Shown: positions 1 through 64,000 of the stretch, piece after piece
Layout of the letters: every line of letters starts with the position of its first letter
Position numbering within the stretch: the first letter of the stretch is position 1
Virus record (IMG/VR): IMGVR_UViG_3300021963_008171
Span: 10,995 to 74,994 of that record
Origin: a virus
Lineage: Duplodnaviria > Heunggongvirae > Uroviricota > Caudoviricetes
Length of the DNA: 64,000 nt
Strand: one strand, 5' to 3'
The notes under the pieces: generated by a model
What the model was told of the DNA's origin: nothing
Seen by the model: only the letters and a program-made list of their open reading frames with translations
Databases searched by the model: none
Made by a program: the position numbers and the translations under genes

Positions 1-146
1 CAAAGATATACGATAGACTTCCTGTTCATATAAAAAATAGAGTAATCAAGGAAATATCAGAGAGAAAGAAGGATCCAGAGGCATTTGAAAGATCTGTTCA
101 GAATGTTTCGGATCTAATGCAATCTGGCATATTTGATGATATATAA
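1..146 (+). CDS. 3' end of an ORF that starts upstream of the window; function unknown
   Basis: Frame 3 is open from the window edge to TAA 144-146 (...DLMQSGIFDDI*). It is co-oriented with the downstream genes. Confidence 0.4.
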   Translation, partial: KIYDRLPVHIKNRVIKEISERKKDPEAFERSVQNVSDLMQSGIFDDI

Positions 147-148
147 AT
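138..148 (+). promoter_or_regulatory. GATATATAAAT motif (candidate phage-specific promoter core)
   Basis: Exact 11-mer 2 nt before ATG 151. The same or near-identical motif recurs before many genes and before two RNA genes. Confidence 0.4.
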
Positions 149-150
149 CA

Positions 151-777
151 ATGAAATATCTAAAGAATTTTAAATCCTTATTTGAAAGTGATGATCCTGG
201 ACATTCCGCCAGGGATATCTTTGATATCTGGGAGGTCTACAAGGTACGAGGACCCGGAATAGGCCACACCAGCGAAGAATACTTGAAAAAAATAGATTGG
301 GAGATGGGAGATCATCTAGACACTCCCGACCATCATGTTAAGGTGTATTCAGCAGATGGGTTTCATGAAGACGGCACGGAATTTCAAGCAGAGTATATGG
401 TAATAGATGACAACATTACAGAACTGGATTTGGATAATTTAGAAATTGTTAATTCCGAACGTTTCGAGCAAACGATCTATGATAAAATAGAATCTGATGG
501 ACATATTGTTAAACGCGCAAAAAACTTCAACACGTTAGAGACCTCTGCAGAATGGGACGATATTATTGGGATGTTTAAAAAAGCTTCTGATAATGGATCA
601 AGAACAGATGGAAAAATAACCATCGATGATAAAGAATACGAAACGGACCTAATTCTGTCTTGGGGTATTGTTAAATTGAAAGACGATAAAAAGGAATATT
701 GGTGGAACCCTAATACGAAAATATTATACATTAAATCCAAGCAGGGAGAGGAAATTTGGGCAATCTACAATCGTTGA
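151..777 (+). CDS. hypothetical protein with the recurrent N-terminal motif (MKYLKNFKSLFE)
   Basis: ATG 151 is in frame with track ORF 133..777 and lies directly after the motif. 208 codons. Confidence 0.6.
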   Translation: MKYLKNFKSLFESDDPGHSARDIFDIWEVYKVRGPGIGHTSEEYLKKIDWEMGDHLDTPDHHVKVYSADGFHEDGTEFQAEYMVIDDNITELDLDNLEIVNSERFEQTIYDKIESDGHIVKRAKNFNTLETSAEWDDIIGMFKKASDNGSRTDGKITIDDKEYETDLILSWGIVKLKDDKKEYWWNPNTKILYIKSKQGEEIWAIYNR

Positions 778-965
778 TTCTCTATCAAATTACTTATCTC
801 TAACATCTTGGATTCATCCATAACAATTTCCTCGTTATCGTCAAAGGCATCTATCGAAAAATGTCCTGAATAAAAATCCTCGGTTAACATAACGGTGTAT
901 GAATTGCCATCATCAGTGGTAACATTATAGGTTAGATCTGTTTGCATTAATAATACTGTTGCCAT
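765..965 (-). CDS. small acidic hypothetical protein
   Basis: 66-codon ATG ORF immediately downstream of the minus-strand terminator 973-1002. A 13-nt convergent overlap with 151..777 lowers confidence. Confidence 0.35.
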   Translation of the reverse strand: MATVLLMQTDLTYNVTTDDGNSYTVMLTEDFYSGHFSIDAFDDNEEIVMDESKMLEISNLIENQRL

Positions 966-972
966 AGTTCAT

Positions 973-1002
973 AAAAAAAGCGACTGGATATCCAATCGCT
1001 TT
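973..1002 (-). terminator. rho-independent terminator (minus strand)
   Basis: AAAGCGA (977-983) pairs with TCGCTTT (996-1002). Read on the minus strand, the stem is followed by a run of T (A973-A979 on plus). It sits right after the stop of 1025..1312. Confidence 0.65.
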
Positions 1003-1024
1003 ATTTCATTTTAGTAGATTTCCA

Positions 1025-1312
1025 CTACTTTTTAGCTTTTTTAGCTTTAGTTGTTTCAGCCTTCGCCGGTGCCTTTTTAGCAGCTGGTTTTTTTGCTGGT
1101 GCTTTTTTGGTAGCTGGTTTTTTAGCAGCCGGTTTTACCTTTTCGATAACAGCTGGTGCTGCTTCTACTGATACAACGGGTTCTTCTGCCTTTACCTCTA
1201 CAACAGGATCAGCTTTAACTGGCTCAGCCTCTTGGTTTTTTGGTTTTTTGCTAATCTTTGTGTAAGCAAAATAAGCTCCCAAAACTAAAATCGCTAGAAA
1301 TAATACTTGCAT
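1025..1312 (-). CDS. membrane-anchored Lys/Ala/Pro-rich protein (histone-H1/AlgP-like KKPAAKKAPAKK repeats)
   Basis: N-terminal hydrophobic helix MQVLFLAILVLGAYFAY. The C-terminal tail reads AAKKPATKKAPAKKPAAKKAPAKAETTKAKKAKK. Confidence 0.65.
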   Translation of the reverse strand: MQVLFLAILVLGAYFAYTKISKKPKNQEAEPVKADPVVEVKAEEPVVSVEAAPAVIEKVKPAAKKPATKKAPAKKPAAKKAPAKAETTKAKKAKK

Positions 1313-1327
1313 ATTTTTGGTTATTTG

Positions 1328-1338
1328 ATTTATATATC
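1328..1338 (-). promoter_or_regulatory. GATATATAAAT motif on the minus strand
   Basis: Plus-strand ATTTATATATC is the reverse complement of GATATATAAAT, 15 nt upstream of the minus-strand ATG at 1312. Confidence 0.4.
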
Positions 1339-1419
1339 ACTTAATTCTTTCGTTTTTGCATTTTTAATGGGGTCCTGAATCTTTTCAATACATTTGTGAT
1401 AGAATGAAAAAACATTTTT

Positions 1420-2100
1420 ATGAAGATAAAACACCCACTTGTTAAGGGAAAGGTTGAAATGATAAAACCGTTCATTTATTGTGTGGAGGTAAAGGATGAC
1501 TATGATAGAGCAATGCTTTTTTGTAGATACCAAGAATTTTACGAATCTCCTTATAAAAACATCAGGGGTAAGTATTTTAGCTGGGAAACATTTATGAGAA
1601 CATATACAAAAGAAAGGTTATCCGATTTCTTTACGTATCCTTTTGATTGGTCTGGTTATAATATACCATCTAATGTTTTAGAAAAAGGCATAGATACCTT
1701 TTATAAACAGAGCGAGTATGATAAGATAATGAGTGACATTTACTTTTATTGCTCAATAGATTCTCAAAATAAAAACAAAGGGACAAGAACAAAGTGGTAT
1801 TTAATAGGAGCTGATTCTAAAAAATCACAAACTATGAATCACGAAATAGCACATGGACTTTATTATACCAATAAAGAATATAAAAAAAGAATGGATCGGA
1901 TAATATCCGATATGAAGAAATCCAATTTTAAATTTATGAAAAAAGCATTAGTTAAAATGGGATATGCTGATGACGATAAAATTATATTTGATGAGATACA
2001 GGCATTTATGTCAACTGGTTTATATAAAACACTCGATAATGAAGATACAAGATCCTATCAGGACAGCTTCAAGGAGGTCTATAACGAATTTAATATATAA
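1420..2100 (+). CDS. hypothetical protein with an HExxH motif (NHEIAHGLYY); possible metallopeptidase-like fold
   Basis: 226-codon ORF. A single HEIAH motif is the only recognisable feature. Confidence 0.5.
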   Translation: MKIKHPLVKGKVEMIKPFIYCVEVKDDYDRAMLFCRYQEFYESPYKNIRGKYFSWETFMRTYTKERLSDFFTYPFDWSGYNIPSNVLEKGIDTFYKQSEYDKIMSDIYFYCSIDSQNKNKGTRTKWYLIGADSKKSQTMNHEIAHGLYYTNKEYKKRMDRIISDMKKSNFKFMKKALVKMGYADDDKIIFDEIQAFMSTGLYKTLDNEDTRSYQDSFKEVYNEFNI

Positions 2101-2103
2101 GGA

Positions 2104-2322
2104 ATGATCCCAAACAAAGAATATCTAGATCAGATAGCAAAAAAATTAGATTCGTTTAATAAGATAAACGGTGTTGATCCAGGAATGCGCAGGGATTTAT
2201 ACAACGATAACTTTGATTTTATGGATCATGCAGGAAAGGCTGCGATTGAATACATGAACAGGAGAAAAGAAGAACCCCAAAATTTTATAGATCCTCTATT
2301 CACGGATCACAATAAATACTAA
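2104..2322 (+). CDS. hypothetical protein
   Basis: 72 codons. The ATG is 3 nt after the previous stop, and the ORF is co-oriented. Confidence 0.5.
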   Translation: MIPNKEYLDQIAKKLDSFNKINGVDPGMRRDLYNDNFDFMDHAGKAAIEYMNRRKEEPQNFIDPLFTDHNKY

Positions 2323-2324
2323 TT

Positions 2325-2531
2325 ATGGATTTAAAAAAACTAGATCAAAAAACATTAAAAAAAGGCATAGCTGATAAGGGATGGAACATTCATCTACCAA
2401 ATCCATTAAAGCCTCAAGAAACCGTTTGGATTCATCAGGATCAAACCGGAATAGACACAAGGCAATACGTTAGAATAATACACTCAGAACCTAATGTTGT
2501 CTCAGTTTTTAGTAAAAGATATTTTGAATAA
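2325..2531 (+). CDS. hypothetical protein
   Basis: 68 codons. The ATG is 2 nt after the previous stop. Confidence 0.5.
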   Translation: MDLKKLDQKTLKKGIADKGWNIHLPNPLKPQETVWIHQDQTGIDTRQYVRIIHSEPNVVSVFSKRYFE

Positions 2532-2544
2532 AAATATATAGAGC

Positions 2545-2994
2545 ATGGGATATGAAATTAAGTTAATAGCAGGGGAGATAGGGGCAACTAAGACCTTTAT
2601 TGAGATTGCAAGCGTGGATCTATCCAAGATAGGAAACGGTCCATTAGCTAAGCTCGTTGCATATTCTAAAGGTAAGGAAACACCAGATTTTAGTGATTGG
2701 AAATTTTTAAAGGACGTCAAAGGGTCACATCTAGGAATAGATCCATCCGCCTCTGAGATATTTGACATTGGAATGAATTATAACAACGTTGAGATTTGGG
2801 ACGGTGATGAAAAAATAGGCGAAGATCTTTATGGAGATCCGCTCCCGGCAATCCCGGTTAAGCAGGTACTCGCTGCACTTCATGAGGAATTAAAATCTGA
2901 AAGATATAGAAGATTTGAACTTGCAAAACAGCTTCTCGAAGAACTCTCTACATCCAAATGGGATAACATTTTCGTAGTTCCCTACGGTCACTAG
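2545..2994 (+). CDS. hypothetical protein
   Basis: 149 codons. Preceded by AAAAATATATAGAGC; the identical 18-mer AAAAATATATAGAGCATG also precedes the gene at 29196. Confidence 0.55.
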   Translation: MGYEIKLIAGEIGATKTFIEIASVDLSKIGNGPLAKLVAYSKGKETPDFSDWKFLKDVKGSHLGIDPSASEIFDIGMNYNNVEIWDGDEKIGEDLYGDPLPAIPVKQVLAALHEELKSERYRRFELAKQLLEELSTSKWDNIFVVPYGH

Positions 2995-3035
2995 AAATTT
3001 TGCAAACGGGGAATATATAGAAAAAAACCCCGATT

Positions 3036-3164
3036 ATGGCAAAGGCAAAAGGAGCATCAAGCAGCCAAAAAATTACTTTTGGTAAAAGAAGAAACGGCAA
3101 GGCTAAGAAAACCCACAATAAACACGACCGCAAGGAAAGAAACTACAGAGGTCAAGGCAGATAG
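3036..3164 (+). CDS. very basic 42-aa protein (MAKAKGASSSQKITFGKRRNGKAKKTHNKHDRKERNYRGQGR)
   Basis: Not in the track (shorter than 60 aa). ATG 3036 lies 15 nt after GAATATATAG (3011-3020), and the ORF is co-oriented with its neighbours. It competes with the TTG-started antisense track ORF 2948..3133. Confidence 0.4.
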   Translation: MAKAKGASSSQKITFGKRRNGKAKKTHNKHDRKERNYRGQGR

Positions 3165-3218
3165 TCTCATTTTAGTTTTACGTAAAATAGTATTACCTTT
3201 ATATTCAAAAATAAAGGT

Positions 3219-3632
3219 ATGAATAAAACGTTGACTATAGTTAGGGGTTTACCCGGATCTGGTAAATCTACATTTGCAAATTTTATCTGGAATGATTACG
3301 CTATTTGTGAGGCTGATAAGTTCTTCTATGATAGCGAGGGACATTATCTTTTTGATCCATCTAAGCTAAAGGAAGCTCACAAGTGGTGCCAGGAAGAAGT
3401 TGAGAAAAGAATGCAGGAGAATCAAAACAATCCCCAATATTATCCAGAAATAGTTGTTTCTAATACATTCACACAGGAATGGGAAATGCAAGCATATTTC
3501 GATCTAGCAAAGAAGTACGATTACAAAGTATTTTCGATAATAGTTGAGAATAGGCACGGAAACACTAATATACACGGGGTACCTGACGATACACTCAAAA
3601 AAATGAGGGACCGATTTCACATATCATTATAA
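3219..3632 (+). CDS. P-loop kinase (AAA_33 / polynucleotide-kinase-like family)
   Basis: Walker A motif GLPGSGKST at the N-terminus, then VVSNTFTQEWEM and a C-terminal HGVPDDTLKKMRDRF, typical of small phage ATP-binding kinases. Confidence 0.7.
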   Translation: MNKTLTIVRGLPGSGKSTFANFIWNDYAICEADKFFYDSEGHYLFDPSKLKEAHKWCQEEVEKRMQENQNNPQYYPEIVVSNTFTQEWEMQAYFDLAKKYDYKVFSIIVENRHGNTNIHGVPDDTLKKMRDRFHISL

Positions 3633-3679
3633 ATTAATATTTAATATTTTTATCAGGGGGGATTTTTGTCTTTCAGTCG

Positions 3680-3710
3680 GATATATAAACTGAAAAAATC
3701 CTCATTCCGT
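3680..3710 (+). promoter_or_regulatory. leader box copy 1: GATATATAAAC-TGAAAAAATCCTCATTCCGT
   Basis: Near-identical to 11676-11707. It starts a 168-nt untranslated leader ahead of envelope module I. A strong hairpin (3748-3755 pairing with 3783-3790, plus an inner AGGG/CCCT pair) follows. Confidence 0.5.
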
Positions 3711-3791
3711 GAAAAAAGATACGACCTTTTTACACGAAGATAGTTACAGTCTTTCAGGACAGGGAAACACGAAGCCCTATCAGAAAGACTT

Positions 3792-3799
3792 TATATTTG
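3792..3799 (+). promoter_or_regulatory. TATATTTG = Bacteroidetes-type TAnnTTTG -7 box
   Basis: Exact match to the TAnnTTTG consensus, 47 nt upstream of ATG 3847. Confidence 0.4.
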
Positions 3800-3822
3800 T
3801 CCCTCTCCTGGGATAGTGTGGA

Positions 3823-3847
3823 TTTTTTCCAATTTAATTGGAAAAAA
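3823..3847 (+). promoter_or_regulatory. perfect 12-nt inverted repeat abutting the start codon
   Basis: TTTTTTCCAATT (3823-3834), then T, then AATTGGAAAAAA (3836-3847). The last A is the A of ATG 3847. Confidence 0.4.
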
Positions 3848-4353
3848 TGACAAAGACACTTAAAATCCTATTTATAGCAATTTTTGCTATGGCATTTTCC
3901 TTTCAATCTTTCGGACAAGGAAAATCTGTTCTCATAGGGGAAATCACTAACAAAATTCAAATTGGAAATCTAGCAGGATCTAGGCCATTAACTTTTGGCT
4001 TTAGAAATCTATTGGAGGAATACCTTCAAGAAAACGATTTTGACATCGTAGAAGACGAGACTAAATTTGATTACAAGGTCAACATAGATCTTCTTTTCTT
4101 TGATGTTGAGACCACAAAGTCTAGCGTTGCAATATTCCACAAAAACAATGCAGAGACAGTACTAAAAATAAAGGCATATCTTTTAGATAATAAGGGGAAG
4201 AAAATAAAAGAATGTTTAATAACAGAAAAAGCTTCCGAGATTTCAACATCAACTTTAATAGTTGACGAGGGCGGAAAAATGAATCAACAATCGGTTTCTA
4301 CAGTTATTAAAAAGGTGTGCGGAACAGCAATAAAACAATTATTAACACAATGA
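3847..4353 (+). CDS. secreted short CsgG-like protein
   Basis: Signal peptide MTKTLKILFIAIFAMAFSFQSFGQ. The blocks FGFRNLLEEYLQENDFDIVE, DYKVNIDLLFFDVE and VLKIKAYLLDNKGKKIKE align by eye with CsgG-family blocks and with the paralog at 13503. Confidence 0.5.
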   Translation: MTKTLKILFIAIFAMAFSFQSFGQGKSVLIGEITNKIQIGNLAGSRPLTFGFRNLLEEYLQENDFDIVEDETKFDYKVNIDLLFFDVETTKSSVAIFHKNNAETVLKIKAYLLDNKGKKIKECLITEKASEISTSTLIVDEGGKMNQQSVSTVIKKVCGTAIKQLLTQ

Positions 4354-6005
4354 AAAAACTAATTTTATTATCAGTATTTTTTCTCCTGTTTGGATTCTCA
4401 GGATTTGCACAATTGACGATTAGTCAATCCCTAACACCTACCTCGGGTTTAAAGGTTGGTGACACGATTACAGTTAGATATAATTTAACGAAAGGAACAG
4501 TGATTAAGAATCCTCGTTATCTTTGGTTTAGATATCAGTTTAACAACAAAGCTCTGACTTATGTTTCAACTGCTTTCAATCAAGGATCATCTTCTCAAAC
4601 ATTCTATACAGGTTGGAGCAATTATAAGTTTACGCCAAACGGCGGAGCAAGTGACAATGATCTGGATGTCCAGTATGGTTTAACCCCTTGGAACTACGCA
4701 GTTAATTCTGATTGGAATGTTGGTCAATTAGCGGTTCAAAGAGCAGACCAATCTATTAATGGGTTAATCGCAACACAAAAGTACATTTTGAAGGATCAAA
4801 ATACCTACAACAATATCTTTAAAATAGATTTAGCATCAGGTACGGATACAACAGGTGCAAATGTTGGAACTATTTACGGCGGGGGTTGGTCTTCTATATC
4901 CGGTGTAACTGGTAACACTTCACAATTCAAGGTGAAAGTACTATTCCCTCAGGGATATGCAATCTCTGACCATAATGTTCAATTAATGAAATTAAAATCA
5001 GACGGTAGCGGAGATATCGATTGGTCACAACAGCCTATTGCTCAATTACCTCTAGATGCTACTGGAGAGGCTCTTTTCACAACGCAGGTTAAAGTTGGTG
5101 ATAGCGTTGGTGTGTTTGTATCACCAGCATCCCAAAAATCTTGGATGAATAATGTGATCACGGTTTCTGATGCTTATAAGGCATTTTTAGGACACACACA
5201 AACTGATATCGGCGGAACTGCAAACTTTTTCACTTATCCAGTTTTGGAGAAAAAGGTAGGAAATGTTACTAAAAACGATGCAACGTTTAACGAAGCGGAT
5301 TCTTATAATTTATTCGCTTATGTAATGGGACAAGACGTGTCAGCAAACGCATTCATTCCTACAAGCACTGTGACATCTTGGAGATGGTATAGCGGTTTAT
5401 TAAATCAAAGTTGGTTAGACGGAGTTATTAAGAATAGGGTATTAATTGATACACCTATCAAAGAGGTTTATGCTGTATATGCTTGGGGAGGTGATTTAAA
5501 CTGGTCTCACTCATCAGATCCTGCAGTGATTGCAAGTAGAATATCAGCTGGACAGTATACGAATTCTGTAAATTCAATTCAGACAAACTCTGTTAAATCA
5601 ATGAGTAGTGTTTCCATGGCTTACAGAACAGAAGCAGTTGAAACTGCTAAGCTAAGCGTAACATCAACTTTAGAAAATGGCAAGGTTATTTTAACAACAA
5701 CTTTAACTAAAGCAGAACTAGCAGGTTTACAAGTTGTTATGAACTATGACGAAAGCAAATTAACATTGGATAACGTGGTGTTCGATGCAGGTTCTACTAT
5801 AACGAACTTCTCAACCCACGATGGTGGTAGATTAACATTTGGTTCTATAGATCAATTAAAAACAGCAAGAATTAAAACTGGTACACCTTATAAATTAATC
5901 TTCACACCAAAGGTAGCATTATCAAACACTGCGGGATTATTCTACTTTGTACTATCAGACGCAGTTGACGGCAAAGGAAATAAAATCGACCTAATAGTTG
6001 AATAA
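4350..6005 (+). CDS. secreted protein with a C-terminal cohesin-like module
   Basis: ATG 4350 forms an ATGA overlap with the previous stop. Signal peptide MKKLILLSVFFLLFGFSGFAQ. The C-terminus LQVVMNYDESKLTLDNVVFDAGS...YKLIFTPK parallels the C-terminus of the next protein. Confidence 0.65.
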   Translation: MKKLILLSVFFLLFGFSGFAQLTISQSLTPTSGLKVGDTITVRYNLTKGTVIKNPRYLWFRYQFNNKALTYVSTAFNQGSSSQTFYTGWSNYKFTPNGGASDNDLDVQYGLTPWNYAVNSDWNVGQLAVQRADQSINGLIATQKYILKDQNTYNNIFKIDLASGTDTTGANVGTIYGGGWSSISGVTGNTSQFKVKVLFPQGYAISDHNVQLMKLKSDGSGDIDWSQQPIAQLPLDATGEALFTTQVKVGDSVGVFVSPASQKSWMNNVITVSDAYKAFLGHTQTDIGGTANFFTYPVLEKKVGNVTKNDATFNEADSYNLFAYVMGQDVSANAFIPTSTVTSWRWYSGLLNQSWLDGVIKNRVLIDTPIKEVYAVYAWGGDLNWSHSSDPAVIASRISAGQYTNSVNSIQTNSVKSMSSVSMAYRTEAVETAKLSVTSTLENGKVILTTTLTKAELAGLQVVMNYDESKLTLDNVVFDAGSTITNFSTHDGGRLTFGSIDQLKTARIKTGTPYKLIFTPKVALSNTAGLFYFVLSDAVDGKGNKIDLIVE

Positions 6006-6006
6006 T

Positions 6007-8301
6007 ATGAGATTTTTATTATTTATATTATTTTCTCTAATATCATTTTTAGGGTTCGGACAGAGTGTATCTGCTCCGGACTCTAAATCGTTTATACCAT
6101 CCACAACCGGCCAAGATGGGAGTGGATTCCAATTAAGTGGATTTAGTGCAACATCTACTTTATTAGCATCAATCAGTTTAATCAATCCATCAACAAATAC
6201 TACATTTTACCTTAACGATACACGAGGATTAATTGCCGCAAGTGGATTTACTTTAACGGGTAATAAAACTCGTTTAGTGGTATTGGGAACAATGTCAGAT
6301 ATTAATACTGCATTGGTATCTTTAAAAGTTAATACAGGTTCTGTAGTTGGTAATGTTCAATTATCGGTAGCGGCAACTGTAAACCCTGTTGGATTCTTTT
6401 ACAATGGAGTTAATGGACATTTTTACAAACCCATAACCGCAACCAATGAAAGAACTTCATACACACTTGCAAGAAGTAGGTCATTGCTAACTACATTCAA
6501 AGGACAGACAGGCTATTTGGTAACAATAACATCGGCTTCCGAAGATGCATTTATATTCGCAAATGTTCCTGCAACTAATGTATGGTTTGCTGCAACAGAT
6601 GAAATAAAAGATGGAACTTGGGTAATTGATGCTGGTCCTGAAAAAGGTACTGTGATGAAAACCTCAAATGGACAAACTAATGGAAACATTCCTGGCGTAT
6701 ATAACAACTGGGCACAAGGTGAACCAAATGGTAGTAATGGTAGTGAGAACTATGCAGTGGCAAAGTGGAATGGTGCTGCAAATTGGAACGATTTATCAAA
6801 CAATTGGAGTAATCCTTATGTAATTGAATACGGAACTTGGACTAACCCTGATGATGCAACATTTACTGAATTCTATACTAATAGTGTAACTCACTCAAAT
6901 GGGGAAGTATTGAGAGCAGCATTCAATGTTGATTTCGGAACTAATGTAGATGAAACAAAATTTTCAGCAAAAGCAAATACGTATGTAAATAATTTATGGG
7001 GTACAACAACTAACACATCAAGATCAATTAGTGGATTAGGTAAAGTAGATGTTACAAATGATTTGGATACTGTAAAGATTCAAAACGGAGGATACGTGGG
7101 TTCAATAGTAGGAGGGCAGGTAGAATGGTCTTATGTTAATTTTTATAACGGAGCAACCACACTTTACATTGACATGAGAAAGTTTGGTGCGATCGGTGCA
7201 AATTCTGTATCACACATTACACTCTTAGATGTATACAGTGGACCTGTTACCTTTTTAGGAAATGATGCAACCTGGGCAAGATATACGATACCCTCGACCC
7301 TTCCGAAAGTAACAAACGGAACGTCAACAAATTCACAATATATTCGCAACGCTGGATACGGAGATTATGCATTTATGTGTGAGATTTCATTTGAACTTAA
7401 TCGTGAATATAAACAACACGGAATAGAATTATCGTATACTAATCAAACAGATTTGAACACCCTGTATAATAGTATCGTTACTGTATCTGATGTGTTTATA
7501 GCATTTAAAGAATTATCAAATGGCGGGATATTTGGGGATCAAAGCGGATTGGAATTTACCAACGGTATTCAATTTATGAACGCAGATGTGGACGGTAATG
7601 GATTATTCAATGAATCCGACACGTATAAATTATTACAGCACCTAACTGGAGTTCAGCCATTAACACAAAATCCATTATTAACATTCTTGATGAAGCTTTA
7701 TAGCAAATCTGATTATGATGCAATTACAAAATCAAATTGGAACACAAGATTTAATTCTACGAGAAGTCTATTTCCATTTAGTTTAAATACGGGTACCCTT
7801 AATAACACATACAATGTGAACGTAACCTGGATAGGTGACGTAAACCTTTCTCATTCGGCACAACAAACTGCAAGCGGTGTTGCAACCAATTCATATAGAA
7901 GCATGAGCCTAATGACTAATACAACCACTAATGAAATAAATGCATCAATCATGGGTGAAAATGTTGGAGGTAAGGTTATAGTAACGATATCAGTAGACCC
8001 ATTACAGCAAGAATTAGTAGGAACCCAATTCCAGTTGAATTATGATAATACCTCGTTGGAATTTCAAAAAGTAGATTTTATAACAAAAGGTAATCCAACA
8101 AATTTTGGAACAGATAAAGGATCTTATATCACATTGGGATCATTAATCACTGATGGATCAACAATATTAGACAAAACAACAGAATATAAAATAACATTCG
8201 TACCAAAAATTGGATTAACTGGAACATTAGGGTTAACTTCTGTTTCAGCAACAGATGCTGTTAATAAAGCAGGAACTCAATTAAAAGTAAAATTAAACTA
8301 A
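6007..8301 (+). CDS. secreted multidomain protein: C-type lectin, dockerin-like EF-hand repeat and cohesin-like C-terminus
   Basis: Signal peptide MRFLLFILFSLISFLGFGQ. C-type lectin signature GHFY...YLVTITSASEDAFI...WFAATD...WAQGEPNGSNGSENYAV...WNDLS...YVIEYG. Dockerin-like MNADVDGNGLFNESDTYKLLQHLTG. C-terminus FQLNYDNTSLEFQKVDF...YKITFVPK. Confidence 0.75.
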   Translation: MRFLLFILFSLISFLGFGQSVSAPDSKSFIPSTTGQDGSGFQLSGFSATSTLLASISLINPSTNTTFYLNDTRGLIAASGFTLTGNKTRLVVLGTMSDINTALVSLKVNTGSVVGNVQLSVAATVNPVGFFYNGVNGHFYKPITATNERTSYTLARSRSLLTTFKGQTGYLVTITSASEDAFIFANVPATNVWFAATDEIKDGTWVIDAGPEKGTVMKTSNGQTNGNIPGVYNNWAQGEPNGSNGSENYAVAKWNGAANWNDLSNNWSNPYVIEYGTWTNPDDATFTEFYTNSVTHSNGEVLRAAFNVDFGTNVDETKFSAKANTYVNNLWGTTTNTSRSISGLGKVDVTNDLDTVKIQNGGYVGSIVGGQVEWSYVNFYNGATTLYIDMRKFGAIGANSVSHITLLDVYSGPVTFLGNDATWARYTIPSTLPKVTNGTSTNSQYIRNAGYGDYAFMCEISFELNREYKQHGIELSYTNQTDLNTLYNSIVTVSDVFIAFKELSNGGIFGDQSGLEFTNGIQFMNADVDGNGLFNESDTYKLLQHLTGVQPLTQNPLLTFLMKLYSKSDYDAITKSNWNTRFNSTRSLFPFSLNTGTLNNTYNVNVTWIGDVNLSHSAQQTASGVATNSYRSMSLMTNTTTNEINASIMGENVGGKVIVTISVDPLQQELVGTQFQLNYDNTSLEFQKVDFITKGNPTNFGTDKGSYITLGSLITDGSTILDKTTEYKITFVPKIGLTGTLGLTSVSATDAVNKAGTQLKVKLN

Positions 8302-9194
8302 TGAAAAGGATAACAATCATATTAATCTTACTTTTCATAGGGGTTTATTCTAAAGCACAAATTGTAAAACCTGATACGTTACAGCTTTCACCTAAAGAAT
8401 TGTTTGGTGAGAGTGATGATTGGAATGATATAGGTATATTACAATCCTATATTGATTTTTCAAAAGACGTTCTTTCATCCTCAAATCTATCTGTTGGTAT
8501 AATCGGAAAACAGGTGTCAAGTACTTTAAATCTGGGATACAGTAAATGGTCTAATAATGGAGTATGGGGACACTCATTTTCCACATCAATAAATCCGATA
8601 TGGAATTATTATGGTGTTGGTTATGGATTTAGTAGAAATACTGATAAGAGAACAACAACATTACAAACATTCTATTCAACTGATTTTGATTTTCAAAAAG
8701 ATATCAGTATTTCATTTATAGATGTTTTCAGGACAAAAAAGTTTGGGACATTTGGGTATAGCTTAATTGCATCAAAAACATTTTGGGGAACATATGAAGG
8801 AGCATGGGAAGGAAAATACACAGTTGATGCGAATGGTAATTTTTTGGATTTGATTTACCCACAAATGCCGGCATCATCCGAAATGATTTATAAAGGAATG
8901 TTAATGTACACATATACAATCAAAACAAAGAGAGTTAATATATCCCCACAAATATTTGCTATGAGCGACATCTATAAAGATTTTAAGGATGGTACCTCTT
9001 CGGATTTAGCATATCTTGATGATTTCAATTTGGATTTATATTATGGTACATCATTCGATTGGAAAATAACTAAAAGATTTGTTTTAAACACTAATATTAG
9101 ATTCAACAAAACGTGGGATAAATTAAGCGAGTCTGTTGGATATAAAAAAAGTAATCCAATAATGTTTATGATAGGAACAAACTTTCAATTTTAA
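8301..9194 (+). CDS. outer-membrane beta-barrel-like protein (paralogous to the C-terminus of 10224..11669)
   Basis: Signal peptide MKRITIILILLFIGVYSKAQ. Alternating aromatic/Gly-rich strands with a terminal ...MIGTNFQF. Shared blocks: ISPQIFAMS/IAPQVFVTS and GTSFDWKITKRFVLNTNIRFN/GFSYDYKLTGRFGLNLNYRFS. Confidence 0.6.
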   Translation: MKRITIILILLFIGVYSKAQIVKPDTLQLSPKELFGESDDWNDIGILQSYIDFSKDVLSSSNLSVGIIGKQVSSTLNLGYSKWSNNGVWGHSFSTSINPIWNYYGVGYGFSRNTDKRTTTLQTFYSTDFDFQKDISISFIDVFRTKKFGTFGYSLIASKTFWGTYEGAWEGKYTVDANGNFLDLIYPQMPASSEMIYKGMLMYTYTIKTKRVNISPQIFAMSDIYKDFKDGTSSDLAYLDDFNLDLYYGTSFDWKITKRFVLNTNIRFNKTWDKLSESVGYKKSNPIMFMIGTNFQF

Positions 9195-9197
9195 AAG

Positions 9198-9455
9198 ATG
9201 AAAAAAATATTAATTATATCATTTTTATTCTTAACAATATCATCTTGTACTAGTTACAAGATTAGGGTAATACAGTATGATGGAACTGGATATTCGTTGT
9301 ATTTGCCAATGAAAAAACACGGATTGGATAAATGGTACGATGATAACATTGTGTACTATTCTGAAGAGATGGCAAGGTTTAAAATTAAAAAATGGAAGAG
9401 TGAGGAATATCATTCGGATCCGTGGAAAAAACCAAAATACATTAAAATAAATTAA
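9198..9455 (+). CDS. small lipoprotein
   Basis: MKKILIISFLFLTISSC contains a lipobox Cys. 85 codons. Confidence 0.6.
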   Translation: MKKILIISFLFLTISSCTSYKIRVIQYDGTGYSLYLPMKKHGLDKWYDDNIVYYSEEMARFKIKKWKSEEYHSDPWKKPKYIKIN

Positions 9456-9799
9456 TGAAAAAGATATTATTCATATTTCTGATTTTACTGTATGGATGTA
9501 CTAAACCGGAGTTACCAACACCGGCACCGCCAGTCGAAAAAATATTTGATGTTGGGGAGAGTAGTGTTACCAATGGACAATCTTTGTATTTTGATTTACC
9601 ATCACCTGGAGTTTATATTTTATCCTTAATTGATAAAGAGACAAACCAAGTAATAAGCAGAGAAAAATTCGTGGGTCAGATTGGGGAGAATTCAAGAAAG
9701 ATCTATACCAATTCTATAAAATCACAAACGCTATATCTATTGTTGTCAGATTCTTCTAAAAACGAGATGAAAAGAACAACTATATTAATAAGAAAATAA
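9455..9799 (+). CDS. small lipoprotein, beta-sandwich-like (T9SS-CTD-like pattern)
   Basis: MKKILFIFLILLYGC lipobox. The stretch GQSLYFDLPSPGVYILSLIDKETNQVIS...LYLLL resembles the Por-secretion-tail / Ig-like pattern. Confidence 0.55.
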   Translation: MKKILFIFLILLYGCTKPELPTPAPPVEKIFDVGESSVTNGQSLYFDLPSPGVYILSLIDKETNQVISREKFVGQIGENSRKIYTNSIKSQTLYLLLSDSSKNEMKRTTILIRK

Positions 9800-9810
9800 A
9801 ATAAAAAGAA

Positions 9811-10185
9811 ATGAAAAAATCACTAATCTTCTCAATCTGCGTTATTCTATTTGCAGGATGTACAAAAGACGACATGCTAATTCCTATGCAGGAACAAATT
9901 AAACCAGAGCTTGCTATTCAAAACAGCGTGGGTATTAAATTAGAAACCCCATTTGTTTCCAAGGAAGTTTCAATGAACGTAAAATTGGAAAAGGAAGGTA
10001 CTGTAGTTATTAAAATAACTGACATATCAAATAGAGTTGTATCTAAGGAACAGGTTAATGTAAAGGCTGGAGATAATCTATTGAAAGTTTATACCTCTGC
10101 TTTACCATCTTCTTCATATAGAATTGGTATCTACGACTCTAGTAACAATCTTCTAGGAATAACAGACTTTAATAAGATAAACTAA
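9811..10185 (+). CDS. small lipoprotein, beta-sandwich-like (T9SS-CTD-like pattern)
   Basis: MKKSLIFSICVILFAGC lipobox. The stretch VVIKITDISNRVVSKEQVNVKAGDNLLKVYTSALPSSSYRIGIYD matches the xIxIxDxxGRxV...G.N...L..G.Y pattern. Confidence 0.55.
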   Translation: MKKSLIFSICVILFAGCTKDDMLIPMQEQIKPELAIQNSVGIKLETPFVSKEVSMNVKLEKEGTVVIKITDISNRVVSKEQVNVKAGDNLLKVYTSALPSSSYRIGIYDSSNNLLGITDFNKIN

Positions 10186-10223
10186 AAGATTATCTTAAAA
10201 TATTTGAGGCGGAGAAAAATTGA

Positions 10224-11669
10224 ATGAAGAAATTATTATTGTTCCTTTTATTGGTAGTAGCATCCTTTGCTGCTAGTGCACAGACCTTCACCCAGACCTA
10301 TGTGGATAAATGTACTGGGGAGCTCAAAGTTGTGGTGTCTGCTCCTATGCCCAATGGTGGAGTAATGATTTCTTTTTATAATCAAATGAAGATATTCACG
10401 AATGCGCAGGTCAATGACGGAACGGTTCAAAAATGGCTGAATCAAGTTTATACTGATTATAATACAAGACCTTGTCCAGTAAGTACTGTTGCTGTACAAA
10501 CAGTTCAACAAACTGTTGCACAAGCGGCATCAGCTGCTGCATCTGCTGCAGCTTCTTCCGCAGCAAGTAATGCAGCTTCATCTGCAGCTAGTTCTTCGGC
10601 ATCAGCTGCTGCTTCATCGTCTGCAAGTAGCGCTGCAAGTTCTTCTGCATCATCTTCTGCTAGTGCTTCTGCTGGTTCATCCGCGGGTGCTTCTGCTGGT
10701 TCATCAGGAGGTCCTTCTTCTCAAAGCTCAGGCGGATCTTCAGGTTCATCTAGCTCTAACGGGGAAAGTAAAAGTAGTGGATCATCATCAGGAGAATCAA
10801 AATCTGAAAGTAAAGCTGAATCAAAATCTGAAAGTAAATCAGAATCAAAATCCGAAAGTAAAAGTGAGGAGAAGAAAGAGGAAAGCAAATCTGAGAGTAA
10901 AAAAGAGGAGAAGAAAGAGGAGAATAAAAAAGAAGAAGAGAAGAAAAAAGAGGAGGAGAAAAAGAAAGAAGAGGAAAAGAAGAAGAAAGAAGAGGAAAAG
11001 AAGAAGAAACAATCCGTTAGTAATCCCACACTAGTTGCTTCCGATCTTGCAGTAACACAAGGAAATGACGGTAGATATTCTGCTATGATATCAACAGGTA
11101 TAAGCAAATCTTCCATGACGGGAACGGAAAGTTGGGGATTAACATCCATGATATGGACAACATTTGATCAATTTGCTTTGAATGGCGGATACACTAAAAT
11201 GAATTTCGAAAAAGGCAAATTAAAGAACATAGATTCATATTCTATGACATTAGCATACCTTCAGGGAAATATCATGATTATGCAGGGTTATACGCACATT
11301 AAACCGGATCCTAAGATAGGTACTTATGGATTTAACGTAGGAGTTGTTAGCTTATTATTAAAGGATGGAAATAAGTATACCTATTCTGCTTCTTTTTCGT
11401 CCATCGGATTTTGGACAAAGATTTATCAGGTAAATAAAAAAACATCAATAGCTCCTCAGGTTTTCGTAACAAGCTCCCCGATATCATGGAATCCAAACAC
11501 CAATCAAACCTTGGTAAACAGACATTACGGATATATGACAGGGTTTTCGTATGACTACAAATTAACTGGAAGATTCGGGCTTAATCTAAATTATAGATTT
11601 TCTGGATCAACCCAAGCGGGAACACCGATATTGCATAATTTTATGATAGGATCGAGGATTATGCTGTAG
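10224..11669 (+). CDS. secreted protein: N-terminal domain, long Ser/Ala to Ser/Gly to Ser/Glu/Lys to Glu/Lys low-complexity linker, and C-terminal beta-barrel-like domain
   Basis: Signal peptide MKKLLLFLLLVVASFAASAQ. The linker spans roughly 160 residues. The C-terminal ~200 aa are paralogous to 8301..9194 and end ...FMIGSRIML. Confidence 0.65.
   Translation: MKKLLLFLLLVVASFAASAQTFTQTYVDKCTGELKVVVSAPMPNGGVMISFYNQMKIFTNAQVNDGTVQKWLNQVYTDYNTRPCPVSTVAVQTVQQTVAQAASAAASAAASSAASNAASSAASSSASAAASSSASSAASSSASSSASASAGSSAGASAGSSGGPSSQSSGGSSGSSSSNGESKSSGSSSGESKSESKAESKSESKSESKSESKSEEKKEESKSESKKEEKKEENKKEEEKKKEEEKKKEEEKKKKEEEKKKKQSVSNPTLVASDLAVTQGNDGRYSAMISTGISKSSMTGTESWGLTSMIWTTFDQFALNGGYTKMNFEKGKLKNIDSYSMTLAYLQGNIMIMQGYTHIKPDPKIGTYGFNVGVVSLLLKDGNKYTYSASFSSIGFWTKIYQVNKKTSIAPQVFVTSSPISWNPNTNQTLVNRHYGYMTGFSYDYKLTGRFGLNLNYRFSGSTQAGTPILHNFMIGSRIML
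10523..11010 (+). repeat. coding low-complexity tract including a 3 x 24-nt tandem repeat (10794-10865)
   Basis: GAATCAAAATCTGAAAGTAAAGCT, GAATCAAAATCTGAAAGTAAATCA and GAATCAAAATCCGAAAGTAAAAGT encode ESKSESK(A/S). GCN/TCN runs lie upstream and GAA/GAG/AAA/AAG runs downstream. Confidence 0.85.
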
Positions 11670-11675
11670 AAAAAA

Positions 11676-11707
11676 GATATATAAAGTTGAAAAAATCCTC
11701 ATTCCGT
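11676..11707 (+). promoter_or_regulatory. leader box copy 2: GATATATAAAGTTGAAAAAATCCTCATTCCGT
   Basis: Matches 3680-3710 except for one substitution and one inserted T. It begins 7 nt after the stop of 10224..11669 and heads a 168-nt leader before ATG 11844. Confidence 0.5.
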
Positions 11708-11843
11708 TAGCAAGAAATCTACATTTCTTCGTACGTCTTTTCAAAACTAGCTGGCTTATTGCCGGAAACCTGTATGAAAGGCGGGTCTCAACTTTGAGTA
11801 TTTTTTCTAGGTATTAAAAAAAACCGAATATAAAATAAACAAA

Positions 11844-12158
11844 ATGAGCGAAGAAACAGAAAACGACGGAACCTGGTCAGGTTTAAAAAAGACAATCGTA
11901 GGAGTACTTGGTACAGTAGTAACTGCAGGTGGAGTATTTTTAACTACACTATTAGGAGGCGGAGATAAAGACGAAGCCCCAGCACCAGCAGCCCCAGTAA
12001 TTAACATCACAAACTCAAATCAACAGCAACAAGCAGCAGGAAAAACCGTGATTATTCAGGGTGGCAACAATGGCGGAACAGGCAAACCAGCAGCTCCAGC
12101 TCCAGCACCTAAGAAGAAAGAAGGTGATGAGTTTAAAGAGGAAGCACCAAAATGGTAA
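11844..12158 (+). CDS. single-pass membrane protein with Pro/Ala-rich segments
   Basis: TM helix IVGVLGTVVTAGGVFLTTLLGGG, then APAPAAP ... KPAAPAPAPKKK. Confidence 0.55.
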   Translation: MSEETENDGTWSGLKKTIVGVLGTVVTAGGVFLTTLLGGGDKDEAPAPAAPVINITNSNQQQQAAGKTVIIQGGNNGGTGKPAAPAPAPKKKEGDEFKEEAPKW

Positions 12159-12334
12159 ATATGGAACAAGGGCTAAGTTTCATAGCAGTAGTTGCAGTAT
12201 GTTCAATAGCTATGTTTGTATTTAATTCACCAATAATGTTTTTAACATCTTTTATAATTGGATGTAGCTACTTGGTATTAAGAGGGAGAAAAAAGGGGTG
12301 GAGATTACCCAAAGATATAAAAAATACACATTAA
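12152..12334 (+). CDS. small two-helix membrane protein
   Basis: LSFIAVVAVCSIAMFVF and IMFLTSFIIGCSYLVL. The start is either ATG 12152 or ATG 12161. Confidence 0.45.
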   Translation: MVNMEQGLSFIAVVAVCSIAMFVFNSPIMFLTSFIIGCSYLVLRGRKKGWRLPKDIKNTH

Positions 12335-12348
12335 TAGAATAAATTAAA

Positions 12349-12918
12349 ATGGCAGAAAAAAATCAACAACCAAGTGGATTTAAAGACCTATTAAACTCGA
12401 TGATGACCCGCAGATGGTACATCACCGCATTAGTGTTAGGCGGATTTATGCTAATACTAGCAGGAATGTTTGCAGCTATAGGAATAGGAACCAAAATGGC
12501 AGGAGAATGGAAAGAGCTTCTTCTTTTATTATTAGGGGCTTTTATTGGCTCTTATGGTAAGATTATAGACTACTGGTTCTCAGATACCGACAAAGACAAG
12601 ATGCTAGTTCAGAAGATGGACGAAGAAGATGGAACTACTTTATCTCATACTAATGACATGAAGGAAACTAACAAGCCATACGCACCAACTATCCCTGATG
12701 CATTTGTTGCAGGAGCACAAGCTGCTAGAGAATTAGCAGTGGTTGAAAATCAGCAAAATTTTGAATTGGCTAAGGATCAACAAGAGCACGAGCAGGAAAT
12801 GGAAAAGCTTGAATATGAATCTCATAGACAATGCGAGCATGAATGGGGTGATTCCGATAATGATGGAGAACTTGAATGTCAAAAATGCGGATTGTTAAAA
12901 GACAATTTCGAGGGTTAA
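12349..12918 (+). CDS. membrane protein with an acidic/coiled C-terminal domain containing a CxxC pair
   Basis: Two hydrophobic helices (WYITALVLGGFMLILAGMFAAIGIG and LLLLLLGAFIGSYG). The C-terminus reads ...HRQCEHEWGDSDNDGELECQKCG. Confidence 0.55.
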   Translation: MAEKNQQPSGFKDLLNSMMTRRWYITALVLGGFMLILAGMFAAIGIGTKMAGEWKELLLLLLGAFIGSYGKIIDYWFSDTDKDKMLVQKMDEEDGTTLSHTNDMKETNKPYAPTIPDAFVAGAQAARELAVVENQQNFELAKDQQEHEQEMEKLEYESHRQCEHEWGDSDNDGELECQKCGLLKDNFEG

Positions 12919-12942
12919 TCCCAAACAATATAAAATAATAAC

Positions 12943-13197
12943 ATGACTTTTAAAGAATGGATCATAGATCTTTTTAAAGACGAAAGAGGAGCAATTTCAG
13001 TAAAACCTGTGATTGCATTTGTTGGATCATTATTCCTTTGCGGAACGATGTTAGCTAACTCTTTCAGTGAAGAGCATTTTAAACCAGCAGCAGAATTGGT
13101 GAATGCAGTAATGGTAATAACAGCAATCGGTATGGGCGCTGATACATTAGATAAATTCACTAAGAAAGCACCTGCGGACAAGCAAGAAGAAGCTTAA
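12943..13197 (+). CDS. small two-helix membrane protein (holin-like size and topology; unproven)
   Basis: Helices VIAFVGSLFLCGTMLANSF and LVNAVMVITAIGMGA with a charged C-terminus. A hairpin follows at 13204-13225. Confidence 0.5.
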   Translation: MTFKEWIIDLFKDERGAISVKPVIAFVGSLFLCGTMLANSFSEEHFKPAAELVNAVMVITAIGMGADTLDKFTKKAPADKQEEA

Positions 13198-13203
13198 AGT
13201 TGA

Positions 13204-13225
13204 GGAACGGGTTAATCCCCGTTCC
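13204..13225 (+). terminator. terminator-like hairpin
   Basis: GGAACGGG, loop ttaatc, CCCGTTCC: a perfect 8-bp stem 7 nt after the stop. The downstream tract is only weakly T-rich. Confidence 0.4.
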
Positions 13226-13258
13226 CTTCAAATACAAATAAAACACGACTAAACCCCC

Positions 13259-13492
13259 ATGAAAAATCAATTAACAAAAGCAAGTGAATTTCTATTTCAC
13301 GTATACCTAAGACTTTGTCTGTGCTGGGTATTTTTTGCACTAGGAATACAGGTATTCTTTGTGTATTTACAAGTTAGCGATCAACAAGAAAGAATGCGTC
13401 AATATTCAAACGAATTCGAATGGAAATTTGACGGAAGATTTAAAAACAATCCAGAAAACATTATGTACGAAGGACCGACATCTGAAAAATAA
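13259..13492 (+). CDS. small membrane protein
   Basis: Hydrophobic segment FLFHVYLRLCLCWVFFALGIQVFFVYL. 77 codons. Confidence 0.45.
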   Translation: MKNQLTKASEFLFHVYLRLCLCWVFFALGIQVFFVYLQVSDQQERMRQYSNEFEWKFDGRFKNNPENIMYEGPTSEK

Positions 13493-13502
13493 TTAGGAAA
13501 GA

Positions 13503-14240
13503 ATGAAAAAGCAAATATACAACATCTCAATACTGGTCATCGTTTTTATGATTGGTTTTGTTCTGACTACAAAAGCTCAGACTATAGGTAAAACGAAAAC
13601 TGAAGATTTTAAAGCGGACTTCGAAAAGAAGAAGGATATTTCAGCATATCTTGATTACGAGGGTCCAAAGAAAAATATTCAATTGTTAAAGTGCGGAATC
13701 AATGATGAAACGTACGAGGCATATCCAGAATTAAAAGAAAAAAGAGTAGGACTTGGTGTTACTAACATCGTATTAGAATATCTTGATAACCTAAATAGAT
13801 TCGAATTCACTGAGGATAAAACCGAGATTAAAAACAGAATGGTGAAGCAATTCCAAGCATCACAATCTGGAATTTCTGAAAACAAATTAGACGGTAGAGG
13901 AAAGATAAAGCTAGCACACTATTTTGTTGAAATTGAAGTCTATGATTATTCAGTATCTGAAGACGAGTCAATTAGTCTAAAGGATGGCATCAAAGATAAT
14001 CTTGTAACAAGATTGGGTCTTCAGGTTAGATTTACTAATGCAGAGACTGGAGCAATAATAGCAGCATCTGGATTAGGTGAGGCTAAAACAACTAGGGAAT
14101 TAACTCTTGTTGCTGATGCTTCTGTTGACCCTATTAAATTCAATCAATCTACAATTAGTATTTCAACCAAAAAAGCATTGGATATAGCATGTGCAAACAT
14201 TCTAGATAAGATGATTAGAAAGGGAGTATTCCCTCAATAA
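13503..14240 (+). CDS. CsgG-family-like secretion/assembly protein
   Basis: Signal peptide MKKQIYNISILVIVFMIGFVLTTKAQ. The blocks GVTNIVLEYLDNLNRFEFTE, LAHYFVEIEVYDYS and LGLQVRFTNAETGAIIAASGLGEAKT align by eye with E. coli CsgG blocks (ATAMLVTALKDSRWF, ANIMVEGSIIGYES, IAVNLRVVNVSTGEILSSVNTSKT). Confidence 0.65.
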   Translation: MKKQIYNISILVIVFMIGFVLTTKAQTIGKTKTEDFKADFEKKKDISAYLDYEGPKKNIQLLKCGINDETYEAYPELKEKRVGLGVTNIVLEYLDNLNRFEFTEDKTEIKNRMVKQFQASQSGISENKLDGRGKIKLAHYFVEIEVYDYSVSEDESISLKDGIKDNLVTRLGLQVRFTNAETGAIIAASGLGEAKTTRELTLVADASVDPIKFNQSTISISTKKALDIACANILDKMIRKGVFPQ

Positions 14241-14293
14241 ATTTAGGTATAGCTTAAAACACTATGCTTTAGTTACACGACCTAAAGTATAAA

Positions 14294-14941
14294 ATGAACT
14301 TAAAACACGACAATTCCTCACTTAACACCATAGTAGTGGTGTTCTTTCTAGCAATCTCACAACTATTCTACAGCTGTAAGAATAACAGTTCCCCTAGGAA
14401 AGTATCCGATAAAGATAAAGCATCAATAAGTAAAGGATTGTCAGATACAACATTTATTCACGACACCGTGTATGTGGATAATTTAATTCCGTTCGAAGTT
14501 TTAAGGGACACCATAATTTATAGAGATGTCCCGGCTATCGTTGACACTGCTGCGATATTGGGAATGTATAATGTTAAAAAAGTTAAAATCGATACACTCA
14601 AGCTTGATTATGGCTATATCACAGTGGTTGATACTGTTTCTGGAGGTAATATCCTATCTAGAAAATATTTCTCTAAGATTAAGGTACCTGTTAAAGAGAG
14701 GATCGAAAAGATAAAAGAAGAACCTAGGGGTAATCTGTATTTAGGCCTGAATGGGGGTTTAGATAAACCTAACTATGTTTACTCCCTGGGGACTTCTTTT
14801 CTCTATAAAACACCTAAGGATAAAATTTACGAACTTGGTATAGGGGTTTGGAATATGACATCTAATGGAATAGATGGCCAATTCATTCCGTATGTAAAAG
14901 GAGGGGTTTACTGGAAGGTTAACCTCAAAGGGAAGAAATAA
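14294..14941 (+). CDS. lipoprotein with a beta-rich C-terminal domain
   Basis: TIVVVFFLAISQLFYSC lipobox-like signal. The C-terminus is Gly/aromatic-rich (GNLYLGLNGGLDKPNYVYSLGTSFLYK...GGVYWKVNL). Confidence 0.55.
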   Translation: MNLKHDNSSLNTIVVVFFLAISQLFYSCKNNSSPRKVSDKDKASISKGLSDTTFIHDTVYVDNLIPFEVLRDTIIYRDVPAIVDTAAILGMYNVKKVKIDTLKLDYGYITVVDTVSGGNILSRKYFSKIKVPVKERIEKIKEEPRGNLYLGLNGGLDKPNYVYSLGTSFLYKTPKDKIYELGIGVWNMTSNGIDGQFIPYVKGGVYWKVNLKGKK

Positions 14942-15000
14942 TTTGCCATATTTAAATCGAATTATTTCCTGCATAATGATCTATAATCACTAAAAAATGT

Positions 15001-15237
15001 ATGGAAATTAAATCAAGTCCCCTTAATTGCACATTAGTTTTTGATTTTTCCGTGAACGATAAGAGCTTTAATGTTTCTCTTTATCAGGATCTAATCACCA
15101 ACGACAAATCCGTAATAGTCTTAAATCCTGATGGAACAGATGTTGATGATGTTGCATTATGCGATCTTATTGCTAAATATGCTATAGATAAATATAGTAT
15201 CACTTATGATCCGGGTACTGAGGATAACGAGGATTAA
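15001..15237 (+). CDS. hypothetical acidic protein
   Basis: 78-codon ATG ORF, co-oriented. Confidence 0.45.
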   Translation: MEIKSSPLNCTLVFDFSVNDKSFNVSLYQDLITNDKSVIVLNPDGTDVDDVALCDLIAKYAIDKYSITYDPGTEDNED

Positions 15238-15255
15238 TCAATTTAAAAATAGGTT

Positions 15256-15810
15256 ATGATTTTAGAACAAGAAGATTTCTTATCGGAGCAGGATTGCGAT
15301 AAATTAATAGAATTAGCTCGACCCCAACTTTTCAAAACAACAACTTTGGGAAAACCTGTCGATGGATACAGAGTAGCAGAGGGAGCATGGCTTATGTCGA
15401 CAGAAGAAACTGTGTGCAAATTTAGATGCTTAGTATCAGATCTTGTTGGAATTCCAGAGGAGAACATGGAGGGAACACACATAGTTAAATATGAAATAGG
15501 AGGAGAGTATAAGGTTCATCACGATTTTTTCCATCCCAATGAAGGATATTATGATAGGGAAGTAACACAGAGAGGTGGACAGAGAACTAAAACCGCTCTG
15601 GTTTATCTTAATGACGATTTCAAGGGCGGGTCCACTGAATTTCCACAAAAAGAAAGAATTATCACACCAAGGAAAGGAAAATTAGTAGTCTGGTCAAATC
15701 TTAACGAAGATGGAACTTTAGATTTTACAAGTCTTCATGCGGGACTTCCTGTCGAAGAAGGAACAAAATATATTGCAGTAATCTGGATCAGGGAAAATAA
15801 ATTCAGATAA
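15256..15810 (+). CDS. prolyl 4-hydroxylase-like 2OG-Fe(II) oxygenase
   Basis: HxD in YKVHHDFF, the distal His in SLHAGLPV, and the 2OG-binding Lys in TKYIAVIWIRE. TALVYLNDDFKGGSTEFP is typical of the P4Hc family. Confidence 0.8.
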   Translation: MILEQEDFLSEQDCDKLIELARPQLFKTTTLGKPVDGYRVAEGAWLMSTEETVCKFRCLVSDLVGIPEENMEGTHIVKYEIGGEYKVHHDFFHPNEGYYDREVTQRGGQRTKTALVYLNDDFKGGSTEFPQKERIITPRKGKLVVWSNLNEDGTLDFTSLHAGLPVEEGTKYIAVIWIRENKFR

Positions 15811-15837
15811 ACATTTTTTTACTGACTGTACTATTTT

Positions 15838-15845
15838 TACATTTG
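15838..15845 (+). promoter_or_regulatory. TACATTTG = TAnnTTTG -7 box (preceded by CTGTACTAT)
   Basis: 17 nt upstream of the 15863 start. CTGTACTAT (15826-15834) recurs at 16326-16334, upstream of a TATATTTT box before the gene at 16369. Confidence 0.4.
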
Positions 15846-15862
15846 TAGAAAATCATTATACC

Positions 15863-16285
15863 TTGGGGCACGACATAACAGCAACATCGAAAAAATCTGG
15901 AGAAAGACTTTCATATATTAGTATAAGTGCATTCAACCAGTGTAAATCCTGGATCTTATATGAATCCCTAAATTGTAATGAATTCAATTCCGGGGTTTCC
16001 GGTAATGGAGGATCTAAGATTATTCAAGAGAATGATATAAAAATCTCACTATCGAAGTTTAAATATTTGGCAACTGAGCCTATCCAAGAAATGGAATCTG
16101 CCGTTGTTTCTTCCAAGCCATGTAAATCAGCATCTGGGGTTTTAAAAAAAGTTCTGAGTGCCCTTGGATCTAAACCCGATCGGGGAGATATTAAAACTAA
16201 CCTCGACACAGAATCTTTGAAGGACGTCGAGAGATTCCTAACAGAAATACAGGATTCCGGGGAAATAGTCATAGATTTCCTCTAA
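15863..16285 (+). CDS. hypothetical protein
   Basis: 140 codons. Only a TTG start is available near the 5' end. Confidence 0.45.
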   Translation: MGHDITATSKKSGERLSYISISAFNQCKSWILYESLNCNEFNSGVSGNGGSKIIQENDIKISLSKFKYLATEPIQEMESAVVSSKPCKSASGVLKKVLSALGSKPDRGDIKTNLDTESLKDVERFLTEIQDSGEIVIDFL

Positions 16286-16368
16286 ACCCTCATTTTTACC
16301 CCATTTTTGAAACCTTTTTGTTTGCCTGTACTATAATATGTATATTTTAACAAACTAAATTTAAAAAA

Positions 16369-16569
16369 ATGGCAAACACAAAAAAGGCGGTAAAACGCAA
16401 AAACATGGTCCCAGTGGTACAAATGACTCCGGGTGGAAGAAAGTTAAAGAAGTATTCTTCTATTCGTGAGGCAGCAACATCAACAGGCACAGACGCAAGT
16501 AATATCTCAAAAGTTACTAGAGGCGTTTATAAAACTGCTGGTGGATTCCGTTGGCAAACCTCAAAGTAG
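16369..16569 (+). CDS. small DNA-binding protein, NUMOD1/IENR-type HTH-like (as found in homing-endonuclease DNA-binding modules)
   Basis: YSSIREAATSTGTDASNISKVTRGVYKTAGGFRWQ fits the f.Si.eAa..lgi....Is....g..k...Gf.W pattern. The N-terminus is basic. Confidence 0.5.
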   Translation: MANTKKAVKRKNMVPVVQMTPGGRKLKKYSSIREAATSTGTDASNISKVTRGVYKTAGGFRWQTSK

Positions 16570-16580
16570 TTTAAAACTAA

Positions 16581-16616
16581 ATACGGGACTTCATCATTTT
16601 TTTTGGAGTCCCGTAT
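16581..16616 (+). terminator. terminator-like hairpin
   Basis: ATACGGGACT (16581-16590) pairs with AGTCCCGTAT (16607-16616) to form a 10-bp stem with a T-rich loop, 12 nt after the stop of 16369..16569. Confidence 0.5.
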
Positions 16617-16634
16617 TGTTTATCCCTATCCCAG

Positions 16635-17333
16635 ATGATATACGATTTTCATGGAAATTTTTCTGAGATCTATCCGATACCAAAGGATTCTTTAAAAAGA
16701 CCAGACAGGGAAAGATGGGGGTATTATTGGGATTTTGAAGATTATATAATAGAGCATGAGCCCGGCAGGGGATTATCAATACAGGGAATTCTTTTGACCG
16801 ATCCTGATGATTTTAAACTGTTCTCTGGTTTATTTCAAAGAGCATTTAGGATGTCAACGATAAATGCAAAGCTGAAAAATTTTCACATTGTAAATTTCAC
16901 GGATTTTGATGATTCTCCAGAATTTGAATCATCCTATATAAGCAACTCCGTATCTGGTCTGAGCTCTGAGATAGATGAAAAGATAGAAAGAATGGGAAAT
17001 CTCTTTGAAGAGATCAGGAATTCAATTAAAAGAAGGGATGGGGTTTGGATATCCCTTTGTCCATATTGGACTGATTTAATCCACGAGGAGACCCAAAGAT
17101 TCTGGGGGGACGACATAAAGGTTTTTAGACTTCCAGTAGAGTATTCCCCTATGAATTTCAAAGAGCTTTGGGAAGAGCTTGATGTTATGGGAGGTCTTAG
17201 ATTTGAAAAAGATATGATGTGGGAGGATTTCTCATTCATGTACCCACAATTTGTCAAATACTTAGATCCGGAGATTAGACAGAGGATAGACACAGATTTT
17301 CTGGGAACAAGCTCAGAATACGGACTCCTGTAG
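16635..17333 (+). CDS. hypothetical protein
   Basis: 232-codon ATG ORF. The antisense ORF 16934..17395 is judged a shadow. Confidence 0.55.
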   Translation: MIYDFHGNFSEIYPIPKDSLKRPDRERWGYYWDFEDYIIEHEPGRGLSIQGILLTDPDDFKLFSGLFQRAFRMSTINAKLKNFHIVNFTDFDDSPEFESSYISNSVSGLSSEIDEKIERMGNLFEEIRNSIKRRDGVWISLCPYWTDLIHEETQRFWGDDIKVFRLPVEYSPMNFKELWEELDVMGGLRFEKDMMWEDFSFMYPQFVKYLDPEIRQRIDTDFLGTSSEYGLL

Positions 17334-17528
17334 AAGAAAGGATAGATACAGCAAGATGGAAAGGATATAGCATTAATTAAACAGCCATTTAACAATTAGT
17401 TAGGTGATTTTTAATAAATCTTCTATCCCAAAATTCCATCCTCCCCAATTTATCGGCACATAAAACGGCAATCCAGAGAAATCCAGATTGCTACAAATGA
17501 TGACCTTGGGGATCATATAAAACAATAG

Positions 17529-17966
17529 ATGGAAGAGAAAGAATTGAGTGGGAAGGTAGTAACTACCACAGAAACAGACGAAAGTGTGGAATCAACACAC
17601 GAAACTACCTCGAGCAAAGGTAAAATGACAGACTTAGATGTTGCTAAGAAAATGATCAATTTAAAACAAAGCGCAGATGCTAGAAACATTAAATTTGATT
17701 TATCCTTCACAACATTAAAGAAACTGATGGAGCAGAAAAAATGCTTCTATACAGGAAGGGTTTTAGATCCAAGAGGGGATTATGCATTAAGCATAGACAG
17801 AATCGATAACAAATTAGGATATGTGGAAGGTAACGTCGTTTCCTGTACTGTTGAAATAAACAGAAAGAAAACCGACATTACATTGGATGAAATTGAAATG
17901 ATCTATAAGGCTATAAAAAAAGCCAAAAAAGGAATTTTTGAATCTGATGAAAACGGAGATAACTAG
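17529..17966 (+). CDS. HNH endonuclease-like protein
   Basis: ALSIDRIDNKLGYVEGNVVSCTVEINRKK matches the HNH_3-type pattern (sIDRIDn..gY...Nv......N..K). Confidence 0.55.
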   Translation: MEEKELSGKVVTTTETDESVESTHETTSSKGKMTDLDVAKKMINLKQSADARNIKFDLSFTTLKKLMEQKKCFYTGRVLDPRGDYALSIDRIDNKLGYVEGNVVSCTVEINRKKTDITLDEIEMIYKAIKKAKKGIFESDENGDN

Positions 17967-18375
17967 GGAGAACGTTGAAAAATCGTTTTTAAGTATGCTC
18001 GGATTAGAGTCCGGAGAGATTCTTTTTGAATCTCTCTGGAATCATTTTGTTGACCGGGGAGATTTTATTAATGTTGTTCTTTTAGACGGAAGTCCTCTTT
18101 ATAATAGCGAGGGATATCATTTAAAGCCAGTCTATTTGGATCCTGAAACCAGCGATAGCACGTATGATATATTTTATACGCCTTCGGAAATACCTGAGAA
18201 ATTCAGGGGCAAGATTGGTAATTACTACTATATCACAGGGAAAATAAGATTTATGGACGATGGTGGTCCCGCTTCAGATCTTATAGTATACGCAAGGAGA
18301 AAGAATAAAAACGGGGAATGGAAAAAATCCCACAATCAATTAATAGTCTATAAAATAAGACAAAAAGAAGAATAG
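17947..18375 (+). CDS. hypothetical protein
   Basis: ATG 17947 is in frame with track ORF 17938 (which starts at TTG). 142 codons. Confidence 0.5.
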   Translation: MKTEITRENVEKSFLSMLGLESGEILFESLWNHFVDRGDFINVVLLDGSPLYNSEGYHLKPVYLDPETSDSTYDIFYTPSEIPEKFRGKIGNYYYITGKIRFMDDGGPASDLIVYARRKNKNGEWKKSHNQLIVYKIRQKEE

Positions 18376-18394
18376 AAATCTAAAGAAAAAGAAT

Positions 18395-18766
18395 ATGAAT
18401 ATTTCAGACATTAATTTAAAAAATGCCAGGATTATTCTAGATTGGTGCTACCAAAATCTGGGTAGATCAAAGTACAGACCATATTCCAAATTAAAGATTT
18501 CAATGTCAAGAAGCATAAATTGTAAGGGAATGTACGAGGAGGAAGGCGATTCAAGTACCATATACATTAATCCCAAAAGACACAGGAGCTTTAATGAATT
18601 CATAGACACCATGATTCACGAGTATATCCATTTCTTGCAAAGCCTAAGATACTACGATCAAATCATGGAGATAACTGGATACGACAAGCATCCGATGGAG
18701 CATTCCTCAAATCTGGTAGCGGACATTCTTAAGCACAGATGCAGAAAAGAGCTTTTCAGCCGCTAA
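18395..18766 (+). CDS. hypothetical protein with an HExxH motif (MIHEYIHFLQ); SprT-like?
   Basis: One HEYIH motif in a 123-aa protein. Confidence 0.45.
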   Translation: MNISDINLKNARIILDWCYQNLGRSKYRPYSKLKISMSRSINCKGMYEEEGDSSTIYINPKRHRSFNEFIDTMIHEYIHFLQSLRYYDQIMEITGYDKHPMEHSSNLVADILKHRCRKELFSR

Positions 18767-18819
18767 TTTTTTTATACCGGGATATTCCCCTATATTTACA
18801 TTCTAAATGGAAATATTTT

Positions 18820-19230
18820 ATGGATTCAAAAGGTAAACAATGGTCTTCTGAGGAGATCGATTTTCTGAAGAAAAATTACGAAGCGATGAAATTTAAGGAT
18901 CTTTCAGAAAGCCTCGAAAGAAGCATAGAAAGCATCAGATCTAAGTTAAAAAGAATGGGCCTTTCAAAGGAGGCAAAAACACCTGGACCTAAGAATACTA
19001 TTATAGTTAAGGGTCTGATAGGAAAGGCTGCTAAACCAGATCCCAAGAATGGAAGAATCCCGAGAAGTAGAAAACAGTTTGAAACACTAACTAACGATAA
19101 GAAAATGATTCCAGTTTATATAGATTCAAAAACCACGATCTATATAAAAGAAGGGGAGGATCCACAGGCTGCTAGGGAGAAGTACTTTGCTAGAATGGCA
19201 GAAAGAACAGCTCCAATAGTGCATTTTTAA
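18820..19230 (+). CDS. Myb/SANT-like putative DNA-binding protein
   Basis: ATG 18820 is in frame with track ORF 18739. WSSEEIDFLKKNYEAMKFKDLSESLERSIESIRSKLKRMGL resembles a single Myb-like repeat. Confidence 0.4.
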   Translation: MDSKGKQWSSEEIDFLKKNYEAMKFKDLSESLERSIESIRSKLKRMGLSKEAKTPGPKNTIIVKGLIGKAAKPDPKNGRIPRSRKQFETLTNDKKMIPVYIDSKTTIYIKEGEDPQAAREKYFARMAERTAPIVHF

Positions 19231-19247
19231 TTATGAGTATCCTACCT

Positions 19248-19255
19248 TATCTTTG
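19248..19255 (+). promoter_or_regulatory. TATCTTTG = TAnnTTTG -7 box
   Basis: 9 nt upstream of ATG 19265, in a 34-nt intergenic gap. Confidence 0.4.
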
Positions 19256-19264
19256 CATTAACAT

Positions 19265-19606
19265 ATGAAGGTATACCACATTTCGCCTAAAAGATTAAGA
19301 AAAAACATTTTACAAGAGGGATTAAAACCAACACTGGGACCTAGATCTAAAAGATTGGGAGAAAAAGAAGCTAAGCTTTTTTTCACCAAAGAATTAAATC
19401 ACTCTGTGGAATTGAGCAACAATAAAAGATTCAACAGACATCCGGATTTTTCTAACGGAATTGATATTTGGGAGATTAAGCTATCTGACAAAGTTAAAAT
19501 AGAAAATGATATGAAATTTAATGATGGATTCTACACTAGAGAAATAGTAGGTGTTCTTGATATAGAACTTGTGAAATCTTTCGAATGGATGGACAAACAA
19601 AACTAG
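19265..19606 (+). CDS. hypothetical protein
   Basis: 113-codon ATG ORF. Confidence 0.55.
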   Translation: MKVYHISPKRLRKNILQEGLKPTLGPRSKRLGEKEAKLFFTKELNHSVELSNNKRFNRHPDFSNGIDIWEIKLSDKVKIENDMKFNDGFYTREIVGVLDIELVKSFEWMDKQN

Positions 19607-19610
19607 AATT

Positions 19611-19859
19611 ATGAAAAATTGGATAAAACATAAAAACAAAACGATAAATCTCAATAATGTTTTCTCGTACAGTAGTGGTTTATTCGAGAGATTAACAGAT
19701 TTTCAGAGCAATAAATCCGAGACTGTTTATTACATACAATTCGATTCAACTGGGAAAGAAAGTCAGCGATTCGAATTTGAATCTGCACAAGAAAGGGATG
19801 AATTCCTTACCCTCCTAGAAGATAAAATCAATGAAACTTCGGGTGATTCTGTGATATAA
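19611..19859 (+). CDS. hypothetical protein
   Basis: 82-codon ATG ORF, 4 nt after the previous stop. Confidence 0.5.
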   Translation: MKNWIKHKNKTINLNNVFSYSSGLFERLTDFQSNKSETVYYIQFDSTGKESQRFEFESAQERDEFLTLLEDKINETSGDSVI

Positions 19860-19879
19860 TAAGCATATAACATGCTGTA

Positions 19880-20245
19880 TTGAAAAGGTCAGAGCACTAC
19901 GAGGATTATCCTAAACCGGTTTCAGAATTGACAGAAAAGCTATTAGATGGCTTAGAAGAAGAGAATTTTTTCGAAACTGAACACGCAGATTACAACATCA
20001 CTTTTAGAAGATTCGCAGATTCCGCTTTAAAGAAGTGGATCAAGGGCGATGATATGGATGATTTTACAGAGGAGGAATTTTCTCAAATCCTCCGATTCTC
20101 CATGGTAGAAACAGATCTATTAAGAATGAGTGAAAGGGGATTGCTTGACTCTATAGAAGATTCCAATGGCGAAGCTATGTATTTCTTAACCGACAAGGGT
20201 AAGAAAGAGATAGAAACACTAGTGGAAAAGGAAAAATCCAAATAA
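19880..20245 (+). CDS. hypothetical acidic protein
   Basis: 121 codons with a TTG start only. Confidence 0.45.
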   Translation: MKRSEHYEDYPKPVSELTEKLLDGLEEENFFETEHADYNITFRRFADSALKKWIKGDDMDDFTEEEFSQILRFSMVETDLLRMSERGLLDSIEDSNGEAMYFLTDKGKKEIETLVEKEKSK

Positions 20246-20308
20246 ATTAATCTGGGCATTTACTGAAATAAAATTCATTTCTCCTACTAATATAGAGAAA
20301 GGTAAAGA

Positions 20309-20536
20309 ATGAATAATTTATCATGGTCTTCCGAAGATTCTGCTTCAAAAAAAGCTCAGACAAAGAAGGAGGAAGTAAAGAAAAAGAGGATAGATTACAA
20401 GAAGGAAATAGAGGATCTAGAAAAGATCCATAAGAGAATTCTAGATAAGTACGAACTTCATGCACACAACAAGGTGTCCAATGCTATGATTGATATAAAA
20501 GGAGCCATTGAGAATCTGAAAAAATTTGAGCAATAG
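20309..20536 (+). CDS. hypothetical Lys/Glu-rich protein
   Basis: 75-codon ATG ORF. Confidence 0.45.
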   Translation: MNNLSWSSEDSASKKAQTKKEEVKKKRIDYKKEIEDLEKIHKRILDKYELHAHNKVSNAMIDIKGAIENLKKFEQ

Positions 20537-20537
20537 C

Positions 20538-20753
20538 ATGAACCTTCCCGATAAGATAACTCAGAGTGACATCAAGGCAGCCTCCCTGAAATTCGTAAAA
20601 GAGAGGTTTGGTTTTGTGAACTTGAGATCTGCAGAATCTTATGATATAAATCTTAAATCACATAGGGTATCATACGAGGTTGGTATGATACAAACCCTGG
20701 AAAAAATGGGATACAGAAAGAAGGGGAATTCTTACCTGTACGGAGGAGAGTAA
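20538..20753 (+). CDS. hypothetical protein
   Basis: ATG 20538 is in frame with track ORF 20526 (TTG start) and lies 1 nt after the previous stop. Confidence 0.45.
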   Translation: MNLPDKITQSDIKAASLKFVKERFGFVNLRSAESYDINLKSHRVSYEVGMIQTLEKMGYRKKGNSYLYGGE

Positions 20754-20781
20754 AATCCCTCCACAATATAACGTATTTTAA

Positions 20782-21189
20782 ATGAGCGAATCGAAGTTCA
20801 GAGTTCTTTCAAAAGAAAAATTACTTTCCTACAAAGAAAGCCATTATCTAACTGTCGGAAGACTTTTAGAATTTATTAAGGAAAATAACATTCCTGAGGA
20901 TGCATTAGTTGTATCCCAAAGGGTGGAAGATATCTACTACGAAACTCACAATTGGGGCGTATATGTCAAAGAAGGATATCATTCACATTGGATGAAAGAT
21001 ATGAATCGAAAAATAGACGAAGGTGTATTTGATGACAAGGAAGAATTTCCTATGATCACAGAGGAGATGAAAAGGAAATTTACAGAAGATGAAATAGCTG
21101 AAGCACACGAGCAATATCATCCGGTTTGGTGTCCTGTATTATACAAGGACGACAAAGACGATATACTTTTTTTAGATCTACATTATTAG
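20782..21189 (+). CDS. hypothetical protein
   Basis: 135-codon ATG ORF. Confidence 0.55.
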   Translation: MSESKFRVLSKEKLLSYKESHYLTVGRLLEFIKENNIPEDALVVSQRVEDIYYETHNWGVYVKEGYHSHWMKDMNRKIDEGVFDDKEEFPMITEEMKRKFTEDEIAEAHEQYHPVWCPVLYKDDKDDILFLDLHY

Positions 21190-21192
21190 CAT

Positions 21193-21915
21193 ATGTCAAA
21201 AAGAAAAGTCTGTATAATCATTCCATCCAGAATGAATAGTTCTAGATTTCCCAATAAACCACTGGTTGATATTGATGGCAAATCCATGATAAGGAGAGTA
21301 TACGAAAAATGCTCTGCATCCATAGCAGATTCAGTGGCGGTTGCAACCGAGGATAAATCCATATACAATCACGTAACCGAATTTGGAAACTGTCACTTAA
21401 CCGATAAATTTGATAACGGAACATTAAGGGTTTGTCAGGTTGCTCAGATGCTGGAAGACTTCGATTATATTATCAACGTTCAGGGTGACGAGCCTTTCTT
21501 AGATTTGTCCTTTCTGAATAGATTTATTTCAGATTTATCCTGGATCAAAAGCGGAGAAATTTTAACAGGTGCAGAGGATAATTCCCTAATGACAGAAGAA
21601 CAAATGATCAATCCAAATGCAGTTAAATTCATAGCATCCGATGGCCTTGTTTCAGGATTCACAAGAAGCCCGATATTCAAGCCAACCAAGAACATATTTA
21701 AGCACATAGGAATATACGGATTCTGCTCTTCCGATATTAAATTGATAGCATCAATGGAGCCTAGTGATCTTTCAAAAAGAGATTCGCTAGAACAAATAAC
21801 CTGGATGGAAAGGGGCTTTAATTTTAAGTATACGGTGTGTTACAATAAAGCCATATCTATAGATACCCCTGAGGATTTAAGCTTAGCTATGAGCGTCTTT
21901 TTGCCCTCTAAATAG
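21193..21915 (+). CDS. kdsB: 3-deoxy-manno-octulosonate cytidylyltransferase (CMP-Kdo synthetase)-like
   Basis: Aligns by eye along its whole length with E. coli KdsB: IIIPSRMNSSRFPNKPLVDIDGKSMI, VAVATED, NVQGDEPFL, NPNAVKF, HIGIYGF, LEQ, IDTPEDL. Confidence 0.85.
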   Translation: MSKRKVCIIIPSRMNSSRFPNKPLVDIDGKSMIRRVYEKCSASIADSVAVATEDKSIYNHVTEFGNCHLTDKFDNGTLRVCQVAQMLEDFDYIINVQGDEPFLDLSFLNRFISDLSWIKSGEILTGAEDNSLMTEEQMINPNAVKFIASDGLVSGFTRSPIFKPTKNIFKHIGIYGFCSSDIKLIASMEPSDLSKRDSLEQITWMERGFNFKYTVCYNKAISIDTPEDLSLAMSVFLPSK

Positions 21916-21943
21916 AGAAAAATCCATTACATTTAGGATAAAT

Positions 21944-22426
21944 ATGGAAGTGAGAATTTACATAGATCTTGACGGCACAGTGTGCGATCTTAAATCTGCA
22001 GTTAATAAATACAGGGAGCAGAATTCGAACGACATCGAATCGATCAACTACAAATATCCGTGGTCTATACCCGGATTTTTTCTTGATCTGCAACCACTTC
22101 CTCTAGCAATAGAATCCGTTAATTTTCTAAAGAAAAATCACGATGTTTGGTTCTTGAGTAGACCATCTTTTAAAAACACAAACTCTTATACGGAAAAGGC
22201 AGAATGGGTCAAAAAACATTTTGGCTATGAGATGCAGAGAAAATTAATATTATGTGGGGATAAATCTCTACTAAAAGGAAAGATCCTAATCGACGATGCA
22301 GAAAATGCTAAGCAAGATATGTTTGACGGAGTGTGGTTAAAGATAGGATCCGAGCAATATCCTGATTGGGAAAGCATTCTCCCGAGGATCCAAGAAATAT
22401 CAGAATTGGGGATAAATAGCTTATAA
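21944..22426 (+). CDS. HAD-superfamily 5'(3')-deoxyribonucleotidase-like phosphatase
   Basis: Motif I IYIDLDGTVCDL; the distal motif is KGKILIDD. Size and pattern fit the NT5C family. Confidence 0.6.
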   Translation: MEVRIYIDLDGTVCDLKSAVNKYREQNSNDIESINYKYPWSIPGFFLDLQPLPLAIESVNFLKKNHDVWFLSRPSFKNTNSYTEKAEWVKKHFGYEMQRKLILCGDKSLLKGKILIDDAENAKQDMFDGVWLKIGSEQYPDWESILPRIQEISELGINSL

Positions 22427-22435
22427 GATTTTCTT

Positions 22436-22741
22436 ATGGCTAGAATGATTAGAAGATTCAGTTTCGACTCTGGTGATGTTACACTAGACACCCTAGTTGG
22501 CACTAACGACAGAGAAATAGTATATGAGATACTGAGAGGAATATTTTATGGGATTGCATCGGGGCATGAATCAGTAGAACTCTTTGAAATCAAAACAGTT
22601 TGCGGTAATCAGGTTTTTGCAATAAACAGAAAGCAATGGGGTAAAGCTCTGGAGAGATGTTTGGAATCCATGATAGAGGAGGAGGATTATGAGACGTGCT
22701 CTGAAATACAAAAAGCTTTAGATATAGTTAAGAATATATAA
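22436..22741 (+). CDS. hypothetical protein
   Basis: 101-codon ATG ORF. Confidence 0.5.
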   Translation: MARMIRRFSFDSGDVTLDTLVGTNDREIVYEILRGIFYGIASGHESVELFEIKTVCGNQVFAINRKQWGKALERCLESMIEEEDYETCSEIQKALDIVKNI

Positions 22742-22745
22742 GGTA

Positions 22746-22988
22746 ATGAAGCATATTAGAATTTTTGAAGAGTACGATCCTAATTACAATCCTTATCCTT
22801 ATAAGGTTCTTAATCCTGGGCAGATCCAGCACTATCGTCAAGTTTTTAGACTTAGACCTGCCAAAGATGTAGACTATGCCTGGAAAATACTTGATACGGT
22901 CGAGAAAAACGAAGGTAAGGTTTCACTTAAGCAGTGGAATGTAATCCAAAGAACATATCACGGAGGAAATTATCCGGTTAATTATTAA
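22746..22988 (+). CDS. hypothetical protein with the recurrent N-terminal motif (MKHIRIFEEY)
   Basis: 80-codon ATG ORF. Confidence 0.5.
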   Translation: MKHIRIFEEYDPNYNPYPYKVLNPGQIQHYRQVFRLRPAKDVDYAWKILDTVEKNEGKVSLKQWNVIQRTYHGGNYPVNY

Positions 22989-23629
22989 TGAAGCACCTAT
23001 TAGAATATCTTGATTTCAGTGAGCTTTCCCCGGAAGCAGCAAACAATGCCATAGAAAAGGTCAGACAGGAAAGATACGAAGATTATGATATTTGTGATTG
23101 GGTAGTTGATGATTCTGAATTATTCGAGCCGCCACATAAAGAAATGTCACAGCTTTTTGGGGAGGATTATTATGAATCCAATGGAGATCGATTCATGATC
23201 GAGAATGAATCACCCAAAAAAATCAGCTTTGTTGGAAAACAGGATCAGAACCACTACCTCCACTGCTCAAAGGCGATGGAAGTAAGTAATGACAATCTTT
23301 TTTTAAGATGGCTAGGTATACCCCCAAAATTTTTTAAATATATTTATTATTCATTTATAGACGGGGGACTTGGATATTCTGGCTCAAATACTGCAATAGC
23401 TTTTGAAATCGAAGACCATCAAGAGTTTGAAGAAAGATTCGGGTCACAAGGAGAAACAATCCTCGCAGAGTATTTTGAAAAAGCAGAAAAGAAATTTGAT
23501 TCACACATGGATTATGTTCTGACCAAGATCTCATCTTGCATAGATTCCCAATACGAAGACGATGCAATAATAGACCACATAGAATCCAATGAGATTACCT
23601 TTGACGAAGAAGGCAATCCAATAAGATAG
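22988..23629 (+). CDS. hypothetical acidic protein with the recurrent N-terminal motif (MKHLLEYLDF)
   Basis: TAATG overlap with the previous gene. 213 codons. Confidence 0.55.
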   Translation: MKHLLEYLDFSELSPEAANNAIEKVRQERYEDYDICDWVVDDSELFEPPHKEMSQLFGEDYYESNGDRFMIENESPKKISFVGKQDQNHYLHCSKAMEVSNDNLFLRWLGIPPKFFKYIYYSFIDGGLGYSGSNTAIAFEIEDHQEFEERFGSQGETILAEYFEKAEKKFDSHMDYVLTKISSCIDSQYEDDAIIDHIESNEITFDEEGNPIR

Positions 23630-23658
23630 TTACATTTTAAAGTTCGGGGAAATTATTT

Positions 23659-23666
23659 TATATTTG
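23659..23666 (+). promoter_or_regulatory. TATATTTG = TAnnTTTG -7 box
   Basis: 27 nt upstream of the TTG start at 23694. Confidence 0.4.
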
Positions 23667-23693
23667 TAGATATAATATGTTAAACCCGAAGAA

Positions 23694-24431
23694 TTGAGCC
23701 AGAAAGATATAAATTTTGATAGATTAAAATTAGATCCGTCTGATGGAATTCTAAAGATAACAAAATCCAAACAATTTAAGGAAATACCATATATTGATGT
23801 TAATCAACACATCGAGGAATCTGTCATTTGGGCTGTTAAGAACGAATTTCAAAGAAACGGAAGGGTTCTTGATAAAGTGATAAAAAATTCAATCATCGGA
23901 AAACTTGGTGAATTTGCAGTCTATCATTTTTTAGATAGAATGGGATATCTTCCTGGATATCCAGATCTTAGAATAATAGAAAAAGGCGAAAGCAAGAATG
24001 ACGGTGGATACGATCTAAAAATTCTTAATAAGTATTACATCAACGTAAAAACATCAACAGGAGGATCCAATACACTTCTCTTAAAAAAAAGTCATTTCGA
24101 TTCCTTGGGAAATTGTGTATATAGAAAATCACCAGAAGATCCTCCGTGCCAATATTTTTTTCTATGCAGGATAAATCCAGATCTAAAAAAAATTAATCTG
24201 GATGATTGGACTGATATCGATTCCGTTGCTAGAGAACTATCACAATTAAGATTTAGGTGTGACATACCTGGATTTTTGACAATAGATGATTTTAGAAAAA
24301 TCATCTTAGAGAAGGTCACAATAAATACTGGACAAATGTTAGCAGTGAAGGATTTTAAATTCGACGAGGATAACTATTATTGTCAGACTGGAAATCTTAG
24401 AGATATAGAACAAATTAAAAAATATGGTTGA
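23694..24431 (+). CDS. hypothetical protein, possible PD-(D/E)xK nuclease fold
   Basis: GEFAVYHFL...DGGYDLKILNKYYINVKTS loosely fits a D...(D/E)xK arrangement. A TTG start is the only option near the 5' end. Confidence 0.4.
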   Translation: MSQKDINFDRLKLDPSDGILKITKSKQFKEIPYIDVNQHIEESVIWAVKNEFQRNGRVLDKVIKNSIIGKLGEFAVYHFLDRMGYLPGYPDLRIIEKGESKNDGGYDLKILNKYYINVKTSTGGSNTLLLKKSHFDSLGNCVYRKSPEDPPCQYFFLCRINPDLKKINLDDWTDIDSVARELSQLRFRCDIPGFLTIDDFRKIILEKVTINTGQMLAVKDFKFDEDNYYCQTGNLRDIEQIKKYG

Positions 24432-25134
24432 TATAGTAATACTTAGTTGCTCTGCAAATGATGAATTAAAAAAGCAAACTACCGATTGCCTCGATTCCCT
24501 ATTTTTATCAGAGAACGATTCGGAAAATTTATTCAACGTCATAGTATTGGAATCCGAAGATTCCGTTAATTGGAATTCTTATCCAAACACCAAAACATAT
24601 AAATCTCCAGAGCCATATGGATACCACAAGTACATGAACTATGGCAGAAAACTTGGAATCAATGAATATGTCTGCTTATGTAATAATGATCTCATATTTT
24701 ATAAGGGATGGGCTTCTCATATTCTAGAATTATCTAAGGCACACCCAGGTATACTTTCATTTTCCCCAATATGTCCGAGAACCCAGCCTCTGTACGGAAT
24801 ACAACCAAATTCTGAAAATTATCTTGGATATGAAATAAGAAAGCATATTTCTGGTTGGTGCATATTTCAGAAAAGAGAAATTTATGAAATTATTGGGGAT
24901 CTTGACGAGAGCTTTACCCACTGGTTCTCTGATAATGATTATGCTTTAACCCTGTACACAAAAGGCATTCAGCACTGTTTAGTTACGCATTCCATAGTGG
25001 AACATCACGACAAAAATGTCGGAAAAACTGGACCTGCAGTATTATCAGACTCCGAGATGTATAATATGACAAGCGGAAGCCAAGATTTATTCACTAGGAA
25101 ATGGGATTCCTATTTCTCACAAATCGGTAAATAA
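24424..25134 (+). CDS. glycosyltransferase family 2-like
   Basis: N-terminus VDIVILSCSANDELKKQTTDCLDSL...VIVLESEDS fits the usual GT2 start. Acidic motifs NNDLIF and SDNDYAL lie downstream. Confidence 0.5.
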   Translation: MVDIVILSCSANDELKKQTTDCLDSLFLSENDSENLFNVIVLESEDSVNWNSYPNTKTYKSPEPYGYHKYMNYGRKLGINEYVCLCNNDLIFYKGWASHILELSKAHPGILSFSPICPRTQPLYGIQPNSENYLGYEIRKHISGWCIFQKREIYEIIGDLDESFTHWFSDNDYALTLYTKGIQHCLVTHSIVEHHDKNVGKTGPAVLSDSEMYNMTSGSQDLFTRKWDSYFSQIGK

Positions 25135-25193
25135 TTCAGATTTATTTGAAAATCCAAACAGGTTTTGATCTATAGTAATGAATATGGATTTTA

Positions 25194-25682
25194 ATGTTTA
25201 GGATATCCTTTAGAATTTCACCATTCCAAGAATTTAACGTTGGATCCCTGGTTGCTTACCGGGACGAAAATCTAGTGGATTACATAAGGGAAACCCTTTA
25301 TTCTAGATCCAATTTTTTCTACATTGAATCAGTTGATTGGCAAAAATATGAATGCAAAATATCTAATGGTATAGACTCTATCATGTCAACCCCAGACCAA
25401 CTCATAGAGGTGGTTTCTTATATAGAAAAGATCGAGATGAACGGAATAAGATCTATGAAATTTTCAGAGAATACCGTTGAAAATGTTGCTAGATGGCAAG
25501 ATGATTTTGACAATAGAGAATCCTATATTTTGGAGGATCAAAAAATGGGAGTATTTCTCGAAAATGTTGAAATACCGAGGGATTATTTTTCCTTAGCGAA
25601 TAAAATAATTAATGTCAATTCCAAGATTAAAAATTATATAGTTGCCCGGTTTGACGACGAGGTAATTCATAGTCTCCTTTGA
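25194..25682 (+). CDS. hypothetical protein
   Basis: 162-codon ATG ORF. Confidence 0.5.
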   Translation: MFRISFRISPFQEFNVGSLVAYRDENLVDYIRETLYSRSNFFYIESVDWQKYECKISNGIDSIMSTPDQLIEVVSYIEKIEMNGIRSMKFSENTVENVARWQDDFDNRESYILEDQKMGVFLENVEIPRDYFSLANKIINVNSKIKNYIVARFDDEVIHSLL

Positions 25683-25725
25683 GATAGATACAAGAATCAA
25701 TCAGATAAAATATAAATTTAGAAAA

Positions 25726-26025
25726 ATGACAGAATTGCAAGGTGACAATTTCGAAAGTGCTGTTTCTTCAGCCAAAAAATGTTTAGTAGATTTTTATGCA
25801 ACTTGGTGTGGGCCGTGCAGAGCTATGAATCCGGTTTTAGAAAGTGTAGAGAGTGAATTGGGTGCAGATATTATTTTTAAAATTGACGTTGATAAAAATA
25901 GAGAATTGGTTGAAAAATACGGAATTAGATCCGTTCCAACTTTTATATTTTTTGAAGATGGGGAAGAAAAGGAAAGAAAAAGCGGAGCGATCCCTAAAGG
26001 ATATTTAATAGAATCTTTATCATAA
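25726..26025 (+). CDS. trxA: thioredoxin
   Basis: WCGPC active site in VDFYATWCGPCRAM, followed by VPTFIFF. 99 aa. Confidence 0.9.
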   Translation: MTELQGDNFESAVSSAKKCLVDFYATWCGPCRAMNPVLESVESELGADIIFKIDVDKNRELVEKYGIRSVPTFIFFEDGEEKERKSGAIPKGYLIESLS

Positions 26026-26315
26026 TGGAAAAAATTAAATCATTTAATTCATTTCTTAGCGAGGGAAATAAATCAGGAGAGATGACACCTGATGAGGTAT
26101 ACCAAAGAGCCTCTTCACACAAAAAGTGGTATCATCTTGAAGATTTTGAAAAAGAATTAAAGGCAGGAATAGCAGTGGAAATGGAACACACCAATGACCA
26201 AGAAACCGCTAGAAGAATTGCATTGGATCATCTTTATGAAGATCCCGAATACTATGAAAAATTAGCTAAAGCTGGTTTAATCGATGAACCAGACGCATTG
26301 AAAAATTTGGAATAA
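26025..26315 (+). CDS. conserved small protein (VEMEHT...DHLYEDPEYY motif) with the recurrent N-terminal motif (MEKIKSFNSFLSE)
   Basis: TAATG overlap with the thioredoxin gene. 96 codons. Confidence 0.55.
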   Translation: MEKIKSFNSFLSEGNKSGEMTPDEVYQRASSHKKWYHLEDFEKELKAGIAVEMEHTNDQETARRIALDHLYEDPEYYEKLAKAGLIDEPDALKNLE

Positions 26316-26351
26316 TTTTTCAAAACATTTTTATTTCTCAGGAAACTATCA

Positions 26352-26370
26352 TAGATTTGCATATATAAAC
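26352..26370 (+). promoter_or_regulatory. TAGATTTG (-7 box) immediately followed by CATATATAAAC
   Basis: Both promoter-like motifs are juxtaposed at the 5' edge of the ORF-free region. Confidence 0.5.
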
Positions 26371-26822
26371 ATCTAAAGAAAAAGTTCTTTAAAATATTGG
26401 TTGTTAAAGTTGAAGCGGCAGAATTGGATACATCAAAATCAATTATGCAAGGAACGAATTTGATCTCGTATCAAATTTATCCAAACACCATCTTATCCGG
26501 TCTAATAGGATGAGATACGTCAGACACTAGCTGGATGACGGTAAATTTAGATATTTCTGAATAGAAATTCGGGGCGGCTAACAGGCCTTAGGGGTTAGAG
26601 AATCGTTCACTTAATGGACAACCTCCAGATCTGGAGATTCTCATCTTTACAATAACCAATTAATAAAATACTATCCGACGCGGGATAGGGAGTTACTTCA
26701 CTGCAAACGAAACAACACTCCCTTTCAATATTCTCGGTAAGTTATTCTTATTAAATACATTAAATTGTGTTTGCTTAAATATAGGAAGGCTTATCGACTC
26801 ACGTTGGTAAGCTTTTTTTTTT
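26371..26822 (+). ncRNA. candidate structured non-coding RNA locus (possible Y-RNA/YrlA-like partner of the adjacent Ro60 homolog); one long RNA or two shorter ones
   Basis: No ORF of 60 aa or more. Hairpins at 26427-26472, 26490-26516, 26518-26540, 26553-26568, 26623-26636, 26671-26688 and 26688-26722. Possible long-range helix between 26399-26409 and 26645-26657 with bulges. Ends in a terminator. Confidence 0.55.
26789..26822 (+). terminator. rho-independent terminator
   Basis: GCTTATCGAC, loop tcac, GTTGGTAAGC: 10 bp including 2 G:U pairs, followed by T10 (26813-26822). Confidence 0.8.
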
Positions 26823-26844
26823 GCCAAAAATTTAAAACAAACAT

Positions 26845-28470
26845 ATGAGCAAGTTATCAGAGTACGCGGTTAAGTCCAAAACAGAAATTAGAAAATACGA
26901 GGATCTAGTTGTTGAGAATTTTATGGGGGGTAATTCCTATAAATTGTCACCGCTACAAACACTTAAAATAGTAGCTGCTAGCTCGATCTTCGGGGAGCCA
27001 CAGTACTATAGAGATGGGATAAAGAAGCAGGCTTCGATAAAGAACCATGATACCCTATTGAAATACTCAATATTTGCTGGCCTTATAGAAGGCTGTACCT
27101 CCGCAGCGGACGTTTTTACGAACGCTATTGATGCAGCCTTAGATTATGACTTCAAGGGAACTTTAGACTTAGCTACGGAGCTAAGAATGGTGTTTTTTAT
27201 GAGATTAAACCCAGCCGTCATATTTATACGTGCTTCTATCCATCCAAAAAGAGCAGAATTCAATGGATCCAACCCAGGATACATGAAAACTGTGGGCAAA
27301 TCCATAGCACTTAGACCCGATGATTTAACAAATCAGCTTGAATATTTCATGTACGTGAACAAGACAAAAAGCAAATTAAGCTCCATTGTTAAAAGAACCT
27401 GGGCAGAAAGACTTGGAGAGTATTCAAGATATCAACTAAACAAATACAAAGGCAAAAGTCTAATTGATCTTGTTAGAATTTCACACGCTTGGAATAATGA
27501 TATAGATGAGCTAATGAAGACCGGATCTATCAAGGTTGAAGAATCTGAAAGAACATGGGAAAATTTAAGGTCGGAGGGCAAGACATGGAAGGAGATTCTA
27601 GAAGCAATCGAAATCCCTCACATGGCTCTTTTGAGAAATCTGAGGGGAATCTTCAAAGAAATAGAGGATTTGGAGATTGCTAAATCCGTCATGACAAAAT
27701 TATCGGCTGGTGTTACTAAGGGAAATCAATTTCCATTTAGATATTGGTCTGCATATAAAGCGGTAGAGAAAGAAGAAATAAATCATAAAGGAGTCATTCT
27801 TGATGGATTAGAGGAGTGCATGGACATTTCAGTACTGAATATGCCAAAGCTTGATGGAAAAACTATATGTCTTTCCGATAATTCAGGATCTGCCTGGGGT
27901 CAGTTATCATCAGAATATGGAACGGTTTATGCAGCAGAGATAGCAAATCTTTCTTCACTGATTACTGGAAAACAATCCGACGAAGGCGAAATAGGTTTAT
28001 TCGGAGATCGCCTTATTGTAGAGTCAGTTTCTAAAAGAAATGGACTTCTATCTCAGTTAAAAGCTATCAATGAGGTGGAGAGAGATCATGGTAAATTGGG
28101 GGGAGGCACAGAGAATGGGATTTGGTTGTTCTTCGATGATGCAATCAAGAGTAAAAAACATTACGATAACATTTTTATCTATTCTGATATGCAAGCTGGA
28201 CATGGTGGGTTATATGGAACAGATTCTTCAGAATATAAAGATTTCTTACATGGAGATTGGAGGCATATAGATGTTCTAGCTCTTGTTTCTAAATATAGGA
28301 AAGACGTGAATCCCAAGGTGAATCTATTTTCCGTTCAAGTTGCTGGATATGACAATACAGTATTGCCGGAGAATCTTTATAGGGGAGCTATTTTAGCAGG
28401 ATGGACGGGTAAAGAGCCAGTTTTTGCTAAGGCGTTAATCGACACCTGGAACGAAATAGAAAATCGATAA
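26845..28470 (+). CDS. rsr: Ro60-like TROVE-domain protein with a C-terminal vWA domain
   Basis: By-eye matches to human Ro60: NKYKGKSLIDLVRISHAWN vs YKQRNGWSHKDLLRLSH; IPHMALLRNLRGI vs MPLTALLRNLGKM; NQFPFRY vs RIHPFHI. The vWA MIDAS-like motif is ICLSDNSGSAWG. Confidence 0.85.
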   Translation: MSKLSEYAVKSKTEIRKYEDLVVENFMGGNSYKLSPLQTLKIVAASSIFGEPQYYRDGIKKQASIKNHDTLLKYSIFAGLIEGCTSAADVFTNAIDAALDYDFKGTLDLATELRMVFFMRLNPAVIFIRASIHPKRAEFNGSNPGYMKTVGKSIALRPDDLTNQLEYFMYVNKTKSKLSSIVKRTWAERLGEYSRYQLNKYKGKSLIDLVRISHAWNNDIDELMKTGSIKVEESERTWENLRSEGKTWKEILEAIEIPHMALLRNLRGIFKEIEDLEIAKSVMTKLSAGVTKGNQFPFRYWSAYKAVEKEEINHKGVILDGLEECMDISVLNMPKLDGKTICLSDNSGSAWGQLSSEYGTVYAAEIANLSSLITGKQSDEGEIGLFGDRLIVESVSKRNGLLSQLKAINEVERDHGKLGGGTENGIWLFFDDAIKSKKHYDNIFIYSDMQAGHGGLYGTDSSEYKDFLHGDWRHIDVLALVSKYRKDVNPKVNLFSVQVAGYDNTVLPENLYRGAILAGWTGKEPVFAKALIDTWNEIENR

Positions 28471-28475
28471 TTAGT

Positions 28476-28497
28476 GGGATCTTACGATCCCATTTTT
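28476..28497 (+). terminator. rho-independent terminator
   Basis: GGGATC, loop ttac, GATCCC, then ATTTTT. It starts 6 nt after the stop of the Ro60-like gene and is immediately followed by GATATATAAAT. Confidence 0.7.
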
Positions 28498-28499
28498 CT

Positions 28500-28510
28500 G
28501 ATATATAAAT
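28500..28510 (+). promoter_or_regulatory. GATATATAAAT motif
   Basis: Exact 11-mer between the terminator (28476-28497) and ATG 28512. Confidence 0.45.
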
Positions 28511-28511
28511 C

Positions 28512-29192
28512 ATGAAGCACCTGAATACGTTCAATGAATCAATGAGATCCAACAACATTATTGTGGGTGGATCAAGTTTCAAAGATCCAAGAGACGGAAG
28601 AGAATATCAAACTGTTATACTTGATAACGGAAAAGAGAAAGTAGAATGGTTTGCGGAAAACTTAGATTATGATGACACTGATGACTTTGGTGGAAAATCT
28701 GCATTAGACATATTCTTTACTAATAATGATCTGCCATCGATCAAGGAGGATACAAACAGAAACACCTGCGGTAGATATTATAGATTCAATTCGTTGGTGA
28801 ACGCATGTCCAGAAGGATGGGAGATACCAGAAAGAAGTGAATTTATAGATCTTTTTAAAAAAATCACGGGAAAAGATCCACATTTATGGAGGGATCACGA
28901 TAGAACTGAAATATTTAAATCAGTTTGCGGGTTTAGATCCTCATTAGAATTGACAATGTGCGGAAGCTATGAAAAACCAAGATATATGGGAACATCTTCT
29001 TTTGCAGGACAAAGACCGGATTCTAACGGATTTAATTTTAGCGGTAATAGGGATGGATATTATTGGTCAAGTACACCAGGTTCTATGAATAATGGAGGCG
29101 CAGTCTTTATATTCAGGGAGGATGAAAAAAAGTACCTAGAGGATGTTGGCTATGGTTATTACGCGGTTAGACCGATAAGAAAAAATATATAG
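28512..29192 (+). CDS. FISUMP (Fibrobacter succinogenes major paralogous) domain protein with the recurrent N-terminal motif (MKHLNTFNES)
   Basis: FKDPRDGREYQTVILDNGKEKVEWFAENLDY, CPEGWEIPERSEFIDLF and GYYWSST match the FISUMP pattern. Confidence 0.7.
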   Translation: MKHLNTFNESMRSNNIIVGGSSFKDPRDGREYQTVILDNGKEKVEWFAENLDYDDTDDFGGKSALDIFFTNNDLPSIKEDTNRNTCGRYYRFNSLVNACPEGWEIPERSEFIDLFKKITGKDPHLWRDHDRTEIFKSVCGFRSSLELTMCGSYEKPRYMGTSSFAGQRPDSNGFNFSGNRDGYYWSSTPGSMNNGGAVFIFREDEKKYLEDVGYGYYAVRPIRKNI

Positions 29193-29195
29193 AGC

Positions 29196-29438
29196 ATGGA
29201 AATTAAAAGATTTGGCACATTTCTTAACGAAATGAAAAAAGAATACGGACAGGATTTCTCTCTTAGAGATATTAAACCTGGTGATAAAGTGACCTACATG
29301 GGGACTAAATACCACGTGATAGATTCTAATGAGGTTGTTTTAGAGCTTTCTAAAAATGACAAAGCAAAGCAGGGTGACAAGGGAAACTTCTTTGTGAACA
29401 GAAATATGTTCAAACAAAACGGGGCTATTCCTGACTAA
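29196..29438 (+). CDS. hypothetical protein (N-terminus MEIKRFGTFLNEM)
   Basis: 80 codons. Preceded by the same AAAAATATATAGAGC string as the gene at 2545. Confidence 0.5.
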   Translation: MEIKRFGTFLNEMKKEYGQDFSLRDIKPGDKVTYMGTKYHVIDSNEVVLELSKNDKAKQGDKGNFFVNRNMFKQNGAIPD

Positions 29439-29441
29439 TCC

Positions 29442-29452
29442 GATATATAAAT
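29442..29452 (+). promoter_or_regulatory. GATATATAAAT motif
   Basis: Exact 11-mer 10 nt before ATG 29463. Confidence 0.4.
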
Positions 29453-29462
29453 AAACAAAAAT

Positions 29463-29849
29463 ATGAAGCACTTAAAAGACTTTGATTCTATAGTAGAAAA
29501 TTTGGAAGAATCTGATGTTATGGATACATCTGGCGATTCCCCAGTGATGGAACCGGTTGAAAATAAATCATTAATCAACGCAGATTCTTGGATACCATCC
29601 CAACACGAAGAGGGTGATTACGATGTCACATGGACAGATGAAAATGGTGAAAAAGTGACCGCGGCATTTAAAGACGCTGGAGGTCCAATTCAATCTATGG
29701 AAAATGGAACCGGGTTTTCAGATCTAGAATCCATTGAAGGAACGGCAACCGACGGTAAAGAATATGTTGGAGAGATCAGATATAAAGAAGGAAAGGGCAA
29801 TTCTGAGGATGTTTTCTTAGTTACCAATATATCAATTAGCCATAAATAG
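29463..29849 (+). CDS. hypothetical acidic protein (N-terminus MKHLKDFDSIVEN)
   Basis: 128-codon ATG ORF. Confidence 0.55.
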   Translation: MKHLKDFDSIVENLEESDVMDTSGDSPVMEPVENKSLINADSWIPSQHEEGDYDVTWTDENGEKVTAAFKDAGGPIQSMENGTGFSDLESIEGTATDGKEYVGEIRYKEGKGNSEDVFLVTNISISHK

Positions 29850-29893
29850 CTGAAACATTTTTTCGAAACAAATATTTTTAATACATTTGAAGG

Positions 29894-30403
29894 ATGAAAC
29901 ACATCCTTCTTTTTTTGCTCCTGATTTCAGGTATTTCGGGATATTCGCAAACATCGGTTCCGTTCGGATCTGATGGTGATAAGGTTAATAGAGCATGCTC
30001 ACTTGTTAAAGAATATGCCCCGGATGTATATAATCACATAACATCCAGATCCAGGATCCAATCCTTCCTTGATTCCAATGGTGATAAATTTTCAAGCACA
30101 AATAGAATAGAAGGAGGAAATGAAAAAACTTATTGGATATTGGCGGGATTTGGATCAATCAGAGAAAGAAGCCAATATCACCTTGCAGGACTTATATTCC
30201 ACGAATCCATGCACATGTTGATAGCTGAGCAAAGAATGGCAAACGGAAGATCTGGGTATTTTTCTCATTTATCTCCGAAACAACAGAAACAAGAAGAATT
30301 TTTGATCTATAAAATGCAGATAGATCTTCTCGTAAGAATGAATGCACCACGTAGGGAAATTCAAGAAATGAGGGAGTGGATGCAACCCTACGTATCTAGA
30401 TAA
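29894..30403 (+). CDS. secreted protein with an HExxH motif (IFHESMHMLI); possible metallopeptidase
   Basis: Signal peptide MKHILLFLLLISGISGYSQ and a single HESMH motif. Confidence 0.45.
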   Translation: MKHILLFLLLISGISGYSQTSVPFGSDGDKVNRACSLVKEYAPDVYNHITSRSRIQSFLDSNGDKFSSTNRIEGGNEKTYWILAGFGSIRERSQYHLAGLIFHESMHMLIAEQRMANGRSGYFSHLSPKQQKQEEFLIYKMQIDLLVRMNAPRREIQEMREWMQPYVSR

Positions 30404-30453
30404 AAAACATCTTTTTTTACTGAGATAGATAGCGGCAATATAAGTAATTAGAA

Positions 30454-30780
30454 ATGGCTCTAGTTGTCTACAGTAAGTTAAAGGAATTACAAATCCAAGA
30501 AAAAGAAATATACGAATTTGGTAATTGGCTAAGAAGCTTTGCCAATGAATCAGCGTGGGACGGTGACGATGAGTATGAGGATTCATATGAGGAAGAAACC
30601 GAGGTACCTACCAATCATGACGGTGATGTCATGGAATACCCATGGGATGATTTCAGCTATATAGTGGTACCGGATTCAGCGGACGAGGTTAATGATGCAT
30701 TAGACGTTTCAAGAATGCTTGGTGTGTCATCAAGATTTGACGTTTATGACATGGGTAGGGTATTTTTTGTCGTTAAGTAG
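30454..30780 (+). CDS. hypothetical acidic protein
   Basis: 108-codon ATG ORF. A weak hairpin (30781-30796) follows it. Confidence 0.5.
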   Translation: MALVVYSKLKELQIQEKEIYEFGNWLRSFANESAWDGDDEYEDSYEEETEVPTNHDGDVMEYPWDDFSYIVVPDSADEVNDALDVSRMLGVSSRFDVYDMGRVFFVVK

Positions 30781-30799
30781 AGGACCCGGCGGTCTTTTA

Positions 30800-30810
30800 G
30801 ATATATAAAA
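30800..30810 (+). promoter_or_regulatory. GATATATAAAA motif
   Basis: Follows the weak hairpin AGGACC-cggc-GGTCTT. Lies 13 nt before ATG 30824. Confidence 0.4.
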
Positions 30811-30823
30811 AAAAGAGATTAAA

Positions 30824-31375
30824 ATGGCTTTACAAATTAATCAAGAAATTGAGACAATTAATAAGGGAATAGTGACTAATCCGTATTTAAGGATAGAATC
30901 ATACAGAATAGATAAGGTTTTAGGATATTTTATAGTTGCAACTGCTATGTTCAGGGACAAAGCAGACGCAGACTCTAATAAATTTGTCTATCACGAGGAT
31001 TATACACAGCCTATAGATAGAGCACCACAAACTGGGCCGATAGCAACAATGATCACATACGAGGATAACTCTTTCGAATATCCAGTAATTGTTGAATTCC
31101 CATTAACTGTTTCAGAAGAAGTTACCGAAGACATTTACGAGGATCAGGAGGTAACTAGAACCATAACATACAATGACTTTGACGAAAACGGAGATATCGT
31201 AGAGAAAACAAGAACAGAAACCACGATAGAAAAAGTTAAGACAGGGACACACGAAGTAACCAAATCAAGAATAGATCTTTCCGTAGTAGGAGCAGATCCT
31301 TATGGATGGGCTTACTCAAGATTAAAGACGCACTACGAAGGAATCTTCGGGGCTGGAAATGTAACTGATTGTTAA
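30824..31375 (+). CDS. hypothetical protein
   Basis: 183-codon ATG ORF. Confidence 0.55.
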   Translation: MALQINQEIETINKGIVTNPYLRIESYRIDKVLGYFIVATAMFRDKADADSNKFVYHEDYTQPIDRAPQTGPIATMITYEDNSFEYPVIVEFPLTVSEEVTEDIYEDQEVTRTITYNDFDENGDIVEKTRTETTIEKVKTGTHEVTKSRIDLSVVGADPYGWAYSRLKTHYEGIFGAGNVTDC

Positions 31376-31378
31376 GAT

Positions 31379-31858
31379 ATGAGTGTAGTTGCGTTTACTT
31401 CTAGTAATATTAGATTTGGTAATCAGGGTACCTTCGGAGGAACTACCCAATTATCCAATCTATGGATGGGAACAACCAACGTTTCCTTGCAAACAATATA
31501 CACGTCAAAAATATACCCAAGGGGTCCTGCATTAGGAGCGAATCTTGCAACTTTCAGATCCTCGAAATGGAGAGTTATTAGACTCGTGAGCAATGATTAC
31601 ACAAAGGGTAACGTTGCATTTTCTTATCCGGTATTAACATTGGGTGCAGGTGGCCCGGTTGGAGATGGATATGCCTGGAGTTATCTTGATTATAGTTACA
31701 TTACTATAGCAGCAACCGCCGTATATCCATACACATTCCAAAGATGGGAAACTTTAAATCCTGCGCCGGCAGGAACGACACTTAGCACATCATCAGCAGT
31801 ATCTCTTTACAACACAGATTGGACTGGATACTATGAGGTTAGAGCAGTATTTGCATAA
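31379..31858 (+). CDS. hypothetical protein
   Basis: 159-codon ATG ORF, 3 nt after the previous stop. Confidence 0.55.
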   Translation: MSVVAFTSSNIRFGNQGTFGGTTQLSNLWMGTTNVSLQTIYTSKIYPRGPALGANLATFRSSKWRVIRLVSNDYTKGNVAFSYPVLTLGAGGPVGDGYAWSYLDYSYITIAATAVYPYTFQRWETLNPAPAGTTLSTSSAVSLYNTDWTGYYEVRAVFA

Positions 31859-31861
31859 TTT

Positions 31862-32764
31862 ATGAAAGTAATTTGGGTCCTAGAAAATATCAGGAAAGAC
31901 CATAAATTTTTTTTACCAGAAATAGAACTTCTTGGATTGATCGCTTCTATTTCTAATTGGAAATTACTGTATCCAGAAACAAACACGCATCTTTATTGTG
32001 ATTCCACAGTACTCGAATATCTAACCAAGATAGAAATATTAGATCTCTGGGATAACGTACACACAGAAGAACTTTGCACAGAGGACAAAATAAACAGAAG
32101 GGCTTTCTGGGCAGCTTCAAAAATTAAAATTCTAAGAAATATAGAGGCTCCTTTTATAATAATGGACTGTGATCTTTATTTTAAAAAAAGATCTCTAGAT
32201 CTTGATTCTTTTCAAAAATTTGACATAGTAACAAATCAGATAGAAGATGGATTGGGATACTATCCAACAAAGAGAGATCCTATTATAAAAGAAATGAATG
32301 ATCCTTTTAAATACAGATCCTCACACGCATTCAATGTTGCCTTTCTTTATATAGGCTGTGAAAAAATTAGAAGGGAATACACAAATTTAGCATATTCATG
32401 GATGGAAGATTTATCTTCAAAAAATCCAGACATTGGGATTTTAACCGGAAAGCATATGATTTTCTGTGAACAAAAGATGCTAAAGGAATTTTCAGATCTT
32501 TATGATTCTAAGGTAATATCCCTAGCAGATCATATGATAAAAGGAGCGGAAGAAAGAATACCTATGATGGATGGATATGAATCTTTAAATCTTAGAGATT
32601 CAGATTATGTGCATCTGCACAGATTAAAAAGCAGAGTTAAATTCAATTCCGGGCTGTTTATTGATACCAGAAGTGATATCATTAAATCTATATACAATCT
32701 AAGTCCAGAGAGATCTAAGAAAGCATTCTCAGCATTAAAGCTCTCTAATCAGGATCTATTCTAA
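31862..32764 (+). CDS. hypothetical protein (contains IIMDCDLYF, a possible DxD motif)
   Basis: 300-codon ATG ORF. No confident family assignment. Confidence 0.55.
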   Translation: MKVIWVLENIRKDHKFFLPEIELLGLIASISNWKLLYPETNTHLYCDSTVLEYLTKIEILDLWDNVHTEELCTEDKINRRAFWAASKIKILRNIEAPFIIMDCDLYFKKRSLDLDSFQKFDIVTNQIEDGLGYYPTKRDPIIKEMNDPFKYRSSHAFNVAFLYIGCEKIRREYTNLAYSWMEDLSSKNPDIGILTGKHMIFCEQKMLKEFSDLYDSKVISLADHMIKGAEERIPMMDGYESLNLRDSDYVHLHRLKSRVKFNSGLFIDTRSDIIKSIYNLSPERSKKAFSALKLSNQDLF

Positions 32765-33380
32765 CCTTTCTTTTATCCGAAATGATGTAATCGTAAATTA
32801 CATCATTTTCTATTTCTACTCCAATATATTCTAGCATCCTTGCAATTTCTGAAATGTTATGGCCGACAAAAAGATCTTCATAATAAAATATAGGCCACGA
32901 ATTTTGTTCTGCTATTGAGGTCATTTTATAGGAAAAATATTTGAAAGATTCGATTTCATTCTTTAGTCTTTCCCGATCTATTTTATTTACATCATATATC
33001 TTAGGAATATCCCACCCAATCTTAGAATCTAGATTTATTAAAAGACTTTCTGCCTGTAATCCTTTATCTCTTCTATCCAAAACTATAACCTTATCAAAGA
33101 ATTCTTTCATCCAATCAGTAAATCTTCTTTCATCGTTTCCTGTCGATTTTTTGGGATGCTGGCTACATCCAAAAAGGGTTTTAGTTAATACCTGATCGTA
33201 TTTAAAAAAAGGATCTATATAATCAAAATCAAAACCTTCTTTATAATATGTAACGTAATTTTTTGGATTATATGGTTCATAGAAACATTGAAATCCCTTT
33301 GGATGTAAATGCGATTCCAACATTCTATATAAGGAGGTTGAACCTGTTCTTGGCCTAGCTAATATTGCTATTTTACTCAT
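32745..33380 (-). CDS. Stf0-type sulfotransferase-like protein
   Basis: 5'-PSB-like loop ILARPRTGSTSL and 3'-PB-like VIVLDRRDKGLQAESLL. Paralogous to the two upstream genes. Confidence 0.7.
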   Translation of the reverse strand: MSKIAILARPRTGSTSLYRMLESHLHPKGFQCFYEPYNPKNYVTYYKEGFDFDYIDPFFKYDQVLTKTLFGCSQHPKKSTGNDERRFTDWMKEFFDKVIVLDRRDKGLQAESLLINLDSKIGWDIPKIYDVNKIDRERLKNEIESFKYFSYKMTSIAEQNSWPIFYYEDLFVGHNISEIARMLEYIGVEIENDVIYDYIISDKRKVRIDPD

Positions 33381-33407
33381 TACATATCTATCCTAATGGT
33401 TTGGATA

Positions 33408-33989
33408 TCAAATTAATCTCTTTCCTGATTTCCCTCCTCTTAATTTATTCTGAGGATTTACTATGTTAATTTTAGGGGTAAACCCTAGATAAGATGCTAT
33501 TTTTTCACCTCCCGTGTTATTGAAATATAGATCTTCGTATGTTACCTGTATACAGTCCTTTAGTGATTTAAAATATTTATTTCTTATTACTATTGATTCG
33601 TGAACGGATCTTATCCTTTCCTCGTTATCCAATAGAAATTCGTTATTTATTTCATAATATGAAACGTCCCACTTATCATTAACTAAATTATTATGCCACC
33701 TATTATGAACGTTTGCCCAAACTACGCTTTCTGCTTGAGCCATAGAATCATTCCTTGTTAAAACTATTCTTTTATCAAAGAAATCCTTACCATTATCATA
33801 ACTCCATCTATTATCAGTTGATATCTTAACTATACACTCATTCATCTTTTCCAATTTAATTCCTTTAAAAAATTCCTCATGTTTAGGATTTAGCAACTCG
33901 TGATAATACGTTATACCGGTCTCAAGTTCTAACCATTCCCCCAGAGATCTTGATCCAGTCCTGTAGTCGGTGTATATTAATATTCTCAT
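33408..33989 (-). CDS. Stf0-type sulfotransferase-like protein
   Basis: ILIYTDYRTGSRSL and IVLTRNDSMAQAESVVWA. Confidence 0.7.
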   Translation of the reverse strand: MRILIYTDYRTGSRSLGEWLELETGITYYHELLNPKHEEFFKGIKLEKMNECIVKISTDNRWSYDNGKDFFDKRIVLTRNDSMAQAESVVWANVHNRWHNNLVNDKWDVSYYEINNEFLLDNEERIRSVHESIVIRNKYFKSLKDCIQVTYEDLYFNNTGGEKIASYLGFTPKINIVNPQNKLRGGKSGKRLI

Positions 33990-33992
33990 CTG

Positions 33993-34523
33993 CTATATCA
34001 ATTGTTTTTTCATATTTCTATATCTTTTAGATCCTATTTCGAATTTTGATTCAAATTCTAAATAATCCTCAATTTTCTTAAGACCCTCTTTTGAATAAAA
34101 TAATTCCTCATATGTTAAATGAAGACATTCTATTAATTTTTTAAATTCCACATTTTCAGAAATTATTTTATTTTCTATTTCTTTAATTTCTTGCTTGTTT
34201 GAATTTAAAAAATCATCCGATATAGAATATGCTGAAAATTTCTTTTCTTCTATTTCAGAATATAATCTACTTTCAGCTTGTTCCCTAGTATTTTCCCTTA
34301 CGAGAACTATTTTTTTATCGAACATATGTTTGATTCTATCATAAGAATCTTCGTCCGGGCAAACCTTGTATATTCCGAATGTGTGCGAATTCACAGCTTG
34401 GTCAAACTCATCGTTTGTTTTATAATGAAATCTTCTATAATAATCACAGCTATATTCTATCATCAAAAAGTTAGCTAATGATGTGGATCCTGTTCTATGG
34501 CTTGTGTATATTAATATTTTCAT
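33993..34523 (-). CDS. Stf0-type sulfotransferase-like protein
   Basis: ILIYTSHRTGSTSL and IVLVRENTREQAESRLYS. Confidence 0.7.
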   Translation of the reverse strand: MKILIYTSHRTGSTSLANFLMIEYSCDYYRRFHYKTNDEFDQAVNSHTFGIYKVCPDEDSYDRIKHMFDKKIVLVRENTREQAESRLYSEIEEKKFSAYSISDDFLNSNKQEIKEIENKIISENVEFKKLIECLHLTYEELFYSKEGLKKIEDYLEFESKFEIGSKRYRNMKKQLI

Positions 34524-35346
34524 TGATGTGCTTTAATATATTATTTGCAATCTCCTCATGCCCACTATAGCTTGGATGATAATCAACAATTTTACCATTT
34601 GTATCGTGCATAATAGTGTGCTTATCTTTGCGTATTTTATATGATATTCCATTATCGCCATCGGAAATTAAATTTTTTGGCTTCTCGCAACATTTAGGCC
34701 AGTAGTCTTCGTGTAGGATAAAAACATTAAATCCTATATTTAAGAGAATTTCATTTATTTGTATAAATCTCCAAACCTCCCTCTCGTAATATTTTTTGGT
34801 TGATATGAATTCTAAAAAAAAGTCTTGCATTAAATCATACTTTTTTTTAGATAATTTTAAATTTTCATTACGTAAATATTGCCCGGTGTTTGTATAGAGT
34901 AAGGTGTCTTCTCCCCCGTCCTCATAACTCTTGATTATATTATTAATAAAGACGGTTTTTAAGAAATATGGAGATTGATTATCGGGATCATATAAAAAAT
35001 CTCTAGGCTCAATGCACCACCCACCCAGGAGCTTTTGCTGTTTAACTAAGGGGAAGTCATATCTAGCGCTAGTCGATATTTGAATTATGATAATATCGTC
35101 TTTTTTAAAATTATTAAACTCCTTTAATATTCTATCTAAAATAGAATCGTTTGTTGACCCATTTACGCCATAGTTTAAAATATCAAATCCGATTTTTTCT
35201 GCTACATGTTCCGCCCATATTTTTTTTGTTGGATCGATATAATCAAGATATTTTGAATTGTAAAATGATTTAGGATCGCCCGACTTATCCTCTTTGCATC
35301 CGTGTCCCCACGTAAAACTGTCACCAAAAGCCCAGAGTTTACTCAT
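34495..35346 (-). CDS. SGNH/GDSL hydrolase-like protein
   Basis: Block I LWAFGDSFTWGHG and block V-like IVDYHPSYSGHEEIA. Confidence 0.65.
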   Translation of the reverse strand: MSKLWAFGDSFTWGHGCKEDKSGDPKSFYNSKYLDYIDPTKKIWAEHVAEKIGFDILNYGVNGSTNDSILDRILKEFNNFKKDDIIIIQISTSARYDFPLVKQQKLLGGWCIEPRDFLYDPDNQSPYFLKTVFINNIIKSYEDGGEDTLLYTNTGQYLRNENLKLSKKKYDLMQDFFLEFISTKKYYEREVWRFIQINEILLNIGFNVFILHEDYWPKCCEKPKNLISDGDNGISYKIRKDKHTIMHDTNGKIVDYHPSYSGHEEIANNILKHINENINIHKP

Positions 35347-35930
35347 ATTAATTTTTTTTCAAAATTTAAAAAAGAAAACATATTATAATATTTTCTATCC
35401 TCTTTAATCATATTCATCATAATACCATATTGGTCGGGATAAGTACTTTTAATATAATTTTTAATATAATTAGGGCTCCTCCATATATTAAATTCTTTAA
35501 AATTATATCTATCTTTATCGTATGGTTTCATTTTTCCCTCGAGAGATAAAAACAAAGTTAGATCTTTCAGTCTTAAAGCAATCGGCTTTTTATCCTTGGA
35601 TAAATAGGCCTCAAAAATAGTTCTATTCAGAATCCCACACCAGTGTGTTGACCCTAATTCAGAAACAAACAGGTTAATTAATTCTTCCTCCGTAATTCCT
35701 TCCCAGTTACTATGATTGTTCCACAAGCTTAAAATCTCTGTGTGTAGAGCACTATTTAGATGATCCTCAGGGTCTCTTAATATTATAACCCCCCAATTCA
35801 AATTCTTAAATTCGTCCCATCCGGCATCGAGCATAATTACTCCTTTTGTTTCTCCCCCGAAGGATCTTAAATATCTCGTTCCACACTTTAACGGTGTTAT
35901 AAATCTATTATCGATTTGTATTATCGTCAT
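35343..35930 (-). CDS. sulfotransferase-like protein (fourth, divergent)
   Basis: ITPLKCGTRYL resembles the PK.GTT 5'-PSB loop. ILRDPEDHLNSAL resembles the RDP..R..S 3'-PB motif. Confidence 0.45.
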   Translation of the reverse strand: MTIIQIDNRFITPLKCGTRYLRSFGGETKGVIMLDAGWDEFKNLNWGVIILRDPEDHLNSALHTEILSLWNNHSNWEGITEEELINLFVSELGSTHWCGILNRTIFEAYLSKDKKPIALRLKDLTLFLSLEGKMKPYDKDRYNFKEFNIWRSPNYIKNYIKSTYPDQYGIMMNMIKEDRKYYNMFSFLNFEKKLI

Positions 35931-36596
35931 TTAAATACTTTAAAAAATATTCACATTGAACTAATTGGCCTATCTCACCGAATTGATCGTCATTTAGCTC
36001 GTTTTTTGTTTCTTCCTTAATAGTCTGAGCACCAATTTTTTTAAGATGATTGTACAGATCTGTTACATCCCCTCCTATGTAATATGGCTTGTGTATTTTT
36101 TTATCAAACGTCCAATAATAAACTTTAAACCCTATAGATCTAGATAATAGATTAATTAGATTTTCCCAGCTAAATATTTCATCGAGCCACGACTCGTTGA
36201 TCCTATTATCGTGCAATTCCTTTATTGTTGTTAAATTAATACCGCTCAAAAACTCTGGGGTATTCACATGTTTTAATACATACGGTCTAGATGTAACAAC
36301 TCCCCATTATATTGATTAACTATTCTAAAATTTTGAATATCGGACCAACCAATAATGACAATATCTTCTTTCTTAATCGATGCAGAGAGTTTACAGAACC
36401 ACTCAAATATATCATAGTTAGATTGTCCTCCTATAGCATAATTTTTTAAACCAAGATTTAATTTTTCAGAAAGAAGCTCTGACCACGACTTAGGAAATTT
36501 TCCGGACCTGTATTGATTGTAATAATGATATCGACGCTCTTTCGTCTTTCCGAATATAGCGGAAGAATTATCTCCGAATATCCATAAATCGCTCAT
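35908..36596 (-). pseudogene. split SGNH hydrolase paralog (two ORFs, 36273..36596 and 35908..36267, in different frames)
   Basis: The N-terminal piece (LWIFGDNSS...YAIGGQSNYDIFEWF...DIVIIGWSD) parallels the N-terminus of 36593..37291. The C-terminal piece (..DDQFGEIGQLVQCEYFLKYL) parallels DMHFSENGNRQMSEYLYDLI, with the catalytic His position read as Gln. Confidence 0.5.
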
Positions 36597-37291
36597 AGTA
36601 ATTTTACTTTTTTGGTATTATCATAGGATTTAATTAGATCATAAAGATATTCAGACATTTGTCTATTTCCATTTTCACTGAAATGCATATCATAGATTTC
36701 GCCGTTTGTTTCTTCGAATATGGTTTCTATTTTTTGCTTTATCGGCGTAACAAACAATCCTCCTTCTTCCTGTTTAAATGGAGACCAATTAATTATAATA
36801 TTATCCGGATATATGTGATTGATTAATTTAATATATCTATTAATCTCGTCAACATATGGAAGTTCGCACCTATTAACAATTATTTCATTTAATGCGTCCA
36901 CACTAATGTCAGTTAAATAACTTGTATCAGATATTGTGGATATCAACTGCGAATCTTTGTCTTTGTTATTTAAATTATCTGGCCTAATTGTTAAAAAACT
37001 GCCATTCCTTGAAGCTACTCTAAATCTAATCGTAGACGACCATCCGATAATTATGATGTCTTCCCTATCGATTTTATTTAAACTATCAATTATAGAATCC
37101 ATGATGGTATAATTGTCTGCTCCGCCTATTCCCAGGTTTCTAGAAGGCATTCCCAGTTTTGCAGACAAAAAATCAGAAAATACCTTCGGAACATATTTTT
37201 TCCAATTGATATAATCCCTCCTCCATTTTACTAAAAATCGTCCTTCGTTTGTTTCTGAGAACGAATCACCAAAGATCCATAGTTTTGGCAT
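36593..37291 (-). CDS. SGNH/GDSL hydrolase-like protein
   Basis: LWIFGDSFSE, LGIGGADNY and DMHFSENGNRQM (the D-x-H block). Confidence 0.65.
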   Translation of the reverse strand: MPKLWIFGDSFSETNEGRFLVKWRRDYINWKKYVPKVFSDFLSAKLGMPSRNLGIGGADNYTIMDSIIDSLNKIDREDIIIIGWSSTIRFRVASRNGSFLTIRPDNLNNKDKDSQLISTISDTSYLTDISVDALNEIIVNRCELPYVDEINRYIKLINHIYPDNIIINWSPFKQEEGGLFVTPIKQKIETIFEETNGEIYDMHFSENGNRQMSEYLYDLIKSYDNTKKVKLL

Positions 37292-37302
37292 AAAATTACC
37301 AG

Positions 37303-37416
37303 TTAGGAATGCTTATTTCTTATTGCTGTAAATATTGTGCTTAGTATAGCTAAGCAGACAGTTTTGTCTGAAGCCTGTACTTGAGTTGGTGTGGATTTGT
37401 CTAATAATTTTGCCAT
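37303..37416 (-). CDS. possible 37-aa protein with a short hydrophobic segment
   Basis: Not in the track. MAKLLDKSTPTQVQASDKTVCLAILSTIFTAIRNKHS fills the only gap in the minus-strand operon. Confidence 0.3.
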   Translation of the reverse strand: MAKLLDKSTPTQVQASDKTVCLAILSTIFTAIRNKHS

Positions 37417-37424
37417 TTTTTTTA

Positions 37425-38825
37425 TTATTTTTCTGGGACGAAGTTGTGTGTTATTACGCTACCTAGTAGATTAACCCCGGTAATTCCGTTTAAATCTGTA
37501 CCTGCTACAAATACGTCATCAGGCTCTATGTTTATTGTTGTGATATTACCGTTGTACCATTCTAAATTTATTGAATTTATGTCAGCAACAATTTCATCTG
37601 AGATTACAATTGAATCTGTGTCCTCTATATCACTTGCTATTTTGAATTTAACGATGCCTGTGTTTTTTTCCCTAATTAATAGTTTTTCGTTTGGAGTTAC
37701 CAGTGTACTTCCGTTTAATGATCCATTGGAATATTCTATTCTTGGAAGCCAACCCTGAAATGTTGAGGTTAATTTATTAATAACAGATGCTGAAGAATAC
37801 GTGATTAACTCAGATATTGATAAAGATGATGACCAATTTAAACTCTCTGTTGAAAGTTCGTCTTTATTTAAACCTGATATAGAAATAGATTTAATTACAT
37901 CTCCTATATCAATGGAGTTTAAATCAATGGAAATTTCCTGATCTTCTACAATTTTAATAACCTCGTATTCGCTGGGTGTTCCCGTAGAATTCATGGGATT
38001 TGAGAAATACATAGACCTCCATTTATTGTCTAATTTATTATCTGTATATGTTATTTCAGTTTCCGCTAGTGGTACTGTGTTAGAATAAACACATCCCCCC
38101 ATATCAATAATGGTTTCAGCATCCTCTAATAATAGCGTCCATGTTCTGATCACGTTTGAAATTTTCCCATTTTCTAACGTATTTTCGTCAAATCTATATT
38201 CCTGCAGCATACTTGTACCATCTAGTGTAGATTTTAAATTTGACAGATTCGTTTCATTGTCTATTTTATAAAATGCGGGATATTCATTTTTTTCAAAATC
38301 TGGCAGTATTTTTTTAGCTATAACGTTAGGATTTAAACCGTTATCTATTAATTCGTTTAGATTATCAAATGTAACATTATCATCTGGGTGTAAAAGACAC
38401 GTTTTGGGTAAAATTCCCTCATTGTTTGATTCAAATAGCAATTTTACCATTTCAGACTTATCCCTGCAATAAAGATCGTCTATGATGGCAGTTAAATCAT
38501 ATGCGCATCTCAGATAAAATGTACTTTCGTCTACAACTATAGAAGGTGTAGTCAAGCTATTATTTGGAACTACAATTAACTCCAGTATTATGCTGTTATT
38601 GTCACAAAAATCTTGAAACTTAGAAATAGCAGACTGTGAAATGTGCTTTTTTTTGTAAACTAGTATTAGCTTAGTATACGAATTAGACGTCAAATATGTC
38701 ATTAAATTATCCAATTCTAGAAATTCGATAGTTGTGTGAAAAAGATCAACATCTGTGTTTGTTTCTAAGAATTTTATGTCGTTTTCCAATTTTAAAAAAT
38801 CGGATCCTATTAATACTGCTTTCAT
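37425..38825 (-). CDS. hypothetical protein (466 aa)
   Basis: Long ATG ORF inside the minus-strand operon. No recognisable motif. Confidence 0.6.
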   Translation of the reverse strand: MKAVLIGSDFLKLENDIKFLETNTDVDLFHTTIEFLELDNLMTYLTSNSYTKLILVYKKKHISQSAISKFQDFCDNNSIILELIVVPNNSLTTPSIVVDESTFYLRCAYDLTAIIDDLYCRDKSEMVKLLFESNNEGILPKTCLLHPDDNVTFDNLNELIDNGLNPNVIAKKILPDFEKNEYPAFYKIDNETNLSNLKSTLDGTSMLQEYRFDENTLENGKISNVIRTWTLLLEDAETIIDMGGCVYSNTVPLAETEITYTDNKLDNKWRSMYFSNPMNSTGTPSEYEVIKIVEDQEISIDLNSIDIGDVIKSISISGLNKDELSTESLNWSSSLSISELITYSSASVINKLTSTFQGWLPRIEYSNGSLNGSTLVTPNEKLLIREKNTGIVKFKIASDIEDTDSIVISDEIVADINSINLEWYNGNITTINIEPDDVFVAGTDLNGITGVNLLGSVITHNFVPEK

Positions 38826-38835
38826 ATATTGTTTT

Positions 38836-39417
38836 TTATAAATATTTATTTTTTCTCTCCATTATTTTTTCTTTCAATAAAAATGGAATCTTTTCTTCGA
38901 TACTAAAGGTTTCGTCGTTATATAATAGATGAAAATCGTCTAAAAACTCAGTTTTAAAATTGGTAATATTTCCGTACGATAAATACCAGCTATCAATTGT
39001 AACAGATTCATCGTATGTTCTATCCCTATTTTTAACCCTATTAATACACACGTCCAGCGGCGCATATAGCATAAACATTATGGTTTTGTATCCATTAATA
39101 TTCAACTTTTTGCGCTGTTTCCTTATAGAATCTATATATCTACCAACTGTATCGATGACTATATTATCCCCATGGGCTATAGCTTCTAAAAATGTATTAT
39201 AACTAATATCCTTTGCACTCTCGAAAAACTTAGAAGCCTGTCCTGCCTGATCCTCGCTGAAATCTGTTATTTTAACCCCCATCCCCGAGCCTTTTAATAG
39301 TTTTTCGTATGGGATGTCAACATTAATCTTCTTAAAAGAACTAAAATATCTATCGGAAAATGTAGTTTTACCACTTCCCCCAGAGCCACAAACAAAGACT
39401 GCTATCTTATCTTTCAT
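38836..39417 (-). CDS. P-loop NTPase/kinase
   Basis: Walker A motif VFVCGSGGSGKTTFS at the N-terminus. 193 aa, kinase-sized. Confidence 0.6.
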   Translation of the reverse strand: MKDKIAVFVCGSGGSGKTTFSDRYFSSFKKINVDIPYEKLLKGSGMGVKITDFSEDQAGQASKFFESAKDISYNTFLEAIAHGDNIVIDTVGRYIDSIRKQRKKLNINGYKTIMFMLYAPLDVCINRVKNRDRTYDESVTIDSWYLSYGNITNFKTEFLDDFHLLYNDETFSIEEKIPFLLKEKIMERKNKYL

Positions 39418-39874
39418 TTACCCATTTTTTTATTGATTCAATATCCTCATTGTGTTTAATTAGTTCTGGCTCTGTTTCTAGTATCCATAATTTATCCTTT
39501 AGAATAAATTCAGGCTTTAAAACCCTTATTGAGTAACCCCCGGATGATATCGTGTTAAAAATGTTTTCTACGTAATTAACAAACAAGTGAAATTCCCCGC
39601 ATTTGTTTTTATTAAATCCGGTGTATACCTCAAAATTAAATCCAAGATCCTGGTTGACTATTAAATCACCCCGATACAATCTAAATTTCCTTTGTAAAAT
39701 ATTTTCGTAAATGTCCCAATCTTTTTTTAAAATATTAAGATCTATATCAGAAATATCTCTACTTATTACCCCTTGTAGATTTAAGCTTAAAGATCCTCCG
39801 ACAATTATATTACCCTCTGTGATACTGTAAATTTCTTTGAATATCTCCTCGTAGGGTCCGTGTAGTTTAATCAT
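39407..39874 (-). CDS. minimal nucleotidyltransferase (pol-beta-type fold)
   Basis: IVGGSLSLNLQGVISRDISDIDLNI fits hG[GS]x9-13Dh[DE]h. Confidence 0.55.
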   Translation of the reverse strand: MIKLHGPYEEIFKEIYSITEGNIIVGGSLSLNLQGVISRDISDIDLNILKKDWDIYENILQRKFRLYRGDLIVNQDLGFNFEVYTGFNKNKCGEFHLFVNYVENIFNTISSGGYSIRVLKPEFILKDKLWILETEPELIKHNEDIESIKKWVNER

Positions 39875-40422
39875 ATTAATGTCTTTTTAAATCCACCAGA
39901 TCCTTTAAGAGAAACCCAATTGACCAAAGAATATCTGATCCCGCTAATAACAGGGGTTACCCTGTGTGGTGTGTCGGAATAAAAGATCAATAAGGTTCCT
40001 GTGTTAACATTTGGAGTTGTTAAATTACCATTATCGTCTTTGAATTGTAGATATCCCCCGTCATAATCATTATTGAGTACGATTACAACCGAACAATATC
40101 TTTCTCTGTAGACATCGTCTGAAGAATCTGTATGCCAATTATAATATTCATCGGGTTTGTATTCAGTAAATTGATATCTACCTAGATTTGTTAATTCGTG
40201 TCCCTTAACATTCATGGTTTTTCTTAGAATTTCCTTTAATCTATCATCTAAACCATCAATCTTATCTATAAATCCCACTGATGATTTTCTAGCGTTAGAA
40301 ATACCAGAATTTGCCACTTTTGCTGCGGTTAGATTCAATTCAGTTTTATACTTTATTATACATTCGAAACATTCATCCTCTGTTAAAAATCCACAAAAAA
40401 CTTGAACGTTCCTATTCATCAT
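39871..40422 (-). CDS. 2OG-Fe(II) oxygenase (P4H-like)
   Basis: HxD in NWHTDSSDD, the distal His in DTPHRVTPV, Arg in IRYSLVNWV, and VVIVLNNDYDGGYLQF. Confidence 0.75.
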   Translation of the reverse strand: MMNRNVQVFCGFLTEDECFECIIKYKTELNLTAAKVANSGISNARKSSVGFIDKIDGLDDRLKEILRKTMNVKGHELTNLGRYQFTEYKPDEYYNWHTDSSDDVYRERYCSVVIVLNNDYDGGYLQFKDDNGNLTTPNVNTGTLLIFYSDTPHRVTPVISGIRYSLVNWVSLKGSGGFKKTLI

Positions 40423-40633
40423 TCATCTTTTTTAGTCCGTATTTAATACATTTGTACCATATTCTTTCGTGCAAATAGTATTGAATGGGTTTCCACAGGA
40501 GCTCTGCAACACCAAAGGCTGCCCCAATCTTTATTGATCCGGTTACTATCCACATTGTTAAAAATCCAATCGTAGTACTAAGCACCCTATAGCTAATTGT
40601 TTTTGCTATGTGTCTCTTTTTCTCTACTATCAT
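40412..40633 (-). CDS. DUF2061-type small membrane protein
   Basis: RHIAKTISYRVLSTTIGFLTMWIVTGS...ELLWKPIQYYLHERIW matches the R..KT.sYR...Yy.HER.W pattern as remembered. Confidence 0.6.
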   Translation of the reverse strand: MIVEKKRHIAKTISYRVLSTTIGFLTMWIVTGSIKIGAAFGVAELLWKPIQYYLHERIWYKCIKYGLKKMNDE

Positions 40634-40653
40634 ATATTATATGTGTATAAAAA

Positions 40654-41031
40654 CTATCCTTTGCTTACGTCATATTTTATAGACCCATCAGCTGACATAT
40701 GACCAGTTCTTATAGCAGTACCGCTTATTGCTCCTACCTCTGCTGGCGGTTCATGGTAAATCACATCATATCCTACTCCCCTTCCATAATTAACACTTTC
40801 TATATCAGGTATAACGGAGATAAAAAGTCTCCCGGTTTGTAAATAATCGTTCAGTTCGATTTTTAATTCATCAAAAACTTGCAATGCAGATTTTGGATTG
40901 TTTTCGTCTTGCGGTACGTCTCTAATTGCGACCCAGACATTCTTCCCCTGACTAAATTGCTGATCTATTAACCACTGGTGTCCTTTGTGCCAGTTTTGCC
41001 ATCTTCCGATGTATAACGCGTATTTTTTCAT
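40654..41031 (-). CDS. minimal HxGH-type nucleotidyltransferase (cytidylyltransferase-like superfamily)
   Basis: YIGRWQNWHKGHQWLI carries the (H/T)xGH motif, and ISGTAIR matches the ISxTxxR motif. 125 aa. 4-nt overlap with the APS-kinase gene. Confidence 0.65.
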   Translation of the reverse strand: MKKYALYIGRWQNWHKGHQWLIDQQFSQGKNVWVAIRDVPQDENNPKSALQVFDELKIELNDYLQTGRLFISVIPDIESVNYGRGVGYDVIYHEPPAEVGAISGTAIRTGHMSADGSIKYDVSKG

Positions 41032-41465
41032 ATAGATTCTAGACCCAAAATACTGATAAGTTCCTCGAACGATTCATTCAGATCATCACCATTTACAAAT
41101 GCCTTATAATTATCAACGGGCAGCTCAAATGCTTGTACATGGAGTTTATCCTTTCCTGAGAAATGCGGCCTATTAAACAGTATCTCAGTGACCTCGTTAT
41201 TCGCTTTTAAATCCTCCCTAATTGCACGATAAGGACAAACCATACTTATCACTACATCATATCCTTTTTGGCTCATAAAACGAGCTATTGTAAAGGATCT
41301 TTCTATGTTTCTAATTCTCCCCGAATATGAATAATCAGTATTTGGAAATATCTCTCTTAAATCGTCGCCGTCTATCCAAATTGTTTTTTCGCCCAATCTT
41401 TCTACGAGCATACTAGACATTTGGGTTTTTCCTGTGCCAGGCTGCCCGATAAACAAATAAATCAT
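41028..41465 (-). CDS. cysC: adenylyl-sulfate (APS) kinase-like
   Basis: IYLFIGQPGTGKTQMSS...IWIDGDDLREIFPNTDYSYSGRIRNIERSFTIARFMSQKGYDVVISMVCPYRAIRE aligns with E. coli CysC LWFTGLSGSGKSTVAG...[53 protein letters not shown]. The lid region appears shortened. Confidence 0.7.
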   Translation of the reverse strand: MIYLFIGQPGTGKTQMSSMLVERLGEKTIWIDGDDLREIFPNTDYSYSGRIRNIERSFTIARFMSQKGYDVVISMVCPYRAIREDLKANNEVTEILFNRPHFSGKDKLHVQAFELPVDNYKAFVNGDDLNESFEELISILGLESI

Positions 41466-41476
41466 ATATTTTTAAA

Positions 41477-41593
41477 TTAATGGTTATATGTGAACGGATC
41501 TCTTTTTCTGATCTCCTCTATTTTCTTCATGAACTCCTTCTTTTTCCTTCTTTTTTCGAAGTAATCCTTGATCCAGTTTAGTATCTTTTTCAT
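41477..41593 (-). CDS. possible 38-aa very basic protein at the head of the minus-strand operon
   Basis: Not in the track. MKKILNWIKDYFEKRRKKKEFMKKIEEIRKRDPFTYNH, with ATG 41593 and TAA 41477-41479. Confidence 0.3.
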   Translation of the reverse strand: MKKILNWIKDYFEKRRKKKEFMKKIEEIRKRDPFTYNH

Positions 41594-41694
41594 CTTAATA
41601 GTTATATTGATTATATATTTTAAGTTTCCCCCTTCCTGGCGGTAACTATTTCGGAATTTTATCCAATTTTACTCTAAAATATTAAAATAGAAAT

Positions 41695-42918
41695 ATGGTT
41701 TGGAATTACCAAGATACAGTGCTAGTTCATGTGGAACTTTCCAATCTTTGCAATGCTGCTTGTCCCCTTTGCCCAAGATATGTAAACAATTCGTTAAGGG
41801 TCAATCCAGAATTGGACTTGGGCAGCGTTTCTTTTGAGGATTTTAAAAAATGGTTCCCTCTAGAATTTGTACAAAAAAGTAAAGGATGGATATTCTGCGG
41901 TACTAATGGCGACCCCATGATGGCTAGAGACGTGTATGAGATATTAGAATATGTTCTCAGAAATTCGACTGCTAAGGTCCAGGTCAACACTAACGGTTCC
42001 ATAAGAGACGGGGAATTTTGGGAAAAAATAGGATCTTTATTTGCCGAGCCCTGTGAAAATAGCAGATATGTTGTTTTCTCTGTTGATGGACTGGAGGACA
42101 CGAACCACATCTACAGAAGAAACGTGAAATGGGAGAGGGTGATGGAAAATATGAGAGCCTATGCAAAATCAGGATCTACTGGTATTTGGGACTTTCTAAT
42201 ATTCAAGCACAATGAGCATCAGCTAGAGGAGGCTGAGCTTCTCTGCAAAGAAATAGGTCTAGCATTTTCTCCAAAAAGACCCTTTGGGTTTGAAACGGGA
42301 AATCCTGATGAATACCAGGACTTAATGGTTTATGACATGGAAGGAAATTTTTTATACAAGATAGAGCCGGCCAGCGAGGAGTGGAGATTAAATAGATCCA
42401 TGAATAAATTTGAGAGAGGAGAGGAAAAAATATGGATTCCGGGAAAGGGGAAAAGAACAGATGATGAAATCAAAGAAAAGTGGAATGGACTGATCGAGAG
42501 GGATCTTCCTAAATATAAATTCCCGGAAAGATTCAAAGAAAAATCAGTTAGTTGCAAATCTTGCCATCCTATCGGGAAGGAAATTTATGTTGATTGTAAG
42601 GGAAATGTTATGCCTTGCTGCTTTGTTGGAACAATGTACAACAGTGACTTTCAACACCACGAGGCATTACAGATAAAAAAACATTTATGGGACTGGGGAT
42701 TGGATAAAATAAATCTGAATAATCATTCTCTCAAAGATATACTAGATAGCAAATATCTAGATGAGGTTTTTGCCAACCGCTGGGAAGGAGCTAAGGATGA
42801 GGATAAAATGGGATATTGCTTTAACACATGCTCGGTTGATCACATGAAAGATCTTTTTGTCAGAAAGGAAAATCTACCAATTTCTTCAGAAAAATCAGGC
42901 AAAAAAAGTCTTATCTAG
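41695..42918 (+). CDS. radical SAM enzyme with a Cys-rich (SPASM/twitch-like) C-terminal region
   Basis: CxxxCxxC in LSNLCNAACPLCPRY. The C-terminal region has CKSCHP...CKGNVMPCCF...CFNTC. Confidence 0.75.
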   Translation: MVWNYQDTVLVHVELSNLCNAACPLCPRYVNNSLRVNPELDLGSVSFEDFKKWFPLEFVQKSKGWIFCGTNGDPMMARDVYEILEYVLRNSTAKVQVNTNGSIRDGEFWEKIGSLFAEPCENSRYVVFSVDGLEDTNHIYRRNVKWERVMENMRAYAKSGSTGIWDFLIFKHNEHQLEEAELLCKEIGLAFSPKRPFGFETGNPDEYQDLMVYDMEGNFLYKIEPASEEWRLNRSMNKFERGEEKIWIPGKGKRTDDEIKEKWNGLIERDLPKYKFPERFKEKSVSCKSCHPIGKEIYVDCKGNVMPCCFVGTMYNSDFQHHEALQIKKHLWDWGLDKINLNNHSLKDILDSKYLDEVFANRWEGAKDEDKMGYCFNTCSVDHMKDLFVRKENLPISSEKSGKKSLI

Positions 42919-42933
42919 GGACATTTTTTGGGC

Positions 42934-42944
42934 GATATATAAAA
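42934..42944 (+). promoter_or_regulatory. GATATATAAAA motif
   Basis: Ends 1 nt before ATG 42946. Confidence 0.35.
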
Positions 42945-42945
42945 T

Positions 42946-45441
42946 ATGAACGATAAGATAAATTTAGTCTATGACGATTGGCCTCTTGATCAGGAAAGGC
43001 CGAATCCCAATGGAGATAAATATTTTCCAGAAGCAAATGCCTGGATGACTGGTGATGGTCCGATGGAGACTCTTCGATACTGCAATTACGTCAACCGAAG
43101 AATGGAAGATGTCGACAAGTACCAGGAGGAAAATTTCTTTTATGTTGTTTGGCATCGACATTCTCTCTATGACAGATTTTTGTATTTTGACAGACTTCCA
43201 ATAGGTGATGATATGATAGGGGCTTTCCAAAGAAAGCCAAATCTTTATCTTCTTTTAATAAACGATCAAGAGATAGAGCCTATAGAAACTATAAGCAAAC
43301 TTGATCTCGCTCTAGAAAGAAATAATATAGATCCAAGAAAGGTTTTTGTAGTTAACAACAATTCTAGAAATTGGGAATATAAAAAAGAATTGGGGAGTAA
43401 TATTAATGTTCATAGTACGAGGGCAATGCCTCTAGCATTGGCTAAAATTCCCAGAAGTAATTTCGTAGAGAATAAAGAAGGGCATTTTTTCATGTCACAC
43501 AACCATTCTTTAAGAGAAAGCAGATCCGCGTTTGTGTGTCTCTTAAAAAAATATGGACTGATCGATGATTTTGATTGGTCTTATTTGAAGCTCTGGAGAC
43601 TACCTGGTGAGGATTGGATAACTATCTATAGAAGAATATTCAACGATTCCGATATGGAATTCATGATGCCAGAAATAGAATATTTTAATTCTTATGGTAT
43701 TAAGAAAAGCAATTACGAGTCACATTTTCCGTGGCTTGATGAAATGACAACTAATAGTCCTTCTTGGTGGGAAACATTTAATTCACAGCAGTACGAGAAT
43801 ACCTATTTTAATGTAACTGTGGAAACACAATATTTTGGAAGGGACCTTCACATAACAGAAAAGTCATTTAAACCCTTTATCCATCTGCAGTTTCCTATGA
43901 TTCTTGCCTCCAGACATCATATAAAACATATGCGGGAGTATTACGGGTATGATTTTTTCGATGATGTGATTAACCACGATTATGATAACGTCGTAAGTGA
44001 TAGAGATAGAATCTTTAGGTTCATAGAAGAACTAAAAAGAATTCAGGAGAATAAAGAATTCTTTATCGATTTTTATAAAAATAACAAGGAAAGATTTCGG
44101 AGGAATCAAGAAATGGTTTATCAATTCACCAATGAATATGATGCTAGCTATTTCAGGGCATTGACAAAATTTGATCACCCAAAGAAAACCCTTAATCTTG
44201 TTTATGATAATTGGGATACCCAAACTAATCGCCCATTAAGAGGCAATTCTGAAGATCTTTACCTAAGTACATTCCACATGAATGTTGACAGTGTAGTTGG
44301 ATCCTTACAATTTGATAGAAGATTAATCAGAAGATATAGATTGGAAGATGTTCCTAAGATAAAAAATGAGACATTCTTTTATTTTGTCACCTTAATTCCT
44401 GGCATCCTAGCGGAGAATTTAAGATCTGGAAAACTACCAATAAATAGAGATGCTATCAACATGCTCAAGAATTATTCAAACTTTAATGTGATAATAATGA
44501 ATGAGCAGGAAGCAGAAAGAAAAGAAACACTGGTTCTTCTTGATAAATGGTCCAAAGAATCCGGCTTAAATCAGCAACAAATTTGGTTTTCTAATAACAA
44601 CCCAAGACTACAAGAATTCAAAGAGGAAATAGGAACTGATATAAATGTTCATTCGACAGTTAGACTTGCTAATTTCACAGCAAATTCTGTTATACATTCA
44701 GTGGGAAGGGTGGAGTTCAAGTCTGAGAAAGACGGGGAATTTTTCATGTGTCACAATAGAAGGCCAAGACCGCATAGATATGGTTTACTATGCTTGCTTA
44801 AAAAGAGCGGGGTTTTAGATGATGTTGATTGGTCTTTAGTTCAAGGGTTTCAGTTCAAGGGAAATAAGCACCCTGAATCCTTCTTTAGAACAATATTTAA
44901 CGATGAAGATATAGAAAACATGAGAGAAGAAATTGAGTACTTCTCTAACATAGAACAAAAGAAAAGTAGATACGAGGAAGAAAGAACATGGTTCGATGAT
45001 AGGGAAAATGAAAATAATGTTCCTTGGAATGAAACCTATGATAAAAATCAGTTGGAAAATTCATATTTCAATATCACAACAGAAACTGAATTTTCATCAG
45101 ATCTGACACACATATCAGAAAAATCTTTCAAAGCTTTCTGTGCAATGCAGTTTCCCATGATTCTTGCATCTGCTCACCACATCAGAGAAATTAAAAAGAA
45201 ATATGATTTTGATTTTTTTGATGATGTGATCAATCACGATTATGACGACGAAGAGAATCACAGAGACAGACTTTTTAAATTTGTAAAAGAGATAAAAAGA
45301 ATAAACGACAACAAGGAGTTCTTCATAGAATTTTATAAGAACAACAAATTTAGATTCGAGGAAAATCTTAGAAAAATAGAGGAGAAAGTAAAGGATCAAT
45401 CAGATTCTGACTTTTTAAAAAGAATATCTGGTATAATATGA
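42946..45441 (+). CDS. tandem-duplicated two-module enzyme, fucosyltransferase (GT10/GT11)-like C-terminal motif in each half
   Basis: The halves (aa 1-~411 and ~412-831) are colinear. Shared blocks: INLVYDDW/LNLVYDNW, NVHST, FFMSHN/FFMCHN, LCLLKK.G..DD.DWS, and HITEKSFKPFIHLQFPMILASRHH/HISEKSFKAFCAMQFPMILASAHH followed by FFDDVINHDYD. Confidence 0.45.
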   Translation: MNDKINLVYDDWPLDQERPNPNGDKYFPEANAWMTGDGPMETLRYCNYVNRRMEDVDKYQEENFFYVVWHRHSLYDRFLYFDRLPIGDDMIGAFQRKPNLYLLLINDQEIEPIETISKLDLALERNNIDPRKVFVVNNNSRNWEYKKELGSNINVHSTRAMPLALAKIPRSNFVENKEGHFFMSHNHSLRESRSAFVCLLKKYGLIDDFDWSYLKLWRLPGEDWITIYRRIFNDSDMEFMMPEIEYFNSYGIKKSNYESHFPWLDEMTTNSPSWWETFNSQQYENTYFNVTVETQYFGRDLHITEKSFKPFIHLQFPMILASRHHIKHMREYYGYDFFDDVINHDYDNVVSDRDRIFRFIEELKRIQENKEFFIDFYKNNKERFRRNQEMVYQFTNEYDASYFRALTKFDHPKKTLNLVYDNWDTQTNRPLRGNSEDLYLSTFHMNVDSVVGSLQFDRRLIRRYRLEDVPKIKNETFFYFVTLIPGILAENLRSGKLPINRDAINMLKNYSNFNVIIMNEQEAERKETLVLLDKWSKESGLNQQQIWFSNNNPRLQEFKEEIGTDINVHSTVRLANFTANSVIHSVGRVEFKSEKDGEFFMCHNRRPRPHRYGLLCLLKKSGVLDDVDWSLVQGFQFKGNKHPESFFRTIFNDEDIENMREEIEYFSNIEQKKSRYEEERTWFDDRENENNVPWNETYDKNQLENSYFNITTETEFSSDLTHISEKSFKAFCAMQFPMILASAHHIREIKKKYDFDFFDDVINHDYDDEENHRDRLFKFVKEIKRINDNKEFFIEFYKNNKFRFEENLRKIEEKVKDQSDSDFLKRISGII

Positions 45442-47105
45442 AAAAGGTACTAATTACAGGATGCAATGGTTTAGTTGGAAGCTATCTAAGAGATCTTTGT
45501 TTAGATAATGGATGGAAAGTTACTGGTGTAGATAGAAACGCAACAAAGAGAATTACCAGAGATTTTAATTACAAATTTAAAAAACTAGACTTATTAATAG
45601 AACAAAATATAATAGATCTTTTTAAAGATGAAAAATATGATGTAGTATTTAATTGTTTTGGAATTAAAGGATCTCCAGTAAGGGCAAAAAATAATCCTGT
45701 TGATTTTCTGTACCCGTCTTTTAAAATAAACACTGAGATAATAAATCAATGTTATTTAAACGACACGTGGTTGGTTTTTGTTAGCTCTGTTGGTGTTTAT
45801 AGCCCAGCAGAAAAATTCTCAGAAGATGATGTTTGGAAAACACTACCATCAGAATCCGATTGGTTTCCGTCTTGGTCTAAAAGAATGGGAGAATTGCTAT
45901 TGGAATCATATCGGGTTCAATATGGATACAACAAATGGACGATAGTAAGACCAGCAAATATATTTGGTGAATACGACGACTTTAGTGGTAGTGGAACATT
46001 GATATCAACCATGGTAAAAAAGGTCTACGAATCTTCTGGAGAGATTGAAGCATGGGGAGACGGCACACCTATCAGGGATTTTGTTTACGGAAAAGACGTT
46101 GCTTTGTCTTTAATAAAACTTTATGAAGAAGAAATAAACGATATAGTTAATTGCGGGTCAGGAATAGAGGTATCAATAAAAGATGTTGTTGAAGAAATTA
46201 TAAAAGCAAGCGGGAAGGAAATCTCAGTAAAATGGGATTCTTCTAAACCTAATGGAGATCTTAGAAGACTAATGGATACCACAAGACAGGAAATTCACGG
46301 GATAATGCCAAAAACCAATTTTTCCGATGCTATACTTAATGTTTATAAATATTACTCAGGTCTTTTCGAAGAGGAGTTACCAGTAATATCTAAAGACGAT
46401 TTGCTCGTCGAAGGTGCATATGTTGGAAAAATATCTGATTTCCTAGAGGAGGATGAATTAGAGCTTTTCAAAGAAATGATAGAGGATGTTAAAGAGTACT
46501 CCTCCGAAGATATTGAAAATAGACTTTCGTGCAAATATAATTATGACGATATAGTAAATGAATATGACCATAATATTCCACCCAGTAAAGTTGCGGAGAG
46601 AGATGCATTTATTCGAAAGAATAAATATCACGTTTGGCAAAAATGGTGGGATTTTAGGTATCCTAAAGAGTCATATTTCAGCGAGATAGCCACAAAAATA
46701 TTAAAGGATCTTTACCCACAGGCTGCCGCTGCTTTGAATGAGGCTAAGATATCAGGATCTATGGCACTTTTTGAAGATGGACATTTCATAGACATTCACA
46801 ACGATGGAGCTAATGTAGGAAGACTTTGTGTAATTATATTCTATCTCTCCGACCCTTCTGCTCATAATAACGGGGGAGGGGAATTAAGAATAATTACCAG
46901 CACAGGAAAAGAATTTATAATAGATCCAGTTTTTGATAATTTCTGCGTGATGGATTTTGCAAAGAATAACATAAAACATGAAGTAAAGATGGTTAATAAC
47001 GGATTTAAAAGATATACCTATATAAATTTTATATCACTCAAAGATGGGATTTTAGAATCAATTTTCCCGAACGAAATAAAAATAGAAAAGAAAAAAATAA
47101 TATGA
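45438..47105 (+). CDS. fusion protein: NAD(P)-dependent epimerase/reductase (extended SDR) plus C-terminal 2OG-Fe(II) oxygenase-like domain
   Basis: N-terminus VLITGCNGLVGSYL, RPANIFG and WGDGTPIRDFVY. C-terminus IDIHNDGANVGRLCVIIFYLSD...GGGELRI...IKHEV...RYTYINF, giving HxD, a distal His and an Arg. Confidence 0.65.
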   Translation: MKKVLITGCNGLVGSYLRDLCLDNGWKVTGVDRNATKRITRDFNYKFKKLDLLIEQNIIDLFKDEKYDVVFNCFGIKGSPVRAKNNPVDFLYPSFKINTEIINQCYLNDTWLVFVSSVGVYSPAEKFSEDDVWKTLPSESDWFPSWSKRMGELLLESYRVQYGYNKWTIVRPANIFGEYDDFSGSGTLISTMVKKVYESSGEIEAWGDGTPIRDFVYGKDVALSLIKLYEEEINDIVNCGSGIEVSIKDVVEEIIKASGKEISVKWDSSKPNGDLRRLMDTTRQEIHGIMPKTNFSDAILNVYKYYSGLFEEELPVISKDDLLVEGAYVGKISDFLEEDELELFKEMIEDVKEYSSEDIENRLSCKYNYDDIVNEYDHNIPPSKVAERDAFIRKNKYHVWQKWWDFRYPKESYFSEIATKILKDLYPQAAAALNEAKISGSMALFEDGHFIDIHNDGANVGRLCVIIFYLSDPSAHNNGGGELRIITSTGKEFIIDPVFDNFCVMDFAKNNIKHEVKMVNNGFKRYTYINFISLKDGILESIFPNEIKIEKKKII

Positions 47106-48076
47106 TAAACAAGAATTCAAGAATTTTAATTACCGGTGGATCTGGATTGGTTGGACAAAATTTAACTGAAAGACTAGTCAGAGAGGGATATACAGATTTA
47201 AGAGTAAATCTTCATAGAAGAGGAGTTAGAAAGGTTCATGACGGTGTTAATTACACATATCATGATCTACAAACATACGAAGGGTGTAAAATCGCAACAG
47301 TGGACGTTGATGTTGTTTTTCATGCCGCTGCTTCAACCTCAAATGCAGTTGATACTGTAGTAGATCCTTTAGCACACGTTACACCAAATGTTGCTATGAA
47401 TAATTTTCTTATAGATGCAGCTTGGAGGAATAATGTACAGCACTATATTTTCATTTCTTCCAATACCGTTTATCCACCAAAGGGTGATGAGCCTGTGGTA
47501 GAAACAGATTTTCTATTTGATGAACCTTATCCAGTATATTTTCCAGTTGGCTGGATGAAAAGATACGCAGAGGTTCAGTGCGAACTTTACGGAAAATATC
47601 TCCCAAGAAAGATGAAATCAACTGTGATAAGACCAGCCAATTTGTTTGGTCCTCATGATAAGTACGATTTCAATAAATGTCACGTTACCCCAGCAACAAT
47701 AAGAAAGGTAGCAGACAAAATGAACCCGATTCCTGTTTGGGGTGACGGATCGGAATTAAGGGATCTCCTTTTCGTAGAAGATTTTGTAGAAGCTCTACAG
47801 ACGGTAATGGAAAAAGAAACTGAAATGTTCGAGGTGTATAATGTTGGATCTAATAAAGTATATTCAGTTCTTGATGTTCTTGAGAAGATGAAAAAGATTG
47901 CAGACTATGATGCACCGACAGAGTTCATTAGTGGAAAGCCTTCTATGATACCAACTAGAAAAATAGATTCTAATAAAATCAAAGAAAAATTAGGATGGGA
48001 GGCAAAAACCCCCCTAGAAGATGGATTGGCTATAGCTTATAATTGGTATCTTGAGAATAATAAAGAATTCAAATAA
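47102..48076 (+). CDS. GDP-L-fucose synthase (Fcl/GMER)-like NAD(P)-dependent epimerase/reductase
   Basis: [14 protein letters not shown]. By-eye matches to E. coli Fcl: [26 protein letters not shown] vs [64 protein letters not shown] vs GWYHEISLEAGLASTYQWFLEN. Confidence 0.75.
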   Translation: [324 protein letters not shown]

Positions 48077-48077
48077 T

Positions 48078-48983
48078 ATGAAGGGATTGATTTTTGCTGG
48101 TTGTTCTTTTACCTGGGGTCAGGGATTATATTACTATTCGGGATTGAATACTTTAGTCGAGCCTGAACCAGATTGTTATGATGCTAGTCTTATCACAGAT
48201 GCCCATAAAAGATATATGGAAACACTGAGATATCCCAGGATAGTTGCAAATCATTTCAACACGTTTGAGTTGGTGTCTAAGCAAAATGGAGGATCTGAAG
48301 AAAGTTCGATTGATTTTATTAATTCAGCATTTGGAATTGGGGAAAAATTTGGATTTTTAACAGATCAGGAATTTTCTTTTAGCGAAATAGAATATGTTAT
48401 AATACAAACATCCCAACCGAATAGAAATGGATTTTACTTCCAATACGAGGGAGAGGAACATAAATTCTTGATTCACGAAAAATCATCAAAAGGTAAATTT
48501 TACGAATGGCTTATAGAAGAAAGAAAATTAACTATCGATGAGTGGTTTGAAGAGCACAAGGAAACATACATTGAGAAAATAAAAAGATTGATGAAGTTCC
48601 TTGAATCCAATGGAATTAAAACGAAAATACTCTGCTGGGAGAACGATTATTTAAATCTAATCAGATCTGATATTTTTATGTACAACAGATTTATCCCGTT
48701 GGAATACAGAGGGGATCAATTTTCGTCCATAAGAGATTTAATGTCCAAACACTCGCATCTTACCATAAATTCAGATTATGATAACTTTCAGGATCCTCCG
48801 AAGGATCACCATCCATCTAAAGAATGTCACCAGGTTCTAGCAGAATCTGTTATAAAATCTATAGAAAGTGATCTGAAGAATTTAAGCGAAACCCATATTT
48901 TTGATGATCACAGGGAGTTTATGAAAACTCTTCCTTGTCCAGCAAAAGAGCCAATTATAAAAAAGGCTAAAACCCTTATATAG
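48078..48983 (+). CDS. divergent SGNH-like hydrolase
   Basis: ATG 48078 is in frame with track ORF 48051. The N-terminus LIFAGCSFTWGQG has GCS in place of GDS. The C-terminus is PKDHHPSKECHQVLAESV. Confidence 0.45.
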   Translation: MKGLIFAGCSFTWGQGLYYYSGLNTLVEPEPDCYDASLITDAHKRYMETLRYPRIVANHFNTFELVSKQNGGSEESSIDFINSAFGIGEKFGFLTDQEFSFSEIEYVIIQTSQPNRNGFYFQYEGEEHKFLIHEKSSKGKFYEWLIEERKLTIDEWFEEHKETYIEKIKRLMKFLESNGIKTKILCWENDYLNLIRSDIFMYNRFIPLEYRGDQFSSIRDLMSKHSHLTINSDYDNFQDPPKDHHPSKECHQVLAESVIKSIESDLKNLSETHIFDDHREFMKTLPCPAKEPIIKKAKTLI

Positions 48984-50421
48984 GTTTTTCTGGTGGATAT
49001 GGATAAGTACCTGTTTCGAAGTGCGTTATTCTTCCATCGTTAAGATTAACTACTGGAATGGATTGATCAACTTTTATAGCCCCATACCATTCAGCTAATT
49101 CTGGAAAAGTCTCTTTGAAGTTCTTACCCCTTCTACTATCATATTGTACATAGAAGCTTTTGAAATCATGGTGTAGTATCGATTTATCGTCTTCTGTTGT
49201 ATTGTGCCCTTTCTCTACAACCTGTATGTAATCCAATAATCTTTGAACCTGAGCAAATTCTCCAACACTGAATAAATTGGGTGTCATTTTTTCGTTGAAC
49301 CATTTACTCAATTTTGCATGAAGCTCAGCTTTGATTTCATCAGGAAGAACTAATGGTGACATAAATGCCGGCCATCTTAGAATATTAAGATCAACGTTTG
49401 GTTTATTTGCACCATATTTCTTTTTTAGTTCTATCATATCATCCAAGAAATCAGTGATGCTAAATAGACATAAACTGTTGATTGTCATCATTATGGTTAA
49501 AGATCTTAATTTAGCTCTTTCGATTAAGCTAACAAGATTGCTTCTCCATGTTTCGTAAACTAATCCGTCTCTAATATATTCTGCATGTCTTCCATAGGAT
49601 TCGTTGCTAGTATAGATGTCCATTTCTTTAATGTCCATCGTGTGTGACATTGCTATCATCTTCTCTAATGTTTGTTCTGTCATTCCGAGATTTGAATTAA
49701 CAGCAAGTCTTAGATTAGGAGAAGGGTTGGATTTTAATATGTCTATGAAATCCCAAAAATTGTGGCTCAAAGAAGGCTCTCCCCCTGTAATTCTGATCTC
49801 CTCTAATGTTTGAGATAACTCTGGCCACCATTCGAAAAAAGCCTGTACGAATGGATTCCTTTCGTTATACTTTCCAAATATTTCTGACCAAGAACCGTCA
49901 CTTCGGTATGCACCCGCTGAATCTGTTCTCATCTTTTGATATGGACCAAATTGCTGAATTTCCTTTCCCCACGTGGTACTGTATCCTGCATTACAATAGC
50001 TACACGCAAAATTACAAGTTCTATCAAAGCTTATTTCTAATGTCTTTAAAAGAATATCATCTCTGTAATCGGTCTCTTCTATTTTAGCTATGTCTTCCTC
50101 GTTATAGATGATGCTTTTGTAAACCCTGTCAGATACATTGTTTCTCCCTATGTCCTCTATTTTCCAGCAATAAGAGCATTCTGCAGGTCTAATGCCACTA
50201 AGCATCATTTTTCGCATTTGCTTTTTATGCCTTGTGTTGTGAATTGCAGAAGGATTTGTTTTTATTTCTTCCAAGTCTATAGGATGCGGAAGGGGTAAAT
50301 GGCAGGATCCGGTGTATCCATGTCCAAGATGTATACTTGCATTGTACCATTTCGCTGCACAAAAGCTTTTGCTTATCTTATTAAGGTTTTTTTCTCTCCA
50401 GTCTATCAGTTCTTTTGACAT
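48976..50421 (-). CDS. radical SAM enzyme (paralog of 50989..52383)
   Basis: CxxxCxxC in DRTCNFACSYCNAGYS. The N-terminal Cys/His cluster is CAAKWYNASIHLGHGYTGSCHLPLPH...ECSYCWKIED. Confidence 0.75.
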   Translation of the reverse strand: MSKELIDWREKNLNKISKSFCAAKWYNASIHLGHGYTGSCHLPLPHPIDLEEIKTNPSAIHNTRHKKQMRKMMLSGIRPAECSYCWKIEDIGRNNVSDRVYKSIIYNEEDIAKIEETDYRDDILLKTLEISFDRTCNFACSYCNAGYSTTWGKEIQQFGPYQKMRTDSAGAYRSDGSWSEIFGKYNERNPFVQAFFEWWPELSQTLEEIRITGGEPSLSHNFWDFIDILKSNPSPNLRLAVNSNLGMTEQTLEKMIAMSHTMDIKEMDIYTSNESYGRHAEYIRDGLVYETWRSNLVSLIERAKLRSLTIMMTINSLCLFSITDFLDDMIELKKKYGANKPNVDLNILRWPAFMSPLVLPDEIKAELHAKLSKWFNEKMTPNLFSVGEFAQVQRLLDYIQVVEKGHNTTEDDKSILHHDFKSFYVQYDSRRGKNFKETFPELAEWYGAIKVDQSIPVVNLNDGRITHFETGTYPYPPEKPI

Positions 50422-50429
50422 AGTCTAAA

Positions 50430-51011
50430 TTATATTTGGTGTAGAAAATTGCAGTTATCTGTTAGATCGTAGCTTTTTCCGTGGATGAATTCTTCGAATA
50501 CATGCTTACTTATAGTTTCTTCGTCTCTTATTATTTCCAGTTCATGAAGAATTACCTCAAGATAATTGAGATTAAATTCATTTTTCGGGAAATTCCCAGC
50601 TCCAAATATTATATGTGAATTTGTGTCTGCTGCTAATTTGTCGTTTATAAAATAAAGGGTTAATGCATTTCCGTCTATATAAACAGTTATTACACCATTT
50701 CCTTTTGTTACCAACAATTCATATTTTCTGTTTGGCTCCCATTCAAAGTTACAAGAAAGATATTCAGTTTTTCCTTTACCGTCAGTAACAATTAATAGCA
50801 TGCCATATTCCTCCAGATCTATTCCAAGGTAGCTGGGAAGTTTAGCAAATAGAGTTGATTTTCTAGTTATTTCTTTCTCTAGTTCAAAGACTAGCTTAAA
50901 ACTAAAATCCCCTTCATAATCAAATATGTGATTTGCTGGATCTTTTATGAATTTTTGTCCTAATATATTAGGCCACATTATCCAGGGTTCACCCTCTTTT
51001 ATTTTTAACAT
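50430..51011 (-). CDS. LamG/concanavalin-like jelly-roll protein
   Basis: FSFKLVF...RKYELLVTKGNGVITVYIDGNAL...NSHIIFGAGNF...LEVILHELEII fits the Laminin_G_3 pattern. Confidence 0.5.
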   Translation of the reverse strand: MLKIKEGEPWIMWPNILGQKFIKDPANHIFDYEGDFSFKLVFELEKEITRKSTLFAKLPSYLGIDLEEYGMLLIVTDGKGKTEYLSCNFEWEPNRKYELLVTKGNGVITVYIDGNALTLYFINDKLAADTNSHIIFGAGNFPKNEFNLNYLEVILHELEIIRDEETISKHVFEEFIHGKSYDLTDNCNFLHQI

Positions 51012-52383
51012 CTTCGTAGAATTTTTTTAGTTCAGGAAAGGTTTTTATAAAATCTGTACCTCTTCTTTTATCGTGTTCATCAACAAACAATACAAAATCT
51101 TTTCTATTTTTTTCAACGTCGAATCCATCCTCTGATATAGCATAGTCATAGATTCTTTTTATCTTTTGAATCTCAACATCGGAAAATCCATAATTATCGT
51201 GTGTGAATTCAGGTGTTGCGTAATAGAATGCTTTTTGAGCAGCTTTGAATATGAGCTCTTTGTGTTCGTCGTTAAGTATTTTAACCGACTGATGCTCTGG
51301 CCATCTTAGATAGGATGTATCTAGCTGTATGGCAGATATCCAATACCTTTCTTTGTTTTGGTATTTCTTTTTTAGCTGGAATATCTTTTCTATTAACTTA
51401 GAATACCCAAACACCGACATTGCGTTAAACGTTGCCATAACGTTCACTGTGACCTTCGGAAGTTCGGTTAGGATAGTTTCTACATTTTCGAAGAAGTGGT
51501 CAAAATTGAGCCCGAAACGGATGTATTCGGCTTGTTCTTTCCATGCTTCACACGAGGTAAATACTATTAGCTCGTTTACCCTGTTTTCCTCAATTATTTT
51601 TTTACACAATTTCACAAATTTTTCTACCAGATTTTTAGGAACACCAAGATTGGTATTGATTGAAAGATTTAATTTTCTATTAGGTTCCTCGGTTTCTGCT
51701 ATGAATTCTAATAACTTCCACGTGTCTTTTGAAAGAAGTGGTTCACCACCAGTTATTCTAAATGTGTGTAAGTCGTTGTAAAGATCTGGCCACCATTCCC
51801 AAAATGCTTCAACGTATGGATTTTCTTCTGAATGCTTGTATGGTATTTGTCCGGTTTCCCTGGGCCATTTAAGATCATTAAAATTTGTTGATGTTGGATA
51901 TCCCCCATGATTTTCTATTTCTTCCATCCATTTGGAAGAAAACATAGGGCTACAATAGGAGCATTTGAAATTACACGTGTTTGAAAAATTAACCTCAACA
52001 TATTTTGGATTGTAATCTGAGCTCCATCTTAGATTTTTAATTTCGTCCATGTGTGGAAATGACCATGGCTCTGAGCTTTTGAAAACCCTATCAGAAAAAG
52101 ATTCTGAACTATCTTCCACCTTCCAACAATAATTACATTCCTCGGGTCTTTGCCCATTTAACATTTCCCTTCTCACCTTCTTTTTGTGCTTGGTGTTGTG
52201 AAGAGCCGATGGATTATTTTCCAGTTCGCTCAAAGGAATTTTATGTGGAATCGGGTGATGACATGAATGCGTCATTCCATTATGAAGATGCATAGTAACT
52301 TGTGTCCACTTAGCGAGACACATCCCACATCCAGTTGAATTTAATTCTTTTCTTGTTTCCTCAAAAATTCTTTGATCGCTCAT
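50989..52383 (-). CDS. radical SAM enzyme (paralog of 48976..50421)
   Basis: SNTCNFKCSYCSPMFS. The N-terminal cluster is CGMCLAKWTQVTMHLHNGMTHSCHHPIPH...ECNYCWKVED. Confidence 0.75.
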   Translation of the reverse strand: MSDQRIFEETRKELNSTGCGMCLAKWTQVTMHLHNGMTHSCHHPIPHKIPLSELENNPSALHNTKHKKKVRREMLNGQRPEECNYCWKVEDSSESFSDRVFKSSEPWSFPHMDEIKNLRWSSDYNPKYVEVNFSNTCNFKCSYCSPMFSSKWMEEIENHGGYPTSTNFNDLKWPRETGQIPYKHSEENPYVEAFWEWWPDLYNDLHTFRITGGEPLLSKDTWKLLEFIAETEEPNRKLNLSINTNLGVPKNLVEKFVKLCKKIIEENRVNELIVFTSCEAWKEQAEYIRFGLNFDHFFENVETILTELPKVTVNVMATFNAMSVFGYSKLIEKIFQLKKKYQNKERYWISAIQLDTSYLRWPEHQSVKILNDEHKELIFKAAQKAFYYATPEFTHDNYGFSDVEIQKIKRIYDYAISEDGFDVEKNRKDFVLFVDEHDKRRGTDFIKTFPELKKFYEDVKNKRG

Positions 52384-53825
52384 TATGCTTTACAATTTAT
52401 TAAAAGTACGTTATTGCCAAGATCCTTCGCCGTGATTAATTCATATTGCATATTATTAATCCCGTCGCTCTTGTAATCTATGGATCTTCTTTGCATTTCT
52501 GTAACAAATCTTCTTTCGTTTCTGGCTGTTGTTTCTCCCTTAGCCCATTTATTGTTTACTAATCCTTCGTCAACATGTGGCATGCATTCAAAATCTCCTT
52601 CTCTTCTAAATGGTATTGGCATATCAGTAACCGAAAAATCCTTCTTCTCAAATTCCACATTTTTATGATCTGCTCTTACTCCTTTTATTAAATCTGGTAT
52701 TTTTTCTGCTGATATATTTTCAAAATCATAATGCAAGACAGGATCTATTTTCTTTGAATGAAAATCCGATATTTGACTAGCATTATCTACGAATTTATCA
52801 AATATAAGTAATTCTGCTATCTCTCCCCTGAAATTTATAGGATTTCCTTTATCTGCATTGGTTCCTAAATACATCGGACTTTTATCTTCGTAATTGAACA
52901 TACCTCCAAATATGTAAGTGGATTTTTCCTCCTTGATGCCCTTTTCGTTAGATTTTCCAAGCTCGTCATTAAGAAAAAAGTTAAATCTGGACTCAGATTC
53001 TTTATACGAAGTTGTCACCCATGTCCATTCTTCGTCACTTCTTTTGAGCCAATTGTAAAACATAGTTTTGTCCTGGTTGTAAACCATGCTTGTTACTGCT
53101 CTTGAATTATTGAAAGAGATTGAATATGGACAATAGCTTTGCTTTCTAAAAACTGGAAATTCTATAAATTGTTTATCTTCCTCCCCTATTAACCATTCGT
53201 TATACTTTTCATTCTGTTGCTGAGCCCGGAATAAAACCGCTATGGTGTGATCTTTGGTTAACAGGTGATTCATTTCTTTTTTGTGAGGAATCTTTATCCA
53301 TGAATCCTCCCCATTAAAAATTGCAACATTCTTCTGATCGTACTTTTTATACACCCTGCAGTTAGAGTATCCCTCGAAATGAGCACGGAAAAAAAGATCA
53401 TCGTCTTCCATTCCCCAATCCCAATAGTTATTAGAATATCCATTTGTTCTCTCCACCTGCTCCTTGGTAAAAAGAACCACCCCGCCAAAGTATTGTTCGT
53501 AATTTAATTTGTAATCATACTTTGATAGTTTGGTTGCTATATGAACAGGATTTTCTCCTGGGTAGGAATAATCACAGTCTTCTGACACTGGTATCATATC
53601 AATATCGTGCCATGCTATGTAATCACATCCGTCATCAAAAGCAAACTTGGCTGCAATGTTCTTCATTAAACCCCGGTTAAAGAGTTTATCGTCCATTTGA
53701 TTTGCAACATAGAATTTATGTTCTATTCCTCTCTTGTTCAGAAATTCTGTCAAGTGCGGAACTAGTTTTTGTAAATGTTCGTATCTATTTCTGTATGGGA
53801 TACAGATTCCAAGTTTATGTTTCAT
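52383..53825 (-). CDS. GT7 (beta-1,4-galactosyltransferase-like) glycosyltransferase with an inserted LamG-like domain
   Basis: Start ATG 53825, forming an ATGA overlap. IPYRNRYEHL..., FNRGLMKN, HDIDMIPV and YFGGVVLFTKEQVERTNGYSNNYWDWGMEDDDLFFR compare with mammalian B4GalT1 [36 protein letters not shown]. The C-terminal tail SDGINNMQYELI... resumes the GT7 fold after a ~230-aa insert. Confidence 0.8.
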   Translation of the reverse strand: MKHKLGICIPYRNRYEHLQKLVPHLTEFLNKRGIEHKFYVANQMDDKLFNRGLMKNIAAKFAFDDGCDYIAWHDIDMIPVSEDCDYSYPGENPVHIATKLSKYDYKLNYEQYFGGVVLFTKEQVERTNGYSNNYWDWGMEDDDLFFRAHFEGYSNCRVYKKYDQKNVAIFNGEDSWIKIPHKKEMNHLLTKDHTIAVLFRAQQQNEKYNEWLIGEEDKQFIEFPVFRKQSYCPYSISFNNSRAVTSMVYNQDKTMFYNWLKRSDEEWTWVTTSYKESESRFNFFLNDELGKSNEKGIKEEKSTYIFGGMFNYEDKSPMYLGTNADKGNPINFRGEIAELLIFDKFVDNASQISDFHSKKIDPVLHYDFENISAEKIPDLIKGVRADHKNVEFEKKDFSVTDMPIPFRREGDFECMPHVDEGLVNNKWAKGETTARNERRFVTEMQRRSIDYKSDGINNMQYELITAKDLGNNVLLINCKA

Positions 53826-55234
53826 ATGCCTACGTCTACCCAAGTTATATTCTTGTCTTTTTTTATTCCGTGTTCTGTGAATTTGATTCTGAATACACCA
53901 TCATCTTCATCTGATGATGACATACTATAATTTTTAGAAACCTCGTTGATGAACCTCAATTGATTCCATCTAGTTGCCTGATCCTTCCATTTATTTTCAA
54001 AGAATCCATTCTCACTGTGACCAAGTGCTTTGAATAATCCCTTCCTCCTTCTGGGAATTTCTAATTTTTTGTGTGATGGAATTTCCATTTCCCTGATATC
54101 ACAATTGAATATTCTAGCATGATTCCTATTTCCGGATTGATCTACCAATCGATAATTTCTGATACTTTTTGCATTGTAAAGAAGATGTAGCTCGTTAGAA
54201 ATTTTATATTTTCTAAATTTTTGATTTTTAGTTAATTCCTCTACCTCTTCTTTGGATAAACATTTCTTGACAACTGCAAATGAGTCTATCAGTCCTTTAA
54301 ACATATTAGGATCTCCTATTCTGTGTGGATTTCCTGCTCCTAGATAAAACAAATCAACATCATCATATGACCTTAAAGATTCGAATCCCTCAGATTCTCC
54401 TATTAATTCACCATCCTGATAGAATTTGATTTTCTTTTCTCCTAATGATATTGTCACACAAACTGTAGTTTGATAGTTTGTTTTAATATCGGAATTCACG
54501 TAAAAAGCTTTTTCTTCCTTATCGAATGTTACAAAATTGTATCTCTGAAAAGAATTATAAGAAACTGCAGTGTCATATCCAGGTAAGCTAAATGCTGTAA
54601 AAACGTCCGAATCCTTTGTGTGATCACACTCGATATCTTCTGGATAAAAAGAAACAAAAAATGTTAGATCCGTATCAAGATCAAAATTGTTTTTAATCTC
54701 GACGTAAGAATTAATTCCATTAAAATATAATGCTGTGAATTTCTTTTTTGAATTCTTAACAAATCCAAAATCAGTCTCACATCCGTTTCTAACGCATCTT
54801 AATAATAGATCATCGTCTTCGAATCCCCATCCCCAATATCTGTTTGAGTAACCATTTATTCTTCTAAATTCATCTGCTGGAAAAATAGTAACACCACCAA
54901 AATATTGATCGAAAGTCTTTTTTGTATTTCCAGATTCTACCTCCACTATATTTTTAGCCAAGTGAACTGGGAATGGTGAATAACTATAATCAACATCAAC
55001 AGGAAGAAGATCTATGTCATGAAATACCACATAATTACATCCAAGTCTTTTTGCGTATTTGAATCCAATATTTAAGAGCATCCCACGGTTAAATTGCTTA
55101 GCATCATCTTGGTTGATAATGATAAGCTCGAATGAGATCCTTTTCTCGTCAAGATAATTTATTAGATGTCTCTTGAATGCTAGAAGATGCTCCCATCTGT
55201 GCCGATGAGGTACTATTACTCCTAGTTTATTCAT
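53822..55234 (-). CDS. GT7 (beta-1,4-galactosyltransferase-like) glycosyltransferase with an inserted LamG-like domain (paralog)
   Basis: VPHRHRWEHL, FNRGMLLN, HDIDLLPV and YFGGVTIFPADEFRRINGYSNRYWGWGFEDDDLLLR. The insert contains FKGLIDSFAVVKKCLSKEEVEEL. The tail ...NITWVDVGI compares with B4GalT1 ...TQITVDIG. Confidence 0.8.
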   Translation of the reverse strand: MNKLGVIVPHRHRWEHLLAFKRHLINYLDEKRISFELIIINQDDAKQFNRGMLLNIGFKYAKRLGCNYVVFHDIDLLPVDVDYSYSPFPVHLAKNIVEVESGNTKKTFDQYFGGVTIFPADEFRRINGYSNRYWGWGFEDDDLLLRCVRNGCETDFGFVKNSKKKFTALYFNGINSYVEIKNNFDLDTDLTFFVSFYPEDIECDHTKDSDVFTAFSLPGYDTAVSYNSFQRYNFVTFDKEEKAFYVNSDIKTNYQTTVCVTISLGEKKIKFYQDGELIGESEGFESLRSYDDVDLFYLGAGNPHRIGDPNMFKGLIDSFAVVKKCLSKEEVEELTKNQKFRKYKISNELHLLYNAKSIRNYRLVDQSGNRNHARIFNCDIREMEIPSHKKLEIPRRRKGLFKALGHSENGFFENKWKDQATRWNQLRFINEVSKNYSMSSSDEDDGVFRIKFTEHGIKKDKNITWVDVGI

Positions 55235-55430
55235 TCAAATTATCGTTTTCTTCTACGAATTTAGTGTGGAATTCAGACAGATAGAATTGGATTCGGTTGC
55301 TCCATTCGTTTTTGTCTATCTCCTCTACCCAAGCTGTTAGGTCTTCCATACAGTTTGCAATCTTTTCTAATGCTTTAACCTTTCTGATTTCCAGGTCTTG
55401 TGGATTTTCTGTTTTTTTAGATACTGACAT
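55227..55430 (-). CDS. hypothetical small acidic protein
   Basis: 67-codon ATG ORF with an 8-nt overlap onto the downstream gene. Confidence 0.45.
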   Translation of the reverse strand: MSVSKKTENPQDLEIRKVKALEKIANCMEDLTAWVEEIDKNEWSNRIQFYLSEFHTKFVEENDNLNE

Positions 55431-55441
55431 GATTTCTGTTT

Positions 55442-56287
55442 TTATATGGATGTGATAATTTTTATTAATTTTTTCCAGGAAGTGTATCCATCATAGCTGT
55501 TTACATTCTGCTCGAACATAAATGAAGGATCGCTTACGTCTAGTTTATTCTCTATTATAGCATCATACATCTTTTTATATTCGGATGAAAATGCATATTG
55601 TGAATTTACGTCCGCCACAGCCTTGATCCTTTCTAGACACGTTGAATCCCATTTGAAGTGATGAACTTGGACCGAGTATTTTTCAACTGGAGCAATTAAT
55701 GGATGATTCCACCCCTGCCATTTCCATGTTGTATAGCCATCTATCTTTGCATAGTGCTGGCCAGAAGTTATTTGAACGTGCCCCTTTACCAAACAAACTT
55801 TATTTGGGCAGGCATTACTTAGTGGATATCTAAAAAACCCAGCAAGTGGAAATTGAGAAAATATGTCTTTTCCTGATCTTATTCTGGGGAATTCACCATC
55901 TTCTCCTAATCTATCAACAAATCCACCTCTAACCAAATCCCACCCATTTTTTTCGCAGTCGTCTGCTATTCTTCTTGGATGATCGTTGTAAAGATGAAAT
56001 TCATCAATATCAGCAACCATCCACCAATCGTTAGGATGCTCATATTTACAAGAATTATAAATTGTGGTTACCTCTTCCCAGTCAAAACCCCTACTTTTTC
56101 TGGATCCGCAGATTTTTACATTCTTGTGATCCTTTATCTTTTCCTCTACCTGTTTTTTTAAATCTGGATAAAGATCCGATTCATAGACGTAAAACAAAAT
56201 TTCATCCACATTAAATTTACTATAATGTTGAATGAAGTGGGGTATAAGATTAACCCCGTGTCCTATTACTGATACGACTCTAAGCAT
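55442..56287 (-). CDS. glycosyltransferase-like protein (GT2_4/GT92-like, DxDEF motif)
   Basis: DWWMVADIDEFHLY resembles the dW....D.DEf motif of the Glyco_tranf_2_4 and GT92 families. Confidence 0.45.
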   Translation of the reverse strand: MLRVVSVIGHGVNLIPHFIQHYSKFNVDEILFYVYESDLYPDLKKQVEEKIKDHKNVKICGSRKSRGFDWEEVTTIYNSCKYEHPNDWWMVADIDEFHLYNDHPRRIADDCEKNGWDLVRGGFVDRLGEDGEFPRIRSGKDIFSQFPLAGFFRYPLSNACPNKVCLVKGHVQITSGQHYAKIDGYTTWKWQGWNHPLIAPVEKYSVQVHHFKWDSTCLERIKAVADVNSQYAFSSEYKKMYDAIIENKLDVSDPSFMFEQNVNSYDGYTSWKKLIKIITSI

Positions 56288-57011
56288 TTTTTCTTTTTAA
56301 TATAGTTATACCGCTCGAAGCTGGTTTTTCTTTTAATCTTCCATAATTGAATAAATTAAAAATTTCCCATTCATCGTTATTAAAATCCTTTACGAATTGG
56401 GAAGGACCTGAGAAATCATGGAAATCCTTTTTCTGGTCCTCTGTTACTATATAATTTTCTGAAAAGCTTGGATCTGTGTCGTGTATAGCGATTATCCCAT
56501 TCTTTTCCATTATCGTGCTGTACATATTAAAATCCTTGGAAACCCCTTCATATGAATGATCGCCGTCTATAAATAAGAAATCTATTTTGATGTCTTGCAT
56601 TATAAAGAAATCATAGAATGCTTTCTCTGATGTTTCTTTTATAAATCTTGGGTGGAAATTAGATCTATAGAATCCAGATTCGTCCATCATATTGGATTGT
56701 CCCCCGATTCCATTGCAAGGATCTACCACGTAGGTAGCTCCGATATCTCCCCAATTGTAATCGGGATTTCCTTCGAATATTCCCGAACCGTGTAAATCTA
56801 TTCTTGCCTGTGTCATTATCCTAGGAATAAAACCTCCCCCGCTCCCAATACACACGCAATTTTTAGATCTTGTAAACTGGATAAGCGAGTATATTAATAG
56901 TCCATCGCCTAGATCAGAATCCGTTGCACCATGTGACCAGCGGAAAGGTACAGGAATTTCCCCGTCGTTTGTTATCTTTTCCCTGATATAATCTAAATTC
57001 AATACCATCAT
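56280..57011 (-). CDS. class I SAM-dependent methyltransferase (Methyltransf_24/CmcI-like)
   Basis: Motif I CVCIGSGGGFIP, then FLFIDGDHSYEGVSKDFNMY...GIIAIHD. Confidence 0.6.
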   Translation of the reverse strand: MMVLNLDYIREKITNDGEIPVPFRWSHGATDSDLGDGLLIYSLIQFTRSKNCVCIGSGGGFIPRIMTQARIDLHGSGIFEGNPDYNWGDIGATYVVDPCNGIGGQSNMMDESGFYRSNFHPRFIKETSEKAFYDFFIMQDIKIDFLFIDGDHSYEGVSKDFNMYSTIMEKNGIIAIHDTDPSFSENYIVTEDQKKDFHDFSGPSQFVKDFNNDEWEIFNLFNYGRLKEKPASSGITILKRKNA

Positions 57012-57116
57012 TTTATTTTATCAATTAAGGATGAAAGATTTCACCAAAACGAAACTTAATAGTAAACAAATAGTATTACATTTTATATTCGGAAGGATTT
57101 ATATTATATTTACACC

Positions 57117-57899
57117 ATGGGACAAAAAATAATGACAATAGGGGACGTTCACGGGAGGGATACCTGGAAGTTTCTGACCCATGGGAGTAGTTATGAATTC
57201 GAGCAATGGTCTATTATGGTCGAAAATGGTGCGGATCCCAGTGATGAAATGTTCAAGGATGATTATCCATATTTCGGGGTAGATAAGATTGTTTTTATCG
57301 GTGACTATGTTGATAGCTTCACGGTATCAAATGTTGAGATTAAGAGAAATCTGGAAGACATTATTATGTTTAAAAAGAAAATGCCGGATAAAGTGATTCT
57401 TCTTTGGGGAAATCATGATGTTCAGTATTTTATCCCAAATCAAATTTGCAGCGGGTTTAGACCAGAGGCTAAATGGGACTTACAAATTCTATTTGATCAC
57501 AACAAAGAGCTTTTTCAAATGGCGTATCAGGAGGGAGAATATCTTTGGACCCATGCTGGTTTATTGAAACCGGTTCTTTCGGATATGCTAAAAATGTACC
57601 CAGATTTGAAAGAATTTAAAACTGAGATGGATATTTTGAATCATGCTTTTGAAATGGAAATTCCACAGATATTTCAGGTCGATGGAGCAAGTGGGGGATG
57701 GAGTATGTATGGAGGACCTTTATGGGTAAGACCTAAACAGCTCGAGCAGTACGGATGTAGATTGAATCAAATAGTAGGTCACACCCCGCAGAAAAAATTA
57801 GTTGAAATTGAAACAGGTCATGGTTATAAAATCTGGCTAACGGATTACATCGAATATAATGAAGAATCGGAGATCATTCCATTTATACTAGAGATATGA
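57117..57899 (+). CDS. calcineurin-like metallophosphoesterase
   Basis: MTIGDVHGR, VFIGDYVDS, LWGNHD and WTHAG. Confidence 0.85.
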   Translation: MGQKIMTIGDVHGRDTWKFLTHGSSYEFEQWSIMVENGADPSDEMFKDDYPYFGVDKIVFIGDYVDSFTVSNVEIKRNLEDIIMFKKKMPDKVILLWGNHDVQYFIPNQICSGFRPEAKWDLQILFDHNKELFQMAYQEGEYLWTHAGLLKPVLSDMLKMYPDLKEFKTEMDILNHAFEMEIPQIFQVDGASGGWSMYGGPLWVRPKQLEQYGCRLNQIVGHTPQKKLVEIETGHGYKIWLTDYIEYNEESEIIPFILEI

Positions 57900-58180
57900 T
57901 ATCAAAAAAGACAAAAGAAAGAGCGAAACAAATTATGAATGGAACATATACTCCGCCGGAGCCTGAAAAAATTGCTGTTAAATTCGAGGTCACAGAAAAA
58001 CAGTATAAAAAATATAAGAGATGGAGAAATGCTAAAACTAAAAAAGACGGGGAGCTTTATGTCGGAACAATCGGAGGAGCATATACTTTTTGCTTTACTG
58101 CAACCGGAATAGGAGAAATAGTAACGGTGAGAGCAGCAGACGGAGACGAGTTAGATTTAACAGATTATAATACTTGGTAA
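57896..58180 (+). CDS. hypothetical protein
   Basis: 94 codons with an ATGA overlap onto the phosphoesterase gene. Confidence 0.5.
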   Translation: MISKKTKERAKQIMNGTYTPPEPEKIAVKFEVTEKQYKKYKRWRNAKTKKDGELYVGTIGGAYTFCFTATGIGEIVTVRAADGDELDLTDYNTW

Positions 58181-58782
58181 TGAAGGTAATATTTTTAGAT
58201 CACGATGGAGTGATATGTCTTTCTAATAATTGGGGAGGTAGAATGAAGAAGCAGAAAGAGTATGGCAGAAAGATGAGCCAATCTGTTAATGAACTTCCTG
58301 TGGAGGTTAGATTCGATAATTTTGACAAAAAAGCAATTGACACATTAAATGAAATACTGGAAGAAACTGGTGCTGAAATTGTTGTCTCATCTGATTGGAA
58401 AAGATGGGCCACTGTTGAGGAGATGGGTGAATATTACGAGTCACAGGGGATCAAAAAGAAACCCATAGATTGTACTCCATATTTCAGAGATCTCATGAAA
58501 GACGGAAAGGCTCCTAAAATAGGAGAATTTCACTATCAAAGATTTGAAGATCTTGAACAGGAGAGGCATTTTGAAATCCTGGATTATTTAAGAGATCATC
58601 CAGAGATAACACATTGGGTTGCTATTGATGATTTAAATATGGGTATCGACATTGTTTATACCGACGGACAGGAGGATCAAAGATATTGGGGACTTACAAA
58701 TTTTGTTTGGACGCCAAGAGAAGATGAAGGAATTAAACAATCAGGTATCAAAGAAAAGATTTTAAAATTTTTAAAACAATAA
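58180..58782 (+). CDS. HAD-like phosphatase-fold protein
   Basis: ATG 58180 forms a TAATG overlap. Motifs VIFLDHDGVI, VVSSDWK and VAIDDLN. Confidence 0.55.
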   Translation: MKVIFLDHDGVICLSNNWGGRMKKQKEYGRKMSQSVNELPVEVRFDNFDKKAIDTLNEILEETGAEIVVSSDWKRWATVEEMGEYYESQGIKKKPIDCTPYFRDLMKDGKAPKIGEFHYQRFEDLEQERHFEILDYLRDHPEITHWVAIDDLNMGIDIVYTDGQEDQRYWGLTNFVWTPREDEGIKQSGIKEKILKFLKQ

Positions 58783-58787
58783 TAATT

Positions 58788-58973
58788 ATGGAATACGCAC
58801 CGGTTTTTGGATTAATGTTTATAGTAGTTGCTTTCATATCGTGGCAATGGGTTAGAGGTATTGACAACATGAAAAAGAATCATCCTGATTACAAAGGTGA
58901 GGATTTTTTAAACTGGGGAGATGAAGATATCGATGACGAATTTAGCAGGCAAAATAAAAATAATAACAAATGA
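58788..58973 (+). CDS. small single-pass membrane protein
   Basis: TM segment YAPVFGLMFIVVAFISWQWV. Confidence 0.45.
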   Translation: MEYAPVFGLMFIVVAFISWQWVRGIDNMKKNHPDYKGEDFLNWGDEDIDDEFSRQNKNNNK

Positions 58974-59329
58974 AAAGAGTATTAAAAAAGATTTTTATCA
59001 ACAAATTCTCGGAGATCCTACTGATTATTTTCGTAGCAGGATTCTCTCTTGATCTTTTAGCGTTCCCACTAATGAGCGCACCGAGTTCAATAAAGAATAT
59101 AATAGGAGGTGCAATTCTGGTTTTCTTTGTCATGTTCATCGTTATGTATGCAAGTGAAATGCTATCAGACGGAAAAAAAGAAGCCGAAGATTCTGAGGAT
59201 CCGGGAGAAACTGAATTGGATTATATCCCGAAGGATAAGCTACCAAAAAAGAAGAAAAATTCCAAGCAATTTCCCGAAATTAAGAGCGATGAACCCTTTG
59301 TAAAAACAAGAAAGAAAGCAAAAAAATAG
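58970..59329 (+). CDS. two-helix membrane protein with a charged tail
   Basis: Helices EILLIIFVAGFSLDLLAFPLM and IIGGAILVFFVMFIVMYA. It sits directly upstream of the SPFH gene. Confidence 0.5.
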   Translation: MKRVLKKIFINKFSEILLIIFVAGFSLDLLAFPLMSAPSSIKNIIGGAILVFFVMFIVMYASEMLSDGKKEAEDSEDPGETELDYIPKDKLPKKKKNSKQFPEIKSDEPFVKTRKKAKK

Positions 59330-59333
59330 TAAT

Positions 59334-60251
59334 ATGAATTTCGAAGAAAGATATGCTCAACAAATCAAAGAGAGGGAAGAGCAAGCACAACAAGAAAAAT
59401 TAAAAAAACAAATAAAACAAAAACAGATGATGAGAAACATTTTAATTGGGGTTGGGTTATTTTTTACACTAACCTTTTTATTCTTCTCTTGTGAGAGGAT
59501 CGATGCAGGACACGTTGGCGTCAAGGTGAATCAGTACGGGGATAATAAAGGCGTGGATGATGTTGTTGCAGTTACCGGTATGGTATTCTTTAATCCATTC
59601 ACAACTGCAATCTATGAATTTCCAACTTTTATTCAACACAAAGAATATAAAGGAGAGAATTCATTTGTGGTAAATAGCAAAGATGGTTCTGAATTTAGTG
59701 TTTCTCCTATTATGAACTACTCCGTACAGAGAGATAAAGTACCAGCAATCTTTAGTAAGTATCGTAGACCATTAGAAGATATTGAAGAAGGCTTTTTAAA
59801 AACTGCTGTGTATGATGCTTTTAGATTGGCAACTAATAAATATACTGCGGATGAATTAATTTCAAACAGAGCAGTATTTGAAATTGAGGTTCGCAGATTA
59901 CTAGACGGACAACTATTAAAAGAGGGTTTTATCATTAATCAATTCACGTCTAACCTGATCTACCCAGAAACATTTAAGAAATCTATTGAAGCTAAAAATA
60001 ATGCGGTACAAGCAGCTTTAAGAGCTGAGAACGAAGTTAAAACTGCAGAAGCACAAGCTAAGATTAAGGTAGCAACTGCTGAAGGTAATGCACAGGCTAT
60101 GCTAACGTCTGCAAAGGCAGAAGCTGAATCAAATAGAATGAAACAGCAGACATTAACACCACTGTTATTGCAATTGGAGTACATTAATAAATGGGACGGA
60201 AAACTTCCTGTTTATGGAACTGCACCTATGTTATATAAACCGGTTAACTAG
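59334..60251 (+). CDS. SPFH/band-7 (prohibitin-like) membrane protein
   Basis: N-terminal TM helix, IDAGHVGVKVNQYG, and a C-terminal Ala/Glu/Lys coiled region ...ALRAENEVKTAEAQAKIKVATAEGNAQA.... Confidence 0.8.
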   Translation: MNFEERYAQQIKEREEQAQQEKLKKQIKQKQMMRNILIGVGLFFTLTFLFFSCERIDAGHVGVKVNQYGDNKGVDDVVAVTGMVFFNPFTTAIYEFPTFIQHKEYKGENSFVVNSKDGSEFSVSPIMNYSVQRDKVPAIFSKYRRPLEDIEEGFLKTAVYDAFRLATNKYTADELISNRAVFEIEVRRLLDGQLLKEGFIINQFTSNLIYPETFKKSIEAKNNAVQAALRAENEVKTAEAQAKIKVATAEGNAQAMLTSAKAEAESNRMKQQTLTPLLLQLEYINKWDGKLPVYGTAPMLYKPVN

Positions 60252-60278
60252 GATTTACAAGAAACTAAATCTTCCTCC

Positions 60279-60297
60279 GAATATATAATCCTCAATT
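60279..60297 (+). promoter_or_regulatory. GAATATATAATCCTCAATT: promoter-like motif upstream of the tmRNA
   Basis: Combines the ATATATAA core with AATCCTCA(A)TT, which also follows the core in the two leader boxes. It ends 16 nt before the tmRNA 5' end. Confidence 0.45.
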
Positions 60298-60313
60298 AGT
60301 TCTTTTAAATATT

Positions 60314-60725
60314 GGGGATGACATGGCATTTGATCCGGATGTGGATTTTAATACTACACGCAGAGGTATGGTACTCATCCTCTTTAATCTCGGTACAAAC
60401 AAGTAAACGACGTAGAATTATCTACCATGACTTTCGAAGACGCAATGTCTTTCGTAGGTGCTGATTACGCACTAGCTGCCTAATCACTCCCGCACACATC
60501 GTGGGACTTAAAATAGAATGTGTACCAAGGTGTGATTTCTACCCAAAAAGGAATAAGGTCACGTTCAGAGGACTACCTTAATACAAGTGAACTCGACACA
60601 GTTATTGGTAACGATGTCAAAATAGGAACCATTTATTTTGTTAGGCAAGAAAAACTAGCTAAGCGTGTGAGACGTTAGTATTATTATTTCTTTCGGAGAC
60701 CGGGGTTCGAATCCCCGCATCTCCA
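60314..60725 (+). ncRNA. ssrA: tmRNA (transfer-messenger RNA)
   Basis: 5' GGGGATG pairs with CATCTCC (60718-60724), including a G3:U pair. T-arm CGGGG-TTCGAAT-CCCCG. Discriminator A at 60725. The internal tag frame ends ...GGT GCT GAT TAC GCA CTA GCT GCC TAA (GADYALAA*, stop 60481-60483). Confidence 0.9.
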
Positions 60726-60737
60726 CAAATTTTATAT

Positions 60738-60812
<75 letters not shown>

Positions 60813-60823
60813 AATTTAAAATC

Positions 60824-61207
60824 ATGTCTACCAATTGTAATATCTGCAGCGAAAAATGTTTTGGAAAGGATGGATATGATGGAAGTTGCTGTACAATAGA
60901 AGCACGTGACTATATCATAGGTCCACATAAGGACGCTAAGCAATTCATTCAATCATTATCATTAAAGCTCGGAAGAGAGATCAGCTACGAGTCAATATTC
61001 ATTGATTACGAAGAAGGAAAAAGACTTTTTCCCGACAAATCCGCATGGCAAAGCCCAACTTCATATCCTGCATTCAGAGTTGATCTAAATAATCCAAGAA
61101 ACCCCTGCATCTTTTACAATACAGTAGTTAAATCATGTATGGTATATGATATCAGACCAGAAACATGCGAGACATATCAATGCGATTATCTTAAAAGTAA
61201 TCTCTGA
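60824..61207 (+). CDS. YkgJ-family (CxxCxxCC) Cys-cluster protein
   Basis: ATG 60824 is in frame with track ORF 60752, whose 5' part overlaps the tRNA. CNICSEKCFGKDGYDGSCC...CIFYN...CMVYDIRPETCETYQC. Confidence 0.6.
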   Translation: MSTNCNICSEKCFGKDGYDGSCCTIEARDYIIGPHKDAKQFIQSLSLKLGREISYESIFIDYEEGKRLFPDKSAWQSPTSYPAFRVDLNNPRNPCIFYNTVVKSCMVYDIRPETCETYQCDYLKSNL

Positions 61208-61214
61208 TATATAG
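61206..61214 (+). promoter_or_regulatory. GATATATAG motif variant
   Basis: Overlaps the stop of the previous gene. Lies 19 nt before ATG 61234. Confidence 0.3.
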
Positions 61215-61233
61215 ATGCAAAACACGTGCATCA

Positions 61234-62046
61234 ATGATTAAGAAGTATCTAGATTTTATTAATGAATCCATAAAATATCTTTCAACCCAAGAGTTTTTCA
61301 ATTGGCTAGAGGAAAGAAAGGACCATGTATTCATTGCTCTTGACACAGAAACTACTGGGCTAAAAGGTCCAAGGATAGATCAATTGACTCAAATTGCTGC
61401 TATTGCTTTTTCTTTTGATTATGATTCTCTATCATTCTTGGAAATTAGCAGATACAATAAGAAGATCTCTTTAACTCCAGAAATTAAAGCATTAAAACAA
61501 TTACCGGATTCTGAAATTCAGGGAGCACTTAAATATAACAGATACGGCGTAAGCGGAGGAAAATTCCAAGACGAGCAGGTAGTTATAAACGAATTGGTAG
61601 ATTTTGTTGCACAATTTGATAAAAGCATTTTATTAATTCAAAATTCACCATTTGATATGCCAATGATTAATGTCAGGGCTAAATTTCAAAGACTGAATTC
61701 AGAGGTATTTGATACAAAAGATTTCTTTGCATATTTCTTAATACCAACTCTTCAAAGATTAGCAGATACTGATCCAGAAGCCCAAAGTATATTGGATACT
61801 TTCGGTAAATCATCAAGTGGGAAGCTTTACACATCATCGCTTCCTAAGGTAGCTGCAGGACTTGGTGTTGACCCGAGTGGAGCGCATGATGCATTATACG
61901 ATTGCTCATATATGGTTGAAACCCTGGAAAAAGCGTTTCAAATAGTTAGAAATAATTCAGATTTTGACAGAAAAGATTTAATCAGACAAAGAATACTAAC
62001 AGATCGCTATATGAAAGCGAAGAATAAGGCAGAAGGAAGACTATGA
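61234..62046 (+). CDS. DEDD-family (DnaQ-like) 3'-5' exonuclease
   Basis: ExoI VFIALDTETTGL, ExoII LLIQNSPFDMPMI and ExoIII GAHDALYDCSYM. The N-terminus is MIKKYLDFINESI. Confidence 0.85.
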   Translation: MIKKYLDFINESIKYLSTQEFFNWLEERKDHVFIALDTETTGLKGPRIDQLTQIAAIAFSFDYDSLSFLEISRYNKKISLTPEIKALKQLPDSEIQGALKYNRYGVSGGKFQDEQVVINELVDFVAQFDKSILLIQNSPFDMPMINVRAKFQRLNSEVFDTKDFFAYFLIPTLQRLADTDPEAQSILDTFGKSSSGKLYTSSLPKVAAGLGVDPSGAHDALYDCSYMVETLEKAFQIVRNNSDFDRKDLIRQRILTDRYMKAKNKAEGRL

Positions 62047-62735
62047 TAAAGAACTTTTCATCATACATTAATGAGCAGTATTCCAATCCAAAAGATGTGG
62101 TTAATCTGAAATATGGCACCCCTCAGATGGATCACAAAGAAAAAATGGATCAAGGATCATCCCTATATTCCTCCGTGAAAGACACAGATCTTTGGAAAAA
62201 GTGGACTTCCACCTTTCCTCCGGCGCAGAGTTCAGAAGATGCTATAAAATCCCTAGAAGAATTAATTCTAATTGGATCTTCACAAACCCCAGAGGATAAA
62301 GAATTTGTTAAAGATGCTGAACATGATATGAAAGGCATTTTCGTTAAATTTTTAAAACTCAACGGAGTAGATAATATAACTGTAGAAGATCTTAAAGAGA
62401 TATCCAAAGAATTAGATCCTATAACATTTCATCTGAAATACATTTTTAATTATCCAAGACCTCACCAATTAGCAGGCGAATTGGAAATCCCGTTATACCC
62501 TTCTCAAACAACAGATGCATGCAGTCCTGCATATCCGTCGGGTCATTCTATAGATTCATTCGTTATGGGAGGATTAATAGGTAAAAAAATACCTCAACTC
62601 CGAAACGATGTTCTAAAACTGTCTGAAAAAATTTCCAGATCTAGACTTCAAGGAGGTATACATTTTTCTTTCGATCAGGAGTTTGGGAGACAAATTGCAG
62701 AGGATATTTTAAACCTTGATTTTTTGTCTCTCTAG
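62043..62735 (+). CDS. PAP2-superfamily phosphatase
   Basis: NYPRPHQ (the RP of motif 1), YPSGHS, and SRSRLQGGIHFSFD (SRx5Hx3D). The N-terminus is MIKNFSSYINEQ. Confidence 0.75.
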   Translation: MIKNFSSYINEQYSNPKDVVNLKYGTPQMDHKEKMDQGSSLYSSVKDTDLWKKWTSTFPPAQSSEDAIKSLEELILIGSSQTPEDKEFVKDAEHDMKGIFVKFLKLNGVDNITVEDLKEISKELDPITFHLKYIFNYPRPHQLAGELEIPLYPSQTTDACSPAYPSGHSIDSFVMGGLIGKKIPQLRNDVLKLSEKISRSRLQGGIHFSFDQEFGRQIAEDILNLDFLSL

Positions 62736-62794
62736 AGCCATTTTTTCCCTTTCTAAAATAAAATCACCTTCTTTCCTGTTTAATCATATTTCTT

Positions 62795-62806
62795 GAATAT
62801 ATAAAT
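62795..62806 (+). promoter_or_regulatory. GAATATATAAAT motif
   Basis: 32 nt upstream of ATG 62839 of the collagen-like gene. Confidence 0.4.
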
Positions 62807-62838
62807 GAACTCGATAGAGTCAAAATTCAAAGAAATAG

Positions 62839-64000
62839 ATGCCATTAATTTTAAGAAACGTCAAAGGTTCGGCTTTAACCATCAATGAGATGGATGATAA
62901 CCTTGAGTATTTATACAATAGGACATCGGTTGGAACATCAGGTACTGCTGGTACATCAGGTATTCAAGGATCCCAAGGATTTCAAGGTGCTCAGGGTCTA
63001 ACAGGACCTCAAGGTCTTAAAGGTGATACCGGGTCAACCGGAGCACAGGGTAGCACAGGATCAACCGGGGCTCAAGGAGCTCAGGGATTAACTGGTTCAG
63101 GAGCACAGGGAGCAGAAGGTCCAACCGGAGCACAGGGTAGCACAGGATCAACCGGAGCTCAAGGAGCTCAGGGATTAACTGGTTCAGGAGCACAGGGAGC
63201 AGAAGGTCCAACAGGGGCTCAGGGAGACATTGGATCTACAGGATCACAGGGAGCGCCGGGAACAGGAGCACAGGGAGCGCCAGGTCCAACAGGAGCACAG
63301 GGTGATACAGGTTTAACCGGAGCTCAAGGAATTAGCGGAACATCTGGCCAGTCAGGAGCACAAGGTCCAGCAGGTTCAGGAGCGCAAGGGGATCCAGGTC
63401 CAACGGGAGCTCAGGGAGACCCTGGATTAACAGGAGCACAAGGTCCAGCAGGGGCGGGAGCTCAGGGAGAGGCTGGTCCAACGGGAGCTCAGGGAGACAC
63501 TGGATTAACGGGAGCACAAGGAGCACAAGGTCCAGCAGGTTCTGGGGCACAGGGTGATTCAGGTCCAACCGGAGCTCAGGGGGACATCGGATTAACAGGA
63601 GCGCAAGGACCAGCAGGTTCTGGAGCCCAGGGTGCAGAGGGTGCTCAGGGAGCAACAGGAGCAGATGGATCCTCAATTACCTGGATGGGTGGATGGGTTA
63701 ATAATATACCATACGGAGAAAACGATGTAGTACAATATAATGGCAATTCCTACATAGGAACTGTAAATTCGATAACAGTAGGGGTAGCACCTGAAAATAA
63801 TCTAGCGGAATGGGACATATTTGTTCTTTCTGGGGAAGGAGCTCAAGGAGCAGAAGGAGCACAGGGTGCTAACGGAGCAGCTGGAGCACAGGGAGCAGCA
63901 GGTGAAGGAGCTCAGGGAGATGCCGGATCTGCAGGAGCGCAGGGAGCTAAAGGAGATGATGGGTCCGCAGGGGCACAAGGAGCAAAAGGAGACACAGGAG
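62839..64000 (+). CDS. collagen-like (Gly-X-Y) fibre protein with an embedded CBM5/12-like module; 3' end lies beyond the window
   Basis: Hand translation is open from ATG 62839 to the window edge. N-terminus MPLILRNVKGSALTINEMDDNLEYLYNRT. About 250 residues of GXY follow (GTSGTAGTSGIQGSQG...). A non-collagen block ITWMGGWVNNIPYGENDVVQYNGNSYIG...AEWDIFV lies at 63676-63828, after which GXY resumes. Confidence 0.85.
   Translation, partial: MPLILRNVKGSALTINEMDDNLEYLYNRTSVGTSGTAGTSGIQGSQGFQGAQGLTGPQGLKGDTGSTGAQGSTGSTGAQGAQGLTGSGAQGAEGPTGAQGSTGSTGAQGAQGLTGSGAQGAEGPTGAQGDIGSTGSQGAPGTGAQGAPGPTGAQGDTGLTGAQGISGTSGQSGAQGPAGSGAQGDPGPTGAQGDPGLTGAQGPAGAGAQGEAGPTGAQGDTGLTGAQGAQGPAGSGAQGDSGPTGAQGDIGLTGAQGPAGSGAQGAEGAQGATGADGSSITWMGGWVNNIPYGENDVVQYNGNSYIGTVNSITVGVAPENNLAEWDIFVLSGEGAQGAEGAQGANGAAGAQGAAGEGAQGDAGSAGAQGAKGDDGSAGAQGAKGDTG
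63034..63207 (+). repeat. 2 x 87-bp tandem duplication inside the collagen-like gene
   Basis: 63034-63120 and 63121-63207 differ at 2 positions. Each encodes 29 aa ((S/P)TGAQGSTGSTGAQGAQGLTGSGAQGAEG). Confidence 0.9.

Follow-up and report, generated by a model that had tools for sequence, protein, structure and literature searches.

Gene order and expression signals

Eight plus-strand open reading frames (ORFs), g1 to g8, lie tightly packed between positions 3847 and 11669 of the window, the 64,000-nucleotide stretch of phage DNA analyzed here. The intergenic gaps from g1 to g8 are, in order, −4, +1, −1, +3, −1, +11, and +38 nt. A sequence-only reading of this DNA had described eight consecutive genes separated by −4 to +38 nt, each beginning with a Sec or lipoprotein signal, and had taken them for an envelope-dedicated module carried by a mobile element. 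This observation was confirmed: every ORF was found where the reading had placed it, each product starts with a hydrophobic signal, and the element is a jumbo phage. The interpretation built on it was partly supported.

By heuristic signal-peptide calls, the predicted signal-peptidase I site of g1, g2, g3, g4, and g8 consists of a small residue and then Gln, whereas g5, g6, and g7 carry a lipobox Cys. Gln followed the predicted site in every scorable ortholog of g2 (91/91), g3 (89/89), g4 (55/55), g8 (57/57), and the downstream gene g14 (80/80). Gln after the signal-peptidase I site is the Q-rule of Bacteroidetes (PMC5837995), and the surface-export signal of Bacteroidota lipoproteins is C-X-K-(D/E)2-X (PMC5080379). 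The Q-rule sites, the export signal of g7, and a g3 head 47 to 51% identical to Bacteroidota/Sphingobacteriaceae MAG adhesins all point to Bacteroidota as the predicted host of this widespread, uncultivated lineage of freshwater jumbo phages.

A promoter-like element of 31 nt, GATATATAAA-N-TGAAAAAATCCTCATTCCGT, occupies positions 3680 to 3710 on the plus strand and heads the ~157-nt leader of g1. The rest of that leader (3711 to 3846, plus strand) is structured, and a terminator scan placed in it, at 3797 to 3816, a hairpin that resembles a terminator and has a T-run. The RNA of 3680 to 3846 folds with a z-score of −4.2, and an Rfam search of the g1 leader gave no match. A second copy of the element (11676 to 11707, plus strand) heads the ~158-nt leader of g9; the eight-gene unit ends here on its 3′ side. 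The window holds exactly these two copies, which align with each other; two copies arose in 0 of 100 shuffles, and both are kept as a pair in six relatives with this gene order. The GATATATAAA core also lies 10 to 25 nt 5′ of other ORF starts.

The conserved unit runs on past g8, to about position 14941. This syntenic continuation (g9 to g15, 11844 to 14941, plus strand) was recognized from g9, g11, and g14, which accompany the block in more than 130 loci. Genes g9 to g13 encode small membrane proteins and g15 a lipoprotein, and the g13 motif is fused with or adjoins g1 in relatives. The product of g14 (13503 to 14240) is a highly conserved exported orphan whose relatives are 70 to 96% identical (dN/dS, 0.09); its 6112 database relatives are unannotated.

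Among the eight genes, synteny held for g1-g2-g3-g4-g6-g7, which are colinear in 37 of the 38 distinct related loci whose flanks were long enough, but not for g5, which is sporadic (10 of 157 loci), or for g8, which in relatives typically lies several kilobases downstream, beyond g9 to g14. The order g3-g4-g6-g7-g9-g10-g11 was retained even where barrel identity was just 37%. Every gene of the block had a dN/dS ratio of 0.09 to 0.26, with dS near saturation, and purifying selection maintains the block in jumbo phages known from over 100 uncultivated contigs, the longest of 335 kb. Relatives of g4 occurred on more than 97 IMG/VR contigs and relatives of g3 on more than 139, again up to 335 kb in size; g4 was not found among 185,579 species genomes. 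The block is far beyond chance, and it is old and phage-restricted, not the recent host-derived insertion that the sequence-only reading had named as an alternative. No description of the gene set was found in the family libraries and literature searched; the set is undescribed, as had been surmised, and its building blocks are known.

Products of the block

In most cases, the Pfam matches reported here were obtained with orthologs instead of the proteins of the window itself, and many of them lie under the curated cut-offs. Both AlphaFold2 models were of moderate confidence only (pLDDT, 65 to 68).

Gene g1 (3847 to 4353, plus strand) encodes an exported alpha/beta protein of 168 aa. It had been called CsgG-like, which holds at the level of the fold only. 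Its sequence is closest to YajG and TraT and gave no signal when tested for CsgG family membership; in structure comparison, the fold proved common equally to PelC, LptE, TraT, FlgT, and PqiC, which match as well as or better than CsgG. We assign g1 as a YajG/TraT-like member of the CsgG/PelC/LptE/TraT fold. It has no lipid-anchor Cys or lipobox, its inserts at the two CsgG hairpin positions are just ~15 to 16 aa long, and many of its relatives have an N-terminal membrane anchor in place of a cleavable signal. On these grounds, a CsgG-type channel role for g1 is not supported. Members of its fold with solved structures assemble into rings at the envelope. TraT is a lipoprotein that forms rings and acts in surface exclusion (PMC11733297); g1 differs from it in having neither a lipid anchor nor transmembrane helices. 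The missing lipidation, the N-terminal anchors of many orthologs, and the lack of sequence membership also separate g1 from the PelC-PelB, LptE-LptD, and CsgG systems, whose polysaccharide or curli partners are not present (no curli-type partners were found in the window), and a 12-strand barrel is too small for an LptE-like plug.

The next two genes encode secreted paralogs. A common C terminus had been noted for them, and the paralogy proved wider than that: residues 21 to 551 of g2 (4350 to 6005, plus strand; 551 aa) align to residues 118 to 764 of g3 (6007 to 8301, plus strand; 764 aa) with an hhalign probability of 100% over 495 columns, g2 being without the lectin domain. The modular g3 starts with an N-terminal domain and continues through a C-type lectin domain, a middle region that varies, and a dockerin-like segment to a cohesin domain, in keeping with the lectin, cohesin, and dockerin character proposed for these proteins. 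In the lectin domain (aa 138 to 272; 6418 to 6822), with its EPN (6721 to 6729) and WND (6784 to 6792) motifs, residues E239, P240, N241, W260, N261, and D262 do not vary among 46 orthologs, and the lectin profile matched the PDB entry CEL-I (E = 5.5e-5) and over 60 further C-type lectin domains. Across the alignment of 46 g3 orthologs, Pfam returned Lectin_C for 40, Cohesin for 24, and Dockerin_1 for 15. The Dockerin_1 matches, under the Pfam cut-off, fell at the dockerin-like segment (aa 491 to 551; 7477 to 7659), where the canonical Ca-loop DVDGNGLFNESD at 7585 to 7620 is the sole match to its pattern over all six frames of the window. Cohesin matches (residues 647 to 733; best score, 24.9 bits; cut-off, 24.1 bits) lay in the C-terminal cohesin domain of g3 (aa 647 to 764; 7945 to 8298), and the corresponding g2 domain (~aa 432 to 551; 5643 to 6002) was matched in 17 of 46 g2 orthologs (best E = 3.6e-6).

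Family signals at fixed positions, a canonical Ca-loop, and secretion are features that g2 and g3 share with cohesin-dockerin assemblies, both cellulosomes and noncellulosomal modules. Unlike those assemblies, the predicted modules of g2 and g3 are phage encoded and have a C-type lectin partner instead of glycoside hydrolases and one clear dockerin repeat only. The lectin-containing head of g3 matches Bacteroidota T9SS type-B adhesins in their N-terminal part. These cellular relatives are type-B cargo (CHU_C, E = 1.8e-24), and each is directly followed by an ORF of 296 to 299 aa; the one scanned, in L159, encodes a PorP/SprF barrel (E = 3.8e-33).

A barrel fold was predicted for g4 (8301 to 9194, plus strand), a 297-aa outer-membrane protein with ~12 strands that ends in NFQF, its last residue thus being aromatic, as in other outer-membrane barrels. 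The 481-aa product of g8 (10224 to 11669, plus strand) has a signal peptide, a Cys-pair N-domain (aa 20 to 85; 10281 to 10478; C30 and C84 conserved), a low-complexity linker (aa 86 to 265; 10479 to 11018) that is Ala/Ser/Gly-rich and then Glu/Lys-rich, and a barrel (aa 266 to 481; 11019 to 11666). The proposed paralogy of the two barrels was borne out, residues 54 to 297 of g4 aligning with residues 266 to 481 of g8, over the whole barrel (hhalign probability, 97.7%; E = 2e-12; 207 columns). So was a long low-complexity stretch in g8, the 181-aa linker, whose median length over orthologs is 165 aa. With a 66-aa domain followed by ~180 aa of low complexity, the putative passenger is unlike those of type Va autotransporters and FapF-type 12-strand translocators, and the barrels gave no Autotransporter or FapF family signal. 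The g8 gene is adjacent to a g4-like gene in one relative (L168) and overlaps one in another (L172). From the g4 model and its alignment with g8, the two appear to be a phage-specific orphan pair of paralogous ~12-strand outer-membrane barrels, their genes linked across distant lineages.

The three small lipoproteins had been described together. All have lipoboxes, and g6 and g7 are paralogous (hhalign probability, 99.2%), but g5 (9198 to 9455, plus strand; 85 aa), which has no surface-export signal, resembles them in the signal peptide only (hhalign). Gene g6 (9455 to 9799, plus strand) encodes 114 aa with a DUF3244/T9SS-CTD-like beta-sandwich; the 124-aa g7 (9811 to 10185, plus strand) reads C-T-K-D-D from its lipid-anchor Cys, a surface-export signal. 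A pooled scan of g6 and g7 orthologs gave matches to DUF3244 (33/70) and weak ones to Por_Secre_tail (29/70), consistent with both being small Ig-like lipoproteins. A lipobox was present in 75 of 89 g6 orthologs, 2 of those 75 having the full export signal, which occurred in 37 of 83 lipobox-bearing g7 orthologs.

Possible roles at the host surface

The periplasm or outer-membrane targeting of all eight products suggests that the surface of the Bacteroidota cell is rebuilt by the phage during infection. We tentatively prefer to read the block as a conserved accessory operon for a phage-built, glycan-binding surface complex that serves adhesion and/or exclusion and has no CsgG-type channel, a function that we infer from the sequences. 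The operon would be transcribed after infection from its own promoter-like element, and host Sec, Lol, and BAM would bring its products into the periplasm and the outer membrane. There, the two barrels and the lipoproteins would form an outer-membrane platform, with g8 holding a small disulfide-bonded domain on its ~180-residue spacer, and the g3 dockerin would bind the cohesin of g2 and/or another g3, so that a complex bearing lectins is assembled. Overall, the infected cell would gain a glycan-binding layer specified by the phage. If so, this layer would alter what the cell adheres to and what gains access to its surface, with adhesion or aggregation, the exclusion of additional phages, or both as the outcome.

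Some observations count against such a surface complex. Within the block, conservation is highest in g4 (dN/dS, 0.10) and much lower in its supposed partners, an unusual pattern for an arms-race surface protein. In one related lineage, L164, g4 also occurs with the other module genes not nearby, so the barrel may function autonomously. No route over the outer membrane was recognized for g2 and g3, which may therefore stay confined to the periplasm.

It is also conceivable, though unlikely, that g2 and g3 are phage cargo passing through the host type IX translocon. Here g4 (with g8) would be a private shuttle or anchor barrel, a functional analogue of PorP/SprF, the cohesin-like sandwich would be a noncanonical sorting or anchoring domain, and the CTD-like folds of g6 and g7 would engage or modulate the machinery. 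The predicted hosts belong to the phylum possessing T9SS, and PorP-like barrels anchor adjacent type-B cargo (PMC9143113). Moreover, g3 followed by g4 repeats the order and size of the cellular pairs, in which a large adhesin precedes an outer-membrane barrel of ~300 aa (SprB-SprF, PG1035-PorP), the N-terminal region and lectin of g3 are homologous to bona fide cargo next to PorP/SprF, and the Por_Secre_tail matches tie g6 and g7 weakly to the T9SS type-A CTD. However, homology of g4 and g8 to PorP/SprF was undetectable: their orthologs had no PorP/SprF match in Pfam at E ≤ 1, and hhalign against an 11-sequence PorP/SprF profile gave 0.7% and 1.8%, compared with 97.7% for the g4-g8 positive control run identically. 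The g4 model looks 12-stranded rather than 14-stranded, the C termini of g2 and g3 matched Cohesin and never CHU_C or Por_Secre_tail in the Pfam scan of orthologs, and g4 stands alone in L164.

That lone occurrence, the strong conservation of g4, as expected for transport, and the wealth of sugar-modifying enzymes in the window would fit g4 and g8 as substrate-specific 12-strand porins (KdgM/NanC/Tsx type), with lectins and lipoproteins concentrating glycans for a nutrient boost, much like an auxiliary metabolic module. We consider this improbable: the porin matches, at 5 to 13% identity, reflect generic 12-strand geometry, g4 has no Pfam porin signal, no uptake components of the periplasm or inner membrane were recognized in linkage with them, and the cohesin/dockerin modules and long g8 spacer are left without a reason. 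A lysis or egress module, in which the lipoproteins, the small membrane proteins g9 to g13, and the barrels destabilize or bridge the envelope late, as spanin-like proteins or outer-membrane disruptors, seems quite improbable. Small lipoprotein genes do directly precede a single-pass membrane protein gene (g7 then g9 in most relatives), more small membrane proteins follow downstream, and one g6/g7 ortholog weakly matches the T7 o-spanin model. Yet that match is single (E = 0.08), the periplasmic part of g9 is low-complexity and not coiled-coil, endolysin and holin families were not detected in the block, and we know of no precedent in lysis cassettes for lectin/cohesin proteins and conserved barrels. 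Given the features of g1 set out above, it is very improbable that g1 is a CsgG-type secretion channel forming with the barrels a complete apparatus that exports and displays g2 and g3, as the sequence-only reading had it. Ordinary virion structural genes, or a recent functionless host-derived insertion, are an explanation already largely refuted. Part of g3 has cellular relatives, and the GC content of the block dips slightly, to 0.30 at 8 to 10 kb; however, the export signals on all products are incompatible with cytoplasmic virion assembly, a PHROG search of the block gave no structural matches, and the purifying selection and phage restriction described above argue the same way.

Of known phage and plasmid proteins, the outer-membrane "moron" proteins (lambda Lom and Bor, T5 Llp, and F-plasmid TraT) are single genes with proteobacterial hosts. 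The present block differs from them in being an eight-gene operon, larger still with its downstream continuation, in its orphan barrel pair and lectin/cohesin/dockerin proteins, and in its predicted host phylum, Bacteroidota.

Layout, boundaries and lineage of the gene block

Eight plus-strand genes, g1 to g8, lie at 3847-11669, where the sequence-only reading had placed them, and they are as tightly packed as it had claimed, with spacers of −4, +1, −1, +3, −1, +11 and +38 nt. A hydrophobic signal is predicted to open all eight products, again as that reading had it. At the predicted signal peptidase I sites of g1 (3847-4353), g2 (4350-6005), g3 (6007-8301), g4 (8301-9194) and g8 (10224-11669), a small residue is followed by Gln. 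The products of g5 (9198-9455), g6 (9455-9799) and g7 (9811-10185) carry a lipobox Cys, which bears out the proposal of three lipoproteins.

The window has exactly two copies of a 31-nt element, GATATATAAA-N-TGAAAAAATCCTCATTCCGT. The copy at 3680 lies about 158 nt 5′ of the start codon of g1, and the copy at 11676 about 158 nt 5′ of that of the downstream gene g9. Two matches to this element were found in 0 of 100 shuffles, and the same pair is present in six relatives that have the window's gene order. The leader of g1 (3680-3846) is strongly structured (z = −4.2) and is closed by a terminator-like hairpin. Since the element pair brackets the block and is accompanied by this hairpin, the eight genes are, judged from their sequence, a single bounded unit in this sub-clade.

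The core of the element, GATATATAAA, is also found 10 to 25 nt 5′ of ORF starts at 28512, 30824 and 42946, so the simplest reading is a candidate phage promoter; the core resembles the T4 late TATAAATA box. Exact copies recur at 138, 1329 (minus strand), 28500, 29442, 30800 and 42934, several of them 10 to 25 nt before ORF starts, and when up to one mismatch is allowed, there are 31 sites in the window against 19 ± 4 expected. The two leaders (3680-3846 and 11676-11843) are paralogous, about 158 nt long with the first 31 nt in common, and in both a short hairpin and T-run come at the end, 25 to 30 nt ahead of the start codon. The leaders may act as attenuators, or may be small RNAs with a common 5′ seed; no Rfam family matches either one.

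A megablast search of GenBank phages returned no nucleotide-level match to the block, no deposited phage resembles the window in nucleotide sequence, tblastn of g4 against the same phages returned none either, and single-sequence scans of g1 to g8, g14 and g15 against Pfam, PHROGs and NCBIfam gave nothing significant. Relatives of g4 were found on more than 97 IMG/VR contigs, at 77 to 90% identity, and relatives of g3 on more than 139. These contigs reach 335 kb, which, together with the gene content of the window, marks this as an uncultivated jumbo phage lineage. The order g1-g2-g3-g4-g6-g7 is colinear within 9 kb in 37 of the 38 distinct related loci with enough flank; g5 occurs sporadically, and g8 is usually found several kilobases downstream, after g9 to g14. 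Purifying selection acts on all genes: their median dN/dS values are 0.09 to 0.26, approximate figures because dS is near saturation, and the lowest are those of g14 (0.09) and g4 (0.10).

A recent host-derived insertion, which the sequence-only reading had raised against its own proposal, is refuted because no g4 relative was found in the cellular genomes of 185,579 species and the g4 family is tiny, with only 27 clusters among 1.84 billion representatives. The block is a bounded, conserved, phage-restricted operon, and all of its products are predicted to be routed to the envelope of a Bacteroidota cell. Alongside this conservation, the notion that it comprises ordinary virion genes or a functionless insertion is scarcely credible. 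No description of the gene set as a whole was found in the literature searched, in line with the earlier remark that it was not recognized as a described system. The set is undescribed, but its parts belong to known kinds. In the "moraphage" paper (PMC12619734), envelope genes are not mentioned, and no link between it and the present lineage was found.

A Gln follows the predicted cleavage site in every scorable orthologue of g2 (91/91), g3 (89/89), g4 (55/55), g8 (57/57) and g14 (80/80). Exposure of an N-terminal Gln in most signal peptidase I substrates, the Q-rule, is Bacteroidetes specific (PMC5837995). From its lipid-anchor Cys, g7 reads C-T-K-D-D-M, which fits C-X-K-(D/E)2-X, the optimal signal for surface export of lipoproteins in Bacteroidota (PMC5080379); the signal is present in 37 of the 83 lipobox-bearing g7 orthologues and almost never in g6. 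From the Q-rule, the g7 export signal and the homology of g3 to cellular adhesins, we infer that the host is a member of the Bacteroidota. A 3.4-kb contig in a Lake Mendota Schleiferiaceae MAG (L158; JBIPMA010000251.1) carries relatives of g2 (79% identity) and g3 (69%). This phage-like contig is probably DNA of a phage that was binned together with its host, and it gives a weak hint that Schleiferiaceae is the host family.

g1, g14 and the lipoproteins

The sequence-only reading had called g1 CsgG-like and the block what looks like a complete outer-membrane export and display apparatus. What stands of the likeness is the predicted alpha/beta core fold, as in CsgG (PF03783). The family match does not: neither Pfam nor NCBIfam gave a CsgG hit to g1 at an E value of ≤1, none of its 46 orthologues had one, and a g1 profile run against PDB sequences, CsgG included, did not find CsgG. 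An hhalign comparison with an approximate E. coli CsgG sequence, a weak template, gave 0.2%. The g1 signal peptide also lacks the Cys of a lipobox, and many orthologues have a transmembrane anchor and a DGTFKNSPENIWY motif instead. In CsgG, two long amphipathic hairpin inserts build the transmembrane barrel. The inserts of g1 at the equivalent positions (residues 87-102 and 131-145) are only 15 to 16 aa long; they are its most conserved segments and have low pLDDT. With neither a family match nor a lipobox in g1, the claim of a complete CsgG-type apparatus is not supported, and despite the common core fold, any such apparatus built on g1 is very improbable.

The predicted fold of g1 is that of YajG and TraT. 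Although the window's g1 itself matches neither family, 31 of its 46 orthologues match YajG (PF03923; best, 2e-6) and 10 of the 46 match TraT (PF05818), and distant relatives are precomputed as PF03923 or carry the name YajG. Both YajG and TraT are lipid-anchored outer-membrane proteins, TraT being a decameric ring, whereas g1 has no lipid anchor site; nor does the 168-aa g1 have room for the three transmembrane helices of TraT (PMC11733297). A separate small ORF before g14, g13 (13259-13492), has a transmembrane segment and the motif FDGRFKNNPENIMY. In many relatives a g13-like segment is fused or adjacent to the N terminus of the g1 domain (for example, at L140:8568-9200 in a related locus), and in this sub-clade a cleavable signal has therefore taken the place of the anchor.

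Downstream of the block, g14 (13503-14240) encodes an exported 245-aa protein with 70 to 96% identity across the lineage. By eye it looks CsgG-like, but no method applied, including a profile search of PDB sequences, detects CsgG. None of its 6112 database relatives has a Pfam domain or a name, and g1 and g14 have no detectable relation (26.8%).

The lipoproteins g6 and g7 are paralogues (aligned at 99.2%), and g5 resembles them in its signal peptide alone. Among 70 pooled g6 and g7 orthologues, 33 matched DUF3244 and 29 matched Por_Secre_tail (PF18962/TIGR04183; best, 3.4e-4), all below cut-offs. The matching domain, a small Ig-like sandwich, makes up the whole mature lipoprotein and is not the tail of a cargo protein, so its position is not the one by which T9SS type A is recognized.

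Lectin, cohesin and dockerin matches and the paired barrels

Many of the family assignments made here are subthreshold matches that are consistent across orthologues. The sequence-only reading had seen a common C terminus in g2 and g3, and the relation extends well beyond it, with residues 21-551 of g2 aligning to residues 118-764 of g3 at 100% probability. Residues 138-272 of g3 match C-type lectin domains in the PDB when a 46-orthologue profile is used (CEL-I, E = 5.5e-5, and more than 60 others). Lectin_C (PF00059) was found in 40 of the 46 g3 orthologues, at about residues 163-272 and in several cases above the cut-off; the EPN and WND motifs are invariant in all 46, and the canonical disulfide Cys residues are absent from the sequence of the domain.

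Cohesin (PF00963) matches were obtained for 24 of 46 g3 orthologues, at about residues 647-733 (best E = 9e-6), and for 17 of 46 g2 orthologues, also C-terminally (best E = 3.6e-6). One orthologue exceeded the cut-off (24.9 versus 24.1), the window's own g2 and g3 have no Cohesin match in Pfam, and the g3 profile found no cohesin among PDB sequences. Dockerin_1 (PF00404) matched 15 of 46 g3 orthologues at about residues 491-551, always below the cut-off. This segment has a degenerate first repeat and one canonical Ca loop, the only canonical dockerin Ca loop in the six frames of the window. Since cohesin matches occur in both proteins and the lone dockerin loop is in g3, it is natural to suppose that the g3 dockerin may contact the cohesin of g2 or of another g3 molecule.

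The g4 model, which like the g1 model is of moderate confidence (pLDDT 67.9, pTM 0.62), has an all-beta fold of about 12 long strands. Its best matches are the 12-strand outer-membrane barrels KdgM (16.5), NalP (16.3), NanC (15.8) and FapF (14.8), with PorV (12.5) and FadL (12.3) scoring lower. Together with a signal peptide and a C-terminal aromatic residue, this fold prediction fits the beta-barrel of the outer membrane that was proposed for g4 earlier. The proposed paralogy of the two barrels also held, in that residues 54-297 of g4 align with residues 266-481 of g8 over 207 columns (97.7%, E = 2e-12; hhalign with distant relatives included). One related locus (L168) has a short g8-type barrel (97.2%) directly after a g4-like gene, and in another (L172) the g8 orthologue overlaps the start of a g4-like gene; by alignment and gene order, the two barrels have an evolutionary link. 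In a related lineage (contig L164) the barrel is on its own, surrounded by genes whose products are cytoplasmic.

No named barrel family in Pfam, NCBIfam or PHROG matched g4, its distant relatives or the g8 orthologues, and for the last of these Pfam gave low-complexity artefacts only, such as CDC27. Scans of IMG/VR with two distant barrels (P0183 and P0197) were empty. Proteins of this kind have a precedent in the annotated phage outer-membrane barrels of BFVD, although none of those comes near g4 (TM ≤0.5). Besides its barrel, g8 has an N-terminal domain that is conserved and contains a Cys pair, and also a low-complexity linker, with a median length of 165 aa among orthologues, that passes from Ala/Ser/Gly rich to Glu/Lys rich. 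In the window (10479-11018) the linker consists of an Ala/Ser run, a Ser/Gly run, (ESK)n and (EEKK)n, the last with a 28-residue pure Glu/Lys run, and this order is conserved across orthologues. We take its Glu/Lys part to resemble single-alpha-helix spacers. The N-terminal part of g8 may be either a surface "passenger" or a periplasmic tether. With 12-strand barrels as the best structural matches on one side and the long linker of g8 on the other, we consider it distinctly unlikely that g4 and g8 serve as a solute channel.

Relation to type IX cargo and a possible surface complex

In a genome scan, residues 11-297 of g3 matched part of two adhesins from Bacteroidota and Sphingobacteriaceae MAGs, with 51% identity to the first (1952 aa) and 47% to the second (1921 aa). 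The first has a CHU_C type-B T9SS sorting domain (1.8e-24) in addition to cadherin, Ig, laminin-G and Lectin_C domains, and a 299-aa PorP/SprF barrel (3.8e-33) follows it; the second is followed by a 296-aa ORF. PorP-like barrels anchor neighbouring type-B cargo (PMC9143113), and the arrangement of adhesin and following gene matches g3 and g4 in order and sizes. One contig with a g3-related adhesin (L159; JBANFS010000001.1) is a genuine 304-kb Bacteroidota contig.

These pairs suggest a reading in which the phage supplies adhesin-like cargo and its own partner barrels to exploit the type IX secretion/gliding apparatus of the host. The cargo would be g2 and g3, with a lectin head derived from host T9SS adhesins and a cohesin sandwich in place of the sorting domain, and the role of partner barrels would fall to g4 and g8, accompanied by the CTD-like lipoproteins g6 and g7. 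The head of g3 is indeed homologous to type-B cargo that precedes PorP/SprF, but g4 and g8 give no PorP/SprF signal. Pfam scans that included their orthologues found no PF11751 match, and hhalign gave 0.4% with a single sequence; with a PorP/SprF profile of 11 sequences it gave 0.7% and 1.8%, while g4 against g8 as positive control gave 97.7%. The PDB has no PorP/SprF entry by sequence. Barrels of the PorP/SprF family are of the 14-strand FadL-like kind, and the g4 model looks 12-stranded. Homology of g4 and g8 to PorP/SprF is rejected at the sequence level, and no CHU_C match was found in g2 or g3 orthologues. The resemblance is therefore positional and partial, and we regard such a hijacking of type IX secretion as unlikely. 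If true, it would be without precedent both as a phage-encoded T9SS cargo/shuttle system and as a phage-installed cohesin-dockerin scaffold on a host surface.

The predicted products of the operon are a pair of orphan barrels, two proteins of the lectin/cohesin(/dockerin) kind, a YajG/TraT-fold protein and Ig-like lipoproteins. We tentatively favor the possibility that these products assemble into a glycan-binding surface complex, which would alter adhesion and/or access to the infected cell. A lysis or egress module is highly unlikely beside the lectin and cohesin matches.

To our knowledge, most known examples of phage genes that change the outer membrane of the host are single "moron" genes of enterobacterial phages. 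Here a whole operon for eight proteins predicted to be envelope targeted is conserved under purifying selection in an abundant freshwater jumbo phage lineage; its orphan barrel pair is found almost nowhere else, and its lectin/cohesin/dockerin proteins are related to host gliding/adhesion proteins. If the products decorate the infected cell, large phages would reprogram the adhesion, aggregation or phage susceptibility of Bacteroidota, a major group of aquatic particle-degrading bacteria.

Elsewhere in the window, a dense cluster at 41695-55234 encodes three radical-SAM proteins, two NAD-dependent sugar epimerases and two eukaryote-type GT7 galactosyltransferase-like proteins; one epimerase is fused to a 2OG-Fe(II) oxygenase, and one of the GT7 proteins carries a laminin-G/ConA domain. 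The predicted content of the cluster suggests glycan synthesis or modification by the phage. A 541-aa protein with a TROVE (Ro60-like) domain is encoded at 26845-28470. A phage-encoded tmRNA lies at 60314-60728 (plus strand; RF00023, 80 bits, E = 1e-29), and a tRNA-Met comes directly after it at 60738-60812 (plus strand). The Gly-rich, collagen-like coding region at 62900-63850, where GC content rises to 0.46, resembles the ORF that comes first on the distant phage contig L164.

Follow-up and report, generated by a model that had tools for sequence, protein, structure and literature searches.

A short phage promoter motif and an undescribed folded leader RNA head two operons of a freshwater Bacteroidota-type phage

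Two operons and their upstream repeat

The window analyzed here (64,000 nt of phage DNA) carries two plus-strand operons, the first genes of which were read from their translations:

3847..4353, + strand: first gene of operon 1, encoding a 168-aa secreted protein with the signal peptide MTKTLKILFIAIFAMAFSFQSFGQ
11844..12158, + strand: first gene of operon 2, encoding a 104-aa single-pass membrane protein (MSEETENDGTWSGLKKTIVG...)

Operon 1 continues to position 11669 with seven further genes for secreted, lipoprotein or outer-membrane-like products; its first gene received neither a Pfam nor a PHROG assignment. Operon 2 encodes small membrane proteins and extends to about position 17966. A terminator scan of positions 1 to 20000 found no convincing plus-strand terminator inside either operon, the first strong one being located at 18010-18040, where operon 2 ends. 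None of the Pfam or PHROG annotations of the downstream genes was metabolic in a way that hinted at a ligand. Forty window proteins were scanned with Pfam or PHROGs for a sigma factor, an antiterminator or an RNA-binding regulator. The scan assigned an AAA_33 kinase, a 2OG-Fe(II) oxygenase, a cytidylyltransferase, NT5C, radical SAM proteins, sugar epimerases and a Ro-like protein, and returned one sub-threshold winged-helix match; no Q, N or NusG-like protein was found among the 40.

Each operon is preceded by a copy of a conserved box on the plus strand (GATATATAAACTGAAAAAATCCTCATTCCGT at 3680-3710 and GATATATAAAGTTGAAAAAATCCTCATTCCGT at 11676-11707). The initial annotation had called the two copies nearly identical, and indeed its coordinates were exact and the only differences are one substitution and one inserted T. 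When the window was searched on both strands, the 16-mer core AAAATCCTCATTCCGT matched perfectly only at the two leaders, and the sole additional match at up to three mismatches was a 3-mismatch site within coding sequence.

The untranslated leaders had been described as exactly 168 nt long, which holds for the second (11676 to 11844), whereas the first measures 167 nt (3680 to 3847). Counted from a conserved G (3692 and 11689), the distance to the ATG is 155 nt in both. As this distance varies in relatives (139 to 160 nt in most, 174 to 182 nt in one lineage), the equal leader length is only loosely constrained. Likewise, the statement that most gaps are below 60 nt is correct for 68 of the 89 intergenic gaps, but 21 are not that short and several exceed both leaders. 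The hairpin at 3748-3790, the TATATTTG box at 3792-3799 and the 12-nt inverted repeat noted earlier were all recovered in leader 1. This repeat is perfect (3823-3834 and 3836-3847), and its last base is the A of the ATG.

Promoter-like motif

The 5' part of each box is a short motif that also occurs elsewhere in the window:

3680..3689, + strand: promoter-like motif GATATATAAA, leader 1; predicted start G3692, offset 12
11676..11685, + strand: promoter-like motif GATATATAAA, leader 2; predicted start G11689, offset 13
60281..60297, + strand: ATATATAATCCTCAATT before the tmRNA (at 60314); promoter motif only, not a leader copy

Eight exact copies of GATATATAAA were found, against roughly one expected by chance as estimated from base composition. 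All eight lie within the approximately 8% of the sequence that is non-coding, and each faces a gene. The form ATATATAA occurs 14 times, ahead of unrelated genes and the tmRNA. A promoter dedicated to the two operons, as initially proposed, is contradicted by this distribution. The suggestion that a shorter relative of the box precedes the tmRNA survives in part: ATATATAATCCTCAATT is present, but it has the promoter motif alone in common with the box, and the leader covariance model (see below) had no match at that site.

At three genes, GATATATAAA begins 12, 12 and 13 nt before the ATG, and at the two leaders it begins 12 nt (copy 1) and 13 nt (copy 2) before the conserved G, hereafter G1. The element GATATATAA may be a short, -10-like phage promoter element without a conserved upstream partner, the first transcript base being expected 12 to 13 nt after its start; we infer that transcription starts at G1 (G3692 and G11689). 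With this qualification on the start itself, the analysis supports the earlier view of the box as a promoter-like motif joined to a conserved 5' transcript end. For this phage group, GATATATAA provides a working promoter model that apparently includes leaderless mRNAs. The literature searched on Flavobacterium phage promoters contained no relevant work.

A generic sigma-70 scan performed at chance level (74 sites found, 78.9 expected). Host sigma-A promoters of Bacteroidota consist of a -33 TTTG and a -7 TAnnTTTG element. Testing for TAnnTTTG identified TATATTTG at 3792-3799 inside leader 1, which is kept in one close relative and reads TTTATTTG in the relatives L023 and L029; leader 2 has no such TATATTTG element.

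Fold of the leader RNA

In the predicted structures, the part of the box from G3692 or G11689 onward is the 5' strand of a long-range helix, P1. The predicted first bases of the transcript pair with GGATTTTTTC about 110 to 130 nt downstream, enclosing hairpins P2 to P4:

3692..3829, + strand: leader RNA copy 1, 138 nt, four-way junction closed by P1 (model R1)
3692..3706, + strand: P1 5' strand, copy 1, GAAAAAATCC followed by TCATT; 14 pairs with 3815-3829
3708..3736, + strand: P2 hairpin, copy 1, CGTGAAAAAAG / CTTTTTACACG; compensatory changes at 4 of 9 pairs across homologs
3738..3798, + strand: P3 arm, copy 1; both-sided changes at every pair of its sub-helices
3799..3814, + strand: P4 hairpin, copy 1, TCCCT...GGGAT; helix 6, 80% of cells paired
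3815..3829, + strand: P1 3' strand (U-run strand), copy 1, AGTGTGGATTTTTTC; pairs with 3692-3706
11689..11807, + strand: leader RNA copy 2, 119 nt, same architecture as copy 1 (model R1)
11689..11701, + strand: P1 5' strand, copy 2, GAAAAAATCCTCA; 12 pairs with 11795-11807
11705..11735, + strand: P2 hairpin, copy 2, CGT..AAGAAAT / ATTTCTT..ACG (fold and model R1)
11795..11807, + strand: P1 3' strand, copy 2, TGAGTATTTTTTC; pairs with 11689-11701

The transcript would thus begin with a conserved structured leader of 108 to 141 nt, the first 10 to 14 bases of which (GAAAAAAUCCUCAU) are predicted to form P1 with (UGA)GGRUUUUUUC near the start codon, and P1 would hold P2, P3 and P4 together as a four-way junction. 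P1 terminates exactly at the G1-C pair. The 8+4-bp hairpin reported earlier (3748-3790) is the core of P3, and TATATTTG (3792-3799) is located on the 3' side of the P3 arm, immediately ahead of P4.

Covariance model R1 was trained on four distant relatives only and included no window sequence. Applied to the window, it returned just the two leader sites (E of 1e-7 and 2e-6), the next match having an E of 0.11. Both hits spanned the full model length, with 34.2 bits for copy 1 (E 1.2e-7; reverse strand, 12.1 bits) and 29.7 bits for copy 2 (E 2.4e-6; reverse strand, 10.3 bits). The minimum free energy (MFE) fold of copy 1 was -44.7 to -46 kcal/mol (z = -4.85), and P1 was formed in that of copy 2. 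Copies 1 and 2 have no sequence relationship in their interiors but share the fold. The leaders had been characterized as different but structured; structured they are, but with one shared architecture, P1 closing P2, P3 and P4, that is supported by covariation in 25 independent homologs.

These 25 homologs were all outside the training set. In them, 85.4% of cells were paired, compared with 74.9% in shuffles, and 98 cells had changed on both sides, compared with 35.5 in shuffles; neither value was reached in any of 500 shuffles. The covariation score was 0.234, versus at most 0.068 for slid partners, and unconstrained MFE folding formed P1 in each of the 23 distinct homologs that were folded. 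A MAFFT alignment with RNAalifold gave almost no consensus structure because its columns were not structurally aligned; it was replaced by a covariance model built from one ungapped subgroup and applied to the remaining sequences.

Insertions and deletions in P1 are length-matched: most lineages have A6/U6, two have A5/U5 and one has A7/U7. A single A-to-G substitution in the box leaves a G-U pair in place, and the partner of U8 is A or G (G in 9 of the 25 sequences). As its partner carries G-U-compatible changes and length-matched indels, which a plain DNA operator would not yield, the conserved part of the box is best read as one strand of an RNA helix. A regulator binding the box in trans, as considered in the initial annotation, is possible. 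The sequence UCCUCAU is invariant and single-stranded, and P1 pairing alone does not account for it. The apparent invariance of the box is partly a product of searches that used the box itself. A tRNA mimic was also considered, as CUCAU resembles an initiator-tRNA anticodon loop, and was rejected given its location in the junction rather than in a hairpin loop.

These observations bear on a reading at the DNA level, in which the inverted 10- to 13-bp ends (GAAAAAATCC...GGATTTTTTC) would represent either the terminal repeats of a miniature mobile element or the two half-sites of an operator for a DNA-binding protein. Terminal inverted repeats do flank about 100 bp, in two intergenic copies per genome. 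However, the two interiors within one genome are unrelated in sequence and share a fold, the internal helices carry compensatory changes, the U8-G pairs (9/25) function on one strand only, the reverse strand scores poorly, orientation and distance to promoter and start codon are fixed, and the flanks have no target-site duplications. Such an element can hardly be what is conserved here, and the mobile form was rejected on the unrelated interiors, the presence of just two copies, the absence of duplicated flanks and the conservation of position and orientation across phages.

Distribution of the leader family

The leader element is confined to one clade of Bacteroidota-type phages, uncultured and from freshwater; most relatives of the downstream gene are without it. 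Every large contig recovered carried two copies, and the variants of the box change jointly within one genome, in agreement with the earlier proposal of a co-regulated operon pair. Its position and orientation are conserved across phages. Scanning the whole window with Rfam 15 (4227 models, gathering thresholds) detected the tmRNA and tRNA alone, and permissive scans of both leaders (E up to 10) gave only far-sub-threshold chance matches to eukaryotic miRNA and snoRNA models. Among isolated phages there was no nucleotide match to window positions 3000-13000 and no protein match to the outer-membrane-like gene. Six pattern matches in GTDB genomes lacked the remainder of the element and were dismissed as chance-like. 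The box sequence did not appear in the literature searched.

With neither an Rfam nor a literature match, the leader family is previously undescribed, and the box combines a short phage promoter-like motif with the predicted opening bases of this folded RNA. Structured cis-regulatory leaders are well known; this family, absent from the RNA library and the searched literature, comes from uncultured freshwater Bacteroidota phages, in which gene regulation is almost unexplored.

A unit with its own promoter motif that ends in a U-run could also be an independent, trans-acting non-coding RNA of 110 to 140 nt, with the 5' box as seed or a Ro60-like protein as partner and with the operons served by their own promoters. 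One motif in leader 2 is relevant to this reading:

11826..11833, + strand: GAATATAA motif, 18 nt before ATG 11844

GAATATAA is conserved in every type-2 leader found, 18 to 22 nt before the ATG, and it could belong to the start region or act as a second promoter; in the latter case, the type-2 leader would be a separate RNA. A Ro60-like protein is encoded in the window, and the paired termini of the element are like those of Y RNAs, which have paired termini. In type-1 leaders, however, only 16 to 18 nt and no promoter motif separate the U-run from the ATG, and operon 1 must therefore be read through the element. Moreover, the box has no complementary target on either strand of the window, the element keeps its position relative to the start codon, and it has no Rfam Y-RNA match and is located 15 to 23 kb from the Ro60-like gene (26845-28470). 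The last two points led us to reject a Y RNA, and we regard an independent trans-acting RNA as highly improbable. The Ro60-like gene has a structured upstream gap of its own, 529 nt long.

Possible role of the leader in translation

The leader probably controls translation of the first genes of both operons. Initiation here does not depend on Shine-Dalgarno pairing: of 81 genes, only 6 have an SD-like core, A makes up 50% of the 20 nt preceding starts, and it is the A-rich start region that counts. Besides its pairing in P1, the U-run strand with the bases that directly follow it could pair with this translation start region, and in copy 1 the two can form an alternative hairpin:

3823..3847, + strand: alternative sequestor hairpin, copy 1, TTTTTTCCAATT / AATTGGAAAAAA, -11.5 kcal/mol

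This 12-bp hairpin re-uses the P1 U-run, and its last base is the A of ATG 3847. Its arms in L023 and L029 read TTTTTTCCTA / TAGGAAAAAA, so that base changes in both arms leave the pairing intact. The U-run and its tail pair with the start region at -9.9 to -12.9 kcal/mol in three other lineages, which none of 76 control start regions equaled. For copy 2, its closest relatives and the L024 group, complementarity between U-run and start was no better than in controls.

Given that this strand of P1 matches the start-codon region as well, a switch in cis is the likeliest reading; we consider the chances about even that promoter and structured leader together form a conformational switch controlling the first gene of either operon. 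With P1 closed, the U-run would be occupied and the start site open; with P1 open, the U-run would sequester the start site, and the 5' box would thus serve as a decoy for it. The switch might be flipped by loss of the 5' end, by folding kinetics, or by a small ligand or protein that binds the junction and the invariant UCCUCAU. Both the switch itself and its direction are what we infer from predicted structures. In constrained ensembles, 11 of 13 leaders had a more open start region when P1 was closed (openness, closed versus open P1, of 0.78 versus 0.44 for copy 1 and 0.97 versus 0.27 for copy 2), and the two states were less than 2 kcal/mol apart in 6 of the 13, energy predictions being unreliable for A/U-rich RNA of this kind. 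Lineage 'BB' showed no difference between the states, and in-silico deletion of the box without constraints barely altered start-site accessibility in most leaders.

In every copy, P1 starts at the predicted +1 and has a blunt end, and the downstream genes encode abundant envelope-type proteins. Both features would suit a passive 5' stabilizer, in which pairing of the first base blocks 5'-end-dependent decay, as in the ompA 5' UTR, with no switching. Yet a simple protective hairpin needs neither a conserved four-way junction nor an invariant single-stranded UCCUCAU, nor a 3' strand with a tail fitted to the individual start region, and we find this explanation quite improbable.

Transcription attenuation, in which the U-run and the preceding P1 (whole, or only its G/C-rich upper part) make up an intrinsic terminator about 130 nt after the promoter, appears unlikely. 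Read-through would then call for an antiterminator that modifies the polymerase or keeps P1 from forming, perhaps through recognition of the invariant box, or the leader itself would modify the polymerase like the HK022 put RNA. A U6-7 tract follows the G-rich strand in every copy and could also terminate; genuine terminators in the window, e.g., before 28500 and 42934, likewise comprise an A-run, a stem and a U-run; and P4 with the tail of leader 1 is a weak terminator-like site in the terminator scan. The two leaders, each heading a long operon, are placed like putL and putR of phage HK022. Against attenuation, the scan found no site in leader 2, and the stem adjoining the U-tract has just 3 to 6 bp (upper P1) and closes a multi-branch loop. 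The length match of A-run and U-run and the conserved C after the U-run, which pairs with G1, argue for selection on pairing in an RNA that reaches past the U-run. Efficient termination at P1 combined with sequestration by open P1 would leave both states off. Finally, no internal terminators requiring bypass were detected in either operon, and the 40 scanned proteins include no Q, N or NusG-like candidate.

If the switch model is true, translation would be gated without Shine-Dalgarno pairing, by an A-run, a U-run and a decoy in place of the usual elements, and the leader would give access to the timing with which these phages express a large, unannotated group of secreted and membrane proteins. 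A broader proposal is more doubtful, namely, that the family could represent sensor RNAs of a new class, acting as riboswitches or bound by a phage-encoded protein, with a logic adapted to Shine-Dalgarno-less translation in Bacteroidota, in which the A-run box mimics the start, the U-run is an anti-start, and the four-way junction with UCCUCAU reads a signal that times two envelope-remodelling operons while large freshwater phages infect their hosts.

Comparison with known systems

The promoter motif resembles T4-type late promoters (TATAAATA, recognized by gp55) in being short, AT-rich and -10-like without a -35 partner, and in its repetition before many phage genes, often directly after a terminator. 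It differs in sequence (GATATATAA), and several of the starts here would give mRNAs that are leaderless or have very short leaders.

Among leaders that act on translation, ON riboswitches such as the Vibrio vulnificus add adenine riboswitch likewise have a structured 5'-UTR domain closed by a P1; its 3' strand can pair with the start region instead, as is proposed for the leaders, closed P1 corresponding to an open start. P1 to P4 constitute a covariation-supported, aptamer-like fold in the 5' UTR, as expected of a riboswitch, in 25 independent sequences. In contrast to add, the leaders have no known ligand and no Rfam aptamer match, the sequestered target would be a start codon with its A-run in place of a Shine-Dalgarno sequence, and the P1 5' strand, which is nearly invariant, would be the very 5' end of the transcript. 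In the MS2 5' UTR cloverleaf, the 5'-terminal sequence also pairs beside the first start codon, enclosing three hairpins, and translation of the maturation gene, which is under kinetic control, depends on formation of the long-range helix, as would be the case here. The sign is opposite, however: the MS2 helix hides the ribosome binding site, so that the gene is off at equilibrium, while P1 would hide an anti-start sequence. Furthermore, the present element belongs to a DNA phage, occurs in two copies and is used in a host without SD-based initiation.

HK022 putL and putR are likewise two structurally similar cis RNAs per genome, with structure conserved between copies and sequence not, and our leaders match them as two promoter-proximal copies at operon heads. 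Unlike the leaders, put RNA consists of two stem-loops (about 70 nt) with no terminal closing helix and acts on RNA polymerase, and no downstream terminators needing bypass were found here. The lambda pR'-tR' 6S leader, the site of Q antitermination, shares a late-type promoter, a U-tract after 130 to 190 nt and a long operon. It differs in its canonical terminator hairpin, of which there is none at the U-tract here, and in its dependence on Q, no Q-like protein having been found among the 40 scanned; the U-tract of the leaders belongs instead to a conserved long-range helix.

Two box-headed leaders precede two operons of the window

The 31/32-nt box lies at 3680-3710 and 11676-11707, exactly where the initial annotation had placed it. 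The 16-mer core AAAATCCTCATTCCGT gave two perfect matches in a search of both strands of the whole window, and the sole further match at up to 3 mismatches was a 3-mismatch site in coding sequence. The leaders had been described as exactly 168 nt long from the start of the box, but this distance to the ATG is 167 nt in one copy and 168 nt in the other; it is from a conserved G (3692, 11689) that both measure the same, 155 nt. Most intergenic gaps were said to be under 60 nt, which is true of 68 of the 89, the other 21 being 60 nt or longer. The features reported for leader 1, namely a hairpin at 3748-3790, TATATTTG and a 12-nt inverted repeat ending on the ATG at 3847, are all present.

Leaders and operons in the window, with covariance-model scores for the leaders
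3692-3829: leader copy 1 (type 1, before operon 1); 34.2 bits, E 1e-7
3792-3799: TATATTTG, in leader 1
3847-11669: operon 1; eight proteins with signal peptides, lipoprotein boxes or C-termini resembling outer-membrane barrels
11689-11807: leader copy 2 (type 2, before operon 2); 29.7 bits, E 2e-6
11844 to about 17966: operon 2; mostly small membrane proteins

With these secreted, lipoprotein and barrel-like features in operon 1 and small membrane proteins in operon 2, the label "envelope modules" is a fair one; no family assignment was obtained for the proteins of either operon. The genes at 8301-9194 and 10224-11669 encode paralogous outer-membrane-barrel-like proteins, the latter with a long low-complexity insert that passes from Ser/Ala-rich to Glu/Lys-rich and is encoded by repeats at 10525-11015.

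A promoter-like motif at the start of the box

The box consists of two parts. Its first ten bases, GATATATAAA, occur in 8 exact copies in the window, against a chance expectation that we estimate from base composition at about one copy. All eight lie in non-coding DNA (approximately 8% of the window) and face the next gene, several of them directly 3' of a hairpin with a T-run. Of the 14 copies of the shorter ATATATAA, 12 are intergenic; one copy lies 33 nt upstream of the tmRNA 5' end (region 60281-60812). No conserved upstream partner of the motif was found, and a generic sigma-70 promoter scan performed at chance level.

The ATG follows the start of the motif by 12-13 nt at three genes (window positions 138, 28500 and 42934) and by 8-9 nt at position 62796. 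At one of the three, the start codon is fixed because the products of its paralog family all begin with MKH. The conserved G of the leaders lies at the same 12-13 nt offset, from which we infer that G3692 and G11689 are the probable transcription starts and that some genes are likely to have leaderless or near-leaderless mRNAs.

Three MKH-start paralogs (22746, 28512 and 29463) are each preceded by the motif. The phage-encoded tmRNA (60314-60728; Rfam, 80 bits; tag end ...GADYALAA), which ARAGORN did not detect, is immediately followed by a tRNA-Met (CAT) at 60738-60812. An ORF that runs past the window end (62805-64000) encodes collagen-like Gly-X-Y with 9-nt periodic repeats and has AATATATAAATG upstream.

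Conserved RNA structure of the leaders

In folds of both leaders, the box pairs with GGATTTTTTC approximately 110-130 nt downstream. This long-range closing helix, P1, joins the A-run of the box to a U-run strand and is present in the unconstrained minimum free energy (MFE) folds of 23 of 23 distinct copies. It encloses, in order, a hairpin (P2), a central arm with a CUUU/AAAG base (P3) and a short hairpin (P4).

The sequence-only alignment was too poor for consensus folding. A covariance model was therefore trained on four ungapped copies, from one distant lineage only. With filters off, it recovered exactly two sites in the window, the two leaders, with the next-best match at E 0.11 and the reverse strands of the leader sites at 12 and 10 bits. 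Among 25 homologs outside the training set, 85.4% of cells were paired versus 74.9% after shuffling, both sides had changed in 98 cells versus 35.5 in shuffles, and the covariation score was 0.234 versus at most 0.068 with slid partners; a 19-sequence version gave similar statistics. The homolog alignment was fitted to the model and is thus biased toward the structure, which is still strongly supported by the slid controls and the diversity of pair types.

As the pattern searches included the box, its apparent invariance was partly built in, and loci were resampled via the downstream proteins. In the unbiased copies, box variants are matched on the partner strand: two lineages combine A5 with U5, the closest relative combines A7 with U7, and a GAAAGAA variant faces U6 with a G-U pair preserved. 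U8 is partnered by A in 15 sequences and by G in 9. The sequence UCCUCAU is invariant in all copies recovered, although its P1 partners are variable or missing. Readings at the DNA level are contradicted by the strand-specific G-U pairs and the compensatory changes.

One lineage has a type-1 element cut down to P1 and P2, approximately 61 nt. An 11-bp hairpin, GGUUUUCUGAA/UUCAGAAAACC, follows and draws on the same U-run, making the two pairings mutually exclusive.

Mini type-1 leaders (box, P2 and UGAGGGUUUUC) in related loci
L184, 1022-1083
L187, 1025-1085
L076, 6905-6965, minus strand

A possible switch at the translation start

The host system belongs to the Bacteroidota type: of 81 genes, only 6 have an SD-like core, and A makes up 50% of the 20 nt preceding the starts. 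Start regions this rich in A are natural complements of the U-run strand of P1. That strand, in copy 1, builds a 12-bp hairpin with the sequence ending on the ATG (-11.5 kcal/mol), kept in relatives with other arms (CCAATT/AATTGG versus CCTA/TAGG). In three other lineages, the U-run and the bases after it pair either with the start codon or with codons 3-6 (-9.9 to -12.9 kcal/mol); the 76 start regions taken from the window as controls all paired less well. As the first genes differ among these lineages, the complementarity seems to be adapted to the individual start region. Complementarity above control was not found in window copy 2 or in the L024 group of relatives.

Adding 30 nt of coding sequence moved the MFE fold from P1 to the start-pairing sequestor in several leaders. 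In constrained ensembles, 11 of 13 leaders had a more open start region when P1 was closed, and in 6 of 13 the P1-closed and P1-open states lay within 2 kcal/mol of each other; one lineage had equal openness in both states. Simply removing the box in silico changed little. Overall, the complementarity and ensemble openness favour a switch acting in cis, with the box as a putative decoy that would hold the anti-start U-run occupied.

The main rival, on account of the U-tract, is an attenuator or antitermination unit. However, the stem adjoining this tract is weak, the helix shows selection for including the C that follows the U-run, and a search for terminators inside the operons found none. 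A passive 5' stabiliser would leave the junction and the tailored tails unexplained. A separate small RNA could apply to type 2, with its conserved GAATATAA (11826-11833) ahead of the ATG, but not to type 1, in which the U-run and the ATG are only 16-18 nt apart and have no promoter motif between them. GAATATAA, the promoter motif minus one base, lies 18-22 nt upstream of the module-2 first-gene start wherever the leader is present (e.g., L024, L031, L003, L105 and L139), and could either serve as a second promoter or belong to the start region.

The invariant (C)UCAUU of the box also has its complement, AAUGA(G), spanning the start codon of each first gene (3701-3706/3845-3849 and 11698-11703/11842-11847), and CUCAU matches the initiator-tRNA anticodon loop. 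Either match could be due to chance.

Distribution and variation among relatives

Pattern searches recovered the element from many IMG/VR and metagenome contigs, always after GATATATA and twice per large contig; six matches in GTDB genomes were rejected, as the rest of the element was missing. The operon 2 first gene has relatives in 422 viral contigs, and among the best 80 loci the leader is present in only 7 of 57 distinct upstream regions. All seven carry an upstream outer-membrane-like gene homologous to window 10224-11669, and the leader occurs only with that gene; most leaderless relatives have a short A-rich spacer between a lipoprotein gene and the operon 2 first gene. The leader thus arose within one clade, and in most relatives the two modules are a single contiguous block. 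The lipoprotein gene ends ...ITDFNKI and is a homolog of window 9811-10185 (L102-L181). The operon 1 first gene has six close relatives, all leader-bearing and on contigs that also carry a type-2 copy.

Box variants covary between both copies of a genome. Two contigs have CATAC in each of their copies and the window has CATTC in each, while another phage has the first ~55 nt common to both. This joint variation suggests gene conversion between copies or a common factor reading the region.

Other features of the window

A Ro60/TROVE-like gene (26845-28470; PHROG 850), 50% identical to Bacillus phage G gp540, follows a gene-free 529-nt gap (26316-26844). This gap contains a promoter-like CATATATAAA at 26360, a hairpin with a T10 run near 26786-26822 and a fold at 26372-26825 with z = -5.1; it had no Rfam match and is a candidate Y-RNA-like non-coding RNA. 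Three further gaps of more than 400 nt lack a confident ORF (17967-18394, 20246-20781 and 60813-61233), the first of which holds the region's strongest terminator (18010-18040). A cluster at 41695-55234 includes at least three radical-SAM-domain genes, two sugar-epimerase-like genes and internal paralogous repeats (e.g., 53389-53450 and 54801-54862).

Comparison with known systems

No Rfam family was found for the leader, no paper containing the box in the literature, and no similar isolated phage. We regard these leaders as a cis-regulatory family that has not been described before and whose A-run/U-run logic is unusual. The two-copy layout recalls HK022 putL/putR. In function, the leader is most like translational ON riboswitches and the MS2 5' cloverleaf, although its sign is opposite to that of MS2.

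What the first reader, a model, noticed from the sequence alone, without database searches (positions are those of the whole stretch)
4350..8301. C-type lectin plus dockerin-like plus cohesin-like modules on secreted proteins: possible self-assembling, glycan-binding surface scaffold
SEEN:
- The 6007..8301 protein has a textbook C-type lectin signature (WAQGEPNG...WNDLS...YVIEYG).
- It also has an EF-hand/dockerin-like repeat (DVDGNGLFNESDTYKLLQHLTG).
- Its C-terminal ~120 aa (FQLNYDNTSLEFQKVDF...YKITFVPK) are related to the C-terminus of 4350..6005 (VVMNYDESKLTLDNVVF...YKLIFTPK).

KNOWN: cohesin-dockerin pairs mediate high-affinity, Ca-dependent assembly of extracellular complexes. C-type lectin folds bind glycans and also serve as variable ligand-binding scaffolds in phage receptor-binding proteins.

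INFERENCE: the dockerin of one protein may plug into the cohesin-like module of the other, building a lectin-bearing complex.
Basis: partly seen in the sequence, partly recalled or inferred. Interest (0 to 1): 0.6.

Follow-up and report, generated by a model that had tools for sequence, protein, structure and literature searches.

The report
Phage-encoded secreted lectins with cohesin-dockerin tails
Two neighbouring genes of a large freshwater bacteriophage encode exported sugar-binding proteins whose tails carry the same "plug and socket" modules (dockerin and cohesin) that bacteria use to build cellulosomes, an arrangement not described for viruses in the literature I could search.

Summary

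Pfam finds nothing on the window copies themselves. The domain calls rest on homologues, profiles and predicted folds.

The genes lie in a block holding nine of the window's ten signal-peptide ORFs, in a jumbo phage (related contigs up to 344 kb) that probably infects Bacteroidota. The P1-P2 pair is present in 80/80 related viral loci.

- The lectin head in the P2 slot swaps between C-type lectin and PA14/GLEYA.
- P2 also carries a hypervariable beta-sandwich that occurs as discrete alleles.
- In cultured Flavobacterium phage immuto the modules are split: two dockerin-type proteins and one cohesin fused to a T9SS sorting domain.

AlphaFold (pTM 0.84) packs dockerin-X against the cohesin of the same chain. 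Self-association is therefore likely, but cis versus trans binding, the export route and the biological role remain inferred. I rate this a new variant of a known kind.

The parts
3847..14240 (+). Block of exported-protein genes ('secretome island') that contains P1 and P2, plus lipoproteins and outer-membrane-protein-like proteins
   Evidence: A heuristic signal-peptide scan found 10 of 103 ATG ORFs >=70 aa with a signal peptide, and 9 of them are contiguous here. Gene order is conserved in IMG/VR loci and in 57-298 kb contigs.
4350..6005 (+). P1 gene (551 aa), the conserved partner
   Evidence: ORF. Homologues are 82-100% identical and 550-552 aa long. Present in 80/80 related viral loci.
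4350..4409 (+). P1 signal peptide (cleavage ...GFA|Q)
4410..5129 (+). P1 N-terminal region. Its first ~60-80 residues look weakly like a second, divergent cohesin.
   Evidence: An HMM built from 46 N-terminal regions hits C-terminal cohesin segments in a consistent register (best E 1.3e-7 in a database of 81 segments). hhalign gives E 2e-4 but probability only 46%. No PDB or Pfam match.
5133..5522 (+). P1 dockerin-like + X module, degenerate (calcium ligands 1 and 3 replaced by V and K)
   Evidence: hmmsearch with the Doc-X profile gives E 3.9e-32. Alignment. hhalign.
5640..6002 (+). P1 C-terminal cohesin
   Evidence: Cohesin profile E 6.6e-42. Homology to the P2 cohesin. One of 39 P1 homologues hits Pfam Cohesin at 8.9e-4.
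6007..8301 (+). P2 gene (764 aa), the lectin-bearing variable partner
   Evidence: ORF. More than 2700 homologues, top hits 73-90% identical. Present in 80/80 loci.
6007..6075 (+). P2 signal peptide (...LGFG|Q or VSA|P)
6076..6396 (+). P2 N-terminal beta-rich domain, fold not identified
   Evidence: AlphaFold pLDDT is about 78-92 for residues 30-130. No family hit.
6397..6846 (+). C-type lectin-like domain, cysteine-free, with EPN (239-241), E247 and WND (260-262)
   Evidence: Pfam Lectin_C matches 52/61 homologues at residues ~162-268. PDB profile hits CEL-I, SP-D, mincle and MBP. It is 32% identical to the immuto phage lectin, tblastn E 1e-5 and BLASTP E 4e-12. The site residues are invariant.
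7075..7440 (+). Hypervariable beta-sandwich domain (P2 357-478)
   Evidence: Column entropy is 1.0-1.5 bits against 0.2-0.8 in most other blocks; a second variable stretch lies at 621-660. At least 5 discrete alleles with indels sit within conserved flanks. pLDDT about 90.
7447..7665 (+). Dockerin-like module: degenerate first F-hand (VTVSD495 + helix) and canonical second F-hand (D527-D538 + helix)
   Evidence: Pfam Dockerin_1 matches 15/61 homologues, best 1.3e-3, at residues 492-547. PDB dockerins 3ul4_B (1.1e-3) and 8ajy_B (1.3e-3) match at profile positions 35-76. Loop consensus.
7666..7866 (+). X region ending in the invariant motif G-D-V-N-L-S-H-S (nt 7834-7857)
   Evidence: G, D and the final S are 30/30, H is 28/30 in diverse family members. 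pLDDT 81-92.
7867..7932 (+). Disordered, variable S/T/N-rich linker
   Evidence: pLDDT <50 for module residues 143-159. Entropy about 1.1 bits.
7933..8298 (+). P2 C-terminal cohesin (type-I-like beta-sandwich)

Best explanation
P1 and P2 are a conserved pair of Sec-exported modular proteins made by a freshwater jumbo phage during infection of a Bacteroidota host.

Each consists of a variable N-terminal 'head' and a conserved C-terminal 'tail' of about 285 residues. The tail is a dockerin-like module, a conserved X region, a flexible linker and a cohesin.

P2's head is a calcium-dependent sugar-binding C-type lectin (EPN type, by rule mannose/GlcNAc/fucose-like sugars) followed by a hypervariable beta-sandwich. 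In sister phages the lectin is replaced by a PA14/GLEYA lectin.

The dockerin-X part binds a cohesin of the same family. Binding may be to its own cohesin (closed form) or to that of a neighbouring P1 or P2 molecule (head-to-tail chains). The proteins would then act as multivalent glycan-binding assemblies in the envelope of the infected cell.

The most likely role is binding of strain-variable host surface glycans, for example to mask phage receptors. That would block superinfection and stop progeny from sticking to infected or lysed cells.

Shown: domain identities, export signals, phage context, synteny, head swapping, hypervariability.
Inferred: Doc-Coh binding, oligomerisation, surface location, biological role.
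For: Domains:
- Lectin.
- Cohesin.
- Dockerin-like.

Shared tail. The tail always sits at the extreme C-terminus of the 500-880 aa full-length proteins. Only 198 clusters (50% identity) match among 1.84 billion representatives.

Heads are lectin types. Among 79 family representatives PA14 matches 19, GLEYA 17, Lectin_C 4 and LCCL 2. PA14 replaces the C-type lectin in the same cassette slot in L055 and L078.

Doc-Coh functional link:
- In phage immuto, gp13 (Lectin_C 1.9e-15) and gp14 carry Doc-X, while gp15 carries the cohesin. This split-versus-fused pattern (a 'Rosetta stone' link) ties the modules together.
- AlphaFold of the tail with a diverse alignment gives pLDDT 87 and pTM 0.84, with only the linker disordered.
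- The same two-domain arrangement aligns over 305 columns (TMq 0.66) with an independent BFVD model that is 17% identical.
- Precedent for self-binding Coh+Doc on one polypeptide: R. bromii Amy4 (PMC4611034).

Export and host: signal peptides cleaved before Q, and the secretome island. Immuto gp15 has a T9SS sorting domain at 5.4e-9.

Phage context: contigs up to 344 kb and 155 IMG/VR loci.

Diversifying pattern.
Against: - No binding was measured or modelled between chains. The AlphaFold result favours cis contact, which by itself gives no P1-P2 complex.
- The dockerin match never reaches the Pfam threshold. Its first calcium loop is degenerate, and P1's second loop is also degenerate.
- P1 and P2 lack any recognised signal for crossing the outer membrane (no T9SS sorting domain), so they could remain periplasmic.
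- The lectin's long-loop region is poorly modelled (pLDDT <50).
- The receptor-masking role has no direct evidence.
Confidence: 0.5

Rival explanations
1. Closed-clasp reading. Dockerin-X and cohesin bind only within one chain and form a rigid C-terminal stalk or anchor domain. P1 and P2 act as independent monomeric adhesins and no scaffold is built.
For: pTM 0.84 for the single chain, with a 17-residue or longer flexible linker that would allow fold-back. Nearly all full-length family members listed carry Doc-X and Coh in cis. The arrangement is reproduced in an independent BFVD model.
Against: In immuto the modules are on separate proteins, two Doc-X to one cohesin, so trans binding must occur there. 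AlphaFold cannot tell cis contacts from domain-swapped trans contacts. Amy4 shows that self-recognising Coh+Doc can multimerise.
Confidence: 0.3
2. Docking-onto-a-third-party reading. The tails attach P1 and P2 to a cohesin or dockerin partner that is host-encoded or encoded elsewhere in the phage and is anchored on the cell surface by the type IX secretion system, as immuto gp15 would be.
For: Immuto gp15 is cohesin + Por_Secre_tail. The BFVD relative is annotated with a T9SS sorting domain. P1's N-terminus may be an extra, free cohesin-like module.
Against: No other ORF in the 64 kb window has a Doc-X or cohesin module. A pattern scan of 185,579 species genomes found only one hit, a 3.4 kb MAG contig that is probably phage; that scan has limited sensitivity.
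Confidence: 0.12
3. Virion-component reading. P1 and P2 are tail-fibre or decoration proteins, and their lectin and hypervariable domains recognise the host for adsorption.
For: Hypervariable allelic domains and swappable lectin heads are typical of receptor-binding proteins. Lectin domains are known on jumbo-phage virions (PMC7824862).
Against: Both have cleavable Sec signal peptides and sit in a block of lipoproteins and OMP-like proteins. In immuto the cassette lies among replication and nucleotide-metabolism genes. There are no PHROG structural hits.
Confidence: 0.06
4. Chance motif resemblance with no real lectin, dockerin or cohesin.
For: Pfam finds nothing on the window copies at E<=1.
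Confidence: 0.02

Closest known systems
Flavobacterium phage vB_FspM_immuto gp13-gp15 (GenBank MW353176; annotated 'lectin C-type domain-containing protein', 'hypothetical protein', 'cohesin domain-containing protein')
   Same: Syntenic cassette of exported proteins. There is a lectin with a Doc-X tail, a P1-like protein with a Doc-X tail, and a cohesin. The downstream genes are homologous: gp16~w11844 at 61%, gp17~w13503 at 52%, gp18~w10224.
   Different: In immuto the modules are split, the cohesin carries a T9SS sorting domain, and the genome is 160 kb. In the window each Doc-X is fused to its own cohesin and there is no sorting domain. The window also has an extra N-terminal domain and a hypervariable domain. 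I found no functional study.
Non-cellulosomal cohesin-dockerin systems, e.g. Ruminococcus bromii amylosome protein Amy4 and the Clostridium perfringens GH84/GH33 toxin complexes
   Same: Secreted modular proteins that combine carbohydrate recognition with cohesin and dockerin modules. Amy4 has both on one chain and binds itself (PMC4611034). C. perfringens cohesins are the best Foldseek hits (2jh2, 2w1n, 2vo8).
   Different: Those carry enzymes, belong to Gram-positive bacteria and have complete two-loop dockerins. Here there is no catalytic domain, the host is Gram-negative, the genes are in a virus, the dockerin is half-degenerate, and there is an extra conserved X region with a GDVNLSHS motif.
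Cellulosome scaffoldins and type I cohesins (C. thermocellum CipA, A. cellulolyticus ScaB, C. acetobutylicum CohA2)
   Different: There is one confirmed cohesin per protein (plus a possible second, divergent one in P1), not tandem arrays. No glycoside hydrolases and no CBM3.
Animal calcium-dependent C-type lectins (collectins SP-D and MBP, mincle, langerin, sea-cucumber CEL-I)
   Same: The EPN...E...WND calcium-site-2 ligands and the WIGL-like core are shared. Profile E-values are 2.8e-5 to 1e-2.
   Different: No disulfides, and about a 25-residue insertion in the long-loop region. The domain sits inside a 764-aa phage protein. Sugar specificity is untested.
PA14/GLEYA fungal and bacterial adhesins (Flo/Epa type)
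   Same: Sister phages place a PA14/GLEYA head on the same tail in the same gene slot. From my own knowledge, both head types are calcium-dependent glycan binders.
   Different: The window copy has the C-type lectin head, not PA14.
Type IX secretion cargo of Bacteroidota (signal peptide + functional domains + C-terminal sorting domain)
   Same: The overall layout is the same: signal peptide, variable functional head, conserved beta-sandwich at the extreme C-terminus, Bacteroidota context. Two relatives carry a true sorting domain or are annotated with one.
   Different: The terminal beta-sandwich of P1/P2 is a cohesin, not a Por_Secre_tail domain.

Membership tests
C-type lectin-like domain (Pfam PF00059 Lectin_C) | Sequence match to the family model above the curated threshold | tested here: inconclusive
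   The window copy has no hit at E<=1. 52 of 61 homologues (73-90% identical) match, up to 27.5 bits against a cutoff of 22.6. The family profile hits PDB C-type lectins, best 2.8e-5.
C-type lectin-like domain (Pfam PF00059 Lectin_C) | Calcium-site-2 / sugar-binding residues (EPN or QPD, E, WND) | tested here: met
   E239-P240-N241, E247 and W260-N261-D262 are invariant in 61 sequences and align with SP-D and CEL-I.
C-type lectin-like domain (Pfam PF00059 Lectin_C) | Two conserved disulfide bridges | tested here: not met
   The positions that align with the canonical cysteines of SP-D, mincle and CEL-I hold Y249, S/N and I in P2; the domain sequence is. The immuto homologue keeps only one cysteine in its lectin domain. 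From my own knowledge, cysteine-poor bacterial CTLDs exist.
C-type lectin-like domain (Pfam PF00059 Lectin_C) | CTLD fold | tested here: inconclusive
   AlphaFold models the first half (helices 152-161 and 177-186, with strands) at pLDDT 64-85, but the long-loop region 190-267 is below 50. No domain-specific fold search was possible.
Cohesin (Pfam PF00963) | Sequence match to the family model | tested here: met
   The window copy has no hit. Homologues reach 26.3 bits against a cutoff of 24.1. 40 of 79 wider family members match, best 3.3e-10. PDB cohesins match at 5.9e-6.
Cohesin (Pfam PF00963) | Cohesin beta-sandwich fold | tested here: met
Cohesin (Pfam PF00963) | Binds a dockerin | not testable with these tools
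   There is only indirect support: single-chain pTM 0.84 and the split/fused relationship with immuto.
Dockerin type I (Pfam PF00404) | Sequence match above the curated threshold | tested here: not met
   Best Pfam E-value is 1.3e-3 (15/61 homologues); one shown hit scores 14.2 bits against a cutoff of 22.9. Only 2 of 79 wider family members match. The profile against PDB dockerins gives 1.1e-3 to 0.03 at the correct position.
Dockerin type I (Pfam PF00404) | Two tandem calcium-binding loop-helix (F-hand) repeats | tested here: inconclusive
   The second repeat is canonical (D527 x D/N529 x D/N531 G x F D/N535 x x D538; D538 is 30/30). The first keeps only the helix and D495 (30/30), with L at ligand position 3. 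P1's second loop has V and K at ligand positions 1 and 3.
Cellulosome / amylosome | Dockerin-borne enzymes assembled on a multi-cohesin scaffoldin | tested here: not met
   No catalytic domain is detected in P1, P2 or the 79 family members; the heads are lectins. There is one confirmed cohesin per protein.
Type IX secretion cargo | C-terminal sorting domain (Por_Secre_tail / TIGR04183 or type B TIGR04131) | tested here: not met
   No hit on P1 or P2 in Pfam or NCBIfam at E<=1. It is present in the relative immuto gp15 at 5.4e-9.
Diversity-generating retroelement target (C-type-lectin-fold variable protein) | Template repeat near the variable region, plus a reverse transcriptase | tested here: not met
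   blastn of the P2 gene against the whole window finds no second copy. The variable part is not the lectin domain, and it varies as whole alleles with indels.

The most novel reading that the evidence does not exclude
A virus-built 'lectinosome'. Jumbo phages of freshwater Bacteroidota would export a self-assembling cohesin-dockerin scaffold that displays exchangeable lectin heads and a hypervariable binding domain on the infected cell. Its purpose would be to control what sticks to that cell: rival phages, its own progeny, particles, or glycans made by the phage's own glycosyltransferase cluster at 41.7-55.2 kb. In this reading the Doc-X-cohesin tail also serves as a new kind of C-terminal sorting or anchoring module that replaces the T9SS sorting domain seen in relatives.
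Probability: 0.15. Interest if true: 0.8.

Novelty: new variant of a known kind. Interest (0 to 1): 0.55.

Why it matters
Cohesin-dockerin assembly is known from bacterial and archaeal extracellular complexes. I found no paper describing it in viruses. The only trace is domain labels in the GenBank record of phage immuto.

In this window it appears as a conserved and abundant cassette. There are thousands of metagenomic sequences and 155 viral loci, from freshwater jumbo phages.

The cassette has features of an arms-race locus: swappable lectin heads and an allelic hypervariable domain. If the proteins do decorate infected cells, they would be a new type of phage-directed remodelling of the host surface in Bacteroidota.

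A culturable test system exists: phage immuto with Flavobacterium sp. LMO8. The compact Doc-X-cohesin tail, with its invariant GDVNLSHS motif, could also be a useful self-associating protein tag.

Tried and rejected
- Pfam, PHROGs and NCBIfam directly on P1 and P2 gave nothing.
- blastn against GenBank phages gave nothing.
- DGR hypothesis: no template repeat in the window.
- T9SS sorting domain on P1/P2: absent.
- Idea that the small lipoproteins w9455/w9811 are detached T9SS sorting domains. There are only weak Por_Secre_tail/DUF3244 hits. An ortholog HMM does not match immuto gp15's sorting domain (domain E 0.43). Rejected for lack of support. The two are paralogues of each other.
- Idea that w8301 (297 aa) is a PorP/SprF-like or other known outer-membrane family: no hit. 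It is absent from 36 of 80 loci.
- P1 N-terminus against PDB: only insignificant hits (E 0.2).
- Bacterial homologues of the tail: one hit, on a 3.4 kb MAG contig.
- The search for related loci with the diverse alignment failed because no stretch was conserved enough.
- The afdb50 fold library was unavailable.
- The third homologue search with the tail profile returned mostly short proteins from short contigs, probably fragments, and none had a T9SS domain.
- Promoter and terminator scans gave counts no higher than in shuffled sequence.

Full report
**What is there**

The region holds two tightly packed + strand genes. P1 runs from ATG 4350 to stop 6005 (551 aa). P2 runs from ATG 6007 to stop 8301 (764 aa), and its stop overlaps the next start codon. 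Homologue lengths of 550-552 and 757-770 aa confirm the ATG starts.

**Is the similarity real?**

P1 and P2 share a C-terminal tail. BLASTP gives E 1e-18 at 27% identity. Profile-profile comparison gives probability 99.1 and E 5e-19. The shared part is about 290 residues (P1 266-551, P2 487-763).

**Domain identities**

Pfam, PHROGs and NCBIfam give nothing for the window proteins themselves, even at E<=1. The evidence appears at family level.

- Among 61 P2 homologues (73-90% identical), Lectin_C matches 52 (best 1.6e-6), Cohesin 22 (9.1e-6) and Dockerin_1 15 (1.3e-3).
- These matches fall at residues ~162-268, ~647-752 and ~492-547 respectively, and some exceed Pfam's thresholds.
- A family profile against PDB returns almost only C-type lectins: CEL-I 2.8e-5, SP-D, mincle, langerin, MBP.
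- The calcium/sugar ligands E239-P240-N241, E247 and W260-N261-D262 are invariant. The canonical cysteines are absent.
- A first AlphaFold model of P2 (pLDDT 67) was enough for Foldseek. The top 25 PDB hits, and 40 of the top 46, are cohesins.

**The tail studied on its own**

A profile of the two window tails was searched against 1.84 billion cluster representatives. It found only 198 clusters. In the full-length proteins of 500-880 aa the tail is at the extreme C-terminus.

With 30 diverse tails as the alignment:
- PDB profile search returns cohesins (3l8q 5.9e-6, 4ums, 2y3n, 1tyj) at profile positions 160-260.
- It independently returns dockerins (3ul4_B 1.1e-3, 8ajy_B 1.3e-3, 4fl4_A, 5m2s_B, 4uyp_B) at positions 35-76.
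- 34 of the 37 hits are one or the other.

In the dockerin-like part, the second loop follows the dockerin/EF-hand consensus D-x-N/D-x-D/N-G-x-F-D/N-x-x-D, and the last D is 30/30. The first repeat keeps only its helix and an invariant D495. P1's second loop has lost ligands 1 and 3.

Between dockerin and linker lies a conserved X region. It ends in an invariant G-D-V-N-L-S-H-S motif of unknown function.

**Why I think dockerin-X and cohesin touch**

- For two domains of 142 and 125 residues, a pTM of 0.84 cannot be reached without a confident mutual arrangement. Independent domains would give about 0.5. This is my inference from how pTM is defined.
- The best BFVD match is a 636-aa protein of an uncultured phage, 17% identical. 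It aligns over 305 columns with TMq 0.66, so an independent prediction has the same two-domain arrangement.
- In the cultured Flavobacterium phage immuto the modules are split. gp13 is signal peptide + Lectin_C (1.9e-15) + Doc-X. gp14 is signal peptide + P1-like region + Doc-X. gp15 is signal peptide + Cohesin (6.4e-9) + T9SS sorting domain (5.4e-9). Fused in one lineage and split in another is the classical sign of interacting partners.

None of this distinguishes cis binding from trans (head-to-tail) binding. R. bromii Amy4 is an experimental precedent for a cohesin that binds the dockerin of its own polypeptide and multimerises (PMC4611034).

**Context**

The window is phage-like.
- It has a T4-type kinase/ligase-family ATPase, a DNA polymerase exonuclease subunit and an SPFH protein shared with crAss-like and Lak phages.
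- It has a tRNA and a tmRNA.
- Homologues lie on contigs of up to 298-344 kb from lake metagenomes and on 155 IMG/VR viral loci.

Nine of the ten ORFs with a heuristic signal peptide lie contiguously at 3847-14240. Six are cleaved before Q and three have lipoprotein cysteines. From my own knowledge, cleavage before Q is typical of Bacteroidota. Two homologues sit in Sediminibacterium and Schleiferiaceae metagenome bins.

The order w3838-P1-P2-(w8301)-w9455-w9811-w11844-w12349-w13503-w10224 is conserved. P1 and P2 are present in 80/80 loci. Immuto shares gp16, gp17 and gp18 with this block, and there the cassette sits among replication genes, not structural genes.

**Signs of function**

- Heads on this tail are lectin types. 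Among 79 representatives PA14 matches 19, GLEYA 17, Lectin_C 4 and LCCL 2.
- In loci L055 and L078 a PA14 head replaces the C-type lectin in the very same gene slot.
- P2 residues 357-478 form a confidently modelled beta-sandwich. Among otherwise conserved homologues it exists as at least five discrete alleles with indels. P1 is much more conserved.
- No DGR template is present.
- P1's N-terminus may begin with a second, divergent cohesin-like module. hmmsearch gives a best E of 1.3e-7 in a small database, and hhalign gives E 2e-4 with probability only 46%. This is suggestive only.

**Interpretation**

I conclude that P1 and P2 are phage-encoded exported lectin-type adhesins with a self-associating cohesin-dockerin tail. 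They probably act in the envelope of the infected Bacteroidota cell on strain-variable glycans. Receptor masking is my preferred role, held at modest confidence.

The main open points are:
- cis versus trans binding;
- how CTD-less proteins would cross the outer membrane, since relatives use or are annotated with T9SS sorting domains;
- the ligand.

The 'one plugs into the other' model is unproven, and the cis model competes with it.

**Novelty**

Non-cellulosomal cohesin-dockerin pairs and bacterial C-type lectins are known. I found no paper on cohesin-dockerin modules in phages. Only the GenBank domain labels of immuto point that way. I therefore rate it a new variant of a known kind.

Noticed in passing
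window 7075-7440 (P2 residues 357-478): A hypervariable beta-sandwich domain occurs as at least 5 discrete alleles with indels among homologues whose flanks are conserved. There is no DGR template in the window.
   Followed up: partly
window 7834-7857 (P2 610-617) and 5484-5507 (P1 'GGDLNWSH', 379-386): The motif G-D-[VL]-[ND]-x-S-H-S at the end of the X region, just before the flexible linker, is invariant in 30 diverse family members. Its function is unknown; it could be a split calcium site or a processing site.
   Followed up: partly
window 60314-60728 (+): A tmRNA gene (Rfam RF00023, 80.4 bits) lies directly upstream of tRNA-Met at 60738-60812. ARAGORN reported only the tRNA.
   Followed up: no
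window 41695-55234: A cluster of glycan-related and radical-SAM genes: three radical-SAM proteins, two NAD epimerases (one fused to a 2OG-Fe(II) oxygenase), and two eukaryote-like GT7 galactosyltransferase-family proteins (one fused to Laminin_G_3). It could make a glycan that the lectins recognise; this is untested.
   Followed up: no
window 26845-28470 (+): A protein with a TROVE (Ro60-like) domain match (E 2e-6). No Y-RNA-like family reached the Rfam gathering threshold in the window.
   Followed up: no
window 8301-9194 and 10224-11669: Two signal-peptide proteins have weakly similar C-terminal regions (BLASTP E 0.009) that end like outer-membrane beta-barrels. The second has a long Ser/Ala- then Glu/Lys-rich low-complexity stretch. 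The first is present in only 44 of 80 related loci.
   Followed up: partly
window 9455-9799 and 9811-10185: Two paralogous small lipoproteins (HMM E 1e-27 to 1e-30) with weak DUF3244/Por_Secre_tail-like hits are conserved in 75-76 of 80 loci. They are not significantly similar to the T9SS sorting domain of immuto gp15.
   Followed up: yes
window 59334-60251 (+): An SPFH/band-7 (prohibitin-like) protein is 43-48% identical to proteins of crAss-like phages and Prevotella Lak megaphages. This is a further link to phages of Bacteroidota.
   Followed up: no
L005 (phage immuto MW353176) 7800-13682: The cultured 160 kb Flavobacterium phage carries a split version of the cassette (lectin+Doc-X, P1-like+Doc-X, cohesin+T9SS sorting domain). 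It gives an experimental system for testing the model.
   Followed up: partly
window 62001-64000: GC content rises to 0.458 from about 0.35 in the rest of the window.
   Followed up: no
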